From a bacterium (GTDB lineage Bacteria; RBG-13-61-14; DATKZS01): a stretch of 64,000 bases of DNA. Shown here one piece after another: positions 1-64,000 of the stretch (positions are counted from its first letter, which is position 1; the number at the start of each line of letters is the position of its first letter). The notes below the pieces were generated by a model that was not told the DNA's origin, made no database searches, and saw only the letters and a program-made list of their open reading frames with translations. A program made the translations under genes and the position numbers. Location of the stretch: assembly GCA_963674965.2 (NCBI GenBank), contig CAXXFL010000006.1, forward strand, positions 192,001 to 256,000, given 5' to 3'.

Positions 1-114
1 AATGAGGCCGGAAGTCACGGAAAAATACCCGCCGCTGAAAAATTACAAGCCGTTTTGAGCGAGGACTCCGGATAGGATAATATTATGTTTTGAGTCGATG
101 ATGGGGTATGTAAA

Positions 115-2904
115 ATGAAAATGCGTCTTCGGCACAAGATAACCCTGGCCGTCCTGATCGGCGTGATGATTCCCTCCGCCGGCGGTCTTTATTACGTTTC
201 CCATAAGGCGAGGATCGATCAGTTGGAGACCTTCGTTCGTCAGGGCAGGGTAATGTTCCAGCAGATTCTGATAACCCGCCGCTGGCTTTCGCGCCACGGC
301 GGCGTTTACGTCCGCAAGGATCCCTTCGTCAAGGACAACCCTTTCATGGAGGACGCCAACACCCGCACGGTGGAGGGAGAGCCGATCGTCAAGCGCTCGA
401 CCGACGGGGTCACCAGGGAAATATCGGAAATAGCCGAGGCCGAGGGCGTTTCCCGTTTTCGTCTGACCAGTCTCGACCCTATCAATCCGGCCAGCGCTCC
501 GACCCCCTGGGAAAAGGAGGCGCTGAAAAGCTTCGAGCGCGGTGAAAAGGAGAGCTGGACCATTCGCGGCGAGGGGCCTGAGGCTCATTTCGTTTACATG
601 GCCCCCGTCTTCACGGAGCGGTCCTGTTATAAATGCCACCAGGAATCATCCTACATGGTGGGCCAGGTGCGGGGAGGAATCAGCGTCGAGTTTCCCGTGG
701 GTGAAATGTACGGGGCCTCGAGGGACAAGCTGGCCGCGAACCTTCTTCTTTTATTGCTCGCCGGGTCCTTCGCTCTCCTGGTGCTTTCCCTTGGGGCCAA
801 ATATTTTCTCCTGCGGCCCCTGCTCGCCATCCACTCGGTCATCAAATCCATGGCCTTGGGCGACTTCGAAAGCCCCTTGCAGGTAAAAAGCCAAGACGAG
901 ATCGGCGAGCTGGCCGAGGCGGTCGCGTCCATGCGGGAGACCATCCGCAAGCAGAACGAGATGCTCGAGGGCGAGGTCACGGAGGGGGTCAAGAAGCTCC
1001 AGGAATCGGAGAGGCGTTTCAGGAAAATCTTCGAGTCATCCCGCGACGCGGCCTTTATTCTGGAGGACGGCGTCTTTATCGACTGCAACCAGGCGGCGGT
1101 CAGGGTCTTCGGGGTCGAGGGCAAACAAGACCTTATCGGCCGGGACCCGGGAGATTTCTCCCCCCCCCGCCAGCCGGACGGAAGGGAATCGATCAAGGGA
1201 GCGGCAAGGCATATCAACGCCGCCACGCGAGACGGGTCGCGCTTTTTCGAGTGGGTGCATAAGACCGGAGACGGCCGCCTTTTTCCCTCCGAGGTTTCCC
1301 TCAGCCTCTTCGAGCTGGACGGCAAAAAGGTCCTGCAGGCGGTGATCCGGGACGTCACCGACCGCAAGCGGGCGGAGGAGGAAATACTCGAGGCCAGGCG
1401 GGCGGCGGACGCGGCCAATCAGGCCAAGAGCTCCTTTTTGGCCAACATGAGCCACGAGCTAAGGACGCCGCTTAACCACATCATCGGATACGGCGAGCTC
1501 CTCAAGGAGGAGGCCGAGGACATGGAGGCCGAGGACTTTATCCCGGACCTGGACAAGATCATCTCCTCCGGCAAGGGCCTTTTGAAAATCATCAGCGACG
1601 TCCTCGACCTCGTCAACATGGAGTCGGGTAACCTCAAGCTCGAGGCCTCGGTTTTCAGCGTGAAAAGCGTTTTGGACGCCGTCGCCAATGAACACCGGAC
1701 GGCGGCGGAAAAGAAGGGCCTTACCATCAAGGTCGAAGAGGGAGACGACGCGGGCGAAATGCATCAGGACGCGGAGAGGCTGAGGCAGGTCCTTTCCAAT
1801 CTCGTCTCGAACGCCGTCAAGTTCACGGCGGAAGGCTGGGTAAGGCTGTCGGTCCTCCGGAGCGGCGACATTATCCGGTTCATGGTAACGGACACCGGCG
1901 TGGGCATGAGCCGCGATGAAATGGACAGGATATTCAAGCCCTTTATCCAGGCCGACCTGTCCTCGACCAAGGAGTATGGAGGAGCGGGGCTGGGGCTTTA
2001 CGTCTCCAGGCTCTTCGCCCGGGCCATGGGGGGCGACGTTACCGCGGTCAGCGAAAAGGGAGGGGGAAGCGAGTTCAAGGTTACCCTCCCCGTGAAGGGG
2101 GCCTGGATCAAAGACATGCCCGAGGCCGCCCCGGGCGAGCTCGAGCGGGCGGCCCAGGAGGTCTCGGCCATCCGCAGCCCCAACACGCTCCTGGTCATCG
2201 ACGACGACCCCAGCGTCCTCAAACTGGTGGAGACTTTCGTCAAGAACGACGGCTTTCACGTGGTGACGGCCGCCAGCGGGGAAGAGGGCGTTCGGATGGC
2301 GCTCAGGCACATGCCTACCGTCATTCTCCTCGACGTGCGGCTGCCGGGCATAGATGGATGGAAGACGCTTGAGATAATCAAGCGCAACCCGGCGGCCAGG
2401 AACATACCGGTAATCATCATTTCCGGGGAGGAGGCCAAGGATAAGGCCAGGGAGATGGGGGCCTCCGATTTCCTTCCCAAACCGATCAAAAAGGAAGTCC
2501 TTTTACAAGCCCTGGACGGCTATAAGTTCAAGGACACCAGGGGCCTTGTCCTCATCGCCTTGAAGGACGAGGCCTCGAGGGAGATAATGGCTCACACCGT
2601 GCAAAGGCAAGGGTGGTTCGTCAGCGAGGCCGACGGGGCCAAAACGGCGGCCGAGCGGGTAAAGTCGGACGCTCCCGACCTGGTCGTGGCCGGCCTGGAT
2701 CTGGACGAGCCGGACGGAATTGACGCTATCGCCCGGATCACCGGCGCCGGCGAATCGGAAAAAACGCCGATCCTGGCCATAGCCAACCGGGCGCCCTCCC
2801 CGCGGGAGGAGGAAAGGCTTGGCTCCGCGGGGGTCAAGGTGATGGTTCGAGGGAAGTTCACGCTGGTGGACCTGGTAAACGAAATCGGTCTGATGACGAA
2901 ATGA
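115..2904 (+). CDS. Membrane hybrid sensor histidine kinase: periplasmic heme-c (DUF3365/Tll0287-like) domain, HAMP, PAS, HisKA, HATPase, REC, degenerate second REC
   Basis: Two hydrophobic segments bracket a domain with SCYKCH (CxxCH) followed by GQVRGGISV; HAMP (DEIGELAEAV); H-box FLANMSHELRTPLN; N-box NLVSNAVKFT; G1 DTGVG; G2 YGGAGLGL; REC with VILLDVRLP and FLPKP; the last REC lacks the acidic pocket and the conserved Lys. Confidence 0.92.
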   Translation: MKMRLRHKITLAVLIGVMIPSAGGLYYVSHKARIDQLETFVRQGRVMFQQILITRRWLSRHGGVYVRKDPFVKDNPFMEDANTRTVEGEPIVKRSTDGVTREISEIAEAEGVSRFRLTSLDPINPASAPTPWEKEALKSFERGEKESWTIRGEGPEAHFVYMAPVFTERSCYKCHQESSYMVGQVRGGISVEFPVGEMYGASRDKLAANLLLLLLAGSFALLVLSLGAKYFLLRPLLAIHSVIKSMALGDFESPLQVKSQDEIGELAEAVASMRETIRKQNEMLEGEVTEGVKKLQESERRFRKIFESSRDAAFILEDGVFIDCNQAAVRVFGVEGKQDLIGRDPGDFSPPRQPDGRESIKGAARHINAATRDGSRFFEWVHKTGDGRLFPSEVSLSLFELDGKKVLQAVIRDVTDRKRAEEEILEARRAADAANQAKSSFLANMSHELRTPLNHIIGYGELLKEEAEDMEAEDFIPDLDKIISSGKGLLKIISDVLDLVNMESGNLKLEASVFSVKSVLDAVANEHRTAAEKKGLTIKVEEGDDAGEMHQDAERLRQVLSNLVSNAVKFTAEGWVRLSVLRSGDIIRFMVTDTGVGMSRDEMDRIFKPFIQADLSSTKEYGGAGLGLYVSRLFARAMGGDVTAVSEKGGGSEFKVTLPVKGAWIKDMPEAAPGELERAAQEVSAIRSPNTLLVIDDDPSVLKLVETFVKNDGFHVVTAASGEEGVRMALRHMPTVILLDVRLPGIDGWKTLEIIKRNPAARNIPVIIISGEEAKDKAREMGASDFLPKPIKKEVLLQALDGYKFKDTRGLVLIALKDEASREIMAHTVQRQGWFVSEADGAKTAAERVKSDAPDLVVAGLDLDEPDGIDAIARITGAGESEKTPILAIANRAPSPREEERLGSAGVKVMVRGKFTLVDLVNEIGLMTK

Positions 2905-2934
2905 TATCATTATGGGCCGCCTGGAAATAAAGTC

Positions 2935-5900
2935 ATGAAAAACGAAACCATAATCGACGAGCGCGACCGCCGCCTGCTTTTCGGGGAGGTCGCCCTATCT
3001 CTTCGGCTGGTGACGGCCGATGAGCTTGAGAGGGCCAGAAGCGCCTTCTCCCGTGACCCCTCCCTTTCCCTCGAGGGAATGATCTGCGGTGAGGGCGAGG
3101 CCGGGGTGGAGCGCCGGGCGCTCATCGAGAAACTGGTGGATTGGAAAATTCAGGACAGCGGCAACGACGCCTCGGCGGCCCTGTCCGCCTTTGTTTCCTC
3201 CGGCGGCTCCTACGCGACGGCGCTGGTGAGAGGCTCGTTGGACGCCACGGCCCGGACCATCGACGCGGTGAACGGCACCTTGCCCCTTGACGGGGACGAG
3301 GCGGTTTTCGCCGACTCGGGCGATCGGAACAAGCGGCCGGGCCTGGTGGTGGACCCGGAGACGAGATACACCATCAAGAGCGAGCAAGGCAGGGGCCAGA
3401 TCGGCGTGGTCTCTCTGGCGGTGGACGAGCACATCGGCCGGGAGGTGGCCCTTAAGGAACTCCTGGTCTATAACGACGACTTTGACGGCGGCCCGAAGAA
3501 ACCGAGCATACGTGCCATGGACCGCTTTTTGCGCGAGGCCCGGATCACGGCGCAGCTCAATCATCCCTCCATCGTTCCCGTCTACGATATAGCCAACCGC
3601 TCCGGCGGGGCGCCCTATTACACCATGAGGCTGGTGAGGGGCAAGACCATGGGCGACACCCTCTCGGGCTACAAGGACATTTCCGAGAGGCTCCAGATGC
3701 TGCCCGCGTTCCTGGACATCTGCTACGCCATGGCCTACGCCCACTCGCAAGGAGTTATACATCGGGACCTCAAGCCCGACAACGTGCTCATCGGCAAGTA
3801 CGGAGAAACCGTCGTGCTCGACTGGGGACTGGCCAAGGCAAGGGGCGTGGCGGACATAAGCTCGGGCAAGATCGAGGTGGACGAGAAGATCCTGGGCTCG
3901 GGCGGGATATTCGCCACCGTGGCGGGACATCCTCTCGGCACTCCCTGCTACATGAGCCCCGAGCAGGCACAGGGCCGCATCGACGACGTCAATGAAAGGA
4001 GCGACGTCTGGAGCCTGGGCGCCATACTATACGAGCTTCTTACCGGCCGGCCGCCCTTTTTAGGCGGCAACGCCTTCGAGGTCATCAAGAAGGTCATTCG
4101 GGACCCACTGCGTCCCATCGAGGAATTATGCCCCGAGGCCCCGCCCGAGCTTCAGGCCATAGCCGGGAAGTGCCTGGAAAAAGACCCGCTCCTTCGCTAC
4201 GCCAACGCGGGAGAGGTGGCGGACGACGTGGCCGAGGTGGTCCAGGTCCTGTTCGGCCCCATGTCCTTCATCCAGGTGCGGGAGGAGAAGAACCAGGCCA
4301 TCGAGGCGCGCCGCGTGGCCGAGGAACAAAGGAAGATCGCGGAGGAACAGCGGGAACTGGCCCAGGCCAGGGAACTGATCGCTCGCAAGGCCCTGGCCGA
4401 GGCCTATTACCAGTACGGCCTCCGGGCGGAGCAGAGAAAAAGATGGAACGACGCCCGCGTGTATTTCGCCAAGGCCATGTTTTTCGACGGCCGGGAGGAA
4501 GCCAGGTCCGGGCTGGCCCGCGAGGCGGCGAGGCCCATGAGGTTTTTCAACCGCGTCTCGATCAAGGCCCATGAAGACGAGGTGACGGCGGCGCGTTTCT
4601 CCGGCGACGGTAAGCTACTGGCCACGGGCGGCAAGGATAAGACGGCCAAGATATGGCGGGTGAAGGACGGAAGTCCCACCGGCGTCGAGATGAAGCACGA
4701 CGACTGGGTCAACGACCTGGACTTCTCGCCGGACGCAAAGCGCGTAATAACCTGCTCCTCCGAGGCCATCTTCCTGTGGAACGCCCAGACCGGGGAGATG
4801 ATACGCCGGATATCCGGACACGAGAGCGAGGTGAGCGGCGTGAGGTTCACGCCCGACGGCCAAAAGGCCCTCTCCAGCAGCCTCGACCTGACTCTCAAGC
4901 TTTGGGACCTCGATTCGGGCGAGTGTCTTTTTACCATGTCCGGCCACGAGGACATGGTTACCTGCCTGGACATATCCTCCGACTCGAGCCTGGCCGCCTC
5001 GGGCGGATGGGACAAGAGCGTCAGGATATGGTCCCTTAAAACCGGCGCGCTCGAGAACGTCCTGGCCGGGCACGGCGACGAGGTCAACTCCGTCGCCTTC
5101 GACGGGCAGGGAAAGACCCTGGTCTCGGCCGGCGCCGACGGCGCGATCCTGGTATGGGACCTGACCAGGGATTTCCCACCTCCAGCCGAGCTGCCGGGGG
5201 ACTCGGAGATTAAAGCCGTCTCGGTCGGCCCCGGCGGGACCATACTGGCGGCCGAGTCGTCGGGATGGATCGGGGTCTGGCCGGGGGGCGGGGGGGAAAA
5301 GCTTTGCGCTCTTCGCGGCCACTCGGGCGGGGTCGAGGCCCTTCATTTCAGCGGGGACGGGAAACTTGCCGTCTCGGCGGGGGCCGACGGAGCCGCCCGC
5401 CTCTGGGAGATCGTCCGCTCCAACGCGGTCACCGAGTATCGGGACCGTGCCGGCGAGATATCCGCGGCGGCTTTCTCGCCCGACGGCAAAGCCGTGGCCT
5501 CGAGCGGGCAGGACCGCAAGATTCGCGTGCATTTTCTCGGCCGGGAGCGGAAAGACCTTACCCTTTCCGGACACGAGGCCCCGGTTTCATCCCTGTCCTT
5601 CTCGCCCCGGGGCGACCTTCTGGCCTCGGGAAGCTGGGACGACTCGGCCCGACTATGGTCGCTGAGCGACGGCCAATGCGTCGCCGTTTGCGAGGGACAT
5701 GAGGGCGGCGGGGTCATGCTGGCCGAGTTCAAGGACGGCGGCGAGAAACTTCTGACCGTGAGCTACGACAACCTGGTCAAGTTGTGGTCCTCGAGCGACG
5801 GCTCCGCCCTCAAGACCTACCGGACCCGGACGCGCGAGATATCCTCCGCCCGCTATTGTGAGGCCCGCGACGTTTTACTGGTGGGAAGCTGCGCCCGCAA

Positions 5901-6423
5901 GGAGGGCTTAAGGTGCCTGGCGGGCGAGACTTCCCTCCATGCCCTGGCGCACGACGAGCCGATGGGCGCCTTTGCCGGCCACGCCGACGCGGTAAGGTGC
6001 GTGGCCGTCTCGGCGGATGGAAAGCGCGCGATCACGGGCGGCGGAGATTCCCTTCTGGTCTGGGACGGCGAGACGGGCCGGACCCTTCGCGAGCTTCGGG
6101 GACACAAGGCGACGCTCCGGGCGGTGGACGCGTCCGCCGACGGGAGTAGGGCCGTTTCCGGTGACGACGACGGCGCCATAAAGCTGTGGGACCTGGAGAC
6201 CGGGGCCTGTCTTCTCACCTTCGCCGGCCACGAGGGACCGGTGCTGTCGGTCCGGTTCGCGCCGGACGGAAAAAGCTTCGTCTCGGGCTCGAAGGACAAG
6301 ACCACCCGGGTCTGGCGAATCCCGGAGGACCTGCTGGATAAAGAGGGAGAAGATATTTTCGAGACGGCCGGCCTCGAGACGGGCATGGTCCTGGACGGCT
6401 TTTTCCTTGCGCCGCGGAAGTAG
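2935..6423 (+). CDS. Hanks-type Ser/Thr protein kinase with C-terminal WD40 repeats
   Basis: VALKE, RFLREARITAQLNHPSIV, HRDLKPDN, DWGLAK, YMSPEQ, SDVWSLG; coiled-coil linker; many GH...WD/WR repeats, enough for about two beta-propellers. Confidence 0.95.
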   Translation: MKNETIIDERDRRLLFGEVALSLRLVTADELERARSAFSRDPSLSLEGMICGEGEAGVERRALIEKLVDWKIQDSGNDASAALSAFVSSGGSYATALVRGSLDATARTIDAVNGTLPLDGDEAVFADSGDRNKRPGLVVDPETRYTIKSEQGRGQIGVVSLAVDEHIGREVALKELLVYNDDFDGGPKKPSIRAMDRFLREARITAQLNHPSIVPVYDIANRSGGAPYYTMRLVRGKTMGDTLSGYKDISERLQMLPAFLDICYAMAYAHSQGVIHRDLKPDNVLIGKYGETVVLDWGLAKARGVADISSGKIEVDEKILGSGGIFATVAGHPLGTPCYMSPEQAQGRIDDVNERSDVWSLGAILYELLTGRPPFLGGNAFEVIKKVIRDPLRPIEELCPEAPPELQAIAGKCLEKDPLLRYANAGEVADDVAEVVQVLFGPMSFIQVREEKNQAIEARRVAEEQRKIAEEQRELAQARELIARKALAEAYYQYGLRAEQRKRWNDARVYFAKAMFFDGREEARSGLAREAARPMRFFNRVSIKAHEDEVTAARFSGDGKLLATGGKDKTAKIWRVKDGSPTGVEMKHDDWVNDLDFSPDAKRVITCSSEAIFLWNAQTGEMIRRISGHESEVSGVRFTPDGQKALSSSLDLTLKLWDLDSGECLFTMSGHEDMVTCLDISSDSSLAASGGWDKSVRIWSLKTGALENVLAGHGDEVNSVAFDGQGKTLVSAGADGAILVWDLTRDFPPPAELPGDSEIKAVSVGPGGTILAAESSGWIGVWPGGGGEKLCALRGHSGGVEALHFSGDGKLAVSAGADGAARLWEIVRSNAVTEYRDRAGEISAAAFSPDGKAVASSGQDRKIRVHFLGRERKDLTLSGHEAPVSSLSFSPRGDLLASGSWDDSARLWSLSDGQCVAVCEGHEGGGVMLAEFKDGGEKLLTVSYDNLVKLWSSSDGSALKTYRTRTREISSARYCEARDVLLVGSCARKEGLRCLAGETSLHALAHDEPMGAFAGHADAVRCVAVSADGKRAITGGGDSLLVWDGETGRTLRELRGHKATLRAVDASADGSRAVSGDDDGAIKLWDLETGACLLTFAGHEGPVLSVRFAPDGKSFVSGSKDKTTRVWRIPEDLLDKEGEDIFETAGLETGMVLDGFFLAPRK

Positions 6424-6431
6424 GCCCCCAC

Positions 6432-8594
6432 TTATCCCGTGACCCGAATGACCTCCTCGAGCGAGGTTATCCCCATGGACGCCTTGGTCAGGCCGTCGCG
6501 GCGGAGCGTGGACATTTCCAGGCTCTCGATGGCGTAGTTCCGCAGGTCGTCCACCCCGGCCCCGCCGATGATCATCTTGCGGATGACCGGGTCCATGACC
6601 AGAATCTCCATGGCCCCGGCCCGTCCCTTATACCCGGTCCCGTTGCATCTCTCGCACCCGACGGGTTCCCAGAACTCGGACCCCGCCTCCGGCTGGAAGC
6701 CGTACTTTTGCAGTTTTTCCTCGTCGATCTCGGCCGGCTTTTTACAGAAGGTGCAGAGCTTTCGAAGGAGTCTTTGCGCCTGCACCATCTCGAGGGCGGA
6801 GGCCACGAGGAAGGAGTCGATGCCCATGTCCACCAGCCTGACGATGGTGGAGGGCGAGTCGTTGGTGTGCAGGGTCGAGAGCACCAGGTGGCCGGTAAGG
6901 GCGGCCTTGATGGCGATGTCGGCGGTTTCGAGGTCCCTGATTTCTCCCACCATGACGATGTCGGGGTCCTGCCTCAATATCGAGCGCAGGGCCGCGGGAA
7001 AGGTGAGGCCCGCGTCCACGTTAACCTGCACCTGGGTAATGCGGTGGAGCTCGTTCTCGATGGGGTCCTCGACGGTGATGATGTTCTTGTTCGGCTCGTT
7101 CAGCGCCTGGAGGGCTGAGTACAGGGTGGTGGTCTTGCCCGAGCCGGTGGGACCGGTGACGAGCAGTATTCCGTATGGTTTTCGGATGCTTTCCTCGAAG
7201 AGCCGCAGGGAGGCGCCCATCAGTCCCAGCGACTCGAAGTCCAGGGACATGGCGCTGTTGTCGACAATCCTGATCACCACTTTCTCGCCGTAGCGGGAAG
7301 GCAAGGTGGAGACACGGAGGTCCACGGTGCGTCCCTTGAAGGTGATCCGTATTCTTCCGTCCTGGGGTATTCTCCTGTTGGCGATATCGAGTTCCGCCAT
7401 GATCTTGAATCGGGAAACGACGGCGGCGGCCATGTTCTTGGGGACGGGGTCCATCTCGTTGAGCATGCCGTCGATCCGGTATCTGATTCCCAGGCAGTGC
7501 CGGCGCGGCTCGACGTGGAGGTCCGAGGCCCCCATGGCCACGGCCCTGGCCAGTATCTCGTTGGCCTTTTTGACCACTGGCGGCTCGTCCGCCCCCTCGG
7601 CCAGGACGCGCTCGTCAAGGTGGTCATCCGTCTCGGCCCGGACGGTCTTGAGCTCGGCCGCGGCCTGGAGGTCGGCCTTATCGGCCGCGGGGGCCTTCCG
7701 GATCAGGGTGACCTCGTCCTCGGACTTGTCGCCGAAAAGAGGAACGATGTTTTCGGGCTCGGTCACCACCACCCTGAACTCCCGGCCCTGCTCGGAAAAG
7801 CGGTTGAGCGCGTCGGTAAGCTGGAGGTCGAAGGGGTTGGAGAGGGCAAAGGAAGTGTCGTGGGCCGCGTCGCAAAGCGCCACCACCAGGTTCGACCGGC
7901 AAAAGCGGGTGGGCAACACGCCCAGCTTGACGTCCTTGGGATTGACGTAGGACAAATAGGGGAGCTTTTTGAAGTCGGCCAGAAGCTGGGCCGCGGCGGA
8001 GGTCTTAACCTCCAGCTCCCGGCAAACGTCGTAAAGACGCCTGGGAGCTGCGGCCTCGAGCTTCTTCCTGCCCTCCCCCTCCAGGCCCATCTGGGCCGCG
8101 AGAAAGGCCTTGAACTGGCCGAAGTCCCGCGCCCCGCCCGGGCGCTCCGGCGCGGCCTCGGGGACTTCATCCTTCACCCCGAGCTCCTCCCACTGGCTGC
8201 TGGTGCTGAGGTGGGACTTGATCTTCTCGAGAAGGTTGTCCTTTTTAATGGGTTTGACCAGGTAGTCGGCCGCGCCCACGGCGAAGGCCTTGGCCTTGTC
8301 CCGCTCCTCGCCCAGGGCCGTGGCGAAGATGACGGGTATATAGGCCGCCTCGTCGTTTTCCTGTATCTTGGCGCAGACCTCGTAGCCGGTCATGCCCGGC
8401 ATCATGACGTCGAGGAGGATAAGGTCCGGCTTGATGGTCTTCAGTTTTTCAAGTGCCTCCTCGCCGCTTGCCGCGAACTCGACGCCGTAGCCGCCCTTTT
8501 TAAGGTAGAGCTCGATGATCTTCTGAATCCGTTTATCGTCGTCAACCGACAGCACCAGGGGCTTTCGGTCCTTATCCGCCGTATTCTCGGACAT
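6432..8594 (-). CDS. PilB/GspE-family secretion ATPase with N-terminal receiver (REC) domain
   Basis: N-terminal REC (VDDD, LILLDVMMP, YLVKP); ASDLHVEP, IRYRIDG, Walker A GPTGSGKTT, Asp box TVEDPIE, Walker B DIVMVGEIRD, His box GHLVLSTLH, Zn motif CTFC...CERC. Confidence 0.93.
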   Translation of the reverse strand: MSENTADKDRKPLVLSVDDDKRIQKIIELYLKKGGYGVEFAASGEEALEKLKTIKPDLILLDVMMPGMTGYEVCAKIQENDEAAYIPVIFATALGEERDKAKAFAVGAADYLVKPIKKDNLLEKIKSHLSTSSQWEELGVKDEVPEAAPERPGGARDFGQFKAFLAAQMGLEGEGRKKLEAAAPRRLYDVCRELEVKTSAAAQLLADFKKLPYLSYVNPKDVKLGVLPTRFCRSNLVVALCDAAHDTSFALSNPFDLQLTDALNRFSEQGREFRVVVTEPENIVPLFGDKSEDEVTLIRKAPAADKADLQAAAELKTVRAETDDHLDERVLAEGADEPPVVKKANEILARAVAMGASDLHVEPRRHCLGIRYRIDGMLNEMDPVPKNMAAAVVSRFKIMAELDIANRRIPQDGRIRITFKGRTVDLRVSTLPSRYGEKVVIRIVDNSAMSLDFESLGLMGASLRLFEESIRKPYGILLVTGPTGSGKTTTLYSALQALNEPNKNIITVEDPIENELHRITQVQVNVDAGLTFPAALRSILRQDPDIVMVGEIRDLETADIAIKAALTGHLVLSTLHTNDSPSTIVRLVDMGIDSFLVASALEMVQAQRLLRKLCTFCKKPAEIDEEKLQKYGFQPEAGSEFWEPVGCERCNGTGYKGRAGAMEILVMDPVIRKMIIGGAGVDDLRNYAIESLEMSTLRRDGLTKASMGITSLEEVIRVTG

Positions 8595-8625
8595 GGGTCC
8601 TCCTTGCTTTGGGTCCCAAAGGGCT

Positions 8626-8931
8626 TTATTCGTACGCTATCTCCACCCGGGCCAGGTAATCCTCGAGGCGGGCGACCAGGGCCGCCACTCCGTCGATGGA
8701 GCCGGTCTTGGCCAGGTTCTCGATCTTGGCCCCGATCTCGGAAATCTCGTCGAAGCCGTAGCCGCCACCGCTTCCCTTCAGGGAGTGGCCTATGGAGCGG
8801 GCCTTTCCCGCGTCTCCCGCTTCCACCGCCGCCTTGAGGCCTTCCACGTCGGCCAAGGTCATCTCCATGAAATCCGGTATCAGTTCCTCCAGGTCGGCGT
8901 CGACTATCACCTTGATTTTTTCTTCAGCCAT
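8626..8931 (-). CDS. Stand-alone Hpt (histidine phosphotransfer) protein
   Basis: GHSLKGSGGGYG Hpt motif; start uncertain (8931 MAEEK or 8943; ORF track starts at 8964). Confidence 0.88.
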   Translation of the reverse strand: MAEEKIKVIVDADLEELIPDFMEMTLADVEGLKAAVEAGDAGKARSIGHSLKGSGGGYGFDEISEIGAKIENLAKTGSIDGVAALVARLEDYLARVEIAYE

Positions 8932-8991
8932 TTCCTCTTCCATCCTCTCTCGATTTTTGCACAATCCCCCCTGGAACTCATTCTGGGCGAA

Positions 8992-10599
8992 TTACTCCAG
9001 GGCGAATTCCTCCAGGGCCTTCATCAAGCGGTCCTTTTTTATCGGCTTGGTCAAGTGTCCGTTGCAACCCGCGTCGAGGCTCTGGCGAAAGTGCTCGCCC
9101 ATAGCGTGGGCGGTTAAGGCGACGATGGGCGTGGACTTTTTATCGTTTTCCGCCTCCCATTGTCTGATGGTTTTGGTGGCGGTCAGTCCATCCATGACCG
9201 GCATCTGGATATCCATGAGGACGAGGTCGAAGCTCGAGGCCTTGAACTTGTCCACGGCGGCCTGGCCGTCCTCCGCCTCCTCCAGGGTATGGGCGGTCTT
9301 TTTCAGAAAGGCCTTGATCAGCATCCGGTTCTGGGGGGTGTCGTCCACGAGCAGGATGTGAAGCGGCCTCTCCTTGGGGCCGCTTCCCGCGGGGGAAGGC
9401 GGCGCGGCTTTTTCCGACGGCCCGGGAGAGGCGGCCTCGGCGGCCGGCCCCGCTTCTTCCTCACTCTTGGCGGCCACTTTCAATAGGGGCGTAAAGATGA
9501 AGCTCGATCCCTGGCCCACCTCGCTCTCGACCCAAATCCTTCCGCCCATGAGCTCGGCCAGTCTCTTGCAGATGGCCAGTCCCAGTCCAGTGCCCCCGTA
9601 CTTCCTGGTGGTCGAGGAGTCGGCCTGGCTGAATTTATCGAAGATGGCTTCCAGCCTGTCCGCCGGAATCCCGATGCCCGTGTCGGTCACGCTGATACGG
9701 AGGGCGCCGTCATCCTCCCTCTCCGGGTCCCTGGCGATGGAGACGGTTATGCCTCCCTTCTCGGTGAACTTGACCGCGTTTCCCACCAGGTTGATGATGA
9801 TCTGTCTGAGCCTGGTCGGGTCTCCCATGACTTTAGCGGGAAGTCCCTCGGCCATCTCGCATTTGAGGTCCAGGTTTTTTTCCTGGACCCTGACGTCCAT
9901 AATCCGGCAGGTCTTGTTGGCCAGGTCGGCCAGGTCGAACTCGATCTCCTCGAGCTCGAGGTGTCCGGCCTCGATTTTCGAGAGGTCCAAAACGTCGTTA
10001 ATAAGGGCCAGTAGCGTCTCGCCCGCGGACTTGAGCACGTTGGCGAACTCGCGCTGCTCGTCGTCGAGCCCGGTTTCCATGAGGAGCTCGCTCATTCCGA
10101 TGATGGCGTTCATGGGGGTCCGAATCTCGTGGCTCATGCTGGCCAGGAACTCGCTTTTGGCGTTCGAGGCGGCCAGGGCCTGCTCCCTAGCCCTGGAGAG
10201 GTCCTCTTGAAGCCTCTTGAGCTGCATCTGGGTCCGGGTCCGGGCCATGGCGATCTGGAAGTCCACCGGCTTGGTGACGTAGTCGTTGGCCCCAACTTGC
10301 AGGGCCTTGACCAGGTCGTCGGTCTCTCCCTTGGCCGTGACCATGATCACGGGCAGTTCCATGAGCGAGTAATCCTTGCGCAGGGTCTCGAGCACCTCGA
10401 TGCCGTCGATGCCCGGCATCATGACGTCGAGGAGGACCACGTCGTACTTTTCCGGCGCGATCATGTCGAGGGCCTCTTGACCGTCGACGGCTATGTCCAC
10501 CTCGTAGCCTCTTCTCTTGAAGCGGCGCGAGAGCATGTCGCGGTTCATCTCATTATCGTCGACGATGAGGATGTGGCCCTCTTCCTTGTCCCAGCTCAT
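8992..10599 (-). CDS. Cytoplasmic hybrid histidine kinase REC-HisKA-HATPase-REC
   Basis: N-terminal REC ([13 protein letters not shown]); H-box [38 protein letters not shown]-terminal REC ([14 protein letters not shown]). Confidence 0.95.
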
Positions 10600-10600
10600 G

Positions 10601-10966
10601 TCAGTCTTCCAGGAATTCCCGCATTTTGGACATGAGCCTCTTGAAATCCACGGGCTTGGTGTCGTAGTCGTCGGCCCCGGCCTGGAGGGCCCTTTCGCGG
10701 TCCCCGGCCATGGCGTGGGCGGTAAGGGCGATGATGGGGATGGAACTGGTGGTCTCGTCGGCCTTGATCCTTTTGGTGGCCTCCCATCCGTCTATCTCGG
10801 GAAGGCTGAGGTCCATAAGGATCAGGTCCGGCTTTTCCGAGCCGGCCTTCTCGATGCCCTCCCTGCCGTCCGCGGCGCAGACCACCTCAAAGTTCTTACG
10901 GGTCAGGCGCCTCGAGAGCATGTCCCGGTTCATTTCATTGTCTTCAACGATAAGGATTTTTGTCAT
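10601..10966 (-). CDS. Single-domain response regulator (DivK/CheY-like)
   Basis: 121 aa; [30 protein letters not shown]. Confidence 0.93.
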
Positions 10967-10988
10967 GAGCTATACCTCCAGGTTGACG

Positions 10989-13109
10989 TCACTTAAGATG
11001 GGCGTAATCCCTTACCATTGCCTTCACTTCCCGCAGGAGATCATCCCGGCTGTAGGCCCCCTTCTGGATGATCTTCTTGACCCGGCCGTTCAAGAGGTCC
11101 CGCTCGTCGCCGGTGAGTTCCTTGGCCGTCACCACTATCACCGGTATCTCCTGCCAGCCGCGGTTTTTACGGAGTTCCTCCAGGAACTTGAAGCCGTCCA
11201 TCACCGGCATCATCAGGTCAAGAAGGATTACGTCGGGCGCGTCCTTTTCGATGAGCTCGAGCGCGACCTGGCCGTTCTCGGCCGTGTCAACGTCCCACCC
11301 GGCCTTCTCGATCATCCGGGCCATCATCTCGGCGGTGTCCTTGTCGTCCTCCACCACCAGGGCGAAGCCCTCCATGCCCGCCTTCTTGTACTTGGCCAGG
11401 TTGGCCAGCAGCCTTTCCTTGTCAACGGGCTTGACCATGTAGTCGGCCGCCCCCAGGGTGAAGCCCAGGTTCTGGTCGTCGATGATGGTCACCATGATGA
11501 CCGGGATGTCGGCTATCTCGGGGTCGGACTTGATGATCCGAAGGGCGGCCCAGCCGTCCATTTTCGGCATCATCACGTCCAGGGTGATGACCGTGGGCTT
11601 TATCTTTTTCGCCAGCTCGATGCCGCGCTCCGCGCCGCCCGCCGTGACCACCTCGAAGCCGTCCTTGGTAAGGTGTCTCTTCATGATGTCGTGAATGATG
11701 GGGTCGTCGTCTATGACCAGAACGACGTTTTCCCCCCTCGTCACGGGTTCCCTCTCGACCAGCACGGGCCGGGCCGGCTGGGCGGTCTTGCCCGCCTCGG
11801 CGTCGGCCTCCATGCGGGCCGGTATCTTCACGGTAAAGGTCGTGCCCTTGCCCTCCTCGCTCTCGACGTAAATGTCTCCTCCCATCATCTCGCAGAAGCG
11901 CTTGGTGATGGTCAGGCCCAGGCCGGTGCCGCCGAACTTCTTGGTGGTGGAGGCGTCGGCCTGAGTAAAGGGCTCGAATATCTTTTTCACCTGTTCTTCC
12001 GTCATGCCGATGCCGGTGTCGGTCACGCCAAGATAGGCCCATTCGACCTTGTCGTCCGACTCTTTCTTGACCTTCAAGGTGATCTTGCCGTTCTCGGTGA
12101 ACTTGGCCGCGTTGCTGATAAGGTTGAAAAGTACCTGCCTGACGCGGGTCATGTCCGCGGTTATGGTCCCCAGATCGTCGGGGCATTCCAGCGCCATCTC
12201 GTTGTAATTTTTCTCGACCAGGGGATGGGCCGTGGCCACGACCTCCTTGACCAGCTTGGGCAGGTCGAACTCCTCGATGAGCATCTCCATCCTGCCCGCC
12301 TCGATCTTGGAAAGGTCCAGGATGTCGTTTATTAGCGAGAGAAGGTGTTTTCCCGCGGCGTTGATCTTTTGCAGGTCGGGGATAAAGTCGTCCAGATCGA
12401 GGTCCTCGGCCTCCTCCTCGAGCATCTCGGAGTAGCCGATAATAGCGTTAAGGGGGGTCCTGAGCTCGTGGCTCATGTTGGCCAGAAAGGTGCTCTTGGC
12501 GCGGTTGGCGTTCTCGGCGGCGCGCATGGCGGCCTTGATTTCCTGTTCCGCCTTTTTACGCTGGGTGATGTCGATGGCGGCGCAAAGGAACCCGGTCACG
12601 GCCTTGCCCGCGCCGTAAAGGGCGGTGACGGAGAGGGAAACGGGAAACCTGGTCCCGTCCTTTTTGACGTAGGTCCATTCCCTTTCCTCGGCCATTTTCT
12701 GGCGGGCGTACTCGAGCAGGAGCTCGGGACCCTTGATCGGTTTGCCCACCCTCTCGCTCATCTCCCGGCATCTTTCCTCCAACTCCAGCCCGTGATGGAA
12801 ATCGGAGGGACGCTTGCCGTTCATGGCCTCCTCGGCGGAATAGCCCAGCATCCTTTCCGCCCCCCGGTTGAAGACCATGATTTTTCCGCTCGCGTCGGCG
12901 GCGATGATGGAAATCCTGGAGGCCGCGTTAAGCACGGCCTCCTGGAGCGCGCTCGACTCCTGAATCCTTTCCAGAAGGGTGACCGTTTCCTGGAACTGGT
13001 TGGTCACCAGGTCGGCCGTGATCTCGGCCGATTCCCGGGCCACTCTCACCTCGTTCCTTAGGACGGCGTTCTCCTCGACAAGTTGCTCCAAGTTCAAATG
13101 GCTGATCAT
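10989..13109 (-). CDS. Cytoplasmic PAS hybrid histidine kinase with two receiver domains, coupled to the hydrogenase genes
   Basis: N-terminal coiled coil, PAS/PAC (FNRGAERMLGYS...KKDGTRFPV), H-box FLANMSHELRTPLN, NLISNAAKFT, FGGTGLGL, two intact REC domains; 4-nt overlap with the upstream protease gene; no TM segment. Confidence 0.95.
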   Translation of the reverse strand: MISHLNLEQLVEENAVLRNEVRVARESAEITADLVTNQFQETVTLLERIQESSALQEAVLNAASRISIIAADASGKIMVFNRGAERMLGYSAEEAMNGKRPSDFHHGLELEERCREMSERVGKPIKGPELLLEYARQKMAEEREWTYVKKDGTRFPVSLSVTALYGAGKAVTGFLCAAIDITQRKKAEQEIKAAMRAAENANRAKSTFLANMSHELRTPLNAIIGYSEMLEEEAEDLDLDDFIPDLQKINAAGKHLLSLINDILDLSKIEAGRMEMLIEEFDLPKLVKEVVATAHPLVEKNYNEMALECPDDLGTITADMTRVRQVLFNLISNAAKFTENGKITLKVKKESDDKVEWAYLGVTDTGIGMTEEQVKKIFEPFTQADASTTKKFGGTGLGLTITKRFCEMMGGDIYVESEEGKGTTFTVKIPARMEADAEAGKTAQPARPVLVEREPVTRGENVVLVIDDDPIIHDIMKRHLTKDGFEVVTAGGAERGIELAKKIKPTVITLDVMMPKMDGWAALRIIKSDPEIADIPVIMVTIIDDQNLGFTLGAADYMVKPVDKERLLANLAKYKKAGMEGFALVVEDDKDTAEMMARMIEKAGWDVDTAENGQVALELIEKDAPDVILLDLMMPVMDGFKFLEELRKNRGWQEIPVIVVTAKELTGDERDLLNGRVKKIIQKGAYSRDDLLREVKAMVRDYAHLK

Positions 13110-13573
13110 CTTGGTCCCACCTCGACGTGTTTTTGGTTTGGTTTCTTCACGATCCCGCTCACGGCGGCCGCCAGGGCCGACCGTGCCAGGGACCTGGCCT
13201 TGTCCTGGTCGGCCGGTCCCTCCAGCCCGACCAGGACCAGCTCGGGCAAAGGTCCGTCCACCACCCGGGGAAGAACTTTCAACAAATAGGCCAGTCCGCC
13301 CCCGTGTCCATAGGCGGCGTCCACTCCGCCCGCGGCGGCCAGGGCGTCCATGACCACTTGCCCGCCCTCATCCGTAAAGCCCTTGACCGAGTCGACGAAC
13401 ACGACGCGGTCCGCGCTCTCGACCATGGGAAGAAGGTCGATGCCCGCCAGTCCGCCCTCGATCACCTCGACGCCGGGGGGGATTTCCATCCCGGCCAGGG
13501 CCTCGAGGGCCAAGGGACCGGCCGAGTCTTCCTGGGCGTAGCGGTTGCCCACGCATATAACGCGAGAGATCAT
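13106..13573 (-). CDS. Hydrogenase maturation endopeptidase (HyaD/HybD-like)
   Basis: GNRYAQEDSAG, IEGG, VVFVDS, YGH motifs; ATGA overlap with the large subunit gene. Confidence 0.88.
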   Translation of the reverse strand: MISRVICVGNRYAQEDSAGPLALEALAGMEIPPGVEVIEGGLAGIDLLPMVESADRVVFVDSVKGFTDEGGQVVMDALAAAGGVDAAYGHGGGLAYLLKVLPRVVDGPLPELVLVGLEGPADQDKARSLARSALAAAVSGIVKKPNQKHVEVGPR

Positions 13574-15105
13574 AGGATCATCTTGCCCCTGGTTTTTCCC
13601 CTCTCCAGGGTATGCACGCAGCAGACCATGCAGGAGTCGAAGGACCTGATGACGTGTCCCACCTCGACGGGGTTGTCCACGTCCTTCACGCTCGCGCCGA
13701 TAAGGCTTTCCTCCCAGGGGCCCCGGACTTCGCCCTCGTCGCGGGGAGAGGCGTTCCAGGCCGTGGGAGTAATGATCTGGTAATGGCTGATTTGCCCGTC
13801 ACTGATTTTCACCCAGTGGCCGAGGGCCCCCCGCGCCGCCTCCACCAGCCCGAACCCCTGTCCGTCGGATATCTTGCCGGGATGAGAGTAAAAACCCTCG
13901 CCGTCGGTCTTGACCTCCGCGAGCCAGGCGTCGACGGCCGGTATTAAAAGAGAGGGCCTCACCAGCCGGGCCAGCTCGCGGGCGAACACGCTGGGGCCTT
14001 CCTTTTTGATTATGTCCGAGAAAAGAGGGTTTTCCGCGATCACGGCCTCGGCCAGGGGACCGGTCTCGGCGGGCCGGCCCTCGTAGCGGGGGGCCTTTGC
14101 CCAGGAGTACCTTTGCCCCTCGTGGCCCGAGGCATAGGGCTTGGTGTCCTCGTCAAAGGGGTGGTTGGCCTTCAGGGCTTCCTCGAACCAGGAATGGGTC
14201 ACGTCCTCGGTGACCTTGGACTGGTCGAACCAGCCGGGCCGGCTTCCCTCCGAGTAGCCCGCGGGAATAAAGGACGTGCCCTTGCCCATGGCCGCCACCG
14301 AGGTGTTGCGGGGCATCTCGAGACCGCCGAAGCTGATATAGTTGTTGTGGCCCCGGCCGATCTCGCTTAGTCCGGCCTCACGACAAAAGCGGATGAAAAA
14401 GCCCAGGTCCCCGTTCTTATGTTCCTCTTTCTCCTCGAGCCAGGCCGAAAGGTCGGCTAGACTTCGGACCTCGGACCACCGCTCGATCGTGCATCCCAGG
14501 ACCGAGCGCTCGAAATATTTGCGGAACCCCCGGAGGACGGAGCGGCACTGCAGCAGGTCTCCGGCGTTGGGCAGGGATACGATGCCGCCGGGGACCATGA
14601 AGGAGGTGTGGGGCCATTGTCCTCCTAATATGGCGATGATCTCGAGGAGCTTTTTCGATTCCTTGATGGCCTCGATCACCTTGGTCCCTTTAAAAGGCGC
14701 ATACTTGGCGACGGCCTCCTGGAAAAGGGAGAGCTTCTCGTAGGACTGGTTGGTGAAGTCGGCGAAGAACATAAGGATGCCATGCCTTATGTCGCTTTGC
14801 ATGTCCTCGCACATGAGGGCCACGTTCCGGACGCGGGTGGCGTTGTCCGGCGGCTGTATGCCCGCTATCATCTCGAGGGCCTGGGCCGCGGCGGTCAGGT
14901 GGCAGACGTTGCACAGTCCGCAGATTCGGGGCGTTATCACCAAGCCGTCCAGGGCCCCTCGTCCCTTCAGTATCTGCTCGAAGCCCCTGAACATGGTGCC
15001 CGAACTCCAGGAGTTCGTGACTATTCCGTCGGTTATTTCAACCTTTATTTCAAGGTCTCCCTCCACCCGGTTGAGCGGTATGGAACGTATGGTTTTGCTT
15101 GCCAT
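13570..15105 (-). CDS. [NiFe]-hydrogenase large subunit, group 2 type (putative sensory)
   Basis: NRVEGDL, MFRGFE, L1 motif TPRICGLCNVCHL, YSWAKAPRY, EAARGALGHW, PTAWN, L2 motif RSFDSCMVCCVH followed by a 13-aa extension. Confidence 0.95.
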   Translation of the reverse strand: MASKTIRSIPLNRVEGDLEIKVEITDGIVTNSWSSGTMFRGFEQILKGRGALDGLVITPRICGLCNVCHLTAAAQALEMIAGIQPPDNATRVRNVALMCEDMQSDIRHGILMFFADFTNQSYEKLSLFQEAVAKYAPFKGTKVIEAIKESKKLLEIIAILGGQWPHTSFMVPGGIVSLPNAGDLLQCRSVLRGFRKYFERSVLGCTIERWSEVRSLADLSAWLEEKEEHKNGDLGFFIRFCREAGLSEIGRGHNNYISFGGLEMPRNTSVAAMGKGTSFIPAGYSEGSRPGWFDQSKVTEDVTHSWFEEALKANHPFDEDTKPYASGHEGQRYSWAKAPRYEGRPAETGPLAEAVIAENPLFSDIIKKEGPSVFARELARLVRPSLLIPAVDAWLAEVKTDGEGFYSHPGKISDGQGFGLVEAARGALGHWVKISDGQISHYQIITPTAWNASPRDEGEVRGPWEESLIGASVKDVDNPVEVGHVIRSFDSCMVCCVHTLERGKTRGKMIL

Positions 15106-15135
15106 TTGTATCTCCTTTGGCGGGACTTGGCGGGC

Positions 15136-16074
15136 CTAGATTTTCGTTTTGCGCTTTTTGAGTCTTTCCGGCGAGGCCGCGGCGGCCATGCTTTTGTAGG
15201 CCATGTAATGAGCGCGGTTCAGGCCCTCCGGAAGCTCGATGGGTATGCCCTCGATGTTGCGGGTCTCGAAGAACGGATAGGACTGGGGGAAGTCAGGGTT
15301 GGTGCAGCCGAAGCAGGGCACGCCCACCCGGGTCTTGCTCGAGCGGCGGTTCCACAGGAACTTGTTGCAGGGACCGTGGGCCAATGGGCCGTGGCATCCC
15401 ATATAGAAAAACAGGCAGCCCTTTTCGCCGAAGATTTTCTCCTCGATGCGATACTCGTGGTATTCGTTCCTGGTGCATCCCTGATGGACCATCATGCCGT
15501 ACCATTGCTCGGGGCGGTTGTACTCGTCAAGATCGAGCTTGACCCCGTTGGCCAGGGCGGTCAATGTTCCTCTGACCGCCTCGGGATGGACCGGACATCC
15601 GGGAAGGTTTATTACCGGTAGCCCGGCGGCGGAAACGAAATCGGAGCCCAGAAAACCTCCCTTTTCCTTTTTCAAAAACTGAAGGCCCGTGGCCTCGATC
15701 TCGCCGTCGGCCCCCACTCCTCCAAAAGCGGCGCAAGTGCCCATGGCGATTATAAATTTTGCTTTGTGACACAAGGCCGAAATCAAGTCCTTTTTCGGAC
15801 GGCCCTCGACGGTGTCGAACATTCCCGTGCCTCCGGGGCCACGGATTACCGATCCCTCCATCACCAGGATATCAAGGGGCGTTTCGCCGGAGATGATCTT
15901 CTCGTTCTGGCGGCGGTACTCCCGGATATTCTGCGGCGAGAGAGAAGGGTGCCATATCACCTGGACGTCCAACTCCTCCAAAAGCTCGGGAAGGTCGGGA
16001 GATTCCATGTTCAGGACCGACATGGAGTCGCCGTCGCACCCTCCTCCTACTATACAGTAAAGACTTAAAGACAT
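15136..16074 (-). CDS. [NiFe]-hydrogenase small subunit, cytoplasmic (no Tat signal, no TM anchor)
   Basis: GGCDGDSMS, WHPSLS, GTCAAFGG, NLPGCPVHP, HQGCTRNEY, GCLFFYMGCHGP, SSKTRVGVPCFGC. Confidence 0.93.
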   Translation of the reverse strand: MSLSLYCIVGGGCDGDSMSVLNMESPDLPELLEELDVQVIWHPSLSPQNIREYRRQNEKIISGETPLDILVMEGSVIRGPGGTGMFDTVEGRPKKDLISALCHKAKFIIAMGTCAAFGGVGADGEIEATGLQFLKKEKGGFLGSDFVSAAGLPVINLPGCPVHPEAVRGTLTALANGVKLDLDEYNRPEQWYGMMVHQGCTRNEYHEYRIEEKIFGEKGCLFFYMGCHGPLAHGPCNKFLWNRRSSKTRVGVPCFGCTNPDFPQSYPFFETRNIEGIPIELPEGLNRAHYMAYKSMAAAASPERLKKRKTKI

Positions 16075-16177
16075 TCGCTTTCCTCCGTGAAAGGGACGGA
16101 TTATTTAAAGCGTGGGTAAGAAAGTAATAGAAAGGACAAAAGGCATTTATAAACCTACGCTTTGATACAGGATAAGG

Positions 16178-16206
16178 AAGTTAGCACATGAAAATGCAAA
16201 ATTCAA
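16178..16206 (-). promoter_or_regulatory. Putative sigma70 promoter of the hydrogenase-signalling operon
   Basis: Minus strand TTGAAT-N17-TAACTT with an extended -10 TG, in the AT-rich gap about 100 nt upstream of the small subunit start. Confidence 0.45.
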
Positions 16207-16230
16207 TCCAAATTTTCTAAAGCAAACGAC

Positions 16231-17241
16231 CTAACAAACGCGAGGCAGAAGGCGTCCGGAGGGCATGTCCAGGACCCTTGTTCCCCCCACTTTGGTACGC
16301 AATACCACCATGCCGGCGGGGGAGTCTTTTACCGTTCCGATTATGGCGGCGTTCTTGCCAAGTTCCGCTGAACGCATGGCCGCCAGGGCGTCATGGGCTT
16401 TCTCCTTTTTAACGAAGGCCACCAGTTTTCCCTCGCAGGCCAGAAAGAACGGGTCCAGGCCCAAAAGTTCGCAAAGCCCCGCGACTTCCTTTTTTATGGG
16501 GACCGAGGCTTCCTCGATCTCGACGCTCGTTCCCGATTGCGTCGCGATCTCGTTCAAGGTCGCCGCCAGTCCTCCCCGCGTGGGATCGCGGAAACAGGCC
16601 GCAGCCCCGGGGCACGCGGCCAGGACGCCCTGAACAAGGCCGCCGAGAGGAGCGCAGTCGCTTTTGAGATCAGTCGCCTTGGTAAGATTTTCCCTGGCGT
16701 TCAAGATGGCGATCTCGTGATCGCCCACCGTCCCACTAACCAGGACCGCCATGCCCGGCTTTGCCCTGGACCCGGAAAGCTCGATCCCCTCCTCGATTAT
16801 CCCCACTCCGCTCGTGGTGATATATATCTCGTCCACGGCGCCTTTCTCGGCCACCTTGGTGTCGCCCGTTACCACCTCGACCCCCGCGTCATTGGCCGTC
16901 TTTGCGATCGAGCGGCATATCTTTTCCAGGACCTCGATCTCGAGTCCCTCCTCGAGGAGAAAGGAGACGCTTAACCAGCGAGGCTTCGCCCCCACCATGG
17001 CCAGGTCGTTGGCCGTGCCGCAGACGGCGAGCTTTCCGAGGTCTCCGCCCGGGAAAAAGATTGGCTTCACCATGAAGGAGTCGGTCGAGAAAGCCAGACG
17101 GCCGGACTCGACCCGGATCACGGCCGAGTCGTCGCTCGATCCCCTCGCCCTGGGCGCGAAGCTGCCTCCAAATACCTCGCGGATAAGGGCGTGCATCTCG
17201 AGCCCTCCCGCGCCGTGTCCCAGTCCTATTTTATTCTTCAC
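16231..17241 (-). CDS. hypE: Hydrogenase maturation carbamoyl dehydratase HypE
   Basis: GTG start overlapping the hypD stop (GTGA); LGHGAGG, FSTDSFMVKPIFFPGGDLGKLAVCGTAND, GDTKV, RDPTRGG, C-terminal LPRVC. Confidence 0.95.
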   Translation of the reverse strand: MKNKIGLGHGAGGLEMHALIREVFGGSFAPRARGSSDDSAVIRVESGRLAFSTDSFMVKPIFFPGGDLGKLAVCGTANDLAMVGAKPRWLSVSFLLEEGLEIEVLEKICRSIAKTANDAGVEVVTGDTKVAEKGAVDEIYITTSGVGIIEEGIELSGSRAKPGMAVLVSGTVGDHEIAILNARENLTKATDLKSDCAPLGGLVQGVLAACPGAAACFRDPTRGGLAATLNEIATQSGTSVEIEEASVPIKKEVAGLCELLGLDPFFLACEGKLVAFVKKEKAHDALAAMRSAELGKNAAIIGTVKDSPAGMVVLRTKVGGTRVLDMPSGRLLPRVC

Positions 17242-18317
17242 CTCTTCACTTCCCCGTATTTGTAATAGGCCCGGCAGGACCCTTCCGATGAAACCATGCA
17301 AGGACCGACGGGACCGACGGGAGAGCAGGCCTTGCCGAAGAGGGGGCAATCGGGAGGATCGATCAGGCCGCGCAGGACGTCGGCGCACCGGCAGCCGGGC
17401 GCGTCCCGGCCCTCGCTTTGAAATTCCACCTTTATCAAGGAGGCGTCCCGTTTTTGGAACGCTGGACGAAAGCCGAGGCCGCTGTCCGGTATCTCGCCCA
17501 GCCCCCGCCACAAAGAGGAAACCGGCTCGAAAACCTGGTCGCGCGTCCGTATAGCCATCGGGTTTCCCTCTTGCCTGACCACGCCGCCGTACTCGTTCTC
17601 GATTCTCGCCACGCCCCTCGCGGCCAGCTCGATAACCCGAGCGAGGGCCCTCAATATGGCTCGCGCCTCGAAGCCGGCCACCACGCCCGCGAGACCGAAC
17701 TCCCGGGCGAGGAAGAAGAAAGGCTCGAGGCCGGTCACTGCGCTCACGTGTCCGGGCAAGAGGAACCCGTTTATGTTGGCCCCCCCGTCCTGGAGCAGAG
17801 CCCTCATGGCCGGGGCGATCAGCTTCATGGCGGGAAGGACCATGAAGTTGCCGATACCCCGCTTCTCCGCCTCGATGACGGCGGCGGCGATGGCGGGCTG
17901 AGTGGTCTCGAAGCCCACGCCGAAGAAAACGACCTTCTTGTCCGGATTTTCCAAAGCGACTTTCAGGCAGTCCCTCGGCGAGTAGACCACCTTGACTTTC
18001 GCGCCCATGGCGCCGGCTTTCTCGAGGCTCAGCCTGGAGCCCGGCACCCTGATCATGTCGCCGAAGGTGCAAAGGATAAGGTCGGGCAAGAGGGCCAGGG
18101 CGATGGCCATGTCCACCGTCTCGACGGGTGTGACGCAGACCGGGCACCCCGGTCCCGAGGCCAGGCGCAGCTTCGCGGGAAGGATCGACCTTATCCCTTC
18201 CCGGGCGATGGCCATGGTATGGGTACCGCATACCTCCATGACGGTGAGAGAGCGTCCGGCCAGGGCCGTCCCGATCTTTTCCCGCCATCCCTCGCCCTTT
18301 GGACCGCTATTATTCAC
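17238..18317 (-). CDS. hypD: Hydrogenase maturation protein HypD
   Basis: MEVCGTH, SGPGCPVCVT, GFETT, PGHVS, GPCMVSSEGSC motifs. Confidence 0.97.
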   Translation of the reverse strand: MNNSGPKGEGWREKIGTALAGRSLTVMEVCGTHTMAIAREGIRSILPAKLRLASGPGCPVCVTPVETVDMAIALALLPDLILCTFGDMIRVPGSRLSLEKAGAMGAKVKVVYSPRDCLKVALENPDKKVVFFGVGFETTQPAIAAAVIEAEKRGIGNFMVLPAMKLIAPAMRALLQDGGANINGFLLPGHVSAVTGLEPFFFLAREFGLAGVVAGFEARAILRALARVIELAARGVARIENEYGGVVRQEGNPMAIRTRDQVFEPVSSLWRGLGEIPDSGLGFRPAFQKRDASLIKVEFQSEGRDAPGCRCADVLRGLIDPPDCPLFGKACSPVGPVGPCMVSSEGSCRAYYKYGEVKR

Positions 18318-18531
18318 CCGCGTCCATCTCCCGGAAAAGCTCGAGCGATCTTTTGGCCTCCTCGGGGTCTATCACCTGGATCACGTAGCCCGCGTGAACC
18401 AGCACCCAGTCGCCCACCCCGGCGTCGGGCGTAAGGTCCAGGGCCACCTCCTTGGTCAGGCCGGACCAGGAGGCGACTCCCAGATTCTCTTCCCCTATCT
18501 CAACCAACTGGGCCGGTATGGCCAGACACAT
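18310..18531 (-). CDS. hypC: Hydrogenase chaperone HypC
   Basis: MCLAIPA N-terminus; VGDWVLVHAG. Confidence 0.97.
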   Translation of the reverse strand: MCLAIPAQLVEIGEENLGVASWSGLTKEVALDLTPDAGVGDWVLVHAGYVIQVIDPEEAKRSLELFREMDAGE

Positions 18532-19693
18532 TTTTATCTCCTTTTGCCAGACGGGCCGAGGCCGCGGCGGCCTGGCCGTAAGCCAGGAAGCCGTCGTGGG
18601 GCCGGGTCCTGTCGGCTTGGCATACCCGGAAAGAGGCGGACTCGAGCCTTTCCGCCGTCATGGGCGCGAGCGTCCGGTTCTGGAACACGCCCCCTGAAAG
18701 GACCGCTATCTTCACGTCCCTTTCGCGGGACACCTTTTCGCAAAGTTCGGCGGCGGCAAGGGCCAGGGCCAGGTGGAAACCCGCGGCCAGCTTACCGACG
18801 TCCGTCCCGTCCTCCAACGATGATACCATCCTTTTCACCGCCGGGAGAGGATCGAGTATCCATGATCCTCCCTCTTTTTTCACCTCCATCTCGAGGGGGA
18901 TGGGATCGCGATCTTTCGCGGCGGCTTCCAGGGTAATGGCCGCCCTGGCCGGCGCGTCGTTTACATCGCAAAGGCCGAGGAGGGACGAGACGCCGTCGAA
19001 GAGCCTTCCCGCGCTGGTGGTGGGCGGAGAGTTGACGCCCCTTTCCATGGCCCTTATCAGCACGCGCGTTTTTTCCATGTCATGACGTGAGGCGAAGCGA
19101 GCGGCGTGGCCGGGCCAGTCGTCCCCATAGGCCCGGTAGAGCAGGGACAGGGCCATGCGCCACGGGGCGAGGGCCGCCGCGTCTCCGCCCGGCTGGGCCA
19201 TGGGACGGAGATGACCGACCCTCTCGAAATCGGCCAGGTCTCCCAAAAGGAACTCTCCTCCCCAGAGGCCTCCGTCCGTTCCCATGCCCATGCCGTCGAA
19301 GATCACGCCGAGGCAGGTCTCGGTAATACCGTGCTCGGCCATGACCGAGGCCATGTGGGCGTGGTGATGCTGTATGGGAACGGGGATGAGACCGCTGGAC
19401 ATGGCCATCCGGCTCGAGGCGAAGTCCGGATGAAGGTCGCGGGCGCAGTAAAGCAAAGACGCGCCGGCGTTATGAACGACTCTTTCGATCGACTCCTCCA
19501 TCCGAACTCTTGCCGCCGGAGCGCCAAGGTCGTCGCCGAGCTCGAAGAGCCTTGCCTCGCCCCCCGCCGCCAGGCAAAAGCTCGAGTTCAGTTCCGCGCC
19601 GAAGGCAAGAAGCGGCGGCCCCGCGACGGGAAGGGCGAGTCTATATTCCAGTGGCGTTTCTTGGGGCCATTGATTTTTCATGCGCGTATTCAC
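18500..19693 (-). CDS. hypF: Short HypF (C-terminal Kae1-like carbamoyltransferase domain only)
   Basis: LAFGAELNSSF, DLHPDF, QHHHAH, FDGMGMGTDGGLWGGE, TTSAGRLFD, LSGGVFQN; only 397 aa, no acylphosphatase, Zn-finger or YrdC regions. Confidence 0.88.
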   Translation of the reverse strand: MNTRMKNQWPQETPLEYRLALPVAGPPLLAFGAELNSSFCLAAGGEARLFELGDDLGAPAARVRMEESIERVVHNAGASLLYCARDLHPDFASSRMAMSSGLIPVPIQHHHAHMASVMAEHGITETCLGVIFDGMGMGTDGGLWGGEFLLGDLADFERVGHLRPMAQPGGDAAALAPWRMALSLLYRAYGDDWPGHAARFASRHDMEKTRVLIRAMERGVNSPPTTSAGRLFDGVSSLLGLCDVNDAPARAAITLEAAAKDRDPIPLEMEVKKEGGSWILDPLPAVKRMVSSLEDGTDVGKLAAGFHLALALAAAELCEKVSRERDVKIAVLSGGVFQNRTLAPMTAERLESASFRVCQADRTRPHDGFLAYGQAAAASARLAKGDKNVSGHTGPVG

Positions 19694-19754
19694 CTTAATG
19701 GTTTAAGTTTAGTCTCGGGTTATGTCGCGGGCAAACGCGGCATAAAAAAAGGGC

Positions 19755-19783
19755 TTGACTCGCCCGGCCCAATTATGTAACGT
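19755..19783 (+). promoter_or_regulatory. Putative sigma70 promoter upstream of the SDR gene
   Basis: TTGACT-N17-TAACGT. Confidence 0.5.
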
Positions 19784-19866
19784 TTGTTAAATTCACGCGG
19801 CATTGAAGGCCGAAAAAGATACATGAGTGTATAAGCTACTGGGACTCGGACGGCTTTAATAAGGAG

Positions 19867-20712
19867 ATGGACAAGGTGAATAGCGGTATGGATAAATATA
19901 AAGGCAAGGTCGCCATCGTGACCGGCGCCGGCTCGGGCATAGGCAGGGCCCTGGCCGAGGAGTTGTCGCGGCGGGGAACGGCGGTGGCCGTGTCGGACGT
20001 GAACCCGGACCGGCTCGAGTCCACGAGAAGCGGCATCGCGGCGTCGGGCGGATCGGTCCGGGCCTTCGCTTTGGACGTGTCGGATTACGAGGCGGTGAGG
20101 AAGATGGTCGGCGACGTGATCGGGGAGCACGGCCGCCTGGATTACATCTTCAACAACGCGGGCATAGCGGTGGGCGGCGAGGCGCGGGACGTGGATATAG
20201 AGGATTGGCGGGCGGTGCTGGGCGTAAACCTCTACGGCGTGGTCAACGGCGTGGCCTCGGCATATCCTTTCATGGCCAAACAGGGATGGGGGCACGTGGT
20301 GAACACGGCCTCCATCGAGGGGCTCATACCCTTCCCCATGACCGCCTCATACGTGGCCAGCAAGTACGCGGTGGTCGGCCTGTCCAACGCCCTCCACGTC
20401 GAGGGCGCCGACCTGGGAGTAAAGGTACACGCCGTGTGTCCCGGCTACATCAAGACCAACATCTTCGAGGACTCGAAGTTAATCAAGGTGGACAGGGAAA
20501 AATTCATCAAGTCCCTGGCCGACTGGGCGGGCATAACACCCGAGGAATGCGCGAGGCGTATTTTAAAGGGGGTCGAGAAAAACAAGGCCATCATTCCCAT
20601 CACCGCCTTCTCCTGGATCATGTGGTATCTGCATCGACTCAGCCCGGGCGCCATTCTATGGCTGATGAAAAAACTGATCTGGAGCGCGAGAAAAGACGGG
20701 ACGGTGGGATAG
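19867..20712 (+). CDS. Short-chain dehydrogenase/reductase (SDR)
   Basis: TGAGSGIG, NNAG, YVASK; start may be 19888. Confidence 0.93.
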   Translation: MDKVNSGMDKYKGKVAIVTGAGSGIGRALAEELSRRGTAVAVSDVNPDRLESTRSGIAASGGSVRAFALDVSDYEAVRKMVGDVIGEHGRLDYIFNNAGIAVGGEARDVDIEDWRAVLGVNLYGVVNGVASAYPFMAKQGWGHVVNTASIEGLIPFPMTASYVASKYAVVGLSNALHVEGADLGVKVHAVCPGYIKTNIFEDSKLIKVDREKFIKSLADWAGITPEECARRILKGVEKNKAIIPITAFSWIMWYLHRLSPGAILWLMKKLIWSARKDGTVG

Positions 20713-20823
20713 GAACGACCGATCGTTTTTGGCCGCCCACGGCGTTCATGCGCGGGCGGCGTAGCCGCGGGCAGAACGGAGAAGTGCTTCATTTGGGATG
20801 TATGAGAAATTTAAGAGGATGAA

Positions 20824-21528
20824 ATGCCAAATAGGAATAGAGAGGAAGAGAAAAAAAGTATCTCCGCTCTTGAGCGTTGGTTGCAAGAACATGGTTGCGA
20901 TGTGAAGGTAAAGTCTGAACCTAATGATCCTCCTGATTTTTGGATTGAAATAGATGGCGAGACGTTCGCGGCCGAAGTTACTCAAATCAAAAGGGAAAAT
21001 GTGCCAAAAGCCTATGATTGGTATTGCAAGCTACTAAAAGATTTGAAAGGGAAAGCTTCAAGCCTGCCTGGTTATTACTCATTGGACGTAGCAGGCGAGC
21101 CAGAAATACCAAAACCCGGGAGCCAGGAGAGGAAACAAATAATCGCAAATGCGTTACAATATATAGATTATACGAAAAACATGAACTCCTATGATTCTGA
21201 GCCTCTTTGGGGAAGTGGCGGTCCAGGTATTTTAATTACAAAAAGATCATCTTCTCCATCAGGGATATTTCTAAACCACTATCGAGCGGAAAGAAAAACA
21301 CGGACTCAGGAAGAAATGCAGAACCTATTACAGGAAAGAGTCGATAATAAAAAAGCAAAAATGGAAAAGGTCGATTGTTCAAAGAAGATACTCCTTCTTT
21401 ACAACTCGGATGGTTTCTGCACTTACAACATTGCGCGAGAGGTGTTTCATAAAATAAATGGGTACGATTGTTTCCACTCAATTTTTTGGATCGGCCAAAG
21501 TGGAGAATGTCGCAGGCTTGCTTATTAA
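20824..21528 (+). CDS. AT-rich hypothetical protein, possible PD-(D/E)xK nuclease-like fold
   Basis: 234-aa ORF with GAGGA RBS, markedly lower GC than neighbours; PPDF-x10-AEVT motif. Confidence 0.65.
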   Translation: MPNRNREEEKKSISALERWLQEHGCDVKVKSEPNDPPDFWIEIDGETFAAEVTQIKRENVPKAYDWYCKLLKDLKGKASSLPGYYSLDVAGEPEIPKPGSQERKQIIANALQYIDYTKNMNSYDSEPLWGSGGPGILITKRSSSPSGIFLNHYRAERKTRTQEEMQNLLQERVDNKKAKMEKVDCSKKILLLYNSDGFCTYNIAREVFHKINGYDCFHSIFWIGQSGECRRLAY

Positions 21529-21716
21529 TCTGCAACCCAGCCAATATGCAAACGAATCTTCCCGCCCATCGGGCGGACATATCGCGGCCCTGACCCCGGG
21601 CCGTGATATCCTGGCCCCGTAGGGCGATGTGATTCATCATGCGATTTTTTCTATTTTTTCCTTTCCATCAACAGGTCGCTGAACATGGTAACGCAGACGT
21701 ATAAGATACCCGCTGA

Positions 21717-21774
21717 CGTCCCCACGGGACTTAACGACGGATGACCCGTCCGTTTTTCGTAAGAAACCGGGCGG
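21717..21774 (-). repeat. Dispersed intergenic repeat, copy A (ends in a GTCCC-N3-GGGAC hairpin)
   Basis: Reverse complement matches 46878-46933 at 51 of 58 aligned positions by hand alignment. Confidence 0.8.
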
Positions 21775-21805
21775 CTTGGGCGACTATATCAGGATTGGAA
21801 CGCTC

Positions 21806-22714
21806 TTAAAAGTCGCGGGCCAGCTTGAAGTGGGCGAAGATTTTCTTGACGCTCTCGCGCTCTTCCTTGCTCATCCACTCCTCGCGGGAGTATTTTACGT
21901 CCTTGTCCATGGCCCGGGCCTTGGAGACCCAGAGGGGGTTGTAGGGGAGGAGCCCGATCTCGCCCACGCCCAGTTCCTTGAGACGGGAGGCGATGGCGAT
22001 GAGGTTCCCGGGGGTGGCGGTGACGCCGGGGATGAGGGGGGTCCTGATGAGGACGGGCGGCGTATCGAGGGCGGCCAGCCGGGCGATGTTTTCCTGGATT
22101 CTTCTCGAGTCCAGGCCGGCGTATTTTTTATGGTCCTCCGGGTCCACTATCTTCATGTCCACGAATATCCGGTCGAGATGAGGCAGGAGATTGTTTTTGA
22201 AGCGGTCCCACTCGAACATGCCCGAGGTCTCGAGCAGGACGCGAATCCCCCTGCCCTTCAACTCGCGGGCCAGCTCGGCGACGTAGTCCATGAACATGGT
22301 CGGCTCTCCGCCCGAGAGGGTGACGCCGCCGCCGGAGTTGTCGTAAAAGGCCTTGTCCCTGGCCAGGAGGTCGGCCAGCTCGAGTACCTCGTATCTTTTG
22401 CCCACCATGGAGAGGGCGCCGGAGGGGCACTCGTCCACGCACTTGCCGCAGAGGTCGCATTTTTCGCGGTCGAGTTTCGCCGGACCGTCCGGTCCGATGG
22501 CATTTTTAGGGCAGACCTTGGCGCATTCTCCGCACCCGATGCAGGTCTCGGCCTTGTACATGATCTCGGGGTCCGGGTCGATGCACTCGGGGTTATGGCA
22601 CCAGACGCAGCTAAGTGGGCATCCCTTGAAGAAGACCACCGACCTCACGCCTGGCCCGTCGTCGAGGCTGTTCCTTTTTATCTCCGCCACCAGGGGATAC
22701 TTCACGGCGCCCAT
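21806..22714 (-). CDS. Glycyl-radical enzyme activating enzyme (radical SAM with ferredoxin-like insert)
   Basis: DDGPGVRSVVFFKGCPLSCVWCHNPE; CIGCGECAKVCP and CDLCGKCVDECP; GGVTLSGGEP. Confidence 0.95.
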   Translation of the reverse strand: MGAVKYPLVAEIKRNSLDDGPGVRSVVFFKGCPLSCVWCHNPECIDPDPEIMYKAETCIGCGECAKVCPKNAIGPDGPAKLDREKCDLCGKCVDECPSGALSMVGKRYEVLELADLLARDKAFYDNSGGGVTLSGGEPTMFMDYVAELARELKGRGIRVLLETSGMFEWDRFKNNLLPHLDRIFVDMKIVDPEDHKKYAGLDSRRIQENIARLAALDTPPVLIRTPLIPGVTATPGNLIAIASRLKELGVGEIGLLPYNPLWVSKARAMDKDVKYSREEWMSKEERESVKKIFAHFKLARDF

Positions 22715-22720
22715 CCTCGC

Positions 22721-25666
22721 TCACTTCTTCAGGGCGTGCTCGGCCCTCTCGATCAGCTCGAGCTGGAGGTCCCGGTTAAGCTCGATGAAATAGGCGTTAT
22801 AGCCGGAGATGCGGACCATGAGGTTTCTGTGCATCTCGGGATGCTCCATGGCCTCCTTCAAGGTCTCCGTGCTCATCACGTTGAACTGCATCTGCATGCC
22901 GCCCGTCTCGACGTAGGTCTTGGCGTAGGCGGTCATTATATCCAGCGACTCCTCGGGCGCGTCGTTCGGGTCTGGCACCACCTTGACGTTGAAGGCGATG
23001 TTGTTGGGCATCTTGAGGGGATCGAGCCCGGCCACGGTCTGGATGTTTTGGAGGAGCGTGTCCCTGGCCCCCGGCGCGGGGGTGATGCCGGGGGTAAAAG
23101 GCTTGTATCTTCTCCTTCCGCTGGGCAGGGCACCTGATAAAATGCCGAAGGCCACGTGGTTGGACATGGACCAGTAGCCGGTGGTGTATTTTCCGCCCCG
23201 GTAATGGGGGAAGGACTGGTACAGGTCGTAGAGCCAGTCGATCATCTCCTGGGCCAGGCGGTTGCATTCCTCGTCTCCCGAGCCGAACTTGGGGACCCGG
23301 TTCTGGACGCGGGCGTGCAGTTTCTCGTGTCCCTCGAAGTCATTGGACAGGGCCTCGAGCAAAGTCCCGAAATCGACGCGCTTCTCGTCGTAGACCAGCT
23401 TCTTGACGGCCATGAGGGAGTCGATCACGTCGGCCAGGCCGATCAGGGCCACGCCCGAGGTGTTATACCTGGCGCCTCCGTCCACCACGTCCTTGCCCTT
23501 TTCCAGGCAGCCGTCGATGAGGGAGGAGAGGAAGGGAGTGGGCCGCACGTAGCGGTGGGTCTCTCCGAAAAGGTTGTTGCACTCGACCGACTGTCCGGCC
23601 AGGAACTTAAGTTGGGTCTTGTAGGCCTCGAGGAACTCCTCGAAGGTCCCGAAGTTTCTCGGGTCTCCGGTTCGCGGCCCGACGTACTCTCCGCACAGGG
23701 GATGGAACCCGTCGTAAAAGGCCATCTCGAGGGGGGCCACCAGGCTGAACATCATGCAGTTGGTATGTCCGAAGTGACGTCCCGAGCTGGTGGGCTCGAC
23801 GCAGCCGGTGGCGCTCCAGTCCCTGGCGTCCTCCACGGCGAAGCCCTGGTTGGCCACGGCGGCTATGACCGCCTCGTCGTTGTGGATGGAGGGGGTCGAG
23901 CCGGTGAGCATGTTGACCTCGCAGAGGCGGCGGAGGTAATCCTCGGAGTTGGCCGACGGGTGGTACCTGGCGTTCAGGTTCGGGTCCCTCAGCCGGAGCA
24001 TCTCCGCCACCTTGAGGATGATATAGGTCATGTCGCACACGCCGTTGCCGCCGTCCTCCAGCACTCCCCCCAGGGTGATGGCCTGGTCCGAGCTAGAGCC
24101 GCCGAAGAGCTTGTTGCCCAGGTCCGCCACCTGGGGAAGGTGGTCGGTGCAGCGCAGGAAGAAGCAGCCCAGAAGCTCGACCGCCCTTTTGATCATGGCG
24201 TCCCCGGCCTCCTGGTCGGCGCATTTTTTCATGTCCGCCTCGAGGTAGGGCTGGAGCCACTTATCGACGCGGCCGATGCTGAGGCCCGCGTTGGTGTTTT
24301 CCATGTGGAGGGCGACCCAGGTGATCCACATCGAGTTCACGGCCTCCTCGAGGGTCTCGGCCGGACCGGCGGGGACCTTGGCCAGGACGGCGGCCAGGTT
24401 GTCGAGTTCGGCCTTGCGGGCCGGGTCCTTGCATTCTTTGGCCTGGAGGGCGGCCTGGGCCTGAAGACCCCGGCCATAGGCCATGACGCCCTCCAGGCAA
24501 AGACGCGCCGAGCGGTAGAAGGTCCTGGCCCCCTCGTCGGAGGTAGCGCTCTCGAGCTCGGACGCCTCGTCGGCTATGGCCGACAGTCCCTTGCCAAGCA
24601 CGCTGGGAAAATCGGCAATGGTGTGGGACAGGGAGTGGGCCTTCCACTGGAAGTAAAGCACGAAGCGCTCGTCCAGCCTCATGCAGGTGGGGTTGTCCGC
24701 TTTTTTCCTGGCCACCTCCCTCATGTTGCGCTTTTCCCAATAGGGGAATATCTCGCTCAGGACGCGCCTGTCCTCCTCGGATATCCGGTACGGGTTCAGC
24801 TTCCGGGACTGCATGGTGTAAAGCTCGGGCCAGATAAAGACACCGCCCAGGTCGGGGTAGACCACCACGCCCACGTCCTTGTCCGTGGTCGTGCCCGCGA
24901 TGAGGTCGTTCTCGCGGATGATGGGCCGGCGGTTCTCCATCAGGTACTTGTAGGACTCGGCCTGGCGCAGGCGCGGATCGCGGGGTTTTTTGTCGGCGTC
25001 CTCCTCGTAGCCGTGCTCTCGGAAATACTCCGTCACCAGGCGGGCCCGCTCGGTGGACATCTCGGGCCTGGTACTGAAGAAGTCCTTTAAAAATTCCTGG
25101 AGGCGCGGAAAGTCCTCGATGGTCCAGTCCGAAAAGGCCGGGTCGTCCAGGAACTTGACCTCATCGCATCTCTTCATGCGCTGGGACCTGACGGGGGGCG
25201 CTATCTCGGCGTTATAGAGCACGTCGTGGCGCGGGTCGCTTTTGCGTCCGTTCTGGTTAAGGAGCCTTCCCATCAGGTAGGAAAAGCGGGCCACCGTGGC
25301 CAGGTTGCCGTCGAACACCAACTCGTTGCGCAGAAGCATCTCCATGGATTCCTCCGGCGAGCTGAGGAGCATCTTTTTCAGACAAGCCAGGTCCTTGAGG
25401 ATGAAGGTCACGTCCGGCTTATCCACCGGACCCTTGCCGGACCGGGCCTTGCCTTTCTCGACGACCAGGTGACGGCAGAAATCTCCGTCCCGAGTCTTGA
25501 AGACTATCCTCGAGTTCCACGGCTCGGTCCCCTTGCCCGTGTCCTGGTAAACGTTACGCTTGCGGAACTCCGAGTCCAGGGCCGCCCTTACGCCGATGCT
25601 CTTGAGCACGGCCGCCATCAATACGGGCGCCATCTTGTCCGAGGTCTTTTCCAGAAAGGATTTCAT
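22721..25666 (-). CDS. Glycyl-radical enzyme (PFL-like superfamily) with an N-terminal SCP2-like extension
   Basis: ATG at 25666 with AAGGAG RBS; Cys loop WSATGCVEP; Gly loop LMVRISGYNAYF; QFNV; about 130-aa N-terminal domain with SCP2-like pattern (PDVTFIL...LLRNELVFDGNL). Confidence 0.92.
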   Translation of the reverse strand: MKSFLEKTSDKMAPVLMAAVLKSIGVRAALDSEFRKRNVYQDTGKGTEPWNSRIVFKTRDGDFCRHLVVEKGKARSGKGPVDKPDVTFILKDLACLKKMLLSSPEESMEMLLRNELVFDGNLATVARFSYLMGRLLNQNGRKSDPRHDVLYNAEIAPPVRSQRMKRCDEVKFLDDPAFSDWTIEDFPRLQEFLKDFFSTRPEMSTERARLVTEYFREHGYEEDADKKPRDPRLRQAESYKYLMENRRPIIRENDLIAGTTTDKDVGVVVYPDLGGVFIWPELYTMQSRKLNPYRISEEDRRVLSEIFPYWEKRNMREVARKKADNPTCMRLDERFVLYFQWKAHSLSHTIADFPSVLGKGLSAIADEASELESATSDEGARTFYRSARLCLEGVMAYGRGLQAQAALQAKECKDPARKAELDNLAAVLAKVPAGPAETLEEAVNSMWITWVALHMENTNAGLSIGRVDKWLQPYLEADMKKCADQEAGDAMIKRAVELLGCFFLRCTDHLPQVADLGNKLFGGSSSDQAITLGGVLEDGGNGVCDMTYIILKVAEMLRLRDPNLNARYHPSANSEDYLRRLCEVNMLTGSTPSIHNDEAVIAAVANQGFAVEDARDWSATGCVEPTSSGRHFGHTNCMMFSLVAPLEMAFYDGFHPLCGEYVGPRTGDPRNFGTFEEFLEAYKTQLKFLAGQSVECNNLFGETHRYVRPTPFLSSLIDGCLEKGKDVVDGGARYNTSGVALIGLADVIDSLMAVKKLVYDEKRVDFGTLLEALSNDFEGHEKLHARVQNRVPKFGSGDEECNRLAQEMIDWLYDLYQSFPHYRGGKYTTGYWSMSNHVAFGILSGALPSGRRRYKPFTPGITPAPGARDTLLQNIQTVAGLDPLKMPNNIAFNVKVVPDPNDAPEESLDIMTAYAKTYVETGGMQMQFNVMSTETLKEAMEHPEMHRNLMVRISGYNAYFIELNRDLQLELIERAEHALKK

Positions 25667-25717
25667 TTTCCGCTCCTTTTCGCGCGGGTCGTTTTTCAAG
25701 CGGCCAAAGCCGACGCG

Positions 25718-26392
25718 TCACCGATTGGCCGAGGCCATGGTATCGGACGTTGCCGATCCCCCGGTCAGGACCAGGCGATAGGCCAGGTCGATAACGTCTT
25801 CCACGGTCTTCTCGGGGTCATCGTCCACCTGGGCGAGAAGGCCGTTGTTAAAAAGCGAGACGATCCCGTGAAGCTGGCTCCATAAAGCGAACTGGGCCGT
25901 TTTGGGATTTATGGACTCCCCGTAGCCAGCGTCGATGAATTCCTTGACGCACTTGCCGGCTATCTCGAGGTTCTTCACGGAGCTCTCGAGTTCCTCCCTG
26001 GCCGCTTCCTCGAGGGCGGTCCCAATATAATCGGTATACTTGGGGCCGGAGGCGTCGAACATGATCTCGTAGTAGCGTGGCTTGGTGATCCCGAACAGGA
26101 CGTAGGCCTTCATCATGATGCGCGCTTTCTCGGGCAGGTCCTTGCCTTTTTCATAAGCCGCCTCGAGTTCATCGTAGAGCATGCGGCCGGCTCGTTTCCT
26201 AATGGCTATATTTATCTCGTCCTTGTTTTTAAAGTAATGGTAGAGGTTGGCCGCCGTCATGCCCATCTTGTTTCCGATCTTCCGCATGGACATGCTCTGA
26301 TAGCCTTGCTCCAATACAATGAGGGCGGCCACGTCCAGGATATCCTGTTTCATCCTGGCTATTTCCAATTCATCCATAGGGGCCTTGGGCAT
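25718..26392 (-). CDS. TetR/AcrR-family transcriptional regulator
   Basis: ILDVAALIVLEQGYQSMSMRKIG...AANLYHYFKNKDEI HTH; WSQLHG (WHG-type) C-domain. Confidence 0.93.
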   Translation of the reverse strand: MPKAPMDELEIARMKQDILDVAALIVLEQGYQSMSMRKIGNKMGMTAANLYHYFKNKDEINIAIRKRAGRMLYDELEAAYEKGKDLPEKARIMMKAYVLFGITKPRYYEIMFDASGPKYTDYIGTALEEAAREELESSVKNLEIAGKCVKEFIDAGYGESINPKTAQFALWSQLHGIVSLFNNGLLAQVDDDPEKTVEDVIDLAYRLVLTGGSATSDTMASANR

Positions 26393-26422
26393 TTTTGTTT
26401 CCTTCTGGAGTGACGTCCATTG

Positions 26423-26451
26423 TTTAACATCGTTTACTGAACCATGTTAAA
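26423..26451. promoter_or_regulatory. Putative TetR operator pair
   Basis: Inverted repeat TTTAACAT-N13-ATGTTAAA, also readable as tandem quasi-palindromes TTAACATCGTTTA and TGAACCATGTTAA, 30-60 nt upstream of the tetR start; a TTGACT -35 lies at 26474-26479 (minus). Confidence 0.6.
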
Positions 26452-26594
26452 TAAATAGCACGCCAGGATAAATAGTCAAGGAAAAAATTGAGACGCGGCA
26501 AAAACAAGACTATGCATTCAAAAGAAAGTCTCAGAAAATGAGGGCACAATTACTATTTTATCAGATTTTCAACCGCTATTTGAGAATGAGAAAC

Positions 26595-27083
26595 TTAACT
26601 CATTTTCTTTCCCGGGGGCCAGTCGTAGGGAATATCGAGGGTTACGTGGATGAATCTGTCCCAGTCGCTTTTCCGGACGTAGTCGGGCTGGGGGAATCCC
26701 TTGAATATTTTTACGAGGATGGGCTTTACTTCCTCGAACTTTTCTCCCTTAAGTTCCACCTTGCCTTTGTATCCGGCTATGCCCTGGATGTAGGGACAAG
26801 AGGGGGGGAAGAGTTCCTTGCGGATGGACTCGACCGATATCTTGTGGCACCAGCCGGTCATTTCCCGGACCTGGTATACCCCGCAGACGGCCTCTCCGTT
26901 TTCCTTGTAGGACAGGTATTTGCAGGGCAGGTCGCGAAGCAGGACCATGTCTTCCTTGATTTTTATGGCCGCGTGGCAGCATACGCCGCACCTTTGGCAA
27001 ACGCTCTCGTCGCCAAAGCGGGCCTTGATCTCCGGCGTGACGCCGGTGGCGTACTCGAGGATGCTTTTAACGATTTTAGACAT
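26595..27083 (-). CDS. Cysteine-cluster protein (YkgJ/CxxCxxCC-like)
   Basis: CQRCGVCC, PCKYL, CGVYQVR, CPY; start taken at MSKIVK. Confidence 0.75.
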   Translation of the reverse strand: MSKIVKSILEYATGVTPEIKARFGDESVCQRCGVCCHAAIKIKEDMVLLRDLPCKYLSYKENGEAVCGVYQVREMTGWCHKISVESIRKELFPPSCPYIQGIAGYKGKVELKGEKFEEVKPILVKIFKGFPQPDYVRKSDWDRFIHVTLDIPYDWPPGKKMS

Positions 27084-27243
27084 GGCCCTCGCCCCCAAAA
27101 GGGGAGTTTGCCCGCCTTTTCCTTGGTTTCCAGTTACCGATTCGCTCATTTTTTAAAATTATAGACCCCTATCGCGGAATTGCCCCGTCCTATGCGAACG
27201 GGGCAGGTCCAGGCCCAGGTCAATATATTTGTATCCAGCGGTT

Positions 27244-27642
27244 TTAACTGGATTTTTTAACAAGGTCCTCCCAGAAGGAAAGGGTCTTCTTTCTCCTGTC
27301 CTTGCTGTCCACCAGGTCTCTTATCATCTCCTGCAGAGTGGATTTCTCCTTGGCCGCCAGCTTGCCCACGTTGCCCAGGTAGGCTATCGAGGCCTGGACC
27401 AGTTCGTCGTCGGCGCTGGCTTTGCCACCGCCTTCCTCGCCGGACGAGGCCTTGCCGGTTAAAAGCCAATCCAGGCTGACGCTGGTCTTACGGGCTATCT
27501 TGATAAGGGTTTCCCTGTCGGGCTGACGTCCGTTTAAGTACCGGCTGATCGAGGCCTGAGTGGTTCCAAGCCGCTCGGCGAACTGGGCCTGGGTTTCAGA
27601 CGGCAAACGTAAAGACTTAATACGGTCGGCAAGCGTTTTCAT
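27244..27642 (-). CDS. XRE-family HTH transcriptional regulator
   Basis: TQAQFAERLGTTQASISRYLNGRQP...VSLDWLLTG. Confidence 0.92.
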   Translation of the reverse strand: MKTLADRIKSLRLPSETQAQFAERLGTTQASISRYLNGRQPDRETLIKIARKTSVSLDWLLTGKASSGEEGGGKASADDELVQASIAYLGNVGKLAAKEKSTLQEMIRDLVDSKDRRKKTLSFWEDLVKKSS

Positions 27643-27786
27643 TTTTACTTCTATCTCCTTTTACATTACTAAAAATATCATTTAGCCTTCACCACGCGTT
27701 TCAGCGTGGCATAAATATTCTATGGGCTACTTGAAAGGAATGATGCCAGAATGTTTGGGGCCTAAACTTTCCCTTTTCCTTATTGT

Positions 27787-27815
27787 ATTTTACTAGCCGC
27801 AGGGCCGCGTGTCAA
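27787..27815 (-). promoter_or_regulatory. Near-consensus sigma70 promoter for the XRE gene
   Basis: TTGACA-N17-TAAAAT on the minus strand, about 140 nt upstream of the start codon. Confidence 0.7.
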
Positions 27816-28130
27816 GAAAGGGGCCGGCAAAGCGTTATTTTGCCCCGAGAGAGACCATATAATTTTATTCTTTATTTTCAGCATGTTAAATAATTCAAAT
27901 CCAGCGGGCGCGATGGCCTGAAAATTTTCCACAACGGAATCGGCGTGGCCCCATCCGGTTCTGGATCATTCTAATTGCCTGGAATATTTAATCATTTCAA
28001 GGCGATCCTGACGGAGAAGGAAAAAATCGTACCCACTCGTCATTTTTCTCCATAGGCTACCGGGCGTTTTTTTACGAACGCCTGAAAAGAAAAGGAAATC
28101 ACGGATGGGATTGAATCGAGCAGACCCGAG

Positions 28131-28159
28131 TTGACGACTCCCCGCCGGCGCGGTACTTT
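28131..28159 (+). promoter_or_regulatory. Putative sigma70 promoter
   Basis: TTGACG-N17-TACTTT, 35 nt upstream of the ATG at 28194. Confidence 0.5.
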
Positions 28160-28193
28160 AAATAATCGGCGATTTTAAAAAATGGAGGAATAA

Positions 28194-28751
28194 ATGGGAA
28201 AGAGGAAACTTGAGGACCTGGCCGCCCTTTCCAATCGCGAATTGGAGGACGTCTACGATAAGGGCAAAACTCCGGACCCGGAGAAACTGGTGGGCTGGGA
28301 GTTCAGGGGGTATAACGTCCCCTTCGCGGCCAAGCTGTTGGGGATCAAGAAATTCATGAAGGGCTTTTACAAGGTGGGAGAAGAGCATTGGGGCTACAAT
28401 ATTCCCATCTATCAGAACGGCCTTGACGAGCCCTGGCGCAGCCAGCCGGTGGACCATAACCCCAAGCGGTTCGGTTATTACTCGGTAAGGCCCGTGACTC
28501 CCGGAATGAAGGAAAACAAGGAACCAGGTTCCCTGATACTCAATTACGCCGACGGCAAGAACCTTCCCTGGGAGGGGTCCATGCTTCGGGACTATATCAA
28601 ACAAGTGGACCCGGACAATGACGACCTATACCTGGGCAAGGCCTATTTCGCCGTGGGCCCCGCCCGCGTGGCGCCGGCGTTCTTCATTATCGAGCGGGCC
28701 AGGAAGACCGAGACCCAGGTGGCGCATAAGCCGAAGCGCGCCGCGGGTTGA
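28194..28751 (+). CDS. Hypothetical protein
   Basis: 185-aa ORF with GGAGG RBS and native-like codon usage; no family recognised. Confidence 0.75.
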   Translation: MGKRKLEDLAALSNRELEDVYDKGKTPDPEKLVGWEFRGYNVPFAAKLLGIKKFMKGFYKVGEEHWGYNIPIYQNGLDEPWRSQPVDHNPKRFGYYSVRPVTPGMKENKEPGSLILNYADGKNLPWEGSMLRDYIKQVDPDNDDLYLGKAYFAVGPARVAPAFFIIERARKTETQVAHKPKRAAG

Positions 28752-28767
28752 GTTCCGTCAGGAAAGA

Positions 28768-29823
28768 TCAATCTCCGAAGTGGATTTTAACGGGGGCGCG
28801 GGCGAACAGGGTCGTGCCCACCGACTCGTGGGCGGCGACGGTCAACTCTCCTCCCATGGTCGTGGTCAGCCTCCTGGCCAGGGCCACGCGGAGCACCCTC
28901 TGCTTGTCCTTCTCCGAGGTCGCCCCCAGCGCGTCCTGAAGAGAAAACTCGCTTCCCACCATCTCGAGCTCGGGCGAGACCACGCCCGTGCCGGTAATGG
29001 CGTAGCCCAGGGTTGCGGACCCGTCCCCCATCATCATCAGGTCGGCCGAGATGACCACGTTCTCTCCCTTTTGCGTCCTCCTGATCATGAAGTCCACCAG
29101 GATGGCAAGAACGCGGTTTAAAAGGGCCGGGTCTCCCACCACCTGGGGAAGATCGCGACAGGCGGCCTCCTCGAGGTAGACCCCTCTTTCCTCGGCGATG
29201 GGACGGAAGGATTTCCGCGCCAGAGCGAGCAGGCGGTTGGGATGGAAGGGCACCGACTCGGAGCGGAACTCACCGAACAAAAGCTCGCCAAAGTCCCTCA
29301 TCCGGTAGAAACCCTCCTCGAACTGGCCGAGCAATTCCCCGAAGCTGGCGTCCACGTATTCGGTCCTGTGGTCGGGCCGGGCCACGATCGAGTTCATCTC
29401 CAGCATGGGATACTCGAAGTTGGTAAGCATGGACCTGAACAGCTCGAGGTTTTTCCGCTTCTGGTTGAGCTCGGAGGTCGCGTCCCATAAGGTCAGCACC
29501 GCCCCGGCCGCCCTGCCCTCCAGGGTGATGATCCCCATGCTGGCTCTGAACCTGAACCTGTCGTTGCTCAGCCAGAACCGCCTGGGCGCTCCTCCCGGAG
29601 TGATGGCGGCCAATTGATCGCTTATGGGCTCCCACATCCAGGCGGGGAGTATCTCGGAAACGTGTCTTCCCAGGTCGAGGCCGGCGTTGGAGTCGAACCT
29701 TTTGATAAAGGCGGGGTTCATGTAGGCGGCCACGCCCTTGGCGCTAAGGACTATAACGGGGTCCTCCATGAACGAAAGCAGGGTCCTCTCCGGTCCTTTT
29801 TGAATCTCGTCAAACTCCTTCAT
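28768..29823 (-). CDS. PAS-domain protein with a degenerate histidine kinase core (pseudokinase)
   Basis: PAS (DPVIVLSAKGVAAYMNPAF); H-box position reads SMLTNFEYPM (no His); VVGDPALLNRVLAILVDF (no N-box Asn); ITGTG; MGGELTV...GTTLF. Confidence 0.75.
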   Translation of the reverse strand: MKEFDEIQKGPERTLLSFMEDPVIVLSAKGVAAYMNPAFIKRFDSNAGLDLGRHVSEILPAWMWEPISDQLAAITPGGAPRRFWLSNDRFRFRASMGIITLEGRAAGAVLTLWDATSELNQKRKNLELFRSMLTNFEYPMLEMNSIVARPDHRTEYVDASFGELLGQFEEGFYRMRDFGELLFGEFRSESVPFHPNRLLALARKSFRPIAEERGVYLEEAACRDLPQVVGDPALLNRVLAILVDFMIRRTQKGENVVISADLMMMGDGSATLGYAITGTGVVSPELEMVGSEFSLQDALGATSEKDKQRVLRVALARRLTTTMGGELTVAAHESVGTTLFARAPVKIHFGD

Positions 29824-30461
29824 GGTTTTTTTACCGATCTCGAATCCAGCAGTTCCTCCGACAAAAGCCGGTACAGTATCCTGAAAGTCATGAACCGGGG
29901 AAGCGGGCTAAGGGCGGCCAGGTCCTCCACCGTCGTCTCCCCCGTGATGAGCGAGAGCACGAAGCCCTCCTCCTGGGTGAAGTCCATGGTGCCGATGAGC
30001 TTGGTCAGAGGCACCTTGAGACGGGGCGTGGCCTTCCTGCCCCCGCAGGCCTCGATCACGTGCCGAAGCAGACCCGCCCGGCAAAGCTCGACGTGGGCCC
30101 AGTAGTAGGGTTGGGAAGGATCGAGTTTATGGGCGGCCTCGAAGGACTGGATGGCCTCGAGCCAGTCGCCCCGGTGCAAGCTCTTGTAACCCTTGACGAA
30201 CTGTTTGTTGAAACCCGATTTTACGCTGGTGGTCGTTTCCTCCTCGACCACCTCGGCCAACTCGATGGGCTCCGAGCGATCGGAAAGGGAGGACTCGGCC
30301 TTTCTGCCCGTCTCTATCTCGATATATTCGCGGGCCGTCTCGTTGGAAGGGTCGTACCGGAGGACCTCGCGCCAGCGCTCGAGCGCCTTTTGCGTGTCGC
30401 CTATGCCGTAATGATAAAGGCCCCTTTCAAGAAGTCTCTGGATGTCCTTGGCGCCGCTCAT
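29820..30461 (-). CDS. TPR-containing hypothetical protein with a winged-helix-like C-terminus
   Basis: Two TPR-like segments (ERGLYHYGIGDTQKALERWREVLRYDPSN; EAIQSFEAAHKLDPSQ); EEGFVLSLITGETTVEDL; ATGA overlap with the downstream gene. Confidence 0.75.
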   Translation of the reverse strand: MSGAKDIQRLLERGLYHYGIGDTQKALERWREVLRYDPSNETAREYIEIETGRKAESSLSDRSEPIELAEVVEEETTTSVKSGFNKQFVKGYKSLHRGDWLEAIQSFEAAHKLDPSQPYYWAHVELCRAGLLRHVIEACGGRKATPRLKVPLTKLIGTMDFTQEEGFVLSLITGETTVEDLAALSPLPRFMTFRILYRLLSEELLDSRSVKKP

Positions 30462-30516
30462 GTAATGCCTCTATCAAGCCGCCCGCTTTCTCGCCTGGGC
30501 GGATTAAACCACGCGC

Positions 30517-31485
30517 TCAGCCGGCGATCCCTCTGCTCTGCCGGTACTCGGGGATGCTCAGCATGGGCGGTCTCTCGCGAAGCTGCACCGGAGTGTTCTC
30601 CAGCCTGTAGAGGGCGGGATCGCAGATAAGCTTATAATAGTCCGCGCTCAGGTCCCCGTCGAATTTAGCTATTTCAAGGCTTTCGAGACGGGAGAAGAAA
30701 GCGTGGATGATCTCGAAGCCCATCTTGCCCAGGGCCGTGGTGGACTGATTGCGGTGAATCCTTTTATCCAGGTTCACCTGGGCGATGACGTCCGAGCCCA
30801 GCCGGGAGGATATGTCGATCAACATGCCCGTCTCGATGCCGTATCCCGTGGGAAAGGGGAGAGACTCGAGGAGGTCGCGCCGGCCCGCGCATTCGCCGCT
30901 GCAGGGCTGGTAAAGCGTGGCCAGGTCGGGGAAAAAAGCGCTGAAAAGGGGGCGGACCAATATCTCCGTTACCCTGCCGCCGCCGTGCTCGTCCTCCTCT
31001 CCCGGCCGGAAAAGGGGGCGGTCGTAAAAGGCCTTGACGAACTGGATCTCCGGATAATACAAAAGAGGACCGACCAGGCCGTAAACGAACTTGGGATGGA
31101 TGTTCTTGATGTCCGCGTCAACCCAGACGATGAGGTCGCCCTTTAAAAGGAAAAGGCTTTTCCAGAGGTTGTCGCCCTTGCCCGGCATCCGGCCCAGATG
31201 AGGAAGGCAATCCTCGGCCAGATACACGTCGGCCCCCGCCCGCTCGGCCTCGAGGGCCGTCCGGTCGCTCGAACCGCCGTCGATGACCGCGATCTCGTCC
31301 ACCAGCCCGTACCTGGTCTGGAGTCCTTCCTTGACCGCCCTGATCTCGGCCCCGATGGTCGATTGCTCGTTCAAAGTGGGAAAAGCCACGCTGACGGTTA
31401 AACCCTGGGCCTCTTTCTCCCGCGTCAGGGCCGCGATATCGGAGAAGGCCGTGTGATGGAAAGTCGCTATTTCCGTTCGGGACAT
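30517..31485 (-). CDS. gpgS: Glucosyl-3-phosphoglycerate synthase
   Basis: PTLNEQSTIG, GKGDNLWKSL, VWVDAD, FVKAFYDRP, GGGRVTEILVRPL, GYGIETGMLID, RIHRNQ. Confidence 0.88.
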   Translation of the reverse strand: MSRTEIATFHHTAFSDIAALTREKEAQGLTVSVAFPTLNEQSTIGAEIRAVKEGLQTRYGLVDEIAVIDGGSSDRTALEAERAGADVYLAEDCLPHLGRMPGKGDNLWKSLFLLKGDLIVWVDADIKNIHPKFVYGLVGPLLYYPEIQFVKAFYDRPLFRPGEEDEHGGGRVTEILVRPLFSAFFPDLATLYQPCSGECAGRRDLLESLPFPTGYGIETGMLIDISSRLGSDVIAQVNLDKRIHRNQSTTALGKMGFEIIHAFFSRLESLEIAKFDGDLSADYYKLICDPALYRLENTPVQLRERPPMLSIPEYRQSRGIAG

Positions 31486-31740
31486 TTTTATATACTCATA
31501 TTTACGGGGGAATACCCGGAAAACAACGAATACAGAATATACAATTTAACCCGAACCCGAGAGTAAAGTCAAGTAAAGGAGGCGGAAAGGTAATCCTTTG
31601 AAACGCCCGAAAAAGCTTGCACAAGAAGCCTGTCGGAGTATTAGCTCCGCGCTTTGATCCGTAATGATCGATCACTGACGTTCCGGCTCGCCAACTTTGA
31701 TTTTTTATTGTTGGCGGCATGATCGCGAAATCGATCGAAA

Positions 31741-32814
31741 TCAATTTGCCTTGTACTCGGGCACGGCCTCGAGGCCTCCCTTGTAGACCTCCCAGCTCGT
31801 CTTAAGGCTGGTCTCCTCGCCCGGTTTCAGGGTGACCTTGGGTCCGAGTATCTCCATTTCCATCAGTCGGCCGGAGGGGTCGTCCTCGGCGTACCTTCTT
31901 TCGTTTTTATGCACGAACTCCCCTTTTCCCGCCACCCACATCTCGAAGTTTCCCCGGTCGGGGTAGACGGCCTTGGGGTCGTAAGGAAAACGCTGCACGT
32001 AGGTATAGCCGGACTGGGGGTCCACCATGGCGGCCCAGCCGGCGGACACGTCCATGACGCCCTTGCCCACGAAGTTCATGTAGCGAACGATCAGAAGCTC
32101 GCGCTCGTAGTCGGGCTGCCAGTTGAAGCTCGAGGCCAGCCCGAACATGACGTGGTATTTTTCCGGCCATATGCTGGTGGGGTTCATGGGCACGGCCAGG
32201 TAGGCTTTTTCGCTCCAGTCGTTCTCGCCCACTTTTTGGGACTTGTCGCTGAAATCCATTTGAGTGACCGACCATATGCCCCAACTGACCTCCCGGTCGG
32301 ACACGTTTTTCATGAACGACTCGAGCTCGAGCCGGTTTGATCCGTCCCTCAAGGTGATGACGCGGCTTAACTGGACGCCGGCGTAGCCGCCCGAGTCTCC
32401 TCCTACGAGCTTGATGGATACCTCCGGGCCCTCCTTTTTCAGTATCTCGTACTTGTGGGGCGCGGTGATGGCCGAGTCGCCGGGGCCGGGCCACAGGTCG
32501 GGTCCGCTCCATCCCTGGGGCGCGGGCCAGAGCTTGTCGCCGCCGTAGTTTTTCCATCTTTCCATACAGTCGTTTTCCTCGGGGGCAAAGACCTTGCCCG
32601 CCAGGGACCGGTTGACCCAAAGCCACTCGTTGCCGTCAACCTTATACTGGATTATCCTGCCGTTAAGCTGGGGGGCCACCAATACCTCGGTGGTCTCGTT
32701 TTTAAGGAGAACGCACTTCCAGCCGTTATACTCGACGTCCTCCTCGATAACCGCGGCCATGGCCGCCAGGGGCAGCAAACCGATCATAACCATAAGCAAA
32801 AAGGCAAATTTCAT
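31741..32814 (-). CDS. Secreted protein, possibly DUF4380/galactose-mutarotase-like beta-sandwich
   Basis: N-terminal signal peptide; PQLNGRIIQY, WKNYGGDKLWPAPQ, EMEILGP...LKPGE. Confidence 0.6.
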   Translation of the reverse strand: MKFAFLLMVMIGLLPLAAMAAVIEEDVEYNGWKCVLLKNETTEVLVAPQLNGRIIQYKVDGNEWLWVNRSLAGKVFAPEENDCMERWKNYGGDKLWPAPQGWSGPDLWPGPGDSAITAPHKYEILKKEGPEVSIKLVGGDSGGYAGVQLSRVITLRDGSNRLELESFMKNVSDREVSWGIWSVTQMDFSDKSQKVGENDWSEKAYLAVPMNPTSIWPEKYHVMFGLASSFNWQPDYERELLIVRYMNFVGKGVMDVSAGWAAMVDPQSGYTYVQRFPYDPKAVYPDRGNFEMWVAGKGEFVHKNERRYAEDDPSGRLMEMEILGPKVTLKPGEETSLKTSWEVYKGGLEAVPEYKAN

Positions 32815-32961
32815 TAAACTCCTCCACGCCGTATTCTATGGATAAATATGTACCAGACAACGGGTTATTGCAAGTTCGTTTCCGCTCCAAAACAGGGCGC
32901 TCCGGAAAACGCCCCGAGACTGGCGGCTGCCGGTTCGGGCAAAGACGGGAAGGCTCGGAGC

Positions 32962-35900
32962 TTAATCTCCATCCCCCGCGTCTTCATCCAGTATTTCCCT
33001 TATCTTGGCCGTGAGCGCTTGTACGGTGAAGGGTTTCTGGACGAAATGGATACCCTCATCGAGCACGCCGCGATGGGCGATGACGTTATCCGTATAACCC
33101 GACATGTAAATAACCTTGATATCTTTATATTTTTTAATGATTTCACCATGCAGCTCCCTGCCGTTCATCCCCGGCATGACGACGTCGGTCAATAGGAGGT
33201 GGATTTGTCCGGAGTGGCCGGCCGCGATCCGAAGGGCCTCATGGCCGTCTCTGGCCGCGATAACCTGATAGCCGTGACGCTCGAGAACGGCCGCGGCCAC
33301 CGCGCGGGCTTCCTCATGGTCTTCAGCCAGTAGTATGGTCTCCGAGCCGGAAAGGCCGCTAGATTTCTTTCTCTTCGCCCCCTCCTCAACGGGCGCGTCG
33401 TCGCGGGCGGGCAGGTAGACCTTGAAGACCGAGCCCTTGCCAGGCTCGCTGTACACCAGGATGTTTCCACCGTGCTGTTTCACGATGCCGAACACGGTGG
33501 CCAGGCCCAGGCCCGTTCCTCCCTCTCCCTTGGTGGTGAAGAAAGGCTCGAAGACCTTGTCCAGGGTATCTTTGTCCATGCCCTGGCCCGTGTCGCCCAC
33601 CGCCAGCATGAAATAGGGGCCCGGTTTCACGTCCGGCCGCGAGGCGGCGTACTCTTCGTCGAGTTCCGTCATGGCGGTCTCAATGGTAAGCTTGCCGCCC
33701 TCGGGCATGACCTCGGCCGCGTTCACCGCCAGGTTCATGATGACCTGCTCGATGAGGCCCACGTCCGCCATGACCGCCCTTGCCTCGGGAGACAGGGCGA
33801 TAACAATCTCGACGTCCTCCGGGATGGTACGCCGGAGCAGTTTCTCGAAGTCCAGGACGATCTTGTTAACGTCCACCGGCTTCATCTCCAGCGTCTGCTT
33901 CCGGCTGAAAGAAAGGAGTTGGCCCACCAGGTCACGGGCGCGAAGCCCGGCCTCGAGCATGTCCTCCAGGGACTCCCGCGCCTCTTCATTGAGGCTCGAA
34001 TCTTCCAGCAAAAGCTCGCCGTAACCGATAATGGGGGAAAGAAGGTTGTTAAGGTCATGAGCCACCCCGCCGGCCAGTCGGCCCACCGCCTCCATCTTGC
34101 GGGTCTGAACGAGTTGATCCATAAGTTGCTCCCGCTCGGCCAGCGCTCTTTTTTGCTCGGTAACGTTCAGGTAAGTGCCGCACACGCGGAGGGGGGAACC
34201 GTCGGCGCCCCGCTCGATGACTCGCCCTTTTATCAACACCCAGACGTAATGGCCCTCGCGGTGCATGAATCGGCTCTCGATCTCGATGGAATCGGATTGG
34301 CCCTCAAGATGATCCATTACGTTTTTTCTTAATTCGGGCAAGTCCTCGGGATGGGCCAGCCCACTCCAATCCTTCACGCTTAATTTCAGCCCGTCCGCCT
34401 CGCGCCCGAATATCCTCGTCCAATTCTCGTTGAAAGAAACCGTCTCGGACTTGACGTCCCAGTCCCAGGTGGCCAGGTCCGCGCCCGCCACCGCCAGTTC
34501 CGCCCGGTCGCGGGCCTCGACGAGCTCCCGCGCCCGCTCGTCCACCATCTCCTCGAGTTGCCCGCGCTTTCTCTGGGTGGACCAGCCCAGGGCGGCCAGT
34601 GACAAGGTGATCGTCATTCCCGCCAGTCCCACCAGCCACCAACTCTTGGCCGGATACAGGCCGATAAAGTCTTTCCCCTCCCGGGCCGTGATGATAAAGC
34701 ACTCGCCGAAGACGAACACGGGCCGTCTCACGGGCCGGAGGTGCTCGGGGGCGCGTTCAAAGTCGGGGGAGGAGGCCAGGATTATGAAATCCCCCAGCGG
34801 CCGCCCAAGAGATATCATCATCGGCGCCGCTCTATCGGGACCCGAGGTTGACAGGAGGTTTTCGGCCGGAATCTCGGCGGCCGCGAACCCCCGCGGGTCA
34901 TGGGATTCATCGTGAGAGAAAACGGGCCGGAAGAAAAGCAGCGTCTCGATACCTTTTGTTTCTTCTTCCAGGCCGGGACTGGGGCCTCGAAATATCACCC
35001 CGGGCCTTTTTGCCGAGCTTAGTATCTCTCTCGATCCGGGGTCGAAGCCCAGATCGTAACCCAGCTTTTTTTCATTGTCCCCAAGGGGGGCCACCCTCAT
35101 AACCGGATAATAGACCTCGCGTCCCGAGGCTGGGGAGCGTTTCCCCTCCCCGCCGCTTTCCCATATTTCAAACCCCGCCATTCCCTCGGCCCGGCACTCG
35201 CTCTCGATTCTTTCCTTTTCCCGGTCCTCGATGGGCCTGATCCATTCCCAGGACTTGACCGCCCGGTTTTCCAGGAGATAGTCGGTATAGTCCCGGAACT
35301 CATGGGGACTGACGTACACGCTGGCCTCGAAGAACCGGGCCACGGCCTCGAGCTCCACGTCCTGAAGCGTTTCGAGGGTCTTGGCCGCGGCTTTTGTCTT
35401 GGCCTCGGCCAACTGCCGGAAGGCGTCGCCGCGCGCGTCCGCCTCTTTTTCATGAGCTATCCAGGCGGCTAGAACGGTCAGGAAAAGACCGACGACCGCC
35501 GCGAAAAAAGCGCTCTCCCAATGGCGGGGAGGGTATTTGACGCGCCGTGAAAATCGGACGATCAGTCCCGACCCTAAAGCCGTTATCAAGACCATGGCCA
35601 GCGCGAATAAAATGGGAGGCCACGCCGTCCCCAACAACCTCATCTTCCATTCATGGGCCGCCACGTCCATACCCAGCACGGCGGCCAATTCTCCCGTATC
35701 GGGATCGACGATCGGGACCATGGCGCTTACCCAGGTCCCCCATCGGTCCGCGGACGGACCCGAGGTCAAGGCGACTTTTTGATCGAATACCCGCCGATCC
35801 TCCTCCGTAATCTCGTCGTAGACCTGGCCGGCGGGCGACTCGTCCTTCGAGCCGACCGGCTCGCCGTCGACGAAAAAAAACACTTGGTTGTCGCCTCGTC

Positions 35901-36225
35901 TTCCCATCAGGTATATGAAACGGCAGTTCCGATAGGCGGCCTTGGCCGAGGCCAGTTGTCGTTTTAAGAGGAGGTAGTCCGGTGAGGTCAGGTCGGCCCG
36001 GGTCCCGGTGAGTGTGCCCACCAGGTCGTGGTCCACCGCCTGTGCCGCCATCCGGGCCCGATAAAGCAGATCATCCCGCATGTGCCGGTCATAATGCCCG
36101 GCCATCCACCACGCAAACCCCGCGCCCGCGATCAGGAAAAATACTATCGCGAGAAAAGCGCGAAGGCGCGTTCCCCCGGGCTGGTATGTCTCGTCCGTGT
36201 TCTTGCCGAAAGCGTCGCCTCTCAA
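32962..36225 (-). CDS. Membrane hybrid histidine kinase (Cache-like + CHASE + PAS + HisKA + HATPase + REC)
   Basis: Several TM segments; CHASE-like YYPVMRVAPLGDNEKKLGYDL; H-box KMEAVGRLAGGVAHDLNNLL; FEPFFTTK; C-terminal REC LLLTDVVMP. Confidence 0.92.
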   Translation of the reverse strand: MRGDAFGKNTDETYQPGGTRLRAFLAIVFFLIAGAGFAWWMAGHYDRHMRDDLLYRARMAAQAVDHDLVGTLTGTRADLTSPDYLLLKRQLASAKAAYRNCRFIYLMGRRGDNQVFFFVDGEPVGSKDESPAGQVYDEITEEDRRVFDQKVALTSGPSADRWGTWVSAMVPIVDPDTGELAAVLGMDVAAHEWKMRLLGTAWPPILFALAMVLITALGSGLIVRFSRRVKYPPRHWESAFFAAVVGLFLTVLAAWIAHEKEADARGDAFRQLAEAKTKAAAKTLETLQDVELEAVARFFEASVYVSPHEFRDYTDYLLENRAVKSWEWIRPIEDREKERIESECRAEGMAGFEIWESGGEGKRSPASGREVYYPVMRVAPLGDNEKKLGYDLGFDPGSREILSSAKRPGVIFRGPSPGLEEETKGIETLLFFRPVFSHDESHDPRGFAAAEIPAENLLSTSGPDRAAPMMISLGRPLGDFIILASSPDFERAPEHLRPVRRPVFVFGECFIITAREGKDFIGLYPAKSWWLVGLAGMTITLSLAALGWSTQRKRGQLEEMVDERARELVEARDRAELAVAGADLATWDWDVKSETVSFNENWTRIFGREADGLKLSVKDWSGLAHPEDLPELRKNVMDHLEGQSDSIEIESRFMHREGHYVWVLIKGRVIERGADGSPLRVCGTYLNVTEQKRALAEREQLMDQLVQTRKMEAVGRLAGGVAHDLNNLLSPIIGYGELLLEDSSLNEEARESLEDMLEAGLRARDLVGQLLSFSRKQTLEMKPVDVNKIVLDFEKLLRRTIPEDVEIVIALSPEARAVMADVGLIEQVIMNLAVNAAEVMPEGGKLTIETAMTELDEEYAASRPDVKPGPYFMLAVGDTGQGMDKDTLDKVFEPFFTTKGEGGTGLGLATVFGIVKQHGGNILVYSEPGKGSVFKVYLPARDDAPVEEGAKRKKSSGLSGSETILLAEDHEEARAVAAAVLERHGYQVIAARDGHEALRIAAGHSGQIHLLLTDVVMPGMNGRELHGEIIKKYKDIKVIYMSGYTDNVIAHRGVLDEGIHFVQKPFTVQALTAKIREILDEDAGDGD

Positions 36226-36481
36226 ATCTTCACTTGGTTATGAAAAATTCACCTCAAAATTACAGGAGGCTCAAGTGAAACATATATACCACGTCAGCTT
36301 ACATTATCCCAAGCGGGTTTGCAGAAAAAAATACCAGCCCGCCGCGAGGAGGTCAAGGCGTTTATTGGAAGCGGGCAAGTCAAGGCGGGTGTGGAGAAAC
36401 CGGACTTTGATTAAGAATTTGCCGGTCAGTAAAACCCCTGAACACAAAAAAGGCGATGAAAAAGGACGGTCTCCTACCTCC

Positions 36482-37948
36482 TTACTTTGCGGCGTTCATC
36501 ATCATCCGGATGTAGAAGTTGACCGTTTCCCCGTAGTTGTCCGCGGCTATCCTCTCGTTGGTCCCGTGGATTCTTTTCAGGTCCTCCCCGGTGAGGCGGG
36601 AGGGAAGATACCGGAGCACGTTGTCGCAAATGGGACAATAGTGCCTGGCGTCGGTGGCGGCCATGACCAGGTAAGGGGCCACGATGGTCTCGGGAAAAAC
36701 CTCCTTGATGGTCACCGCCAGTTTCTCGAAGGCCGGCGAGTTGACGTCGGACATGGCCGAGGCCTCGCTCGGCGGGTGGTCGCCCATCGTGACCTTGACC
36801 CTCGGGTCGCCGATCACCTTGTTGACCCTGTCCATGACGTAGTCGATACGGTCGCCGGGAAGCAGCCTGAAGTTGACCACCGCCTCCGCCTTGGGGGGAA
36901 GAACGTTCTCCTTCTCCCCCGCGTGGATGATGGTGACCGCCGTGGTGGTGTGAAGGCTGGCGTCGGTCGCCTTCGAGGCCGAAAGCTGACTCACGATCAG
37001 GGGCTTGAACAGCCAGCGGTTGGCCATGACCATCTTCATGCCGTAGGGCATTTCTGGTCCCACGAAGTCTAAAAGGAGCATGGAATGGTCAGCCCTTTTA
37101 GGGAAGGGGTTTTCCTCGAGCTTGGTGATGGCCGCGGCCAGTATGCCGATGGCCGTCTGGCGCGGCGGCATCGAGGAGTGGCCGCCCTCGGCCTCGACGC
37201 TGAGCCTCACGGTCATGTATCCTTTTTCCGCCACGCCGATGAGGGACACGGGCGACTTGACGCCGGGCACCATGCCCTCGGTGATGGCCCCCGACTCATC
37301 GAGCGCCATGAAGGCCCTGACGCCCCTTTTCTGGAGGAGCTTCACTATCTCGGCCGCCCCGGCCCTCCCTCCTATTTCCTCGTCGTGGCCAAAGGCGAGA
37401 TAGAAGTCTCGCTCGGGCCTGAATCCCCGCGAGAGCAGCCACTCGGCCGCCTCCATTATGCCCATGAGGCTGCCCTTGTCGTCCAGGGTCCCCCGGCCCC
37501 AGATATAGCCGTCGGCTATGACGCCGGAGAAGGGCGGCTGGGTCCAGTCCTTCTCCGTGCCCGAGGCGATGGGCACCACGTCCTGGTGGGCCATGAAGAT
37601 TACGGGCTCGAGCCCCGGGTCCTTGCCCTTCCATTTGTAAAGCAGGCTGTGGCCGCCTACTATCTCGCGCTCGAGCGAGGCGTGGACCAGGGGAAAGCTC
37701 TCGATCAGGTATTGCCGGAAAGCCTCGAACTCTTTGAAGTCGACCCTGGCCGCGTCTTGGTAGGAAATGGTCTTGAAACGCACCGCCCCCCCGAGTCGCT
37801 CGGCCGCCGCGTCCGTGCCCTTAAAGACGCGCGCCGCGGGCTCGGGTGAAAGCTGCCTCGAGGAAAAGACGCTCGTCTTGATAAAAACGACCGCCGCAAG
37901 GACGGCGACAAAACCCGATAAAAATATGGCGAGCTTCTTTTTCATCAT
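36482..37948 (-). CDS. M20-family metallopeptidase/amidohydrolase (PM20D1/CPS1-like)
   Basis: N-terminal membrane anchor; MAHQDVVP, WGRGTLDDKG, GHDEEIGG, GGHSSMPP, ATDARHY, IHGTNERI. Confidence 0.92.
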   Translation of the reverse strand: MMKKKLAIFLSGFVAVLAAVVFIKTSVFSSRQLSPEPAARVFKGTDAAAERLGGAVRFKTISYQDAARVDFKEFEAFRQYLIESFPLVHASLEREIVGGHSLLYKWKGKDPGLEPVIFMAHQDVVPIASGTEKDWTQPPFSGVIADGYIWGRGTLDDKGSLMGIMEAAEWLLSRGFRPERDFYLAFGHDEEIGGRAGAAEIVKLLQKRGVRAFMALDESGAITEGMVPGVKSPVSLIGVAEKGYMTVRLSVEAEGGHSSMPPRQTAIGILAAAITKLEENPFPKRADHSMLLLDFVGPEMPYGMKMVMANRWLFKPLIVSQLSASKATDASLHTTTAVTIIHAGEKENVLPPKAEAVVNFRLLPGDRIDYVMDRVNKVIGDPRVKVTMGDHPPSEASAMSDVNSPAFEKLAVTIKEVFPETIVAPYLVMAATDARHYCPICDNVLRYLPSRLTGEDLKRIHGTNERIAADNYGETVNFYIRMMMNAAK

Positions 37949-38178
37949 GTCCTCCAGTCCATGGGCCGCCCGGCCCGCGCGTGGAACAAGGGCGGCGGCG
38001 TTCTCCAGTATAACCCGATCGGGGCAAAATCACGCAATCCATATTTAGCCGTCTCCATTTAAATATGCGTGGCGTTATTATGCCGGCCTTTTTTTCGGGT
38101 CATTTGGATATTATAAAGATAGGGAAGAGATTCGGAAAGGAAGAGATTCTGTTAACAAGTCATCAAGAGCGCGACCAT

Positions 38179-38262
38179 CCCCCCGCAGGGGGGTACCTTG
38201 AATAGCCGTAGGCTGGAAGCCTACGGAAAGCTTCCCGAAGAAAAGCGCCCCTGAAGGGGGCG
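38179..38262 (+). repeat. REP/REPIN-like three-hairpin element, left of the Y1 transposase
   Basis: CCCCCC-GCA-GGGGGG; TGAATAG then CCGTAGGCT-GGA-AGCCTACGG; CGCCCCT-GAA-GGGGGCG. Confidence 0.8.
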
Positions 38263-38360
38263 AGCAATGTAATAGCCATGAGGTAGTCCAGTATATCCAG
38301 TCATTAAGGAACCCTGTTCTTTATTTTATAGAATTGGCCGTAAACGCCGCGTCTACGTCT

Positions 38361-38807
38361 CTACGGAAAATATTTCTCTTCAATTTCGACTCCAGCTTCC
38401 TCAAGCATCCTTCTGAGTTCCTCCTGGAATGAAATCTTCTTGTGATGTTCTTCCTGCTTCTTTATATAATCGATAATGGCGTTTTTTTCATTGATCGAAT
38501 GGGTAAACCCTCCATAATTGTCCTGCCAGCCATCGAAACCGGGGAAAAGGCTTTTATCCTTAATGTATCTCGATGACGAAGACTTTATTTCTCTGACCAA
38601 GTCGGCAAGGGCGACCGTGGGATGAAGACTCGTGAAAATATGGACATGGTCGTCAGCGGCGTTTATGCGGTACAGGTGGCATTTGTTGTTCTTCAGTATG
38701 CCCCAGATATAGCGGAAAAGAACCTCTCGGTTCGGAGCGGCAAGCACCGGGCGACGGTTCTTCGTTGAAAAAATAATATGGTAGTATATTTGCGTGTAGG
38801 TAGTCAT
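38361..38807 (-). mobile_element. tnpA: IS200/IS605-family Y1 (HUH) transposase, RAYT-like
   Basis: YHIIFSTKNR, HUH motif DHVHIF, IKSSSS, WQDNYGGF, YIKKQEEHH; AT-rich; no tnpB; flanked by inverted hairpin elements. Confidence 0.9.
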
Positions 38808-38959
38808 CGTAATGTTGCCCCTTTATTTTAGTTGCCGCCAAGGGATTATTCAAGAACAAGGCGAGCCAATTTGAACGACCGCGGGCGCGGACAATTAGGC
38901 TAAGCACAATATTGGTTAAAAAGTGGAGCGCAAAGAAGATCATTCAACCAATTTTTGTC

Positions 38960-39044
38960 CGACCCCTTCGGGGCCGGCAAATGTAGCGAATTGTTATCCG
39001 TAGGTCGATGACCTACGGCTATTCACGTTATCCCCCTTCGGGGG
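38960..39044 (-). repeat. REP/REPIN-like three-hairpin element, right of the Y1 transposase (inverted relative to the left copy)
   Basis: Minus strand: CCCCC-GAA-GGGGG; TGAATAG then CCGTAGGTC-ATC-GACCTACGG; CCCC-GAA-GGGG. Confidence 0.8.
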
Positions 39045-39087
39045 CAATAATGACGCGATGACTCGACAAAAAGAAGCGGTCAGAGTA

Positions 39088-42000
39088 CTAGAAAAGTTTA
39101 AGCTGCTCGGCCCTTGGCGGCTCCTTTTTCTTTCTCTTTTCGGAGGCGGTCATCTCGAGGAGGTCCTTCTCGATTTCCTCGAGGAAGGGGGAGGGCCTTC
39201 TTCGCGAGACCTTGCTGGAGACGGCCCTCCTCGCCGAGTGGCTAAGATACAGCCGCTCCATGGCCCGGGTCATGCCCACGAAAAGAAGACGCCTCTCCTC
39301 GTCAACGTCGGCCGCCTTGTCCCTGGCAAAGCGGAAGGGCAGTATCCCGTCCTCCAGCCCGACGATAAAGACAACGGGCCACTCGAGTCCCTTCGAGGCG
39401 TGCAGGGTCATGAGAGAGACGCGGTCAGCCCTCGGGTCCCAGGCGTCGACCTCGGCGCCCATGGCCAGGGCGTTTATAAAGCCCGCCTCATCTCCCGAGT
39501 GGGACCTGGCCGCGTACTTTAATAGCTCGAGGGCGTCATCGACCACTTCCCTTTCCGGGCCGTCCTTTTCTCCGCCGTCCACAAGGAAACGGGCCGCGCT
39601 CTCGAGCCGTCCCTCGAGCGTCTCGCCGCCGGCCTTGCCGATGGCCGCGATGATCTCCGCCACGCCCGGTCTTGCCAGCAGGCGGTCGTGAGACCTTTTC
39701 TGGAAGGGTATGCCCGACCTGGAAAAGGCCTCGACGAGAGGCGCCGCCAGGGCCTCGGTCCTGTAAAGCACGGCGAAGTCGGAAAAGGAGTAGTCGCCTT
39801 CCCGGCCTTGTTCCGTCCTTCCGCTGTCAATGGAGAAGAAGGTGTGGCCGCCGATCAGCTTCTCGATCTGGTGGACCGCGTTTTCCGCCTCGGCGGCCTC
39901 GGTCGGCGCCCGGTGGAGGACCACGCCTCCCGGATCGGAGATGGCCGCCTTGAAGCTCCTGCCCTCCACTAAAGAAGCGGGAGCGATGGCCTGGAGCGAC
40001 GCCTCGAGGATATTGCCGCCCGAGCGGTAGTTGCGCTCGAGCTCGACCACTTTCGCCCCGGGAAAGTCATCCTTGAAGCGCAGGAAAAAGCCCACGTCCG
40101 CTCCCCGGAAGCCGTAGATGGACTGGTCCGGGTCGCCGATGGCGCAGATGGCCGAGTCCGGAGCGGCCAGGGCTTTGACCAGGCCGTACTGCCTTTCGTC
40201 CACGTCCTGGTACTCGTCGATGGACGGCCAGGGCCACCTGTCCCGGTACCGCTCGGCCAGGCCGGGCTGGGAGGAAAATAATTCGAGGGGCATGGAAATG
40301 AGGTCGTCGAAATCCACCATGCCCCGGGCCGCGAGTCCCTTTTCGTAAGCCCCGAGACTCTCGGCCACTCCCTCCTCCGGCTCGGTCCCACCTTTGGCCC
40401 CGCTTATCTTGCCAAGCGCCTTTTCGGCCTTGGACCGCGTCAGCCCGAGGGAGTCCATCAGAATCCGGACCCGCTCGGTCTCGCTTGCCACCCGTACTCT
40501 CCTGCCCAGACCCAGGGCCCTCGAGTTCTCCTCGATGATCTTGAGCCCGAGGGCGTGAAAGGTCATGACCGGAAAGGAGCCCGCGTGCTCGGGCAGCAAT
40601 GCCTCGAGTCTCTCGAGGGCCTCATGGGCGGCCCGCCGCGTGAAGGTGATGACCAGACACTGGTCGGGGCGGGCTATCCCCTTTGCCACCAGATGAGCCA
40701 CGCGGTGGGTCAGGGTCCGGGTCTTGCCCGCGCCCGGACCGGCCACGATCAGCAGCGGCCCGTCCATGACTTTGGCGGCCTGGAGCTGCTCCTCATCCAG
40801 GCCGGAGAGGATGGCGTCCACTCCGAACAGCGGTTTTTGCGCCGCGGGCTTTTGGGGCTTTTTGCAAGATTCGACCTTTTGCGCCGTCTTTGGCTTTGCT
40901 TCCGACGGAGCGCGATTTTCCTCGTCCTTTTCATCGTCACCGACGCGCGGGAGTTCTTCCTCCTTGGGCAGCTCGAAGAGCAGTCCGGCTGAGGGCGAAC
41001 CTTTCAGCTCTCCTTCCTCGAAGAGCTTGATCACGCCGTACTCCCCGTCAAAGCCGGCTTCCCTTATCACCCTGCCCTCGCGCATCCTCGAGACGGCCTC
41101 GGCCATGGTCTCCGAGCCCAGCCGGGCCACGTCCTCGAGGGGGGCGTCGTTGAGGATGAAAAGCTCGGGACCCACCCGCGAGACCAGGGCCTCATAGGTC
41201 TTCATCACCCCCTTGGTGGCCGGGCCTTTTCCCAGTATCTCGGCGATGACCTCGGCCAGGGGGATGAGGCCGCGAAAGTCTCCCGCCCCTTTCGGCTTCA
41301 CGCCCTCCGCCCGGTCGGCCAGTTCCTCGACCCGATACAGGACGCCGATGGTGAGGGGCTTGCCGCATTTGGGACATACGCCTTTCGCTTCTTTGGTCTG
41401 GACCGGGTCCAGTCTGACGCCGCATTTTCTGTGCCCGTCGGCGTGGTACTTGCCTTCCTCGGGGAACATCTCGATGGTGCCGCCGTAGTTATCTCCGGTT
41501 TCGAGGGCCCGTTTCATGGCGAAGTAATCCATCTCGGTATTGAAGACGCAGCATTCCCTTCCCAGCTTGGCGGGCGAGTGGGCGTCGGAGCTGGACACGA
41601 GGCGGTACTTGTCCAGGCTCGAGAGTCTCCAGTTCATGGGCGGGTCCGAGCTTAGCCCGGTCTCGACGGCGAAGATATGGGAGGCCAGGTCCCCGTAGCA
41701 TTCGTCGATCGAGTCGTAGCCGCTCTTGCTTCCCATGGCCGAGAACCAGGGCGTCCAGATATGGGCGGGCACGAGGAAAGAGTCCTGGCCCGACTCGAGG
41801 GCTATCTCGAGGAGGTCCCGCGAGGGAAGGCCCAGGATGGGCCGTCCGTCGGATTTGATATTGCCGATTCTGTCCAGGGCCCTCCTGAACCTGTCCGCGC
41901 TCTCCACGTCCGGCGCGTGGATGACGTGATGGACCTTCCTGGTTTTGCCGTCCCGTTTGTAGATGGTGGATATCTCGACGGTAAGGGTGAAGCGGGTCTC

Positions 42001-42252
42001 GCCCTCCAGGCCGGGCCCGACCCGCGCCGCGACCTCCCTCTCGAGGGGGGGCGCCAGCCGGAAAAGACCAGGCTCGGCCGGACGGAGCTTTTCCTTTATC
42101 TCCGCGAACCAAGCGGGGTGGGTGAAGTCGCCCGTGCCGATGACGGAGATGCCCTTTTTGGCGGCCCAGATGGAAAGGTTCTCCAGGTCGCATTGCTTGC
42201 TGGTGGCCCTCGAGTACTTGGAATGTATGTGAAGGTCGGCGTAAAATGTCAT
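39088..42252 (-). CDS. Endonuclease Q-like PHP domain fused to a UvrD/PcrA-family helicase
   Basis: DLHIHSKYSRATSK, PAHIWTPWFS, ETGLSSDP, SDAHSP, EEGKYHADGHRKC...CPKCG; helicase motifs AGPGAGKT, DEYQD, IGDPDQSIY, NYRS, TLHASKGLEW, EERRLLFVGMTRA. Confidence 0.92.
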   Translation of the reverse strand: MTFYADLHIHSKYSRATSKQCDLENLSIWAAKKGISVIGTGDFTHPAWFAEIKEKLRPAEPGLFRLAPPLEREVAARVGPGLEGETRFTLTVEISTIYKRDGKTRKVHHVIHAPDVESADRFRRALDRIGNIKSDGRPILGLPSRDLLEIALESGQDSFLVPAHIWTPWFSAMGSKSGYDSIDECYGDLASHIFAVETGLSSDPPMNWRLSSLDKYRLVSSSDAHSPAKLGRECCVFNTEMDYFAMKRALETGDNYGGTIEMFPEEGKYHADGHRKCGVRLDPVQTKEAKGVCPKCGKPLTIGVLYRVEELADRAEGVKPKGAGDFRGLIPLAEVIAEILGKGPATKGVMKTYEALVSRVGPELFILNDAPLEDVARLGSETMAEAVSRMREGRVIREAGFDGEYGVIKLFEEGELKGSPSAGLLFELPKEEELPRVGDDEKDEENRAPSEAKPKTAQKVESCKKPQKPAAQKPLFGVDAILSGLDEEQLQAAKVMDGPLLIVAGPGAGKTRTLTHRVAHLVAKGIARPDQCLVITFTRRAAHEALERLEALLPEHAGSFPVMTFHALGLKIIEENSRALGLGRRVRVASETERVRILMDSLGLTRSKAEKALGKISGAKGGTEPEEGVAESLGAYEKGLAARGMVDFDDLISMPLELFSSQPGLAERYRDRWPWPSIDEYQDVDERQYGLVKALAAPDSAICAIGDPDQSIYGFRGADVGFFLRFKDDFPGAKVVELERNYRSGGNILEASLQAIAPASLVEGRSFKAAISDPGGVVLHRAPTEAAEAENAVHQIEKLIGGHTFFSIDSGRTEQGREGDYSFSDFAVLYRTEALAAPLVEAFSRSGIPFQKRSHDRLLARPGVAEIIAAIGKAGGETLEGRLESAARFLVDGGEKDGPEREVVDDALELLKYAARSHSGDEAGFINALAMGAEVDAWDPRADRVSLMTLHASKGLEWPVVFIVGLEDGILPFRFARDKAADVDEERRLLFVGMTRAMERLYLSHSARRAVSSKVSRRRPSPFLEEIEKDLLEMTASEKRKKKEPPRAEQLKLF

Positions 42253-42319
42253 GGCCCGCTCCCGAGGCGATCATTTTAGCCCGGAACGGCGCCAATGGAA
42301 ACCGATAAAGAGGATGAAA

Positions 42320-42733
42320 ATGGATAACGCGACTCAGGATAAATTGAAAGCCAGAATGGACGAGGACCCCTACGCCAAAAAACTGGGCATGCAACTGGTC
42401 GAGCTCAGACCCGGCTACGCCAGGGTCAAGATGCGGGCCTCGAGCGACGTGCACAACTTTTTGGGTTTCGTGCATGGCGGCGTCATCTTCTCGCTCCTCG
42501 ATTACGCCTTCTCCGCCGCCAGCAACTCCCACGACGAAAGCGCCGTGGCCATCAGCATGAGCGTCCAATTTATCAACGCGCCCGAGCCGGAGGGAGAGCT
42601 TACGGCCGAGGCCCGCGAGATAAGCAAAAGCCGCAAGCTGGCCCTCTACGAGATGACCGTCTCCGGCGAGGACGGCGGACTCGTCTGCCGCAGCGACGGC
42701 CGCGTGTACAGGATAGGCAAGCGGATAACCTAG
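42320..42733 (+). CDS. PaaI-family thioesterase (hotdog fold)
   Basis: NFLGFVHGGVIFSLLDYAF; start taken at the ATG 42320 downstream of AGAGG. Confidence 0.88.
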   Translation: MDNATQDKLKARMDEDPYAKKLGMQLVELRPGYARVKMRASSDVHNFLGFVHGGVIFSLLDYAFSAASNSHDESAVAISMSVQFINAPEPEGELTAEAREISKSRKLALYEMTVSGEDGGLVCRSDGRVYRIGKRIT

Positions 42734-42853
42734 GAGGCGGGGGAGTTGATTGCCCGGCAGGGCGGCCCACCCATGTGGTCCGCCAAATCGAGAAACCGGT
42801 AACCCGGATAGCCAGACGGGTTACCCCTGCGGCGGCCGGCCGAGGAGGAAGAG

Positions 42854-43810
42854 ATGGAGAGGCAAAAGGTTTTCATCACTGGAATGGGCGGGTACCTGGC
42901 GGGGGTGCTCTGCCGGGAGTTGGAACGTCTGGACTGGGTCGAGTCCATCCACGGCATGGACGTGAAAAAGCCCCTTTATAAATTCAGACGCGCCGAGTTC
43001 AGGACCATGGATATAAACTCACCCGACCTCGTCTCGTGGGTCCGGGAGCTTCGGCCCGATGTCTTCATCCACCTGGCCTTTATCGTGGACCCGGTCCCGG
43101 ACGAGGACCTCATGCGCCGGGTCAACGTGGAGGGCACGCGAAACGCCCTGGCCGCCGCCGAGGCCTCGGGCGCGGCCAAGGTCATGGTGGCCAGCTCGGG
43201 CACGGCCTACGGGGTATGGCCGGACAACCCGGTACCTCTCAAGGAAACCGACGCCATCCGCGCCCATCCCACCTTTCGCTACGCCAACGACAAGTCTCAG
43301 GTCGAGTCCCTTTGCGCCGAGTGGGGGAAGGCCCATCCCGACGTGATCATGAGCGTCATCCGTCCCTGCGTGGTTTACGGGCCGCTGGTGAACAACTACT
43401 TGTCCAACCTGTTCAACATGGCCGTGGTTACGGTCCTGAAGGATTACAACCCCCCTCTCCAGTTCGTGCATGAGGACGACGTGGCCGGCGCCATTGTGGC
43501 CATCCTCGAGAAGGAGGGGAAAGGCGCCTTTAACGTGGCCCCCTCCGATTACGTCACGGTGAGGGAGTCGGTCGAGATATCGGGGAAGCCGTCCATTTTT
43601 TTGCCCGAGTGGGTGATCGAGCCGCTGGTCAAGCTTAGCTGGAAACTCCAGCTTCCCATACTGAAGGCCCCGCCCAGCTTTCTGGACTTCATGCGGTATC
43701 CGTGGGTGATGTCCAACGAGCGCCTAACGGGTGAGCTTGGATACGAGTTCCGCTATTCCACGCGGGAGACCCTCGAGATAATGCTTCGGGCCAAGGGGAT
43801 AATCGAGTGA
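42854..43810 (+). CDS. NAD-dependent epimerase/dehydratase (extended SDR)
   Basis: ITGMGGYLA, HLAF, NVEGT, YANDK, QFVHEDD. Confidence 0.9.
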   Translation: MERQKVFITGMGGYLAGVLCRELERLDWVESIHGMDVKKPLYKFRRAEFRTMDINSPDLVSWVRELRPDVFIHLAFIVDPVPDEDLMRRVNVEGTRNALAAAEASGAAKVMVASSGTAYGVWPDNPVPLKETDAIRAHPTFRYANDKSQVESLCAEWGKAHPDVIMSVIRPCVVYGPLVNNYLSNLFNMAVVTVLKDYNPPLQFVHEDDVAGAIVAILEKEGKGAFNVAPSDYVTVRESVEISGKPSIFLPEWVIEPLVKLSWKLQLPILKAPPSFLDFMRYPWVMSNERLTGELGYEFRYSTRETLEIMLRAKGIIE

Positions 43811-43923
43811 AGACGCGGGCGTCGGCTGATTATAAAAGGGACTTTCATCTTCCATGTCTTCTCCCGCCTTACGGGGTCATGAATTCCATGATAGAATGCC
43901 TTATGCAATACGGGAGGTTATAG

Positions 43924-44610
43924 ATGCCCCTTTTAAGCGTGGTCATTCCGGTGTACAACGAGAAGCGGACCCTCGAGGACGTGCTCCGGCGCGTCGAGGC
44001 CGTGCCCATCGACAAGGAGATCGTCATGGTGGACGACGGCTCGACCGACGGGACCCTGGATATTCTGAGGGGCCTCGAGTCCAGGCCGGGATACAAGGTG
44101 ATCTATCACGCGCGAAACCGGGGAAAGGGCGCGGCCCTGCGCACCGGCTTCGCGGCCTGCACGGGAGACATAGTTATCGTCCAGGACGCGGACCTCGAGT
44201 ATTTCCCCGAGGAGTACCCCGGACTGATCGAGCCGATCGAAAAGGGCTGGTGCGAGGTGGTCTACGGCTCGAGGTTCCTGGGCGGAAAGCACCGCGTGCT
44301 CATGTATCATCACTACCTGGCCAATAAATTATTGACTTTTCTTTCCGACCTGACCACCAACCTGAACCTGACGGACATGGAGACGTGTTACAAGGTGTTC
44401 AAGCGCGAGGTCATCCAGTCGATACCCCTCAAACAGGACAGGTTCGGCTTCGAGCCGGAGATAACGGCCAAGATCGCGAGAAGGAAATACCGGGTCTTCG
44501 AGGTTTCCATCAGCTATAACGGCCGGACCTACGAGGAGGGCAAGAAGATCGGCTACAAGGACGCCTTCCAGGCCCTGTACTGTATTTTCCGCTACGCCTT
44601 TTTCGACTGA
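43924..44610 (+). CDS. Family 2 glycosyltransferase (DPM1-like)
   Basis: [47 protein letters not shown]. Confidence 0.93.
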
Positions 44611-44782
44611 CGCGTTTTACCGTATGACCCTCGTCTAGTACTCTGGAGGTTTTTATTCGCTTCCCGGCGGAGTAGGAAAACCCTGACGGTGCGAGGAAAT
44701 CAGCCCGCGGCTTGCGCCGCCCACGCCGGATGCATGGGCGACCGCGGTCCTCGAGCCGTCTTGCCCTGCGACCCGCGTCGCT

Positions 44783-46285
44783 TCAGGCGCTCCATTCGTC
44801 GCTCGTCTCGACCAGCCTCTGGCCGACCCTGTCCGCCAGGGCCATGATGGTCAGGTAGGGGTTGACGTGGGAACTCTTGGGAAAGAGGCTCGCGTCGGCC
44901 ACGTAAAGCCAGTCCTGGCCGTGCACCTTGCCCCAGCCGTCGGTCACCGAGTCCCTTTCGTCCCTCCCCATCCTGGCGCCGCCCTGCGGGTGGGCCGAGG
45001 AAAGAGGCATCTTGATGGGAATGAAGTTTCGCTTGTCGATGAATTTCTCCAGGTCCTCGTCCGCCACCTCTCCCTTCTTGAAGACCTTCCTGTCCGCGCA
45101 GGGCATGATCGCCTTTTCGCAGCCGGCGGCGAAGAATATCCTCGCGGCCTGGGCCTGGGCGTGACAAAGTGACTCGACCGTTGCCTCGGAAATCTTATAG
45201 TTGAGGACGGGCCTGCCCTTCTTGTCCAGCTCGATCCGGTTAGTGGGAAGGGCCTCGTCGTGGTTGAGGATGATCATGGTCATGAAGCGGTCGTATTGCT
45301 TCATGGTGTTTTTCAGCTCCATGCCCCAGAGCCCGAGGTGCTTGGTGCTCACGAAGGGATAATAAAAGGCCGTCTCGATGTAATGGCCGTGGCTGTCCGA
45401 GAACTTGGGCGTGTAATAGGTCTTGGGAAAACCGCGATAGTTCTTGATCGGCCCCGGATATACGCCGTACACGGTGAGGGCGGGATGGACCGTGAAGTAT
45501 TGGCCCAGCGTCTTGAGGCTCGAGCCGAAGCCCGAGCGAAGCAATATGGCCGGCGTGCCGGGCGAGCCGGCGGCCAGCACCACGCGGCGGGCGCCGATCT
45601 CGACTCCGCCCGCGGGCCACGGGCCGGGCCTCGAGCCGTCCGGCGCCTCGGTCACCCGGGCGTAAACCTTGCCGCCGGCCACTCGCTCGACCTCGCAGTT
45701 GGGGATGATATCTATACCCGCCTCGATCGCCCGCGGAATCTGGACCTCGAGGGTACCCCGTTTGCCGCCGGCGGCGCAGCCCAGGTTGCAGTAGCCGTTC
45801 TGGTCGCAGCCCTTCAGGTTGAGGCGGATGGTCTCGACCGGCCATCCGAGCTTTTCGCAGCCCTCCTTGAAAAGGCGGTTGTTGTCGTTGACCATGTCCT
45901 CGCCGGGCGTGATGACGTTAATGTCCTTCTCGATCCGGTCGAAGCGCGGGGCCAGGTCCGATGAATCCAACTCCGGGACGGCCCAGTCCTCGAGTACCTC
46001 GTCCGGGACCCGGAAGGTCACGCCCGTGTAAACCACCGTGCTGCCGCCGACCGCCTTGCCCGCGGCCAGCGTGATCGAGCCGTTTTTCAGCGGCCAGGCG
46101 CCGCCGTACCAGAAAAGGCCCATCATCTCGAGCTCCCGCTGAGTGAAGTCCTCCTTGGTGAAGTGCGGCCCGGCCTCGAGGACGGCTATCTTCGCGCCCT
46201 TTTTCGCCAGGGGTATAAGACGGTCCGCCACCGCGCCGCCGCCGGCCCCGCTGCCCACCACCACCACGTCGTACTCGCGGGTCAT
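44783..46285 (-). CDS. GMC-family FAD oxidoreductase
   Basis: VVGSGAGG, VLEAG, AVGGST, CDQNGYCNLGC, SAHPQGGARMG, YVADASLFP, VNPYLTIMALA; ATGA overlap with the upstream gene. Confidence 0.92.
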   Translation of the reverse strand: MTREYDVVVVGSGAGGGAVADRLIPLAKKGAKIAVLEAGPHFTKEDFTQRELEMMGLFWYGGAWPLKNGSITLAAGKAVGGSTVVYTGVTFRVPDEVLEDWAVPELDSSDLAPRFDRIEKDINVITPGEDMVNDNNRLFKEGCEKLGWPVETIRLNLKGCDQNGYCNLGCAAGGKRGTLEVQIPRAIEAGIDIIPNCEVERVAGGKVYARVTEAPDGSRPGPWPAGGVEIGARRVVLAAGSPGTPAILLRSGFGSSLKTLGQYFTVHPALTVYGVYPGPIKNYRGFPKTYYTPKFSDSHGHYIETAFYYPFVSTKHLGLWGMELKNTMKQYDRFMTMIILNHDEALPTNRIELDKKGRPVLNYKISEATVESLCHAQAQAARIFFAAGCEKAIMPCADRKVFKKGEVADEDLEKFIDKRNFIPIKMPLSSAHPQGGARMGRDERDSVTDGWGKVHGQDWLYVADASLFPKSSHVNPYLTIMALADRVGQRLVETSDEWSA

Positions 46286-46749
46286 TGGGTCACCTCCATT
46301 TCGCCGGAGCAAAGCTTCCTGGCCACCGGGTCCGCGTATTGGCGCTCGGGCAGGAGCGGCCCTCCATAGTTAATGGTTGGCCACACGTCCTCCCTGGTGT
46401 AGTAGCCCATGCACACGTAGCTCTTCAGCCCGAAGAAACCCATGCGCAAAGGAGGGATGGGACAGCTTTCCATCCAACGTAGCTGCCGGTCCTTGGCACC
46501 GTCGCCGTTCATGGTGAAGGGAAGTCCTCCGAAAAATATCCCTAAAACCTCGACCCCCAGAAGAAGGCCGAGAAGCTGTTTCCGAAGAGAGTCGTCGATG
46601 CGGCGCATGGCCCAGTCCACCACCCCGGCCGCGGCCATGGTCCCGCCGCCAGGACAGTCGGGCTCGGGCGGGATGATACGGTCCGCCACGGCCAGGAAAA
46701 CCTTGAGCTTTCGCCCCCGCAGATACTCGAGTCTGTAAACGTCGCTCAT
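46282..46749 (-). CDS. Small partner of the GMC oxidoreductase (gluconate 2-dehydrogenase subunit 3-like)
   Basis: AVADRIIP...MGYY...INYGGP pattern; translationally coupled to the GMC gene. Confidence 0.7.
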   Translation of the reverse strand: MSDVYRLEYLRGRKLKVFLAVADRIIPPEPDCPGGGTMAAAGVVDWAMRRIDDSLRKQLLGLLLGVEVLGIFFGGLPFTMNGDGAKDRQLRWMESCPIPPLRMGFFGLKSYVCMGYYTREDVWPTINYGGPLLPERQYADPVARKLCSGEMEVTQ

Positions 46750-46877
46750 CTTGTAATGCCTCCGAAAAATCTCGTCGCCGACCCTCGCGAGCCGACTCCT
46801 AATCTATCACGCCCGGCTCGATCTAAAAAGAGATAAATCATTCGGCTGACTCGGATCGCCATTTAGCGGCGCGGGAC

Positions 46878-47024
46878 CCGCGCGGTTTCTTCGAAATCGG
46901 AGGTGTCATCCGTCGTTAAGTCCCGTAGGGACGGCGGTCTATAGCCCATGGGTGGAGGCCGCGACCGGCGGACGAAACCCTGGGAAAAGATGGTAATAAA
47001 CAGATGAGTCCCGAAGGGACGGCG
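46878..47024 (+). repeat. Dispersed repeat copy B continuing into a REPIN-like three-hairpin element
   Basis: 46878-46933 matches the reverse complement of 21717-21774; AGTCCCG(T/A)AGGGACGGCG occurs twice (46919, 47007) around ATAG-CCCATGGGT...ACCCTGGG. Confidence 0.75.
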
Positions 47025-47416
47025 CAAATGAAGAAAGGAATTTTGGGCCGCGCTCGATAATATTTCTTCACCTCCTCCCGGGGTCCCGGAAGCTCCCGCG
47101 CCCTCCCGCGGCCATAAGGAGAATAATCAAACCCTCGATAAGCTTTGAGACGCTAAGCCCGTTCGCTACGCTCACCCACGCAAAACGCGTGGGCGACCCT
47201 GATTCGCGCGGCGGCTGGAAATCAGGCCAAGAGCTTCAAGCCGGATAGGTACATCGGCAAGATGGCCAGGAACGGTGGAAAGATGAGGTCGCTCGGAGAG
47301 TCTTCGACGCCCGTACATAGCGGAGCTATGGGATACGTATGGTGGACCTCGCCCCATCCCGCCGCGCGGGACCCCGCTTATTTATCCCGGCGTTGTCGCG
47401 TTTTTTTGGTTGGACG

Positions 47417-49936
47417 TTAACGGCATTCGAGGTTTATGGACTGGTATCTCTCGAGGGTGATCTCGTCCGAGCCCGACGGGAGTTGGCATTTGCTATTTCC
47501 TCCCAACCTGGCGGTCCTTTCCTGTCCGGCCAGGTTCACAAGGCGCGCCGTGAGGGCGCCTCCCGGCGTTGGTTTCAGCGACTCGACTATAATATCCGGG
47601 TTGCTTGTCGTGATGGGCGGCTCGGGCATGGGCCGGTTTGACCCTCCGGCGGCCGCGACGAGGGGCCGAGCGACCTCGAGTCCACGCCGGGAGTTCTCGG
47701 CCGGGTCGTATTCGCGGTGGGGGAAGAGCGCGTAGCGAAATCTCGTCACGCCCGGCTGATCGGCCTTGTAGTTCGTCTCCCAATAATTGTTCATGACGTA
47801 GGAATAGATGGAGCCGTTATGCTCGGTTTGGCGGAGCCATTTTACGCGCGTCGCGTCCGCGGTTATGGCGCCGGCCTCGAAGAGGGGCGCGTCGATAAGC
47901 GTTATCTGCAGTCCATGCCCCGGGCCGGAGACGTCCACCCACCGCAGCGGGGTGAAGTAATTCTTGCACGCCCCGGTTATCTGGTCCTTATCCACCTCGG
48001 CCGCTCCCCAGGCCAGGTCGTAACGAACGGCGGGGCCGTCCGCCTTTACTGGGAAGGCGAAATGGACGCCCTCCTTGGAGCGGACCCGAGGCCGATCCAG
48101 CTCGTTTATGAGATCGATCCTGTCCAGACCCGCGTATATGGCAACCTCGGTTTTGAGGGAGTCGGTCATGGGCGCCCGCCTTTCCACCTCGATCGAGCAG
48201 ACCAGGGGACCGGACTCGAGGACCCGGAACCCGGGCCTTGGGTCCCGCGATTTTCGTTTGCCCAATCTCGGCGAGCGGCCGCGCACGTAGACGTACTCGT
48301 TAAAGCCGTCCTCGAAATCATTGTTGACGTACTCGGTCCCGCTCCTTTTATCCAGTATGCTCGAGACGTTTCCCCGTTCAGTATCTAGGACGACCTTAAA
48401 GTGTTCGTTCTCGAGCCAGTTCTCGCCCACCTTGCACCCGGCCTCATCAGGGGAAGAGGGAGGGCCGTCGGTCAGGAGATAGCGATTCTCCGTAAAGCCA
48501 TCAACATCCCCGGCCATGAAGAAAAGACGTCCGCCGGCAAGCACCTGGGAGGGGACGGGTTTTCCGTCCGAGGTTTCTACCCTGAGGCCCGCGGGGTTGG
48601 GGAGAACGACGGGACCGGAGACGGTCCAGGAATGGGGGTTGATGACCGAGACGCGGTCGCCGGCGCCGTCCGCTTTTAGAATCTCGCCCAACAAATCCTC
48701 GGCCATTTGATCGGCCTCGAGGGCTCGGGTCTTTTTCCAGTCCCATTGGCTTTTGACGAATTTCGCGTCGGGCACGGTGATCGAGTTCCACGCTCCCCAG
48801 GTGTGCTCGTTGAAGAGCATGACCTGATTCCAGGCCTGGTGGAACCTCGCCTCCGGAAAGCCGCCCGGATCGAGCAGGGACCATAGGACCTGGGCCGTCT
48901 CGAGCTTCTCCGCCGCGTTCCTGGCGATAGCCGTTTCCCTGGCGGTGGAGGCGGCCCCGTCCTCCCAGTAGGGAGTGAAGTCCCCCGTGAAAACGGGCAG
49001 TTCCTTTCCGTGCCTCCTCTCGAACTCGGAAAAGGACTCGGACACGGTGGTCAGCCTCACCTGGACCCGGGGATATTTCTCGTTCCACTCGGCTACTACG
49101 CGCGAGATTTCCGGGTCGGGCGGTCCGTTGTCCGCGCCCACGGCGTAGCGGATGGGAAGTATCGAGTAGGGGTAACCTCGCTTATCGAGTTCCCTTAAAT
49201 ACCGGAATAAGCGGCCGGGGGTGAACTTGTTGGGCGGATTCGTCTCGCCCGTCAGCAGGGTGACGGGGGTATGGAACCATGAATAACCCTTGCCGTGAAT
49301 GAAAACCAGCACCCGGTCTTTCCCGGTGGGAGAGGTCCAGTAGAAGGGCTTGTCGCCCCAGTCCTCCAGTACGTGTCCGATCCGGTGGCCGGCGTTGGTC
49401 CCTATCGAGAGATACTTGACGCCGTTTTGGGAAAGGGCCGCGCCCAGGCCCCAGCTCCAGCCGGGAACGTCGGTGATCATGGCCGAGTCGATGGGCTTGC
49501 CGGTCATCAACTCGAGCTCGCCTTTATAGGCCAGGGCGCGATAGAACTCCTCCGGCCGCATAAGACCGGTGAGCATGTTGCTGAACATGGCGTCAAGGCC
49601 GACCGAGCCTTGCCTGACCTGCCGGATGAAGCGGTCCTTTTCGTCCTCGCCGGCTTGATCGAGCCAGGTTTCGATGGCCCAGTTGACCTCGGGGTTCCAG
49701 CGGAAGCGGGCGGGCTCGGGCATGTCGGCCGAGGCGTCGGCCAGGTCCATGGCCGTCTCGAGGTTTCTCCATTGCTTTCGCATGACCTCGTCCTGGGTAT
49801 TGGTATAGCCTATGTCCACGTGAGTGTGATGGATAAGGTGAATCTCCCAATCCCGGCCCGGTTCGGAGGGGCTGCCGTTTCCCGGCGCGAGGCCACAAAA
49901 AGCCAGCGCTATGAGCGCTATGATAGAATTCTTCAT
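47417..49936 (-). CDS. Exported glycoside hydrolase family 38 (alpha-mannosidase-like)
   Basis: Signal peptide from MKNSIIAL; HHTHVDIGY, TDVPGWSW, YWEDG, FNEHTWG, MNNYWETNY. Confidence 0.85.
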   Translation of the reverse strand: MKNSIIALIALAFCGLAPGNGSPSEPGRDWEIHLIHHTHVDIGYTNTQDEVMRKQWRNLETAMDLADASADMPEPARFRWNPEVNWAIETWLDQAGEDEKDRFIRQVRQGSVGLDAMFSNMLTGLMRPEEFYRALAYKGELELMTGKPIDSAMITDVPGWSWGLGAALSQNGVKYLSIGTNAGHRIGHVLEDWGDKPFYWTSPTGKDRVLVFIHGKGYSWFHTPVTLLTGETNPPNKFTPGRLFRYLRELDKRGYPYSILPIRYAVGADNGPPDPEISRVVAEWNEKYPRVQVRLTTVSESFSEFERRHGKELPVFTGDFTPYWEDGAASTARETAIARNAAEKLETAQVLWSLLDPGGFPEARFHQAWNQVMLFNEHTWGAWNSITVPDAKFVKSQWDWKKTRALEADQMAEDLLGEILKADGAGDRVSVINPHSWTVSGPVVLPNPAGLRVETSDGKPVPSQVLAGGRLFFMAGDVDGFTENRYLLTDGPPSSPDEAGCKVGENWLENEHFKVVLDTERGNVSSILDKRSGTEYVNNDFEDGFNEYVYVRGRSPRLGKRKSRDPRPGFRVLESGPLVCSIEVERRAPMTDSLKTEVAIYAGLDRIDLINELDRPRVRSKEGVHFAFPVKADGPAVRYDLAWGAAEVDKDQITGACKNYFTPLRWVDVSGPGHGLQITLIDAPLFEAGAITADATRVKWLRQTEHNGSIYSYVMNNYWETNYKADQPGVTRFRYALFPHREYDPAENSRRGLEVARPLVAAAGGSNRPMPEPPITTSNPDIIVESLKPTPGGALTARLVNLAGQERTARLGGNSKCQLPSGSDEITLERYQSINLECR

Positions 49937-50115
49937 AGAGAATAAATTAGCATATTGGAGGTGGTCATGGCTAGCGATCGGCTTCGGCCCTGCATTTTTA
50001 CATCGGCCAAAATACATTTTAAATTAAATTATACAATAGCTTAGTAGCGATTTATATATTTACAAACCTGGGCCTGGCATAGGAACGACAAAGTTGATAA
50101 CGTTGAAAAAAAGTC

Positions 50116-50144
50116 TTGAAATAACGATCGATATATTGTATAGT
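50116..50144 (+). promoter_or_regulatory. Putative sigma70 promoter
   Basis: TTGAAA-N17-TATAGT, about 70 nt upstream of 50217. Confidence 0.55.
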
Positions 50145-50216
50145 GCCGCCATGGTATGCAGTTCGGGTTAATCTGTTTTAGACGGACGCCCAAAGGCGCT
50201 TGGGGGAGGACCGCGC

Positions 50217-50771
50217 ATGGAAATGGAAGTAAAAGGGACGCTGATCCTGGATTACGTCAAGTTTGTCAGGGCCAACAAGGACAAGCACTGGGATAAATGG
50301 CTGACGCCCCAGGACTGGGACGTGGTCAATTCTCTTGTCCTGGCCTCGAAATGGTATCCCTTCGAAACCTGGCAGCGCCTGGGCGCGGCCGTGTTCAACG
50401 AGGTGGCGGGCAAGAACTTATCCCTGATCCAGGCTTACGGGCCGGTGGTAATGGGAAACCTCCTCAAGACCTACAAGAACGTCCTTGTTGAGGGCGACCC
50501 CCTGGCCAGCATTGACAAGTTCGAGTCCTTAAGGAGGAATTTCCTCAGGGGTACCGGATCGGACCTTGAAGTGGTAGAGAAATCCGGGCGGAGCGTCAAA
50601 ATCAAGATGCACGTCAACGAGATGGACCGCAAAATAGGAGAGCCAGAAGGGTTTGCCTACGCCGTGTCCGGCAGCGTCCAGGAGTTGGTCAAAAGGGCCG
50701 GCGGCAAGACCCCCACCACAACCATCACCCCCGTGGAGGGCGGATACGAGTTGGTGGTTACCTGGGAATAG
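50217..50771 (+). CDS. Hypothetical protein (DUF2378-like)
   Basis: GGAGG RBS; VKGT...VLASKWYP...W C-terminus pattern; family call tentative. Confidence 0.7.
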   Translation: MEMEVKGTLILDYVKFVRANKDKHWDKWLTPQDWDVVNSLVLASKWYPFETWQRLGAAVFNEVAGKNLSLIQAYGPVVMGNLLKTYKNVLVEGDPLASIDKFESLRRNFLRGTGSDLEVVEKSGRSVKIKMHVNEMDRKIGEPEGFAYAVSGSVQELVKRAGGKTPTTTITPVEGGYELVVTWE

Positions 50772-51137
50772 TCTCGCCTTTTCAAAAAAAACGGGCCTGA
50801 GTACTGAATCCGCCTCACCGTTAAGGAATGCCTGAAATTATCCAAAATAGCGCCACAATTTCGGCGCATCTTTTTTATATAACGCGGACGTCATGGCTAA
50901 ATCGATATCTTTTGGTCTTGCCCATCATGTTGGAGGCCTCCTGGAAGTCGAGAAAAACGCCTCGAATACCTCTCCTTTTTATCGCGCTGTTAGTGTATAC
51001 CGGGGCAACCCTTTCCATGAAGTTAGTATTGATCGTCCTGCACACCATAGGGGCCATCAGTCAATATGGGTGCTGAATGGCCCGCTAGGTTTCGGGGAAA
51101 CCGGGCGGGCCGCCATTCCTTTGGGCCTGCGGCTTCA

Positions 51138-53543
51138 CTAGGGCGCGATAATCAGCTCTCCCATCATTTGGTCGCGGTAGTCTTGCTCGTCCATGCTCAT
51201 GATGAAGTATTGTCCTTCCAGCCAGGCGGGCATGAGGTTGTTGTATCTCGCGGACCTGGGGTTGTCTCCGTTTCCTGAGGTGGCGTTGAAGATGATTTTT
51301 CTGGGGTCGTCGAAATCGACGATGATCCGGGAGGACGGCCCGACGAAGTCCATGTACCCGAGGGGTCCGAGGCCGAAGTGGTTGGCGGCGTTGATGGTCT
51401 CTCCCGTTCCGGGTACCGGGTAGGGACCTTTGGAATATTTTTTCGTGGCGCCGGGAATGGACACGAAGGCGGGGGAGAGGGTGAGGACGGACACGTCTCC
51501 CCACCGCCACCTCGAGGCGAGGAGGCCCTGGTTCCGATACATCCGCTTCATGGCCCTTCGCATGGTCTTTCGCGTTATGTCCTTTCTGGTCTCCCGCTTC
51601 ATGGTCCTCACGTCGTCGTACCAGGCGTTGTCCGGGTCGTCGATTATCTTGTTCAGCCCCTCCTGCATGAGGCTGGACGCCCGCATGGCCACGGTAAGGG
51701 TGCCCTTCAGCTCATCCCCGAACACGGCCTCGGGGAACTTGGTAGTAAAGAACTCGTAAACGCAGACGCCCCTCGAGTCCAGGTCCGCCCGGTATCCCCG
51801 CCCTTCCCATTCCCGCAGGATGGCGGCGGCCTTTTTAAGGACCGGGTCGGAAGTCCCCTCCAGGTCGCCCAGGATGAGGGGGACCATGGTCCGGGCGCTG
51901 TATACCGAGACGTCGTACTGGATGCGCTTCATGTCCTCCGCGTCGTGGATGGGTTTTTCCTCGATCAGCTCGGAAATCCTGTGGGCCCGGCTGGGTCCGA
52001 TGTATCCCTGGGTGATGTAATAGGGATAGTCCGGCGTCTCGACGCGGTTGTTGGCCGTCGCGATGTAACCCTTCTTCGGGTTGACCAGGTGGGGGTTGTC
52101 CTGGAAGGGCACAAACCCCCGCCAGTCGCTTTCCTCCTCCCATCCTTTCCTGGCGATCGCGCCCTGGTTGTCGGAGCGGATGGGGATATGGCCGCTGGTC
52201 CAGTAGGCGATGTTCCCGTCCGCGTCGGCGTAGGTATGGTTCCAGGCGAAGGGGCCCATGGACATGCCCGCCGCCCCGTCTTTCCACTCCTCGAGGTTTT
52301 TCGCCCGGGCCATCTCCTGGTATCCCTTGAAAAAGGCGGCGTAGTCCATGTCCACGAACCTTATGGCCATGACCTCGCCGGGCTCGGATGGCACGTTCCA
52401 TCCCAGGAGGTCCTTTTCGATGACCACGCCGTGCCTGGTGTGGCGCATGTCGTAGGCGAGCGGTTTTTTGCCGCTGATCTTTACCTCTCCCTTTTCGATC
52501 TCGAATGGTACCCACTCCCCTTTGGCCATGTACTCGGAGGGGTCGTCGGGATTGACCTTTTCCCTCCACAGGTCCACGTAGTCCATGCCCACGTTGGTCA
52601 GGACCCATCCGAGCTTGCCGTTGGTGGCGGCGCCATAGCAGGGGAAGCCAGAGAACATGAGTCCCATCACGTCGTAATTGGGGCTCTTGATGTGGCAGTG
52701 GTACCAGAAGGTGGGCGCAATGGTGATGGGCACGTGGGGGTCGTTGCAAAGGAGGGGCTTACCCGATCTTGTCCTATTTCCGGCCAGGGCCCAGTTGTTC
52801 GAGCCGAGGCCCTCGAGCGGCCCGGGCAAAAAGGGCCTCGGTGCGGCGGCCAGGAGCGGCTCGTCCCGCGTGATGATGACCCAGTCGTCGGGATAATGGG
52901 GCATGAAGAAGTCGCGGACCTCGTCCCCATGGTCCCGCCTGATCCGCTCGAGATAGTACTCGTCAAGGTAGGCCGAGTAGGACATGGTCAGACCCATGAG
53001 TCCCGCCACCACGTAGCCGTCCTCCATGGTCCAGGGCGCGGGCTCCTGGCCAAAGGTGGCGTTGAATTGAATGCCGCGCCCGCCGCTCTCGAGGTACTTG
53101 TTCACGCCCCGAGTGAAGGCCTCGAGCAGGGCCCGGCTTTCCGGGTCCATGGCGGCCACGCCCTCCTTGGCCGAGCGCTCGAACTGGAGCGTCCGCGCCA
53201 TGATGTCGATATGGGGAAGGTCCACGCCGAGAAGCTTGACGGGAGAGCCGATCAACTCGGACAGGCGTCCGGCCCCGGCCCTTCGAAACATCTCCATCAT
53301 CATGAACCTGTCCTGGGCCATGGAGAATCCCACCGCGTAGAACAAGTCCTCATCGTTTTCCGCCGCGATATGGACGCACCCGTTCTTGTCCCTGACCACC
53401 GAGACGGGGGCGGACACGTCCATGCCCGTCAGCTCTCCCTGGACGGGATCGTACCTGTCCAAGTCCGGCACGGAGCAGGCCATGACCGAAACGAGAAGAG
53501 CCAGGGCCGCAAATCTTGAAGTGAAATAGAAAAGCCTCGCCAT
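51138..53543 (-). CDS. Penicillin acylase family Ntn-hydrolase, probable lipoprotein
   Basis: Lipobox-like VMAC; AQDRF; GSNNWA nucleophile; NDPH; YADADGNIAY; TANN. Confidence 0.92.
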   Translation of the reverse strand: MARLFYFTSRFAALALLVSVMACSVPDLDRYDPVQGELTGMDVSAPVSVVRDKNGCVHIAAENDEDLFYAVGFSMAQDRFMMMEMFRRAGAGRLSELIGSPVKLLGVDLPHIDIMARTLQFERSAKEGVAAMDPESRALLEAFTRGVNKYLESGGRGIQFNATFGQEPAPWTMEDGYVVAGLMGLTMSYSAYLDEYYLERIRRDHGDEVRDFFMPHYPDDWVIITRDEPLLAAAPRPFLPGPLEGLGSNNWALAGNRTRSGKPLLCNDPHVPITIAPTFWYHCHIKSPNYDVMGLMFSGFPCYGAATNGKLGWVLTNVGMDYVDLWREKVNPDDPSEYMAKGEWVPFEIEKGEVKISGKKPLAYDMRHTRHGVVIEKDLLGWNVPSEPGEVMAIRFVDMDYAAFFKGYQEMARAKNLEEWKDGAAGMSMGPFAWNHTYADADGNIAYWTSGHIPIRSDNQGAIARKGWEEESDWRGFVPFQDNPHLVNPKKGYIATANNRVETPDYPYYITQGYIGPSRAHRISELIEEKPIHDAEDMKRIQYDVSVYSARTMVPLILGDLEGTSDPVLKKAAAILREWEGRGYRADLDSRGVCVYEFFTTKFPEAVFGDELKGTLTVAMRASSLMQEGLNKIIDDPDNAWYDDVRTMKRETRKDITRKTMRRAMKRMYRNQGLLASRWRWGDVSVLTLSPAFVSIPGATKKYSKGPYPVPGTGETINAANHFGLGPLGYMDFVGPSSRIIVDFDDPRKIIFNATSGNGDNPRSARYNNLMPAWLEGQYFIMSMDEQDYRDQMMGELIIAP

Positions 53544-53610
53544 AATTATTCTCCCTCCATGGGATGAATCCTATTACGGCGAGGCTTTATTTGTCAATTG
53601 GCAAAATCAA

Positions 53611-54582
53611 TCAGGCCGGCGGATAATGCAGGGAATACAAGCTCCTCCATCCCTTGGTAAAGGGCTTTTTCAGCACGGCCTCGATCTCTTCTTTTGGGCG
53701 CTGGGACATTTCCTCGGCCGGCGGCAGAACGCCCGCGGGAAAGCGCTCCATTATGTCGCCAATCAATTTCTCGATGTAATCGAGGAGCGCCTCGATGCCG
53801 GGCCTGGCCTTGTCCGCGTCGGCTAAAGAGGTCTTGCCCACGCATCCCTCCGGATAGGCGGCGAACTCGACGGGACCGAGTCCGACCTGTCCGTACCAGG
53901 TAATGGGACGATGGAGCAGGCACCCGGCCTTGTCCACGTGGCCGTCGGGCAGGTATCCACGCGGCTGAGTGTCCACGGCGTCGTCCATCTTGATCATCTC
54001 GGGGAAGAGCCCGAGGGACCAACTGGTCTCGACCTCGTCGGCGTGGATGAAGTCGGTCTGGTAGGGCCCTCCGTCCTTCTCGAGCTTGAAGTGTTGGGGC
54101 ACGGCGTGATACCAGTTGAGGTTGACCAGGACCGACGGCACCTGGTAGGTCTTGGCGAACTGGTGGATGGCCGTGGGTATGACGTACTCCTGGCCGTGGC
54201 CGTTTAATAGTATCTGCTTCCTGAACCCCATGTTCCACAGGCCGGCTATCATGCTCTTGACCATGCCCGTGAAGATTTCCTCGGGAACGACAACGGTCCC
54301 GGGCATGCCCATGTGATGGAAGGGGTGGCTTCCGTACCACAAAGGCTGGGCCACGGTGCAGCCCGCGGCCTTGGCCACCTGCTCGGCCATGCGGGTAACC
54401 AGGAAGGTGTCCTCCCCGATGCAGGCGCAGGGGCCGTGGTTCTCGGTCGAGCCGAGGGGAACGATGATAAGGTCGCAATCGTCCAGCCTCTCGCCAATTT
54501 CCTTCATGGTCATATTCTGGAGGTAAACTCCACTGGCCAGGTCCATGTGTCCGCCCTGGGGAGGTATTTGCCATTTGCTCAT
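53611..54582 (-). CDS. iolN: 3-dehydro-scyllo-inosose hydrolase (creatininase family)
   Basis: GSTENHG, GEDTFLVTRMAEQVA, LNGHGQE, FIHADEVETSWSL, GHVDKAG; closely resembles Thermotoga IolN as I recall it. Confidence 0.82.
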   Translation of the reverse strand: MSKWQIPPQGGHMDLASGVYLQNMTMKEIGERLDDCDLIIVPLGSTENHGPCACIGEDTFLVTRMAEQVAKAAGCTVAQPLWYGSHPFHHMGMPGTVVVPEEIFTGMVKSMIAGLWNMGFRKQILLNGHGQEYVIPTAIHQFAKTYQVPSVLVNLNWYHAVPQHFKLEKDGGPYQTDFIHADEVETSWSLGLFPEMIKMDDAVDTQPRGYLPDGHVDKAGCLLHRPITWYGQVGLGPVEFAAYPEGCVGKTSLADADKARPGIEALLDYIEKLIGDIMERFPAGVLPPAEEMSQRPKEEIEAVLKKPFTKGWRSLYSLHYPPA

Positions 54583-54768
54583 GTCTGCATCTCCTTGTCC
54601 ATAGAATTGATATCGCCTGGGGACCGGCCATCATATCCGGTCCGATCATACACATTATAGCAGTATTATCGGAAAAGGGACCAAGCCATGAGACGGACTT
54701 CAAAGATGAATAATGCAGGTTGTACTCCGCTTGGTAGGCGTAAGGCGATGAGTTCGATCATGGGCGCG

Positions 54769-55005
54769 TTACTCGCCCGATTCATTTATTGCGTCAAATA
54801 TGTTTTCCACCAGCCTATATACGGTCGTGCCCGTTGTCCTTGGCCAGTCTTCGCAAGGAGGATTGTCAATTTCCTTGGCGCGCCTTACCGCGTCTTCGAT
54901 TCTCTCCCAGTTGAAAAGGCTTGACCGGATTCCTTTATCGTAGTCGGGACAATGCCTTTTCAATCTGTCCTTACAGACTCTGGCGCTGGTTACGTTATCA
55001 ATCAA
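54769..55005 (-). pseudogene. Probable C-terminal fragment of a RloB-like protein
   Basis: LKRHCPDYDK...AVRRAK...TTVYRLVE matches the RloB C-terminal pattern; no N-terminal part or partner ATPase is visible. Confidence 0.45.
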
Positions 55006-55164
55006 GGATGTAGCTTTCAGGACGAGCTTCGGACTTGGTCCGGAGAAAACAGAGAATCAGGGGCCAAACAGAGAAAGAAAGGCGGGAGAATGGGGAGAAT
55101 CGGCGGTGCGGAGAGGTGCTTTGGAATGATGTAAAACAGGCGCAACCCCTTTAGAAACAAGGGG

Positions 55165-55213
55165 AAAAAGAAAAACCGTCACCCCGGAGAATGACCCCAG
55201 AGAGACGGGTTTG
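55165..55213 (-). terminator. Intrinsic terminator-like hairpin downstream of the tmRNA 3' fragment
   Basis: Minus strand AAACCCGTC...GACGGTTTTT stem followed by a T-rich run. Confidence 0.65.
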
Positions 55214-55224
55214 TCTTTTCTAAA

Positions 55225-55254
55225 TGGTGGAGGCGGCGGGAATCGAACCCGCGT
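55225..55254 (-). other. ssrA: Duplicated 3' end of tmRNA (ssrA), the attachment site of a genomic island
   Basis: Minus strand ACGCGGGTTCGATTCCCGCCGCCTCCACCA (T-arm, Ala-type acceptor half, CCA); similarity stops upstream, where integrase coding sequence lies. Confidence 0.85.
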
Positions 55255-56334
55255 ATTTTCGGGGTCGGACACACCACTTAACTCTCTGTATCCATTAGTA
55301 AATTCGGTTCCGTCGATTTCGATTGTGTCATCGCTGGACACACATTGGACACACTTTCCAAGGTCCGAAAATAGTCTTTCGGTGAGTTCTGAGAGCCTCG
55401 CGTGTGAAGTCTTGGCATAGACGTTCATGGTGAGGTCCGGGGTTGAATGCCTGGCCAGAGTTTGTACTTCTTTTACGTTGGCTCCCACTTCAACCGTCCT
55501 GGTGATGAAGGTTGTTCTGAACGAATGGAAATCGATCTTTCCTTCTGAAGTCCATTTGGGGATGTCCGCTGCCTCCATGTCCTTGTCGAGTTCTCGGGCC
55601 GTGTGAGACGGAACATAAAGGAGTGGCTTGCTCGGAGACAGGCCGGTCGAATGCTTCACCAGCTTGTCCATCAGCCACTGGGGTATCGGTTGGACGCCTC
55701 TTTTTCTGTTCTTGGTCCAACGAGAGCGGAGGGCGAGAGCGCCCAACTCCGGCTTCAAGTCCTGCACGGTCAATGAGCGAATCTCATTAGCGCGAAGTCC
55801 GGTGTTGAGGGCCACCTCATAAAGCAAGCGGCGATCATCCGGGGCGACCTGAAGAAGTTTTAGAATTTCTTCTGTAGAAAGAGCACGTCGGTAGCTTTGA
55901 GGGCGGGTATCATAGCTTGTGAGTTTCGTAAGCGGGTCTTCGGACAGGTAGCCACGATCAACCGCCCAATTGCAAAAGGCGCAAAGCGCTTCACTGTAGT
56001 TCTGGAGGGTCTTTCCACTCAGGCCTTCTTTTTGAATATCCCTGAGAATCGATTCAACCCGTGGCAGGATGCCGTAAAGCTCACCCAGGGTAGTTAGACC
56101 GAGTTGCTCCTTCCACCATTGCAAGTGGGCCTTTCGCATCCGGGCATGGACATCACCCCAGGGAAGGCCACCGCGACCACCCTTGGATTCTCCCCAGGCC
56201 AGGTACTCGTCCATCACTCTGGAGACAGGACGGGTCCGTTCCTTGTCGGACTTCTTCGCAGGCGGCCCTCTGTGCCAACGTAGATGAGACACTTCCCCTA
56301 TGTTAAATTACTGTAGGGCGGGGGAGGTATTAGG

Positions 56335-56874
56335 ATGTATAGAGAGATGGATGAAGACAGGAAGAAGGCAGGGATTGTTGGGGAGACGGAGGGAGCCCGT
56401 AGGGCGACCGGAGTCTCCCCAACCGGGACGGCCGAGCCGGAGGACACTCCGGCCAAGCGGCCCGAGCGGGGAGGGGCGCCGATCATTCTTCCCGAGCCGG
56501 AGGTCCCGGAAAAGCCCGCCCGGCGGCGCTTCACCGCGGCTTACAAGCTCGCAATCCTCGGGAAGGCCGACGCCTGCTCGGGGCATGGCGAGGTCGGCGC
56601 CCTGCTGCGCCGGGAGGGCCTTTATTCGTCGCACCTGACGGCCTGGCGCAAGCAGCGGGACGAGGGGGCCTTGAAAGCGCTTTCGCCCGTAAAGCGGGGC
56701 CGCAAGCCCAAGGCCAAAAACCCGCTGGCCGATGAAGTGGCCCGCCTCGAGCGCGAGAACCGGAAGCTCCAAAAGCGGCTCGAACAGGCCGAGATGATAA
56801 TCGACTTCCAAAAAAAAGTTGCCGATCTGCTGGGGATACCCCTGGCCAAGCCGCCCGGCGAAGAGAGCGAATGA
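56335..56874 (+). CDS. IS3-family transposase OrfA
   Basis: RRRFTAAYKLAIL...ALLRREGLYSSHLTAWRKQ HTH and leucine zipper; A8G slippery run at 56810-56818 with the -1 frame open into OrfB. Confidence 0.88.
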   Translation: MYREMDEDRKKAGIVGETEGARRATGVSPTGTAEPEDTPAKRPERGGAPIILPEPEVPEKPARRRFTAAYKLAILGKADACSGHGEVGALLRREGLYSSHLTAWRKQRDEGALKALSPVKRGRKPKAKNPLADEVARLERENRKLQKRLEQAEMIIDFQKKVADLLGIPLAKPPGEESE

Positions 56875-57887
56875 TGGAATCGGCAAGCACGGCCGCTCCC
56901 CGGGTCGGCGTCAAGGCCGCCTGCGAGGCCCTGGGCCTGTCGCGGGCAACGTTTGACCGCCGCGCTAAAATTCCCTTCGGGCCTCCGCCGCCGAGGCGCG
57001 CGGCCAAGCCGGCAAGGTCGTTGAGCGAGGACGAGCGGCGCCGGGTGCTGGACGGACTCCACTCCGAGCGCTTTGCCGACAAGGCCCCCCGCGAGGTCTG
57101 GGCAACGCTCCTGGACGAGGGGACATGGCTGTGCTCGGTCCGCACCATGTACCGCGTCCTCGACTCGGAAAAGGAAGTCAGGGAGCGGCGCAACCAGCTT
57201 CGGCATCCCCGATACAAAAAACCCGAGTTGCTGGCCGAGGCCCCCAACCAGGTCTGGTCCTGGGACGTCACCAAGCTCAAGGGACCGGCCAAATGGACCT
57301 GCTACCAGCTCTACGTGATCATGGATATCTTCAGCCGCTGCGTGGTGGGCTGGATGATCGCCCGCCGCGAGAGCGCCGAGCTGGCCCGCCGCCTGATCGG
57401 GGACAGCATCCGAAAACAGGAGATCGAGCCGGGACAACTCACAATCCACGCCGACCGGGGGAGTTCGATGAAATCAAAGCCGGTGGCCTTCTTGATGGCC
57501 GACCTGGGCGTGACCAAGAGCCACTCGCGGCCCCACGTGTCCGACGACAACCCCTACTCGGAAAGCCAGTTCAAGACCATGAAGTACCGGCCCGAGTTCC
57601 CGAGCCGGTTCGGCTCCATCGAGGACGCCAGGGCCTTTTGCGTGAAGTTTTTCGATTGGTACAACCGCGAGCATCGGCACACCGGGATCGGCCTGATGAC
57701 GCCCGAGATGGTCCATTACGGAATGGCGAGCGAGATCGTGGCCGCCCGGCAAAAAACGCTCGACCACGCCTATGAAAAAAACCCGGAGCGCTTCGTGAAA
57801 AGACCGCCGACGGCGCCGGAGTTGCCCGGCAAAGCGTGGATCAACCCACCGGAGAAACCGGAGGAAACAAACAGTTTGCCACACTAA
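56871..57887 (+). CDS. IS3-family transposase OrfB (DDE integrase core)
   Basis: PNQVWSWDVT, IHADRG, DNPYSESQFKT, YNREHRH. Confidence 0.93.
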   Translation: MMESASTAAPRVGVKAACEALGLSRATFDRRAKIPFGPPPPRRAAKPARSLSEDERRRVLDGLHSERFADKAPREVWATLLDEGTWLCSVRTMYRVLDSEKEVRERRNQLRHPRYKKPELLAEAPNQVWSWDVTKLKGPAKWTCYQLYVIMDIFSRCVVGWMIARRESAELARRLIGDSIRKQEIEPGQLTIHADRGSSMKSKPVAFLMADLGVTKSHSRPHVSDDNPYSESQFKTMKYRPEFPSRFGSIEDARAFCVKFFDWYNREHRHTGIGLMTPEMVHYGMASEIVAARQKTLDHAYEKNPERFVKRPPTAPELPGKAWINPPEKPEETNSLPH

Positions 57888-57927
57888 ATTCAGGAAAGGC
57901 GTGTCTCATTTTGCTTGACACATTCCG

Positions 57928-58098
57928 CGGACGATACCCAAGCCGAATCTGGCGGTGTTCGTCCTCAAGCCGGTCAGCCATTCTCCTGGTTTCGGCCCGG
58001 TTCTTGGTTCCTTCGAAGAACTTCCGCTTACCATTCTGGTCCGTGAACCAGCCCTGGTATTTACCGTTCTTTCTAGGTTTTTTTCTTACCCCTGCCAT
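57928..58098 (-). pseudogene. Tyrosine integrase, N-terminal 57 codons
   Basis: MAGVRKKPRKNGKYQGWFTDQNGKRKF...IRLGYRP, arm-binding-like; continues as PAKK at 56262. Confidence 0.85.
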
Positions 58099-58311
58099 GT
58101 TAAGCTAATTCCCCCAAAGCCACTGTTTAAGAGGCTCAGCGCTGATTATGAGTATACCACAGATCCAGAAAATTTCAGCAAAAAAATCTACTATCAGAGC
58201 GAAAAAATTGTCCATGCCGATTGTTGTAGTTGTTGTGTTCAGATTATGTTGACTATCTGTTTTGTATTGTCAATTTTTCTAATAGAAATTTGCCCGCCAA
58301 TTTATTGTTTC

Positions 58312-58416
58312 TTACTTCAATCCCAGCTTGTTCAATCGGTTGTTGAGAGTCTTTCGCTTTATACCGAGAATCTCAGATGCTCCGCCAAGGCCTCCGATAT
58401 TGCCGTTGTTCTTCAC
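58312..58416 (-). pseudogene. Isolated Fis-type HTH fragment (C-terminus of a sigma54 activator)
   Basis: Translates VKNNGNIGGLGGASEILGIKRKTLNNRLNKLGLK-stop; an in-frame stop lies just upstream; below the ORF track cutoff. Confidence 0.6.
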
Positions 58417-58649
58417 GACTCAAACAACCATAGGCGGATCATGCCGAAGGAATTTGACGCGATTTTTCCAGAAGACATTTTCCATAATCGTATGCTCGAA
58501 CTACTACAGCACGCAAAGCTATACAACGCCACCGGCTCTGTTGGATGACTCTACTGAATATTAAAATCATCTCTCTTGCATCGGATTTCATGATTCCTCC
58601 TATTGTGATGACCTGCCTCCCCCCCCCAAACCGGTCCAAGCTTAAAGCT

Positions 58650-61600
58650 TTAACCTGGACGGGAGTCATCATCCACCGCCGCCGGTTTTCCCATACGGAC
58701 GAGGACCCGGTGCTTTACCAATTCCCGATTCAGCATGATCAGGCCATCGTTAACGCGCTGACCGTCCAGTTCCACCAGGACAACGCCCCGTTCAGAGTGT
58801 TCCGCGTTCTCGACCTGGATTTCGTAGATCGCCTCACCATGGCGGTAGCTCAACTGAAAACCATCCCACCATCCGGGGATTACCGGATCTATCCGCAAAG
58901 TTTCTCCGCGCACTTTCAAACCCAGAATTTCCTCCACCCAGGCTCGGTACATCCATGCCGCTGAACCTGTATACCAGGACCAGCCGCCATGGCCGACCCA
59001 CCCGGTCAAATTATAGACGTCGGCCGCGACCACATAGGGCTCGACACCGTAACGCCAGACAGTTTCCGGATCTCGGGAGTGCTCGATCGGGTTGAGCAAG
59101 CGCATTATTTCTGCCGCCCTGGCGCCGTCTCCACTACGCGCCATTGCCATGGCCAACCACACGGCTCCATGGGTATACTGGCCTCCGTTCTCCCGCACCC
59201 CGGGAGGGTAATCCTTGATATAACCCGGAGATGGTTGTGCCTGGTCAAAGGGAGGATCAAAGAGCAGCACCAGCCTCTCGTCCTCGCGAACGAGATGGCG
59301 CCAGGCCGATTCCAGAGCCTCTCCGGCTCGGTCCCGGTCGCCGCCTCCAGATAGCCAGGCCCAGGATTGAGGCAGCGAATCGATCCGCGCTTCGAGATTC
59401 TTCTTGGCGCCTAGAGGCGAGCCATCATCAAAGAACGCTCGAAGATACCACTCACCGTCCCACGCGGATTGTTCCACCCTCTGGATCAGCTCTTTGCGAT
59501 CTTGCATATAGGCATCTCGCAGGTCGGTACAACCCAGGCTTTCAGACATCTGCGCCATCCCCTTGAGCACGTCCGCCAGAAACCAGGCCAGCCAAACGCT
59601 CTCTCCCTTGCCTCCGGCCCCCACGAGGTTCATTCCGTCGTTCCAGTCTCCGGTTCCCATCAAAGGCAGTCCGTGGACGCCAAAGTTTTGGCCGCGCCTG
59701 ACCGCTCTCTGACAGTGCTCGAAGAGGGTGGCCCGTTCGGATGAGGTCATCGGGGATTGATAGCTCTCGTGCTGTTCGTCCTTGAGGGGCGGCGCATCGA
59801 TAAAGGGGACCAACTCGCTCAGGATGTTCGAGTCGGCGGTGATCCTCAGGTATTGGGCAACGACAAAGGGCAGCCACAACAGATCGTCGGTGATTCGGGA
59901 GCGGATGCCCTCGCCGCGCGGCGGATGCCACCAGTGCTGGACATCGCCTTCCGGAAACTGACGGCCAGCGGCGAGCAGGATGTGCTCGCGCGCCAAGGCC
60001 GGGTTGGCGTAAAGCAGGGCCATCACGTCCTGCAACTGATCGCGGTAGCCGAAGGCGCCCCCGGACTGGTAAAAGGCGGAACGTCCCCAGACGCGGCAGA
60101 CCAGGTTTTGATAGGGAAGCCAGTGGTTGATCATGAAGTCCGCAGCCAACTCGGGGGTGTGGACTTTAATCGCTCCGAGTTGTTTGTCCCACCAGGATTG
60201 GGTCTGCCGGAGCGCTGCCTCTACCGCTTGCGCGTCACGATAGGCCGTAACCAGTTCATGGACCTCGGCCGTTGACGAGGCTTGGCCGAGCATGCAGGTG
60301 ATTTCGGCCCGCTCGCCGGGAGCCAGTTTGAGTGCGACCTGCAACCCGGCGCAGGGGTCCAGTCCGGCGCCAGTCCGGCCCCAAAGCCCGATCAGATCCA
60401 TCGCCGTCGGGTTAGCCATCGAGCGGTTGCGCCCAATGAAGGCGGTGCGGTCTCCAGTATAATTCTCCGCAGGCGCGCTTAACGCCGCGAAAGCTAATCG
60501 ATCCGCATAGTCGGGATGATAGCAATTGCGTGCGGTCACGGCTTGGACTTCGCCGTCCCAGTCGGTTACGACATGCATCTGGGAAGATTCTCGCGATTCA
60601 CCGAGGGTCCACTCCGCATAATATGTGACCGATAAATTGCGCGTTCTCGCGGTATCGTTTCGGAGAAAGAGCCTCGAGAGCTTAATCGGTTCGCCTCCGT
60701 GGTCATCGACTGGCGCGAAGACCGTCAGTTCCTGCTCGATGCCATGGCTGTTATGCTCGAAGACAGTGTACCCCGCCCCATGCCTGGCTCGGTAAGCGGT
60801 TTCCTCGCGGACAGGGGATGCTGTCGGCGTCCAATAGGCCCCGGTTTCCTCGTCCCGCACATAGATCGCTTCCGATGGTGAATCCATTACCGGGTCGTTC
60901 GACCAGGCTGTAATACGATTGCGCTGGCTGTTGCCCTGCCAGGTGAAACCTGCTCCGGTTTCGCTAACGAGGGTCCCGAAGGCTGGGTTGGCGATGATGT
61001 TGACCCAAGGCGCGGGCGTGTTCATGCCCGGCCCTAGATAGATGGCGTATTCCCGGCCATCCGGAGTAAACCCGCCCAGGCTGTTGAAGTAATCGAGTTC
61101 GAGAAAAGGGAGCGCTGCGGAAGGGTCCCTGGGATCTCTTTTGCCGACCATGGGTCGGAGCAGGTCGGGAGCTTCCGGAGAGACGCTCAATTGTTGAGGA
61201 AGAGCTCCACGGGCCGCGACCATCACCACGCTCGCCGCTGCCCGCAAAAGAGTCAGGTCGTCGGCGGGGATAAGATCAACGCCGCGCAAATGCACTCCCC
61301 CGGGACGGTCGATCCCGGTATGGGCCGAATGTGCCTGGATCAGGTGTTCGAGCTGTTCACGCAGAGGCTGCTCATAACCTCCGGCTTCCGCGTTGAGGAT
61401 GATCAAGTCGGCGCTTAATCCATGCAGGCGCCAATAAGCGTGGGCCTGGAGCATTTGGCGGACCAGTATCAAATCACTTGTCTCGTTAATGGCGACGAGG
61501 GCAATGGGCAAGTCGCCCGAAATTGCATAGGTCCACAACCCGGCCTGGCCCTTCCTGTTGTCGAGAATGCACTGTCTGGCGGAGCGTAGCAGCGGGTTGG

Positions 61601-63998
61601 GATAAAGAAGATGGCTGGCCAGTTGCTGGAAGCGGCGCGCGTCGTCGGGCTGGACTCGCAAAAGACGCAGCTCCAACTGGCTCGATGCCCAGGCCAGGTC
61701 CATGGCCCGGTCGATTGCCGGGGGATCTCCATATTTGTCCATTAAGTCCATGACTTGCTGGCGGGTTTCGCCGGCGGCCAGAACCAGACAAGCCTGGACC
61801 CTTTCGCCCGGCTTCAATATTATGCTTGCGCGCAGGCTGAGGATGGGGTCGAGGACGAAACCCTGGCTGGCGCTGGGTTCCTGCAAAGCGCCCATTGGCC
61901 GGGCGAGCGTTCGGCCACGACCGATGAAGCGTCGTCGGTCAGTCTCGAAACGCAATTCGGCTTCCGGGTCCTGCTCCAGCGTAAAGCGATGCGCGACATG
62001 GATGGGATGGTCGCCGGATCCGCGCGGACGTCGGTGAGCCAGGAGCGCCCGTTGTTCGGGCACCGCCTCGGTCTGGATGAAAAGCTTGTTGAAAGCCGGA
62101 TGCTGCCGGTCCGCATTGTGCGGCGCCAGCGCCAGCTCAATATAACTGGTCAACTCCAGCCGGCGACTGCGTAAGGAGCGATTGATCAGGGTCAACCGTC
62201 GAATCTCGACGTCATCGTCCGGCGCGACAACCACCTCGGTTTCACTCTCGATGCCATAATCAACTCGCCTGAACATGGCCCGATCAAGGGTGAAGTTGGC
62301 TAAATATTCGGAAACCTTGCCGCCGGTCGGCTGGTAAGTGTTGCACCACAACCGATCCGTGCCTCTCTCGTGGATGTAACAGAATGTCCCCCACGAATCC
62401 CTGGTCCGATCCGATCGCCAGCGCGTGATTTCGATATCTTTGAAGCGGCTGTAGCCGCCGCCGGCGTTGGTCAGCATCAGGCCATAGCGGCCATTGGACA
62501 ACAGTTGGGTCTTGGGCGTGGTGGTATGGGGAGTTTCGAATTGGCTGACTGAAGGCGCGACTTCGCCGAGGCCCGCCACCGACGAGACTCGCTCCCGTGT
62601 GGAAACGTGGTGTAGAGGGGGGAGGTTAGGTATGCGCTCCTGAAGCAGGGGCTCGACCGATCGTATCCTCAGGTCGGACTGGAAATGGCGCTGAAGGGAA
62701 TTGTCGTGCAGAAAATTGGTCAGCGCCAGAAAACTCATGCCCTGATGATGCGCCATGTAGGCCCGCACTATCGCCCCGCGCTCGCCCTCGTCGCTTGATG
62801 GCTGGCTGTAATCCAGGGCTTCGTAATACCCATAATCTTCCAGCAGTCCCAACTTGGCCATTCGTTTCAGATTCCGCACCGCTTTGCGAGGCTCGATGCC
62901 CACCGCCAGCAGGGTGGCATAAGGAGCGATCACGATCTTGTCGGCCAGGCCGCGTTTGAGGCCGAGTTGCGGCACTCCGAAAGCCTGGTATTGATAGGTC
63001 TTATGTATGTCCAGGTCCGCGTAGGCGCTCTCCGAGATACCCCAGGGCACTCGGTGCTTGCGCGCGTGGGCGATCTGGATATCCACGGCTTCACGGGCTG
63101 ATTTGTCCAAAAGCGAATTTTCGTACGAGCGCTGAAAAAGCAGCGGCATCAGATATTCGAACATGGTCCCGCTCCAACTGAGCAGCGCCCGGCGTCGGCC
63201 GATGGAGCCGTAGGGCCGATTCATGGCGAACCAATGCTCTACCGGTACGTCCCCCCGGGCAATGGCGACAAAACTGCCGAGCCGCGCTTCGCTCGCCAAC
63301 AGGTCGTAAAAGGCCCGGTCCAGTCGTCCTTCCGAGACATTAAAACCGATTGAAAACAACCGGCGTTCGGCGTTATAGAGGAAGCCCATATCCATCGAAG
63401 CCGAGAGCTCGCGCGCCCATTGCCGGAGTCGCTCGACTCCTGCCAGAGTTTCTCCGGCCAGCCACTTGGACTTGTTAAAGGACAAAAGTATGCGATCGAT
63501 CCAGTCCTGGAGGGCAGCGTCAACGGATGACGTTTTCTTTCGGATAGCCTGGAGGTAATTGATGCAGTCGACTTGTCCGTTTGCAAGATCCAACAGCGAT
63601 GGCGCATGCTCGAGAGCTTGGCGAAAAGCCGGAAGGGCGTCGGGGTCCAGCCGGGCGACTTCATCGGTTGTCTTCTCCGATAGAATTTCAATCCAGGCCA
63701 GATATCGGTCCGCGAGGCCATGCCAGGCCGCGAGTTGGCTTAAAATCTGTCCGGCCCAATCGGACGTTCCCTTTAGTCCGGCGCCGGGTACTCCGGCCTT
63801 GGCGGAGAGGTCTCGGAAATAGCTCTCTCCCTGTCTTAACCGATCCGAGGCGTCGAAGATCAGATCCGGCGGCGCCTTCCACCCCTGCAGCAATTCATCA
63901 AGGGTTAACACATCAACCCCAACGGCCTTCTCGTCCCGGATCACTTGTCTCAGGACATTACCGGCATCGCACAGTCCTGCAAATACTCTCCCGCCCCA
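58650..63998 (-). CDS. ndvB: Cyclic beta-1,2-glucan synthase/phosphorylase NdvB/ChvB-like, GH94 part; 5' end outside the window
   Basis: YDLLASEARL, SWSGTMFEYLMP, PWGISESAY, MAHHQGM, LLSNGRY, PAPWVN, FYQSGGAFGYRDQLQD, GDWNDGMN, RENGGQYTH, WYTGSA; frame stays open to the window edge. Confidence 0.9.
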   Translation of the reverse strand, partial: WGGRVFAGLCDAGNVLRQVIRDEKAVGVDVLTLDELLQGWKAPPDLIFDASDRLRQGESYFRDLSAKAGVPGAGLKGTSDWAGQILSQLAAWHGLADRYLAWIEILSEKTTDEVARLDPDALPAFRQALEHAPSLLDLANGQVDCINYLQAIRKKTSSVDAALQDWIDRILLSFNKSKWLAGETLAGVERLRQWARELSASMDMGFLYNAERRLFSIGFNVSEGRLDRAFYDLLASEARLGSFVAIARGDVPVEHWFAMNRPYGSIGRRRALLSWSGTMFEYLMPLLFQRSYENSLLDKSAREAVDIQIAHARKHRVPWGISESAYADLDIHKTYQYQAFGVPQLGLKRGLADKIVIAPYATLLAVGIEPRKAVRNLKRMAKLGLLEDYGYYEALDYSQPSSDEGERGAIVRAYMAHHQGMSFLALTNFLHDNSLQRHFQSDLRIRSVEPLLQERIPNLPPLHHVSTRERVSSVAGLGEVAPSVSQFETPHTTTPKTQLLSNGRYGLMLTNAGGGYSRFKDIEITRWRSDRTRDSWGTFCYIHERGTDRLWCNTYQPTGGKVSEYLANFTLDRAMFRRVDYGIESETEVVVAPDDDVEIRRLTLINRSLRSRRLELTSYIELALAPHNADRQHPAFNKLFIQTEAVPEQRALLAHRRPRGSGDHPIHVAHRFTLEQDPEAELRFETDRRRFIGRGRTLARPMGALQEPSASQGFVLDPILSLRASIILKPGERVQACLVLAAGETRQQVMDLMDKYGDPPAIDRAMDLAWASSQLELRLLRVQPDDARRFQQLASHLLYPNPLLRSARQCILDNRKGQAGLWTYAISGDLPIALVAINETSDLILVRQMLQAHAYWRLHGLSADLIILNAEAGGYEQPLREQLEHLIQAHSAHTGIDRPGGVHLRGVDLIPADDLTLLRAAASVVMVAARGALPQQLSVSPEAPDLLRPMVGKRDPRDPSAALPFLELDYFNSLGGFTPDGREYAIYLGPGMNTPAPWVNIIANPAFGTLVSETGAGFTWQGNSQRNRITAWSNDPVMDSPSEAIYVRDEETGAYWTPTASPVREETAYRARHGAGYTVFEHNSHGIEQELTVFAPVDDHGGEPIKLSRLFLRNDTARTRNLSVTYYAEWTLGESRESSQMHVVTDWDGEVQAVTARNCYHPDYADRLAFAALSAPAENYTGDRTAFIGRNRSMANPTAMDLIGLWGRTGAGLDPCAGLQVALKLAPGERAEITCMLGQASSTAEVHELVTAYRDAQAVEAALRQTQSWWDKQLGAIKVHTPELAADFMINHWLPYQNLVCRVWGRSAFYQSGGAFGYRDQLQDVMALLYANPALAREHILLAAGRQFPEGDVQHWWHPPRGEGIRSRITDDLLWLPFVVAQYLRITADSNILSELVPFIDAPPLKDEQHESYQSPMTSSERATLFEHCQRAVRRGQNFGVHGLPLMGTGDWNDGMNLVGAGGKGESVWLAWFLADVLKGMAQMSESLGCTDLRDAYMQDRKELIQRVEQSAWDGEWYLRAFFDDGSPLGAKKNLEARIDSLPQSWAWLSGGGDRDRAGEALESAWRHLVREDERLVLLFDPPFDQAQPSPGYIKDYPPGVRENGGQYTHGAVWLAMAMARSGDGARAAEIMRLLNPIEHSRDPETVWRYGVEPYVVAADVYNLTGWVGHGGWSWYTGSAAWMYRAWVEEILGLKVRGETLRIDPVIPGWWDGFQLSYRHGEAIYEIQVENAEHSERGVVLVELDGQRVNDGLIMLNRELVKHRVLVRMGKPAAVDDDSRPG

Positions 63999-64000
63999 AA

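Follow-up and report, generated by a model that had tools for sequence, protein, structure and literature searches.

A putative H2-responsive phosphorelay operon joining a group 2 [NiFe]-hydrogenase to a receiver-fused PilB/GspE-family ATPase

Gene content and layout of the locus

The window, the whole stretch of 64,000 nt that was analysed, carries eight co-oriented ORFs on its minus strand between positions 6432 and 16074, all at the coordinates given in an earlier sequence-only reading of this DNA. Domain calls with Pfam and NCBIfam profiles reproduce exactly the gene and domain order proposed there. The features of the locus are the following.

18500-19693, minus strand: hypF, C-terminal half only, upstream of the operon
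16231..19693, minus strand: maturation genes upstream of the operon, with hypE (about 16231-17230), hypD (17238-18317) and hypC (18334-18531)
16075..16230, minus strand: A+T-rich 156-nt gap 5' of hydS, probable operon promoter region, from a reading of the sequence
15136..16074, minus strand: hydS, [NiFe]-hydrogenase small subunit, 312 aa (Pfam Oxidored_q6 and NiFe_hyd_SSU_C)
13570..15105, minus strand: hydL, [NiFe]-hydrogenase large subunit, group 2 (2c-like), 511 aa (PF00374, NiFeSe_Hases)
13106..13573, minus strand: protease, hydrogenase maturation endopeptidase (HycI; TIGR00072, 52.6 bits against a cut-off of 47.45; PF01750)
10989..13109, minus strand: HK1, coiled coil-PAS-HisKA-HATPase-REC-REC hybrid kinase (Pfam)
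10601..10966, minus strand: REC, single-domain receiver, 121 aa (PF00072)
8992..10599, minus strand: HK2, REC-HisKA-HATPase-REC hybrid kinase (Pfam)
8626..8964, minus strand: Hpt, histidine phosphotransfer protein, probable start 8943 (PF01627, 46.6 bits)
6432..8594, minus strand: REC-PilB, REC-linker-N1(MshEN-like)-T2SSE ATPase, 720 aa (PF00072, 105.5 bits; PF00437, 444.8 bits)

From hydS to REC-PilB, consecutive genes are separated by 30, -4, -4, 22, 1, 27 and 31 nt, in keeping with the 4-nt overlaps and gaps of about 60 nt or less described before; the protease ORF shares 4 nt with hydL. Homologues suggest that Hpt starts at the ATG at 8943, in which case the preceding gap would be 48 nt. 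Within the cluster neither promoter-like sites (3, against 1.8 +/- 1.4 in shuffled sequence) nor terminator-like sites (12, against 12.1 +/- 2.9) are in excess. The eight genes therefore likely form one operon, as judged from spacing alone. The gap at 16075..16230 contains no Rfam match and no sigma-70-like site.

None of the eight proteins has a DNA-binding, GGDEF, EAL, cytochrome or other electron-transfer domain in Pfam, none has a 19-residue Kyte-Doolittle window above 1.43, and hydS has no twin-arginine motif. These scans agree with the earlier view that the hydrogenase is cytoplasmic and that the operon lacks a DNA-binding regulator, a diguanylate cyclase (DGC), a membrane anchor and an electron-transfer partner; all eight products are predicted to be soluble. 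The phospho-acceptor residues are kept throughout, namely the H-box His of HK1 and HK2 and the HSLKG motif of Hpt, and all six REC domains have the acidic pocket, Asp, Thr and Lys. The receiver of REC-PilB, which had been called intact, retains D18, D19, D62, T92 and K114.

Class and neighbourhoods of the hydrogenase

Both catalytic-site motifs, RICGLCNVCH and DSCMVCCVH, are present in hydL, followed by a 13-residue C-terminal extension. The closest solved structures for both subunits are those of Huc, the group 2a enzyme of Mycobacterium smegmatis (PDB 7utd/7uus), at 452.6 bits for hydL (at most 225.5 for group 1) and 290.8 bits for hydS (at most 100.7 for other groups). A tree of 83 rows puts hydL inside a 74-row clade (SH-aLRT 99) that includes every relative linked to a c-di-GMP enzyme; the three 2a references are sister to this clade, and the three 2b references stand apart. 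The 2c-like assignment is based on this tree, with its 2a/2b references and DGC-linked relatives; it places the enzyme among cytoplasmic group 2 hydrogenases, in the DGC-linked ("2c") clade. The L2 consensus of the hydL family, SFDACLVCTVH, agrees with the consensus SFDxCLVCTVH given for 2c in PMC4853749, from which the motif of hydL itself, SFDSCMVCCVH, departs at two positions. HydDB names group 2c 'diguanylate cyclase-linked, putative' (Greening et al. 2016, cited in PMC4853749 and PMC5037454) and gives its role as undetermined (PMC5037454); no 2c enzyme is known to sense H2.

The neighbourhoods of hydL relatives were compared at 80 loci, five of which have less than 1.4 kb of DNA downstream of hydL. 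At each of the other 75, which have enough sequence to tell, the hydrogenase is followed by a signalling protein, directly in 74 of them. A PAS or kinase homologue follows hydL at 67 of the 80 loci, a PAS-GGDEF-EAL protein at 7 and a kinase beyond an insertion at 1; c-di-GMP enzymes are the usual output (30/80), and a protease homologue follows hydL in 37. Over residues 1-190, HK1 shares 45-50% identity (at least 100 bits) with kinases adjoining hydL at 31 of the 80 loci, but in the N-terminal segment only 24-27% with two HK1-like kinases that have no hydrogenase. On this comparison, HK1 residues 1-195 represent a hydrogenase-associated input segment. The HK1 PAS domain has no significant similarity to that of a HoxJ-type kinase. 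Tree position and Huc scores place the large subunit in group 2 as a 2c-like enzyme, and its assignment to the putative sensory kind is supported.

Like HydDB group 2c, the enzyme has cytoplasmic subunits, a signalling protein directly downstream, and a clade shared with enzymes that precede REC-GGDEF, PAS-GGDEF-EAL or REC-HD-GYP genes; it differs in that its operon contains no c-di-GMP enzyme and the putative relay ends on a PilB/GspE-type ATPase. The group 2b sensors (HupUV-HupT-HupR and HoxBC-HoxJ-HoxA) resemble it in principle, pairing a soluble hydrogenase with an adjoining PAS histidine kinase (HupU, large subunit and kinase at the reference loci L111, L114 and L115). However, they form a separate clade, their large subunits stop at the His with neither extension nor protease, and they act through a sigma-54 activator of uptake-hydrogenase genes, whereas the present operon has no regulator of this kind and the genome no second [NiFe] hydrogenase. 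Huc shares the C-terminal extension and protease, but 2a loci lack a kinase and have accessory genes, DUF1641/HucM-type ones included, and their sister clade does not include hydL.

Relay components and the REC-PilB family

Among the six RECs the closest pair (48% identity) consists of the free REC and the receiver at the HK2 N-terminus, the sole input domain of that kinase. Hybrid kinase, Hpt and REC-PilB make up a gene neighbourhood that recurs elsewhere. Hpt adjoins REC-PilB at L123 and L124 and lies near it at L118, three of four true homologues (of nine pattern matches), and HSLKG is kept in all three Hpt proteins; at L123 an HK2 homologue stands upstream of the pair, and at L124 Hpt-REC-PilB is a two-gene unit behind housekeeping genes. 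The hydrogenase-free relay L152 strings together an HK1-like kinase (40%) with a different sensor, a receiver 69% identical to the free REC, a HisKA-only protein, a further REC and REC-PilB, and L151 has PAS-HK-REC-REC, REC-GGDEF and REC-PilB in tandem. HK2 homologues at 59-61% identity are listed on contigs of the same size as REC-PilB homologues, nine exact sizes being common to both (55787, 22666, 26074, 8173, 25878, 37277, 20434, 15150 and 9250).

A predicted complex of the REC-PilB receiver (residues 1-135) with Hpt scores 0.58, against 0.00 for the best control, with 100% contact agreement between runs and a partner pLDDT of at least 88. Of 157 solved complexes, 116 reach the score mark, as do 2 of 215 mismatches; with a score of 0.60 or below, only 18 of the 157 and both mismatches reach it. 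The prediction weakly favours a relay to REC-PilB, and its pass may reflect likeness only, because Hpt-receiver complexes have already been solved.

REC-PilB conserves Walker A, the Asp box, Walker B, the His box and four zinc-binding Cys in addition to its receiver residues. It scores weakly against MshEN (29.6 bits, profile positions 11-78), and the published 24-residue MshEN motif (PMC7288161) is unmatched, in a test that also missed all five paralogues and so carries no weight. All 120 best matches to its N-terminal 340 residues carry both PF00072 and PF00437, and the source annotation of the family is 'GspE/PilB-like protein/response regulator'. Most listed members are ~850 aa long with a second, C-terminal receiver, and the 720-aa short type is in the minority (6 of the 119 other matches listed). 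By its domain composition REC-PilB belongs to a large, uncharacterised family of REC-PilB/GspE fusions. The sequence-only reading knew of no described system with such an output; our literature search likewise turned up no publication in which a relay has a PilB/GspE ATPase with a fused receiver as its output, but the architecture is common in databases and REC-bearing MshEN proteins are mentioned in passing by Wang et al. 2016 (PMC5013675).

Related forms of control exist. As with PATAN-REC proteins on Synechocystis PilB1, PilG/PilH of Pseudomonas Pil-Chp and Myxococcus FrzS/SgmX, as reported, a phosphosignal would reach a PilB-type motor without transcription; those regulators act in trans, whereas at this locus the ATPase carries the receiver itself, the putative donor is the Hpt of a His-Asp-His-Asp relay and not of CheA type, and no pilus genes are linked. 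The c-di-GMP-gated ATPases of MshE/PilB2 type, as described in PMC5013675, also place an N-terminal regulatory module on a GspE/PilB ATPase, but differ in the weakness of the MshEN match here. Hybrid kinases and Hpt recur beside members of the fusion family, as at this locus; what sets the locus apart is its minority short type and its hydrogenase input, seen only here and probably on one metagenomic contig.

A conserved neighbourhood of group 2 hydrogenase and REC-PilB was not recovered. First, none of the 80 relatives encodes a PilB-type ATPase within 10 kb of hydL. Second, five hydrogenase-carrying genomes searched, including that of the sister locus, have no REC-bearing PilB homologue, and the union is missing in close kin of the source genome. 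Third, no hydrogenase lies near REC-PilB at any of six Planctomycetota loci, and no close hydL occurs in the five of those genomes searched (the sixth, G278, was left out). A 55787-bp contig from one source is listed as the longest for hydL homologue P0002 (65%), HK2 homologue P0243 (61%) and REC-PilB homologue P0122 (63%), each the best or second-best match to its query, and hydL homologue P0037 and HK2-like P0249 share the contig size 9659. The union thus probably recurs on one metagenomic contig, a co-location inferred from equal sizes alone; one such equality, 3028, is certainly chance, that contig being too short for both genes. The operon is best described, from these comparisons, as the apparent join of two modules, each conserved alone: a hydrogenase with a PAS signalling protein, and a hybrid kinase/Hpt with REC-PilB.

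A possible route from H2 to the ATPase

From the domains and residues seen in the sequence we infer every step of an H2-responsive multi-step phosphorelay whose last acceptor would be the receiver fused to a PilB/GspE-family hexameric ATPase, a plausible reading that we hold tentatively. HydSL, matured by HypCDE, the truncated HypF and its own protease, would react with H2, and the coil-PAS segment at the HK1 N-terminus would read its state. Two closely paralogous receivers, the free REC and the N-terminal one of HK2, would take phosphate from HK1, and this would activate HK2. Phosphate would then pass from the HK2 His to its C-terminal REC, to Hpt and to Asp62 of REC-PilB, and the phosphorylated ATPase would change in assembly, in activity or in docking. 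It might power a pilus or secretion platform that the cell already has, or something different. Two [FeFe]-hydrogenase genes are present in the organism, so the H2 signal may be self-made or ambient. Of the relay as first proposed, the intact parts and the recurring kinase/Hpt/REC-PilB neighbourhood stand; the hydrogenase-PilB link is not a family feature.

Type IV pilus or type II secretion, the output first assigned to the relay, is not borne out. REC-PilB falls under both NCBIfam equivalog cut-offs (TIGR02538, 565.7 vs 675.65; TIGR02533, 543.5 vs 630.25), no PilC/GspF platform, pilin or secretin gene occurs in the window or among the ORFs scanned beside 10 REC-PilB homologues, and this genome already encodes a dedicated GspE within a complete T2SS cluster, a dedicated PilB in a PilB-PilT-PilC set, and another three orphan paralogues. 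Even if controlled by H2, REC-PilB could therefore be a phosphorylation-gated ATPase with another role, such as a phosphate sink, a relay scaffold or the motor of an unrecognised machine. This is possible, if somewhat doubtful: its ATPase motifs and zinc-binding Cys are all intact, its ATPase part shares 49-51% identity with the genome's dedicated PilB and GspE, and type IV pilus systems are known in which alternative ATPases use a common platform.

The relay could also stop at the free REC, because hydrogenase, PAS-HK-REC-REC kinase and REC stand as an apparently complete unit without PilB at L001, L007 and L044. The operon would then hold two insulated modules, HydSL-HK1-REC, a complete sensor of H2 or redox acting through the free receiver on an unlinked target, and HK2-Hpt-REC-PilB fed by another kinase through the HK2 N-terminal receiver, with no H2 control of the ATPase, an arrangement that the two-gene unit of L124, the six hydrogenase-free Planctomycetota loci and the 80 hydL loci without PilB would fit. 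We consider it unlikely, since REC and HK2 are 1 nt apart with no promoter or terminator excess, the sole input domain of HK2 is most like the receiver beside HK1, L152 strings an HK1-like kinase and an orthologous REC with REC-PilB, and homologues of hydL, HK2 and REC-PilB probably share one contig, with those of hydL and HK2 together on another.

It is quite improbable that HydSL is mainly catalytic, a Huc-related cytoplasmic enzyme for H2 uptake or recycling to an unlinked acceptor, with a kinase whose PAS domain responds to redox state or a small molecule, or which only tunes hydrogenase expression: although catalytic 2a enzymes form the sister group of its clade, the extension and dedicated protease are shared with catalytic enzymes and not with proven 2b sensors, hydL is the sole PF00374 gene (the sole [NiFe] group 1-3 large subunit) of the genome with hyp genes adjacent, and a recycling enzyme could serve the H2 made by the [FeFe] enzymes, the operon has no electron acceptor, diaphorase, membrane subunit or DUF1641/HucM-like protein (a DUF1641 gene is present at two of three 2a reference loci, L112 and L113), the cluster has no DNA-binding regulator to tune expression, a signalling protein follows the hydrogenase in all 75 informative relatives, and the HK1 N-terminal segment is conserved only where a hydrogenase adjoins.

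In the H2-responsive phosphorelay proposed here, the rare pairing of two widespread, unstudied modules would give both a testable function.

Gene cluster and surroundings

The eight open reading frames that the sequence-only reading placed at 6432–16074 are present exactly there, on the minus strand, and Pfam and NCBIfam models identify all of their products. Successive genes, in the order listed, are spaced by 30, -4, -4, 22, 1, 27 and 31 nt.

Genes of the cluster at 6432–16074 and the maturation genes upstream
hydS, minus strand, [NiFe]-hydrogenase small subunit, 312 aa
hydL, minus strand, [NiFe]-hydrogenase large subunit, 511 aa
Protease gene, minus strand, hydrogenase maturation endopeptidase, 155 aa
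HK1, 10989–13109, minus strand, PAS-HisKA-HATPase-REC-REC hybrid kinase, 706 aa
Free REC, minus strand, single-domain receiver, 121 aa
HK2, minus strand, REC-HisKA-HATPase-REC kinase, 535 aa
Hpt gene, minus strand, Hpt protein of 112 aa; a start at ATG 8943, giving 105 aa, is probable
REC-PilB, minus strand, N-terminal receiver, weak MshEN-like N1 and full T2SSE ATPase domain, 720 aa
hyp genes, minus strand, upstream of hydS: hypE, hypD, hypC and hypF (C-terminal half only)

The metal-binding Cys motifs are present in hydL, and the H-box His in both kinases (SHELRTP and SHEIRTP). The phospho-acceptor Asp and its Thr and Lys partners are intact in all six receivers, including D62/T92/K114 of REC-PilB, and the Hpt His motif is GHSLKGSGG. 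All domains and residues that a multi-step His-Asp-His-Asp phosphorelay would require can thus be read from the sequence. Three absences described earlier also hold for the cluster: none of the eight proteins has a transmembrane-grade hydrophobic segment that could serve as a membrane anchor, and by Pfam the eight genes encode no GGDEF, EAL or HD-GYP domain, hence no diguanylate cyclase, and neither a sigma-54 activator nor any other DNA-binding protein. Rfam returned no RNA family at 5500–21500 at E up to 0.1, and a promoter and terminator scan of the cluster gave no excess over shuffled sequences.

A 156-nt A+T-rich gap separates hydS from the hyp genes on the same strand. Of hypF, at 18500–19693 (minus strand), just the Kae1-like C-terminal half is present (model positions 388–740 of 741), and a small hypC at 18334–18531 (minus strand) lies between hypD and this fragment. 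The place where the N-terminal half would lie is occupied by an SDR gene on the opposite strand, 19867–20712. No full-length hypF was found in the genome, which elsewhere yields only weak generic acylphosphatase and YrdC-like matches; hypA sits on another contig (C2:328548–328883). At the other end of the cluster, a Ser/Thr kinase-WD40 gene (2935–6423, plus strand, 1162 aa) runs towards REC-PilB, their stop codons lying 8 nt apart, and directly upstream of the kinase-WD40 gene is a further hybrid kinase, Tll0287-like-HAMP-PAS-HisKA-HATPase-REC (115–2904, plus strand). An IS200-type transposase (38361–38807), a phage-type integrase (55057–56292) and an rve integrase (56871–57887) are mobile-element remnants 22–42 kb from the cluster. 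A very large GH94/glucoamylase-domain protein of at least 1764 aa (58650–63944, minus strand) continues past the window end.

Class and likely role of the hydrogenase

The small subunit lacks a twin-arginine motif, and its alignment to Tat-bearing models begins at model position 44–61; together the subunits (HydSL) have group 2 affinity and the form of a cytosolic heterodimer without a Tat signal. Among solved structures, the closest to hydL is the Mycobacterium smegmatis Huc large subunit (452.6 bits over its full length; group 1 at most 225.5), and the closest to hydS is the Huc small subunit (290.8 bits; others at most 100.7). Huc is a group 2a enzyme. For a phylogeny, three 2b and three 2a references were drawn from annotated plasmids: the 2b loci hold a 'HupU protein', a large subunit ending in ...CTVH, a kinase and, in two of three, a sigma-54 activator, and the 2a loci hold small and large subunits and a protease, with DUF1641 in two of three. 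The rows comprised the window, 73 of 80 relatives from species-representative genomes (seven partial or interrupted loci were left out), one further relative, these references and two group-1-like outgroups. In the resulting quick IQ-TREE analysis (LG+G4, SH-aLRT support only, no curated 2c reference among the rows), hydL falls within a clade of 74 rows (SH-aLRT 99) whose sister is 2a (96), with 2b apart (100). All relatives with a c-di-GMP enzyme downstream fall in this clade. Identity of hydL is 50–66% within the clade and 36–38% to plasmid-borne relatives, including two of the plasmid 2b references.

The C-terminal metal-ligand motif of hydL, L2, was compared with the published one. The consensus of 24 family members, SFDACLVCTVH, is the same as that of group 2c, given as SFDxCLVCTVH in PMC4853749; the window motif, SFDSCMVCCVH, keeps the metal ligands and departs from the 2c consensus at two non-ligand positions. 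Group 2c is described there as occurring mainly in sulfate reducers and methylotrophs (PMC4853749), and the taxa of the recovered relatives fit this published range. We provisionally file hydL as 2c-like.

Two known kinds of system offer a comparison. The 2b sensors, HupUV and HoxBC, share with the window system a hydrogenase and an adjacent PAS kinase, but the resemblance goes no further: hydL does not end at the C-terminal His without an endopeptidase, does not cluster with HupV/HoxC, and has its kinase in the cluster without an NtrC-type activator of uptake-hydrogenase genes. Thirteen residues follow CVH in hydL and a protease gene is present, whereas the three 2b references end in ...CTVH; hydL is therefore probably processed like a catalytic hydrogenase, unlike a 2b sensor. 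The genome holds no PF00374 gene besides hydL, and therefore the classical sensor role of turning on an uptake [NiFe] enzyme cannot apply. The putative 2c sensors are the group to which the window hydrogenase appears to belong, but it lacks their name-giving partner: no diguanylate cyclase or phosphodiesterase shares the window cluster, and a c-di-GMP enzyme lies downstream in 30 of the 80 hydL relatives.

The genome also carries two [FeFe]-hydrogenase genes, large-subunit-like and about 5 kb apart (C5:332851–339050), and a glycyl-radical enzyme with its activase lies in the window at 21806–25699. The organism is probably an H2-producing fermenter.

A sensor role for the hydrogenase is suggested by its gene neighbourhood. 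Across the 80 hydL-related loci, the small subunit is upstream in 75, and a homologue of the HK1 PAS segment or kinase core lies just downstream in 67. A PAS-GGDEF-EAL protein takes the place of the HK1 homologue in seven loci, the kinase follows a 5.8-kb insertion in one, and the remaining five end within 1.4 kb. Pfam was run on 169 downstream ORFs, drawn from 229 listed plus two added by hand; protease-sized first ORFs and the ORFs of very short loci were omitted. Outputs in this set are REC-GGDEF in 19 loci, PAS-GGDEF(-EAL) in eight and an HD-GYP-type domain in three; other loci have only a free receiver, a REC-HATPase, a LuxR-type protein or an MCP. In the nearest relative (L001:1629–10248, from an Elusimicrobiota MAG), a REC-adenylate/guanylate cyclase lies upstream of the hydrogenase, and a PAS-HK-REC-REC kinase, a receiver and a cNMP-binding protein lie downstream, an arrangement that suggests a cyclic-mononucleotide output. 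The full architecture of this cyclase is HisKA-REC-adenylate/guanylate cyclase.

The first 190 residues of HK1, a coil and the PAS domain, are 45–50% identical (at least 100 bits) to hydL-adjacent kinases in 31 of the 80 loci, and these kinases differ otherwise in architecture. In two HK1-like kinases without a hydrogenase, identity over this segment is only 24–27% (38 bits). That the HK1 N-terminus is kept only beside a hydrogenase would mark it as a hydrogenase-coupled input, and HK1 residues 1–195 are a candidate hydrogenase-docking or sensing module. Homology between the HK1 PAS domain and that of a HoxJ-type kinase was rejected, as only the kinase core aligns (23%). In two proteobacterial loci (L058:11511–13823 and L062:2987–6154), a protease domain stands at the kinase N-terminus in one ORF (HycI, HisKA, HATPase and REC), which could be a genuine fusion or result from run-on in ORF calling.

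The receiver-fused ATPase and its relays

REC-PilB belongs to the PilB/GspE superfamily by its PF00437 score (444.8 bits against a cut-off of 24.9) and by its intact Walker A, Asp box, Walker B, His box and tetra-Cys motifs (GPTGSGKTT, VEDPIE, DPDIVMVGEIRD, TGHLVLSTLHTN and CxxC...CxxC), all in conserved alignment columns. It scores below both equivalog cut-offs (TIGR02538, 565.7 against 675.65; TIGR02533, 543.5 against 630.25), and is about equally similar (49–51% identity) to the two dedicated ATPases of the genome. The pilus or secretion role first assigned to it finds no footing in its surroundings: the 64-kb window holds no T2SSF, PilC/GspF, pilin or secretin gene, and platform, pilin and secretin genes accompany other ATPase paralogues on contigs C3 and C7. 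In addition to a complete T2SS cluster and a PilB-PilT-PilC-PilS set, the genome has four orphan paralogues, of which REC-PilB is one. The other three (C5:560662–563400, C6:16872–18884 and C4:24947–26842) carry other N-terminal modules: the first of these kinds is DUF4388, with an MshEN-only protein encoded alongside; another is an unassigned N-terminal region of ~160 aa; and the remaining paralogue stands beside an HDOD protein.

Control of PilB motors by receivers and by nucleotides has precedents. Response regulators act on them in trans, as described for the Synechocystis PATAN-REC proteins and Pil-Chp, and c-di-GMP controls PilB-type ATPases through MshEN, a domain that also occurs with REC domains (PMC5013675). 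The MshEN-like match in REC-PilB reaches only 29.6 bits in Pfam. The motif of this c-di-GMP receptor domain, described as a tandem RLGxxLLxxGLLxxxxLxxxLxxQ (PMC7288161), is matched by neither a strict nor a loose pattern; the same holds for all five paralogues, which leaves the pattern uninformative.

Receiver fusions of this kind form a large family. The best 120 matches to REC-PilB residues 1–340 all carry both PF00072 and PF00437 (at least 120 clusters), and the label 'PilB-like protein/response regulator' is already used for such fusions in source annotations. The common form is ~850 aa long with a second, C-terminal receiver; the ~720-aa form found in the window accounts for six of the 119 other listed matches. 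A metagenome scan with a peptide specific to the nearest REC-PilB subgroup gave nine matches, four to true homologues and five to unrelated DNA. In one locus (L123) an HK2-like REC is followed by Hpt and then REC-PilB; in a second (L124) Hpt-REC-PilB is preceded by housekeeping genes; and in a third (L118) Hpt and a CHASE3 hybrid kinase lie beside a convergent REC-PilB. Homologues of HK2, 59–61% identical and several with a fused Hpt, have nine exact longest-contig sizes in common with REC-PilB homologues. Among 401 Planctomycetota genomes (two candidates scored per genome), at least six have a full-length REC-PilB homologue at 42–46% identity, and Hpt domains occur on the ATPase and near it in one of these loci (L150). 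Two further loci have kinases nearby.

Gene order in two REC-PilB loci
L152: periplasmic binding protein; sensor-PAS-HK-REC-REC (40% to HK1); receiver (69% to that of the window); HisKA-only protein; receiver; REC-PilB; Ser/Thr kinase
L151:498–6644 (Planctomycetota): PAS-HK-REC-REC, REC-GGDEF and REC-PilB in overlapping tandem

The overlapping tandem in the second locus suggests that one kinase may have two parallel targets, a diguanylate cyclase and a receiver-fused ATPase. In the first, the Ser/Thr kinase (L152:8843–10663) follows REC-PilB on the same strand; its presence beside REC-PilB both here and in the window could be coincidence or a link. The six Planctomycetota REC-PilB loci contain no hydrogenase, and none of their scanned ORFs is a pilus or secretion gene. 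Kinases and Hpt proteins thus recur beside REC-PilB, which points to a relay design that is used repeatedly with different sensors, the hydrogenase apparently among them.

The join of hydrogenase and REC-PilB itself is rare. Conservation of the whole neighbourhood, which the sequence-only reading had made a point to check, was not borne out: none of the 80 relatives has a PilB/GspE-type gene within 10 kb of hydL, and in five hydrogenase-bearing genomes, two of them the sources of L001 and L042, no PilB homologue matches as far as the receiver. No hydL was found in four same-family genomes, nothing above 41% identity to it in six same-order and two same-class genomes, and no full-length REC-PilB match above 37% among these kin. 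A cluster common to close kin was rejected, as these queries did not find it in the family, order and class genomes.

Metagenomic protein clusters point to one recurrence. The best homologues of hydL (P0002, 65%) and REC-PilB (P0122, 63%) and the second-best of HK2 (P0243, 61%) come from the same source, and the longest contig listed for each measures 55787 bp. By our estimate, chance alone would give two lists of 120 far fewer than 0.01 shared lengths above 20 kb. The join therefore probably recurs on this contig, on the basis of equal longest-contig sizes; the metagenome peptide scan did not return it. A longest contig of 9659 bp is likewise common to P0037, a homologue of hydL, and P0249, a homologue of HK2. 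A match at 3028 bp is due to chance, because such a contig is too short for both genes, and the 14501 bp common to a hydL homologue (P0074) and a long-type REC-PilB (P0166) was not counted, since the two come from different sources and nothing else supports the link.

Proposed signalling and its significance

Taken together, the original interpretation is partly supported: an H2-sensor-like hydrogenase stands with an intact relay leading to a receiver-fused ATPase, in what is probably one tight operon. The pilus or secretion role is unsupported, and the join is rare. In the mechanism proposed as the likeliest, H2 would alter the state of HydSL, and HK1 would sense HydSL through its N-terminal coil-PAS segment and phosphorylate both the free REC and the HK2 N-terminal receiver. 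These two receivers are 48% identical, the highest value among 15 receiver pairs. HK2, which has no other input, would then autophosphorylate and pass phosphate to its C-terminal receiver, to Hpt and finally to Asp62 of the ATPase.

Complex prediction for this last step, with REC-PilB residues 1–135 and Hpt, scored 0.58 (best control 0.00), with runs agreeing in 100% of contacts and a partner pLDDT of at least 88. The mark applied is reached by 116 of 157 solved complexes and two of 215 mismatches, and scores at or below 0.60 hold only 18 of the 157 and both mismatches. Hpt-receiver complexes have already been solved, so the prediction may reflect likeness only; it lends weak support to docking. 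That an H2 signal from a [NiFe]-hydrogenase directly phosphorylates a pilus- or secretion-type motor ATPase through His-Asp-His-Asp transfer, switching a surface machine in seconds without transcription, is a tentative proposal that we consider rather unlikely as a whole. Under it, ambient or self-made H2 would switch pilus extension, attachment to syntrophic partners, or secretion.

As the first reading held, such an output appears to be undescribed: our full-text literature search turned up neither work on a receiver-fused PilB/GspE ATPase at the end of a relay nor any on a hydrogenase connected to such an ATPase. The supplementary tables of Wang et al. 2016 and Greening et al. 2016 may list such architectures.

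The hydrogenase clade can be viewed as a portable input module whose outputs include c-di-GMP enzymes, HD-GYP proteins, a cyclase with a cNMP-binding protein, LuxR-type proteins, MCPs and a motor ATPase. To our knowledge, the 2b HupUV/HoxBC systems, whose output is transcriptional, are the only hydrogenases proven to sense H2, and we know of no tested function for the 2c-like clade, which is much more widespread than 2b. Receiver-fused PilB/GspE ATPases are likewise common in metagenomes, with at least 120 clusters in one search. The probable operon places a defined and easily dosed signal, H2, ahead of a relay whose proteins are all soluble and whose last member is such an ATPase, and both the clade and the ATPases thereby become testable with purified proteins. 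If the proposal is true, group 2c hydrogenases would gain their first defined output other than c-di-GMP, and receiver-fused PilB/GspE ATPases, a large family, would for the first time have a defined input and mechanism.
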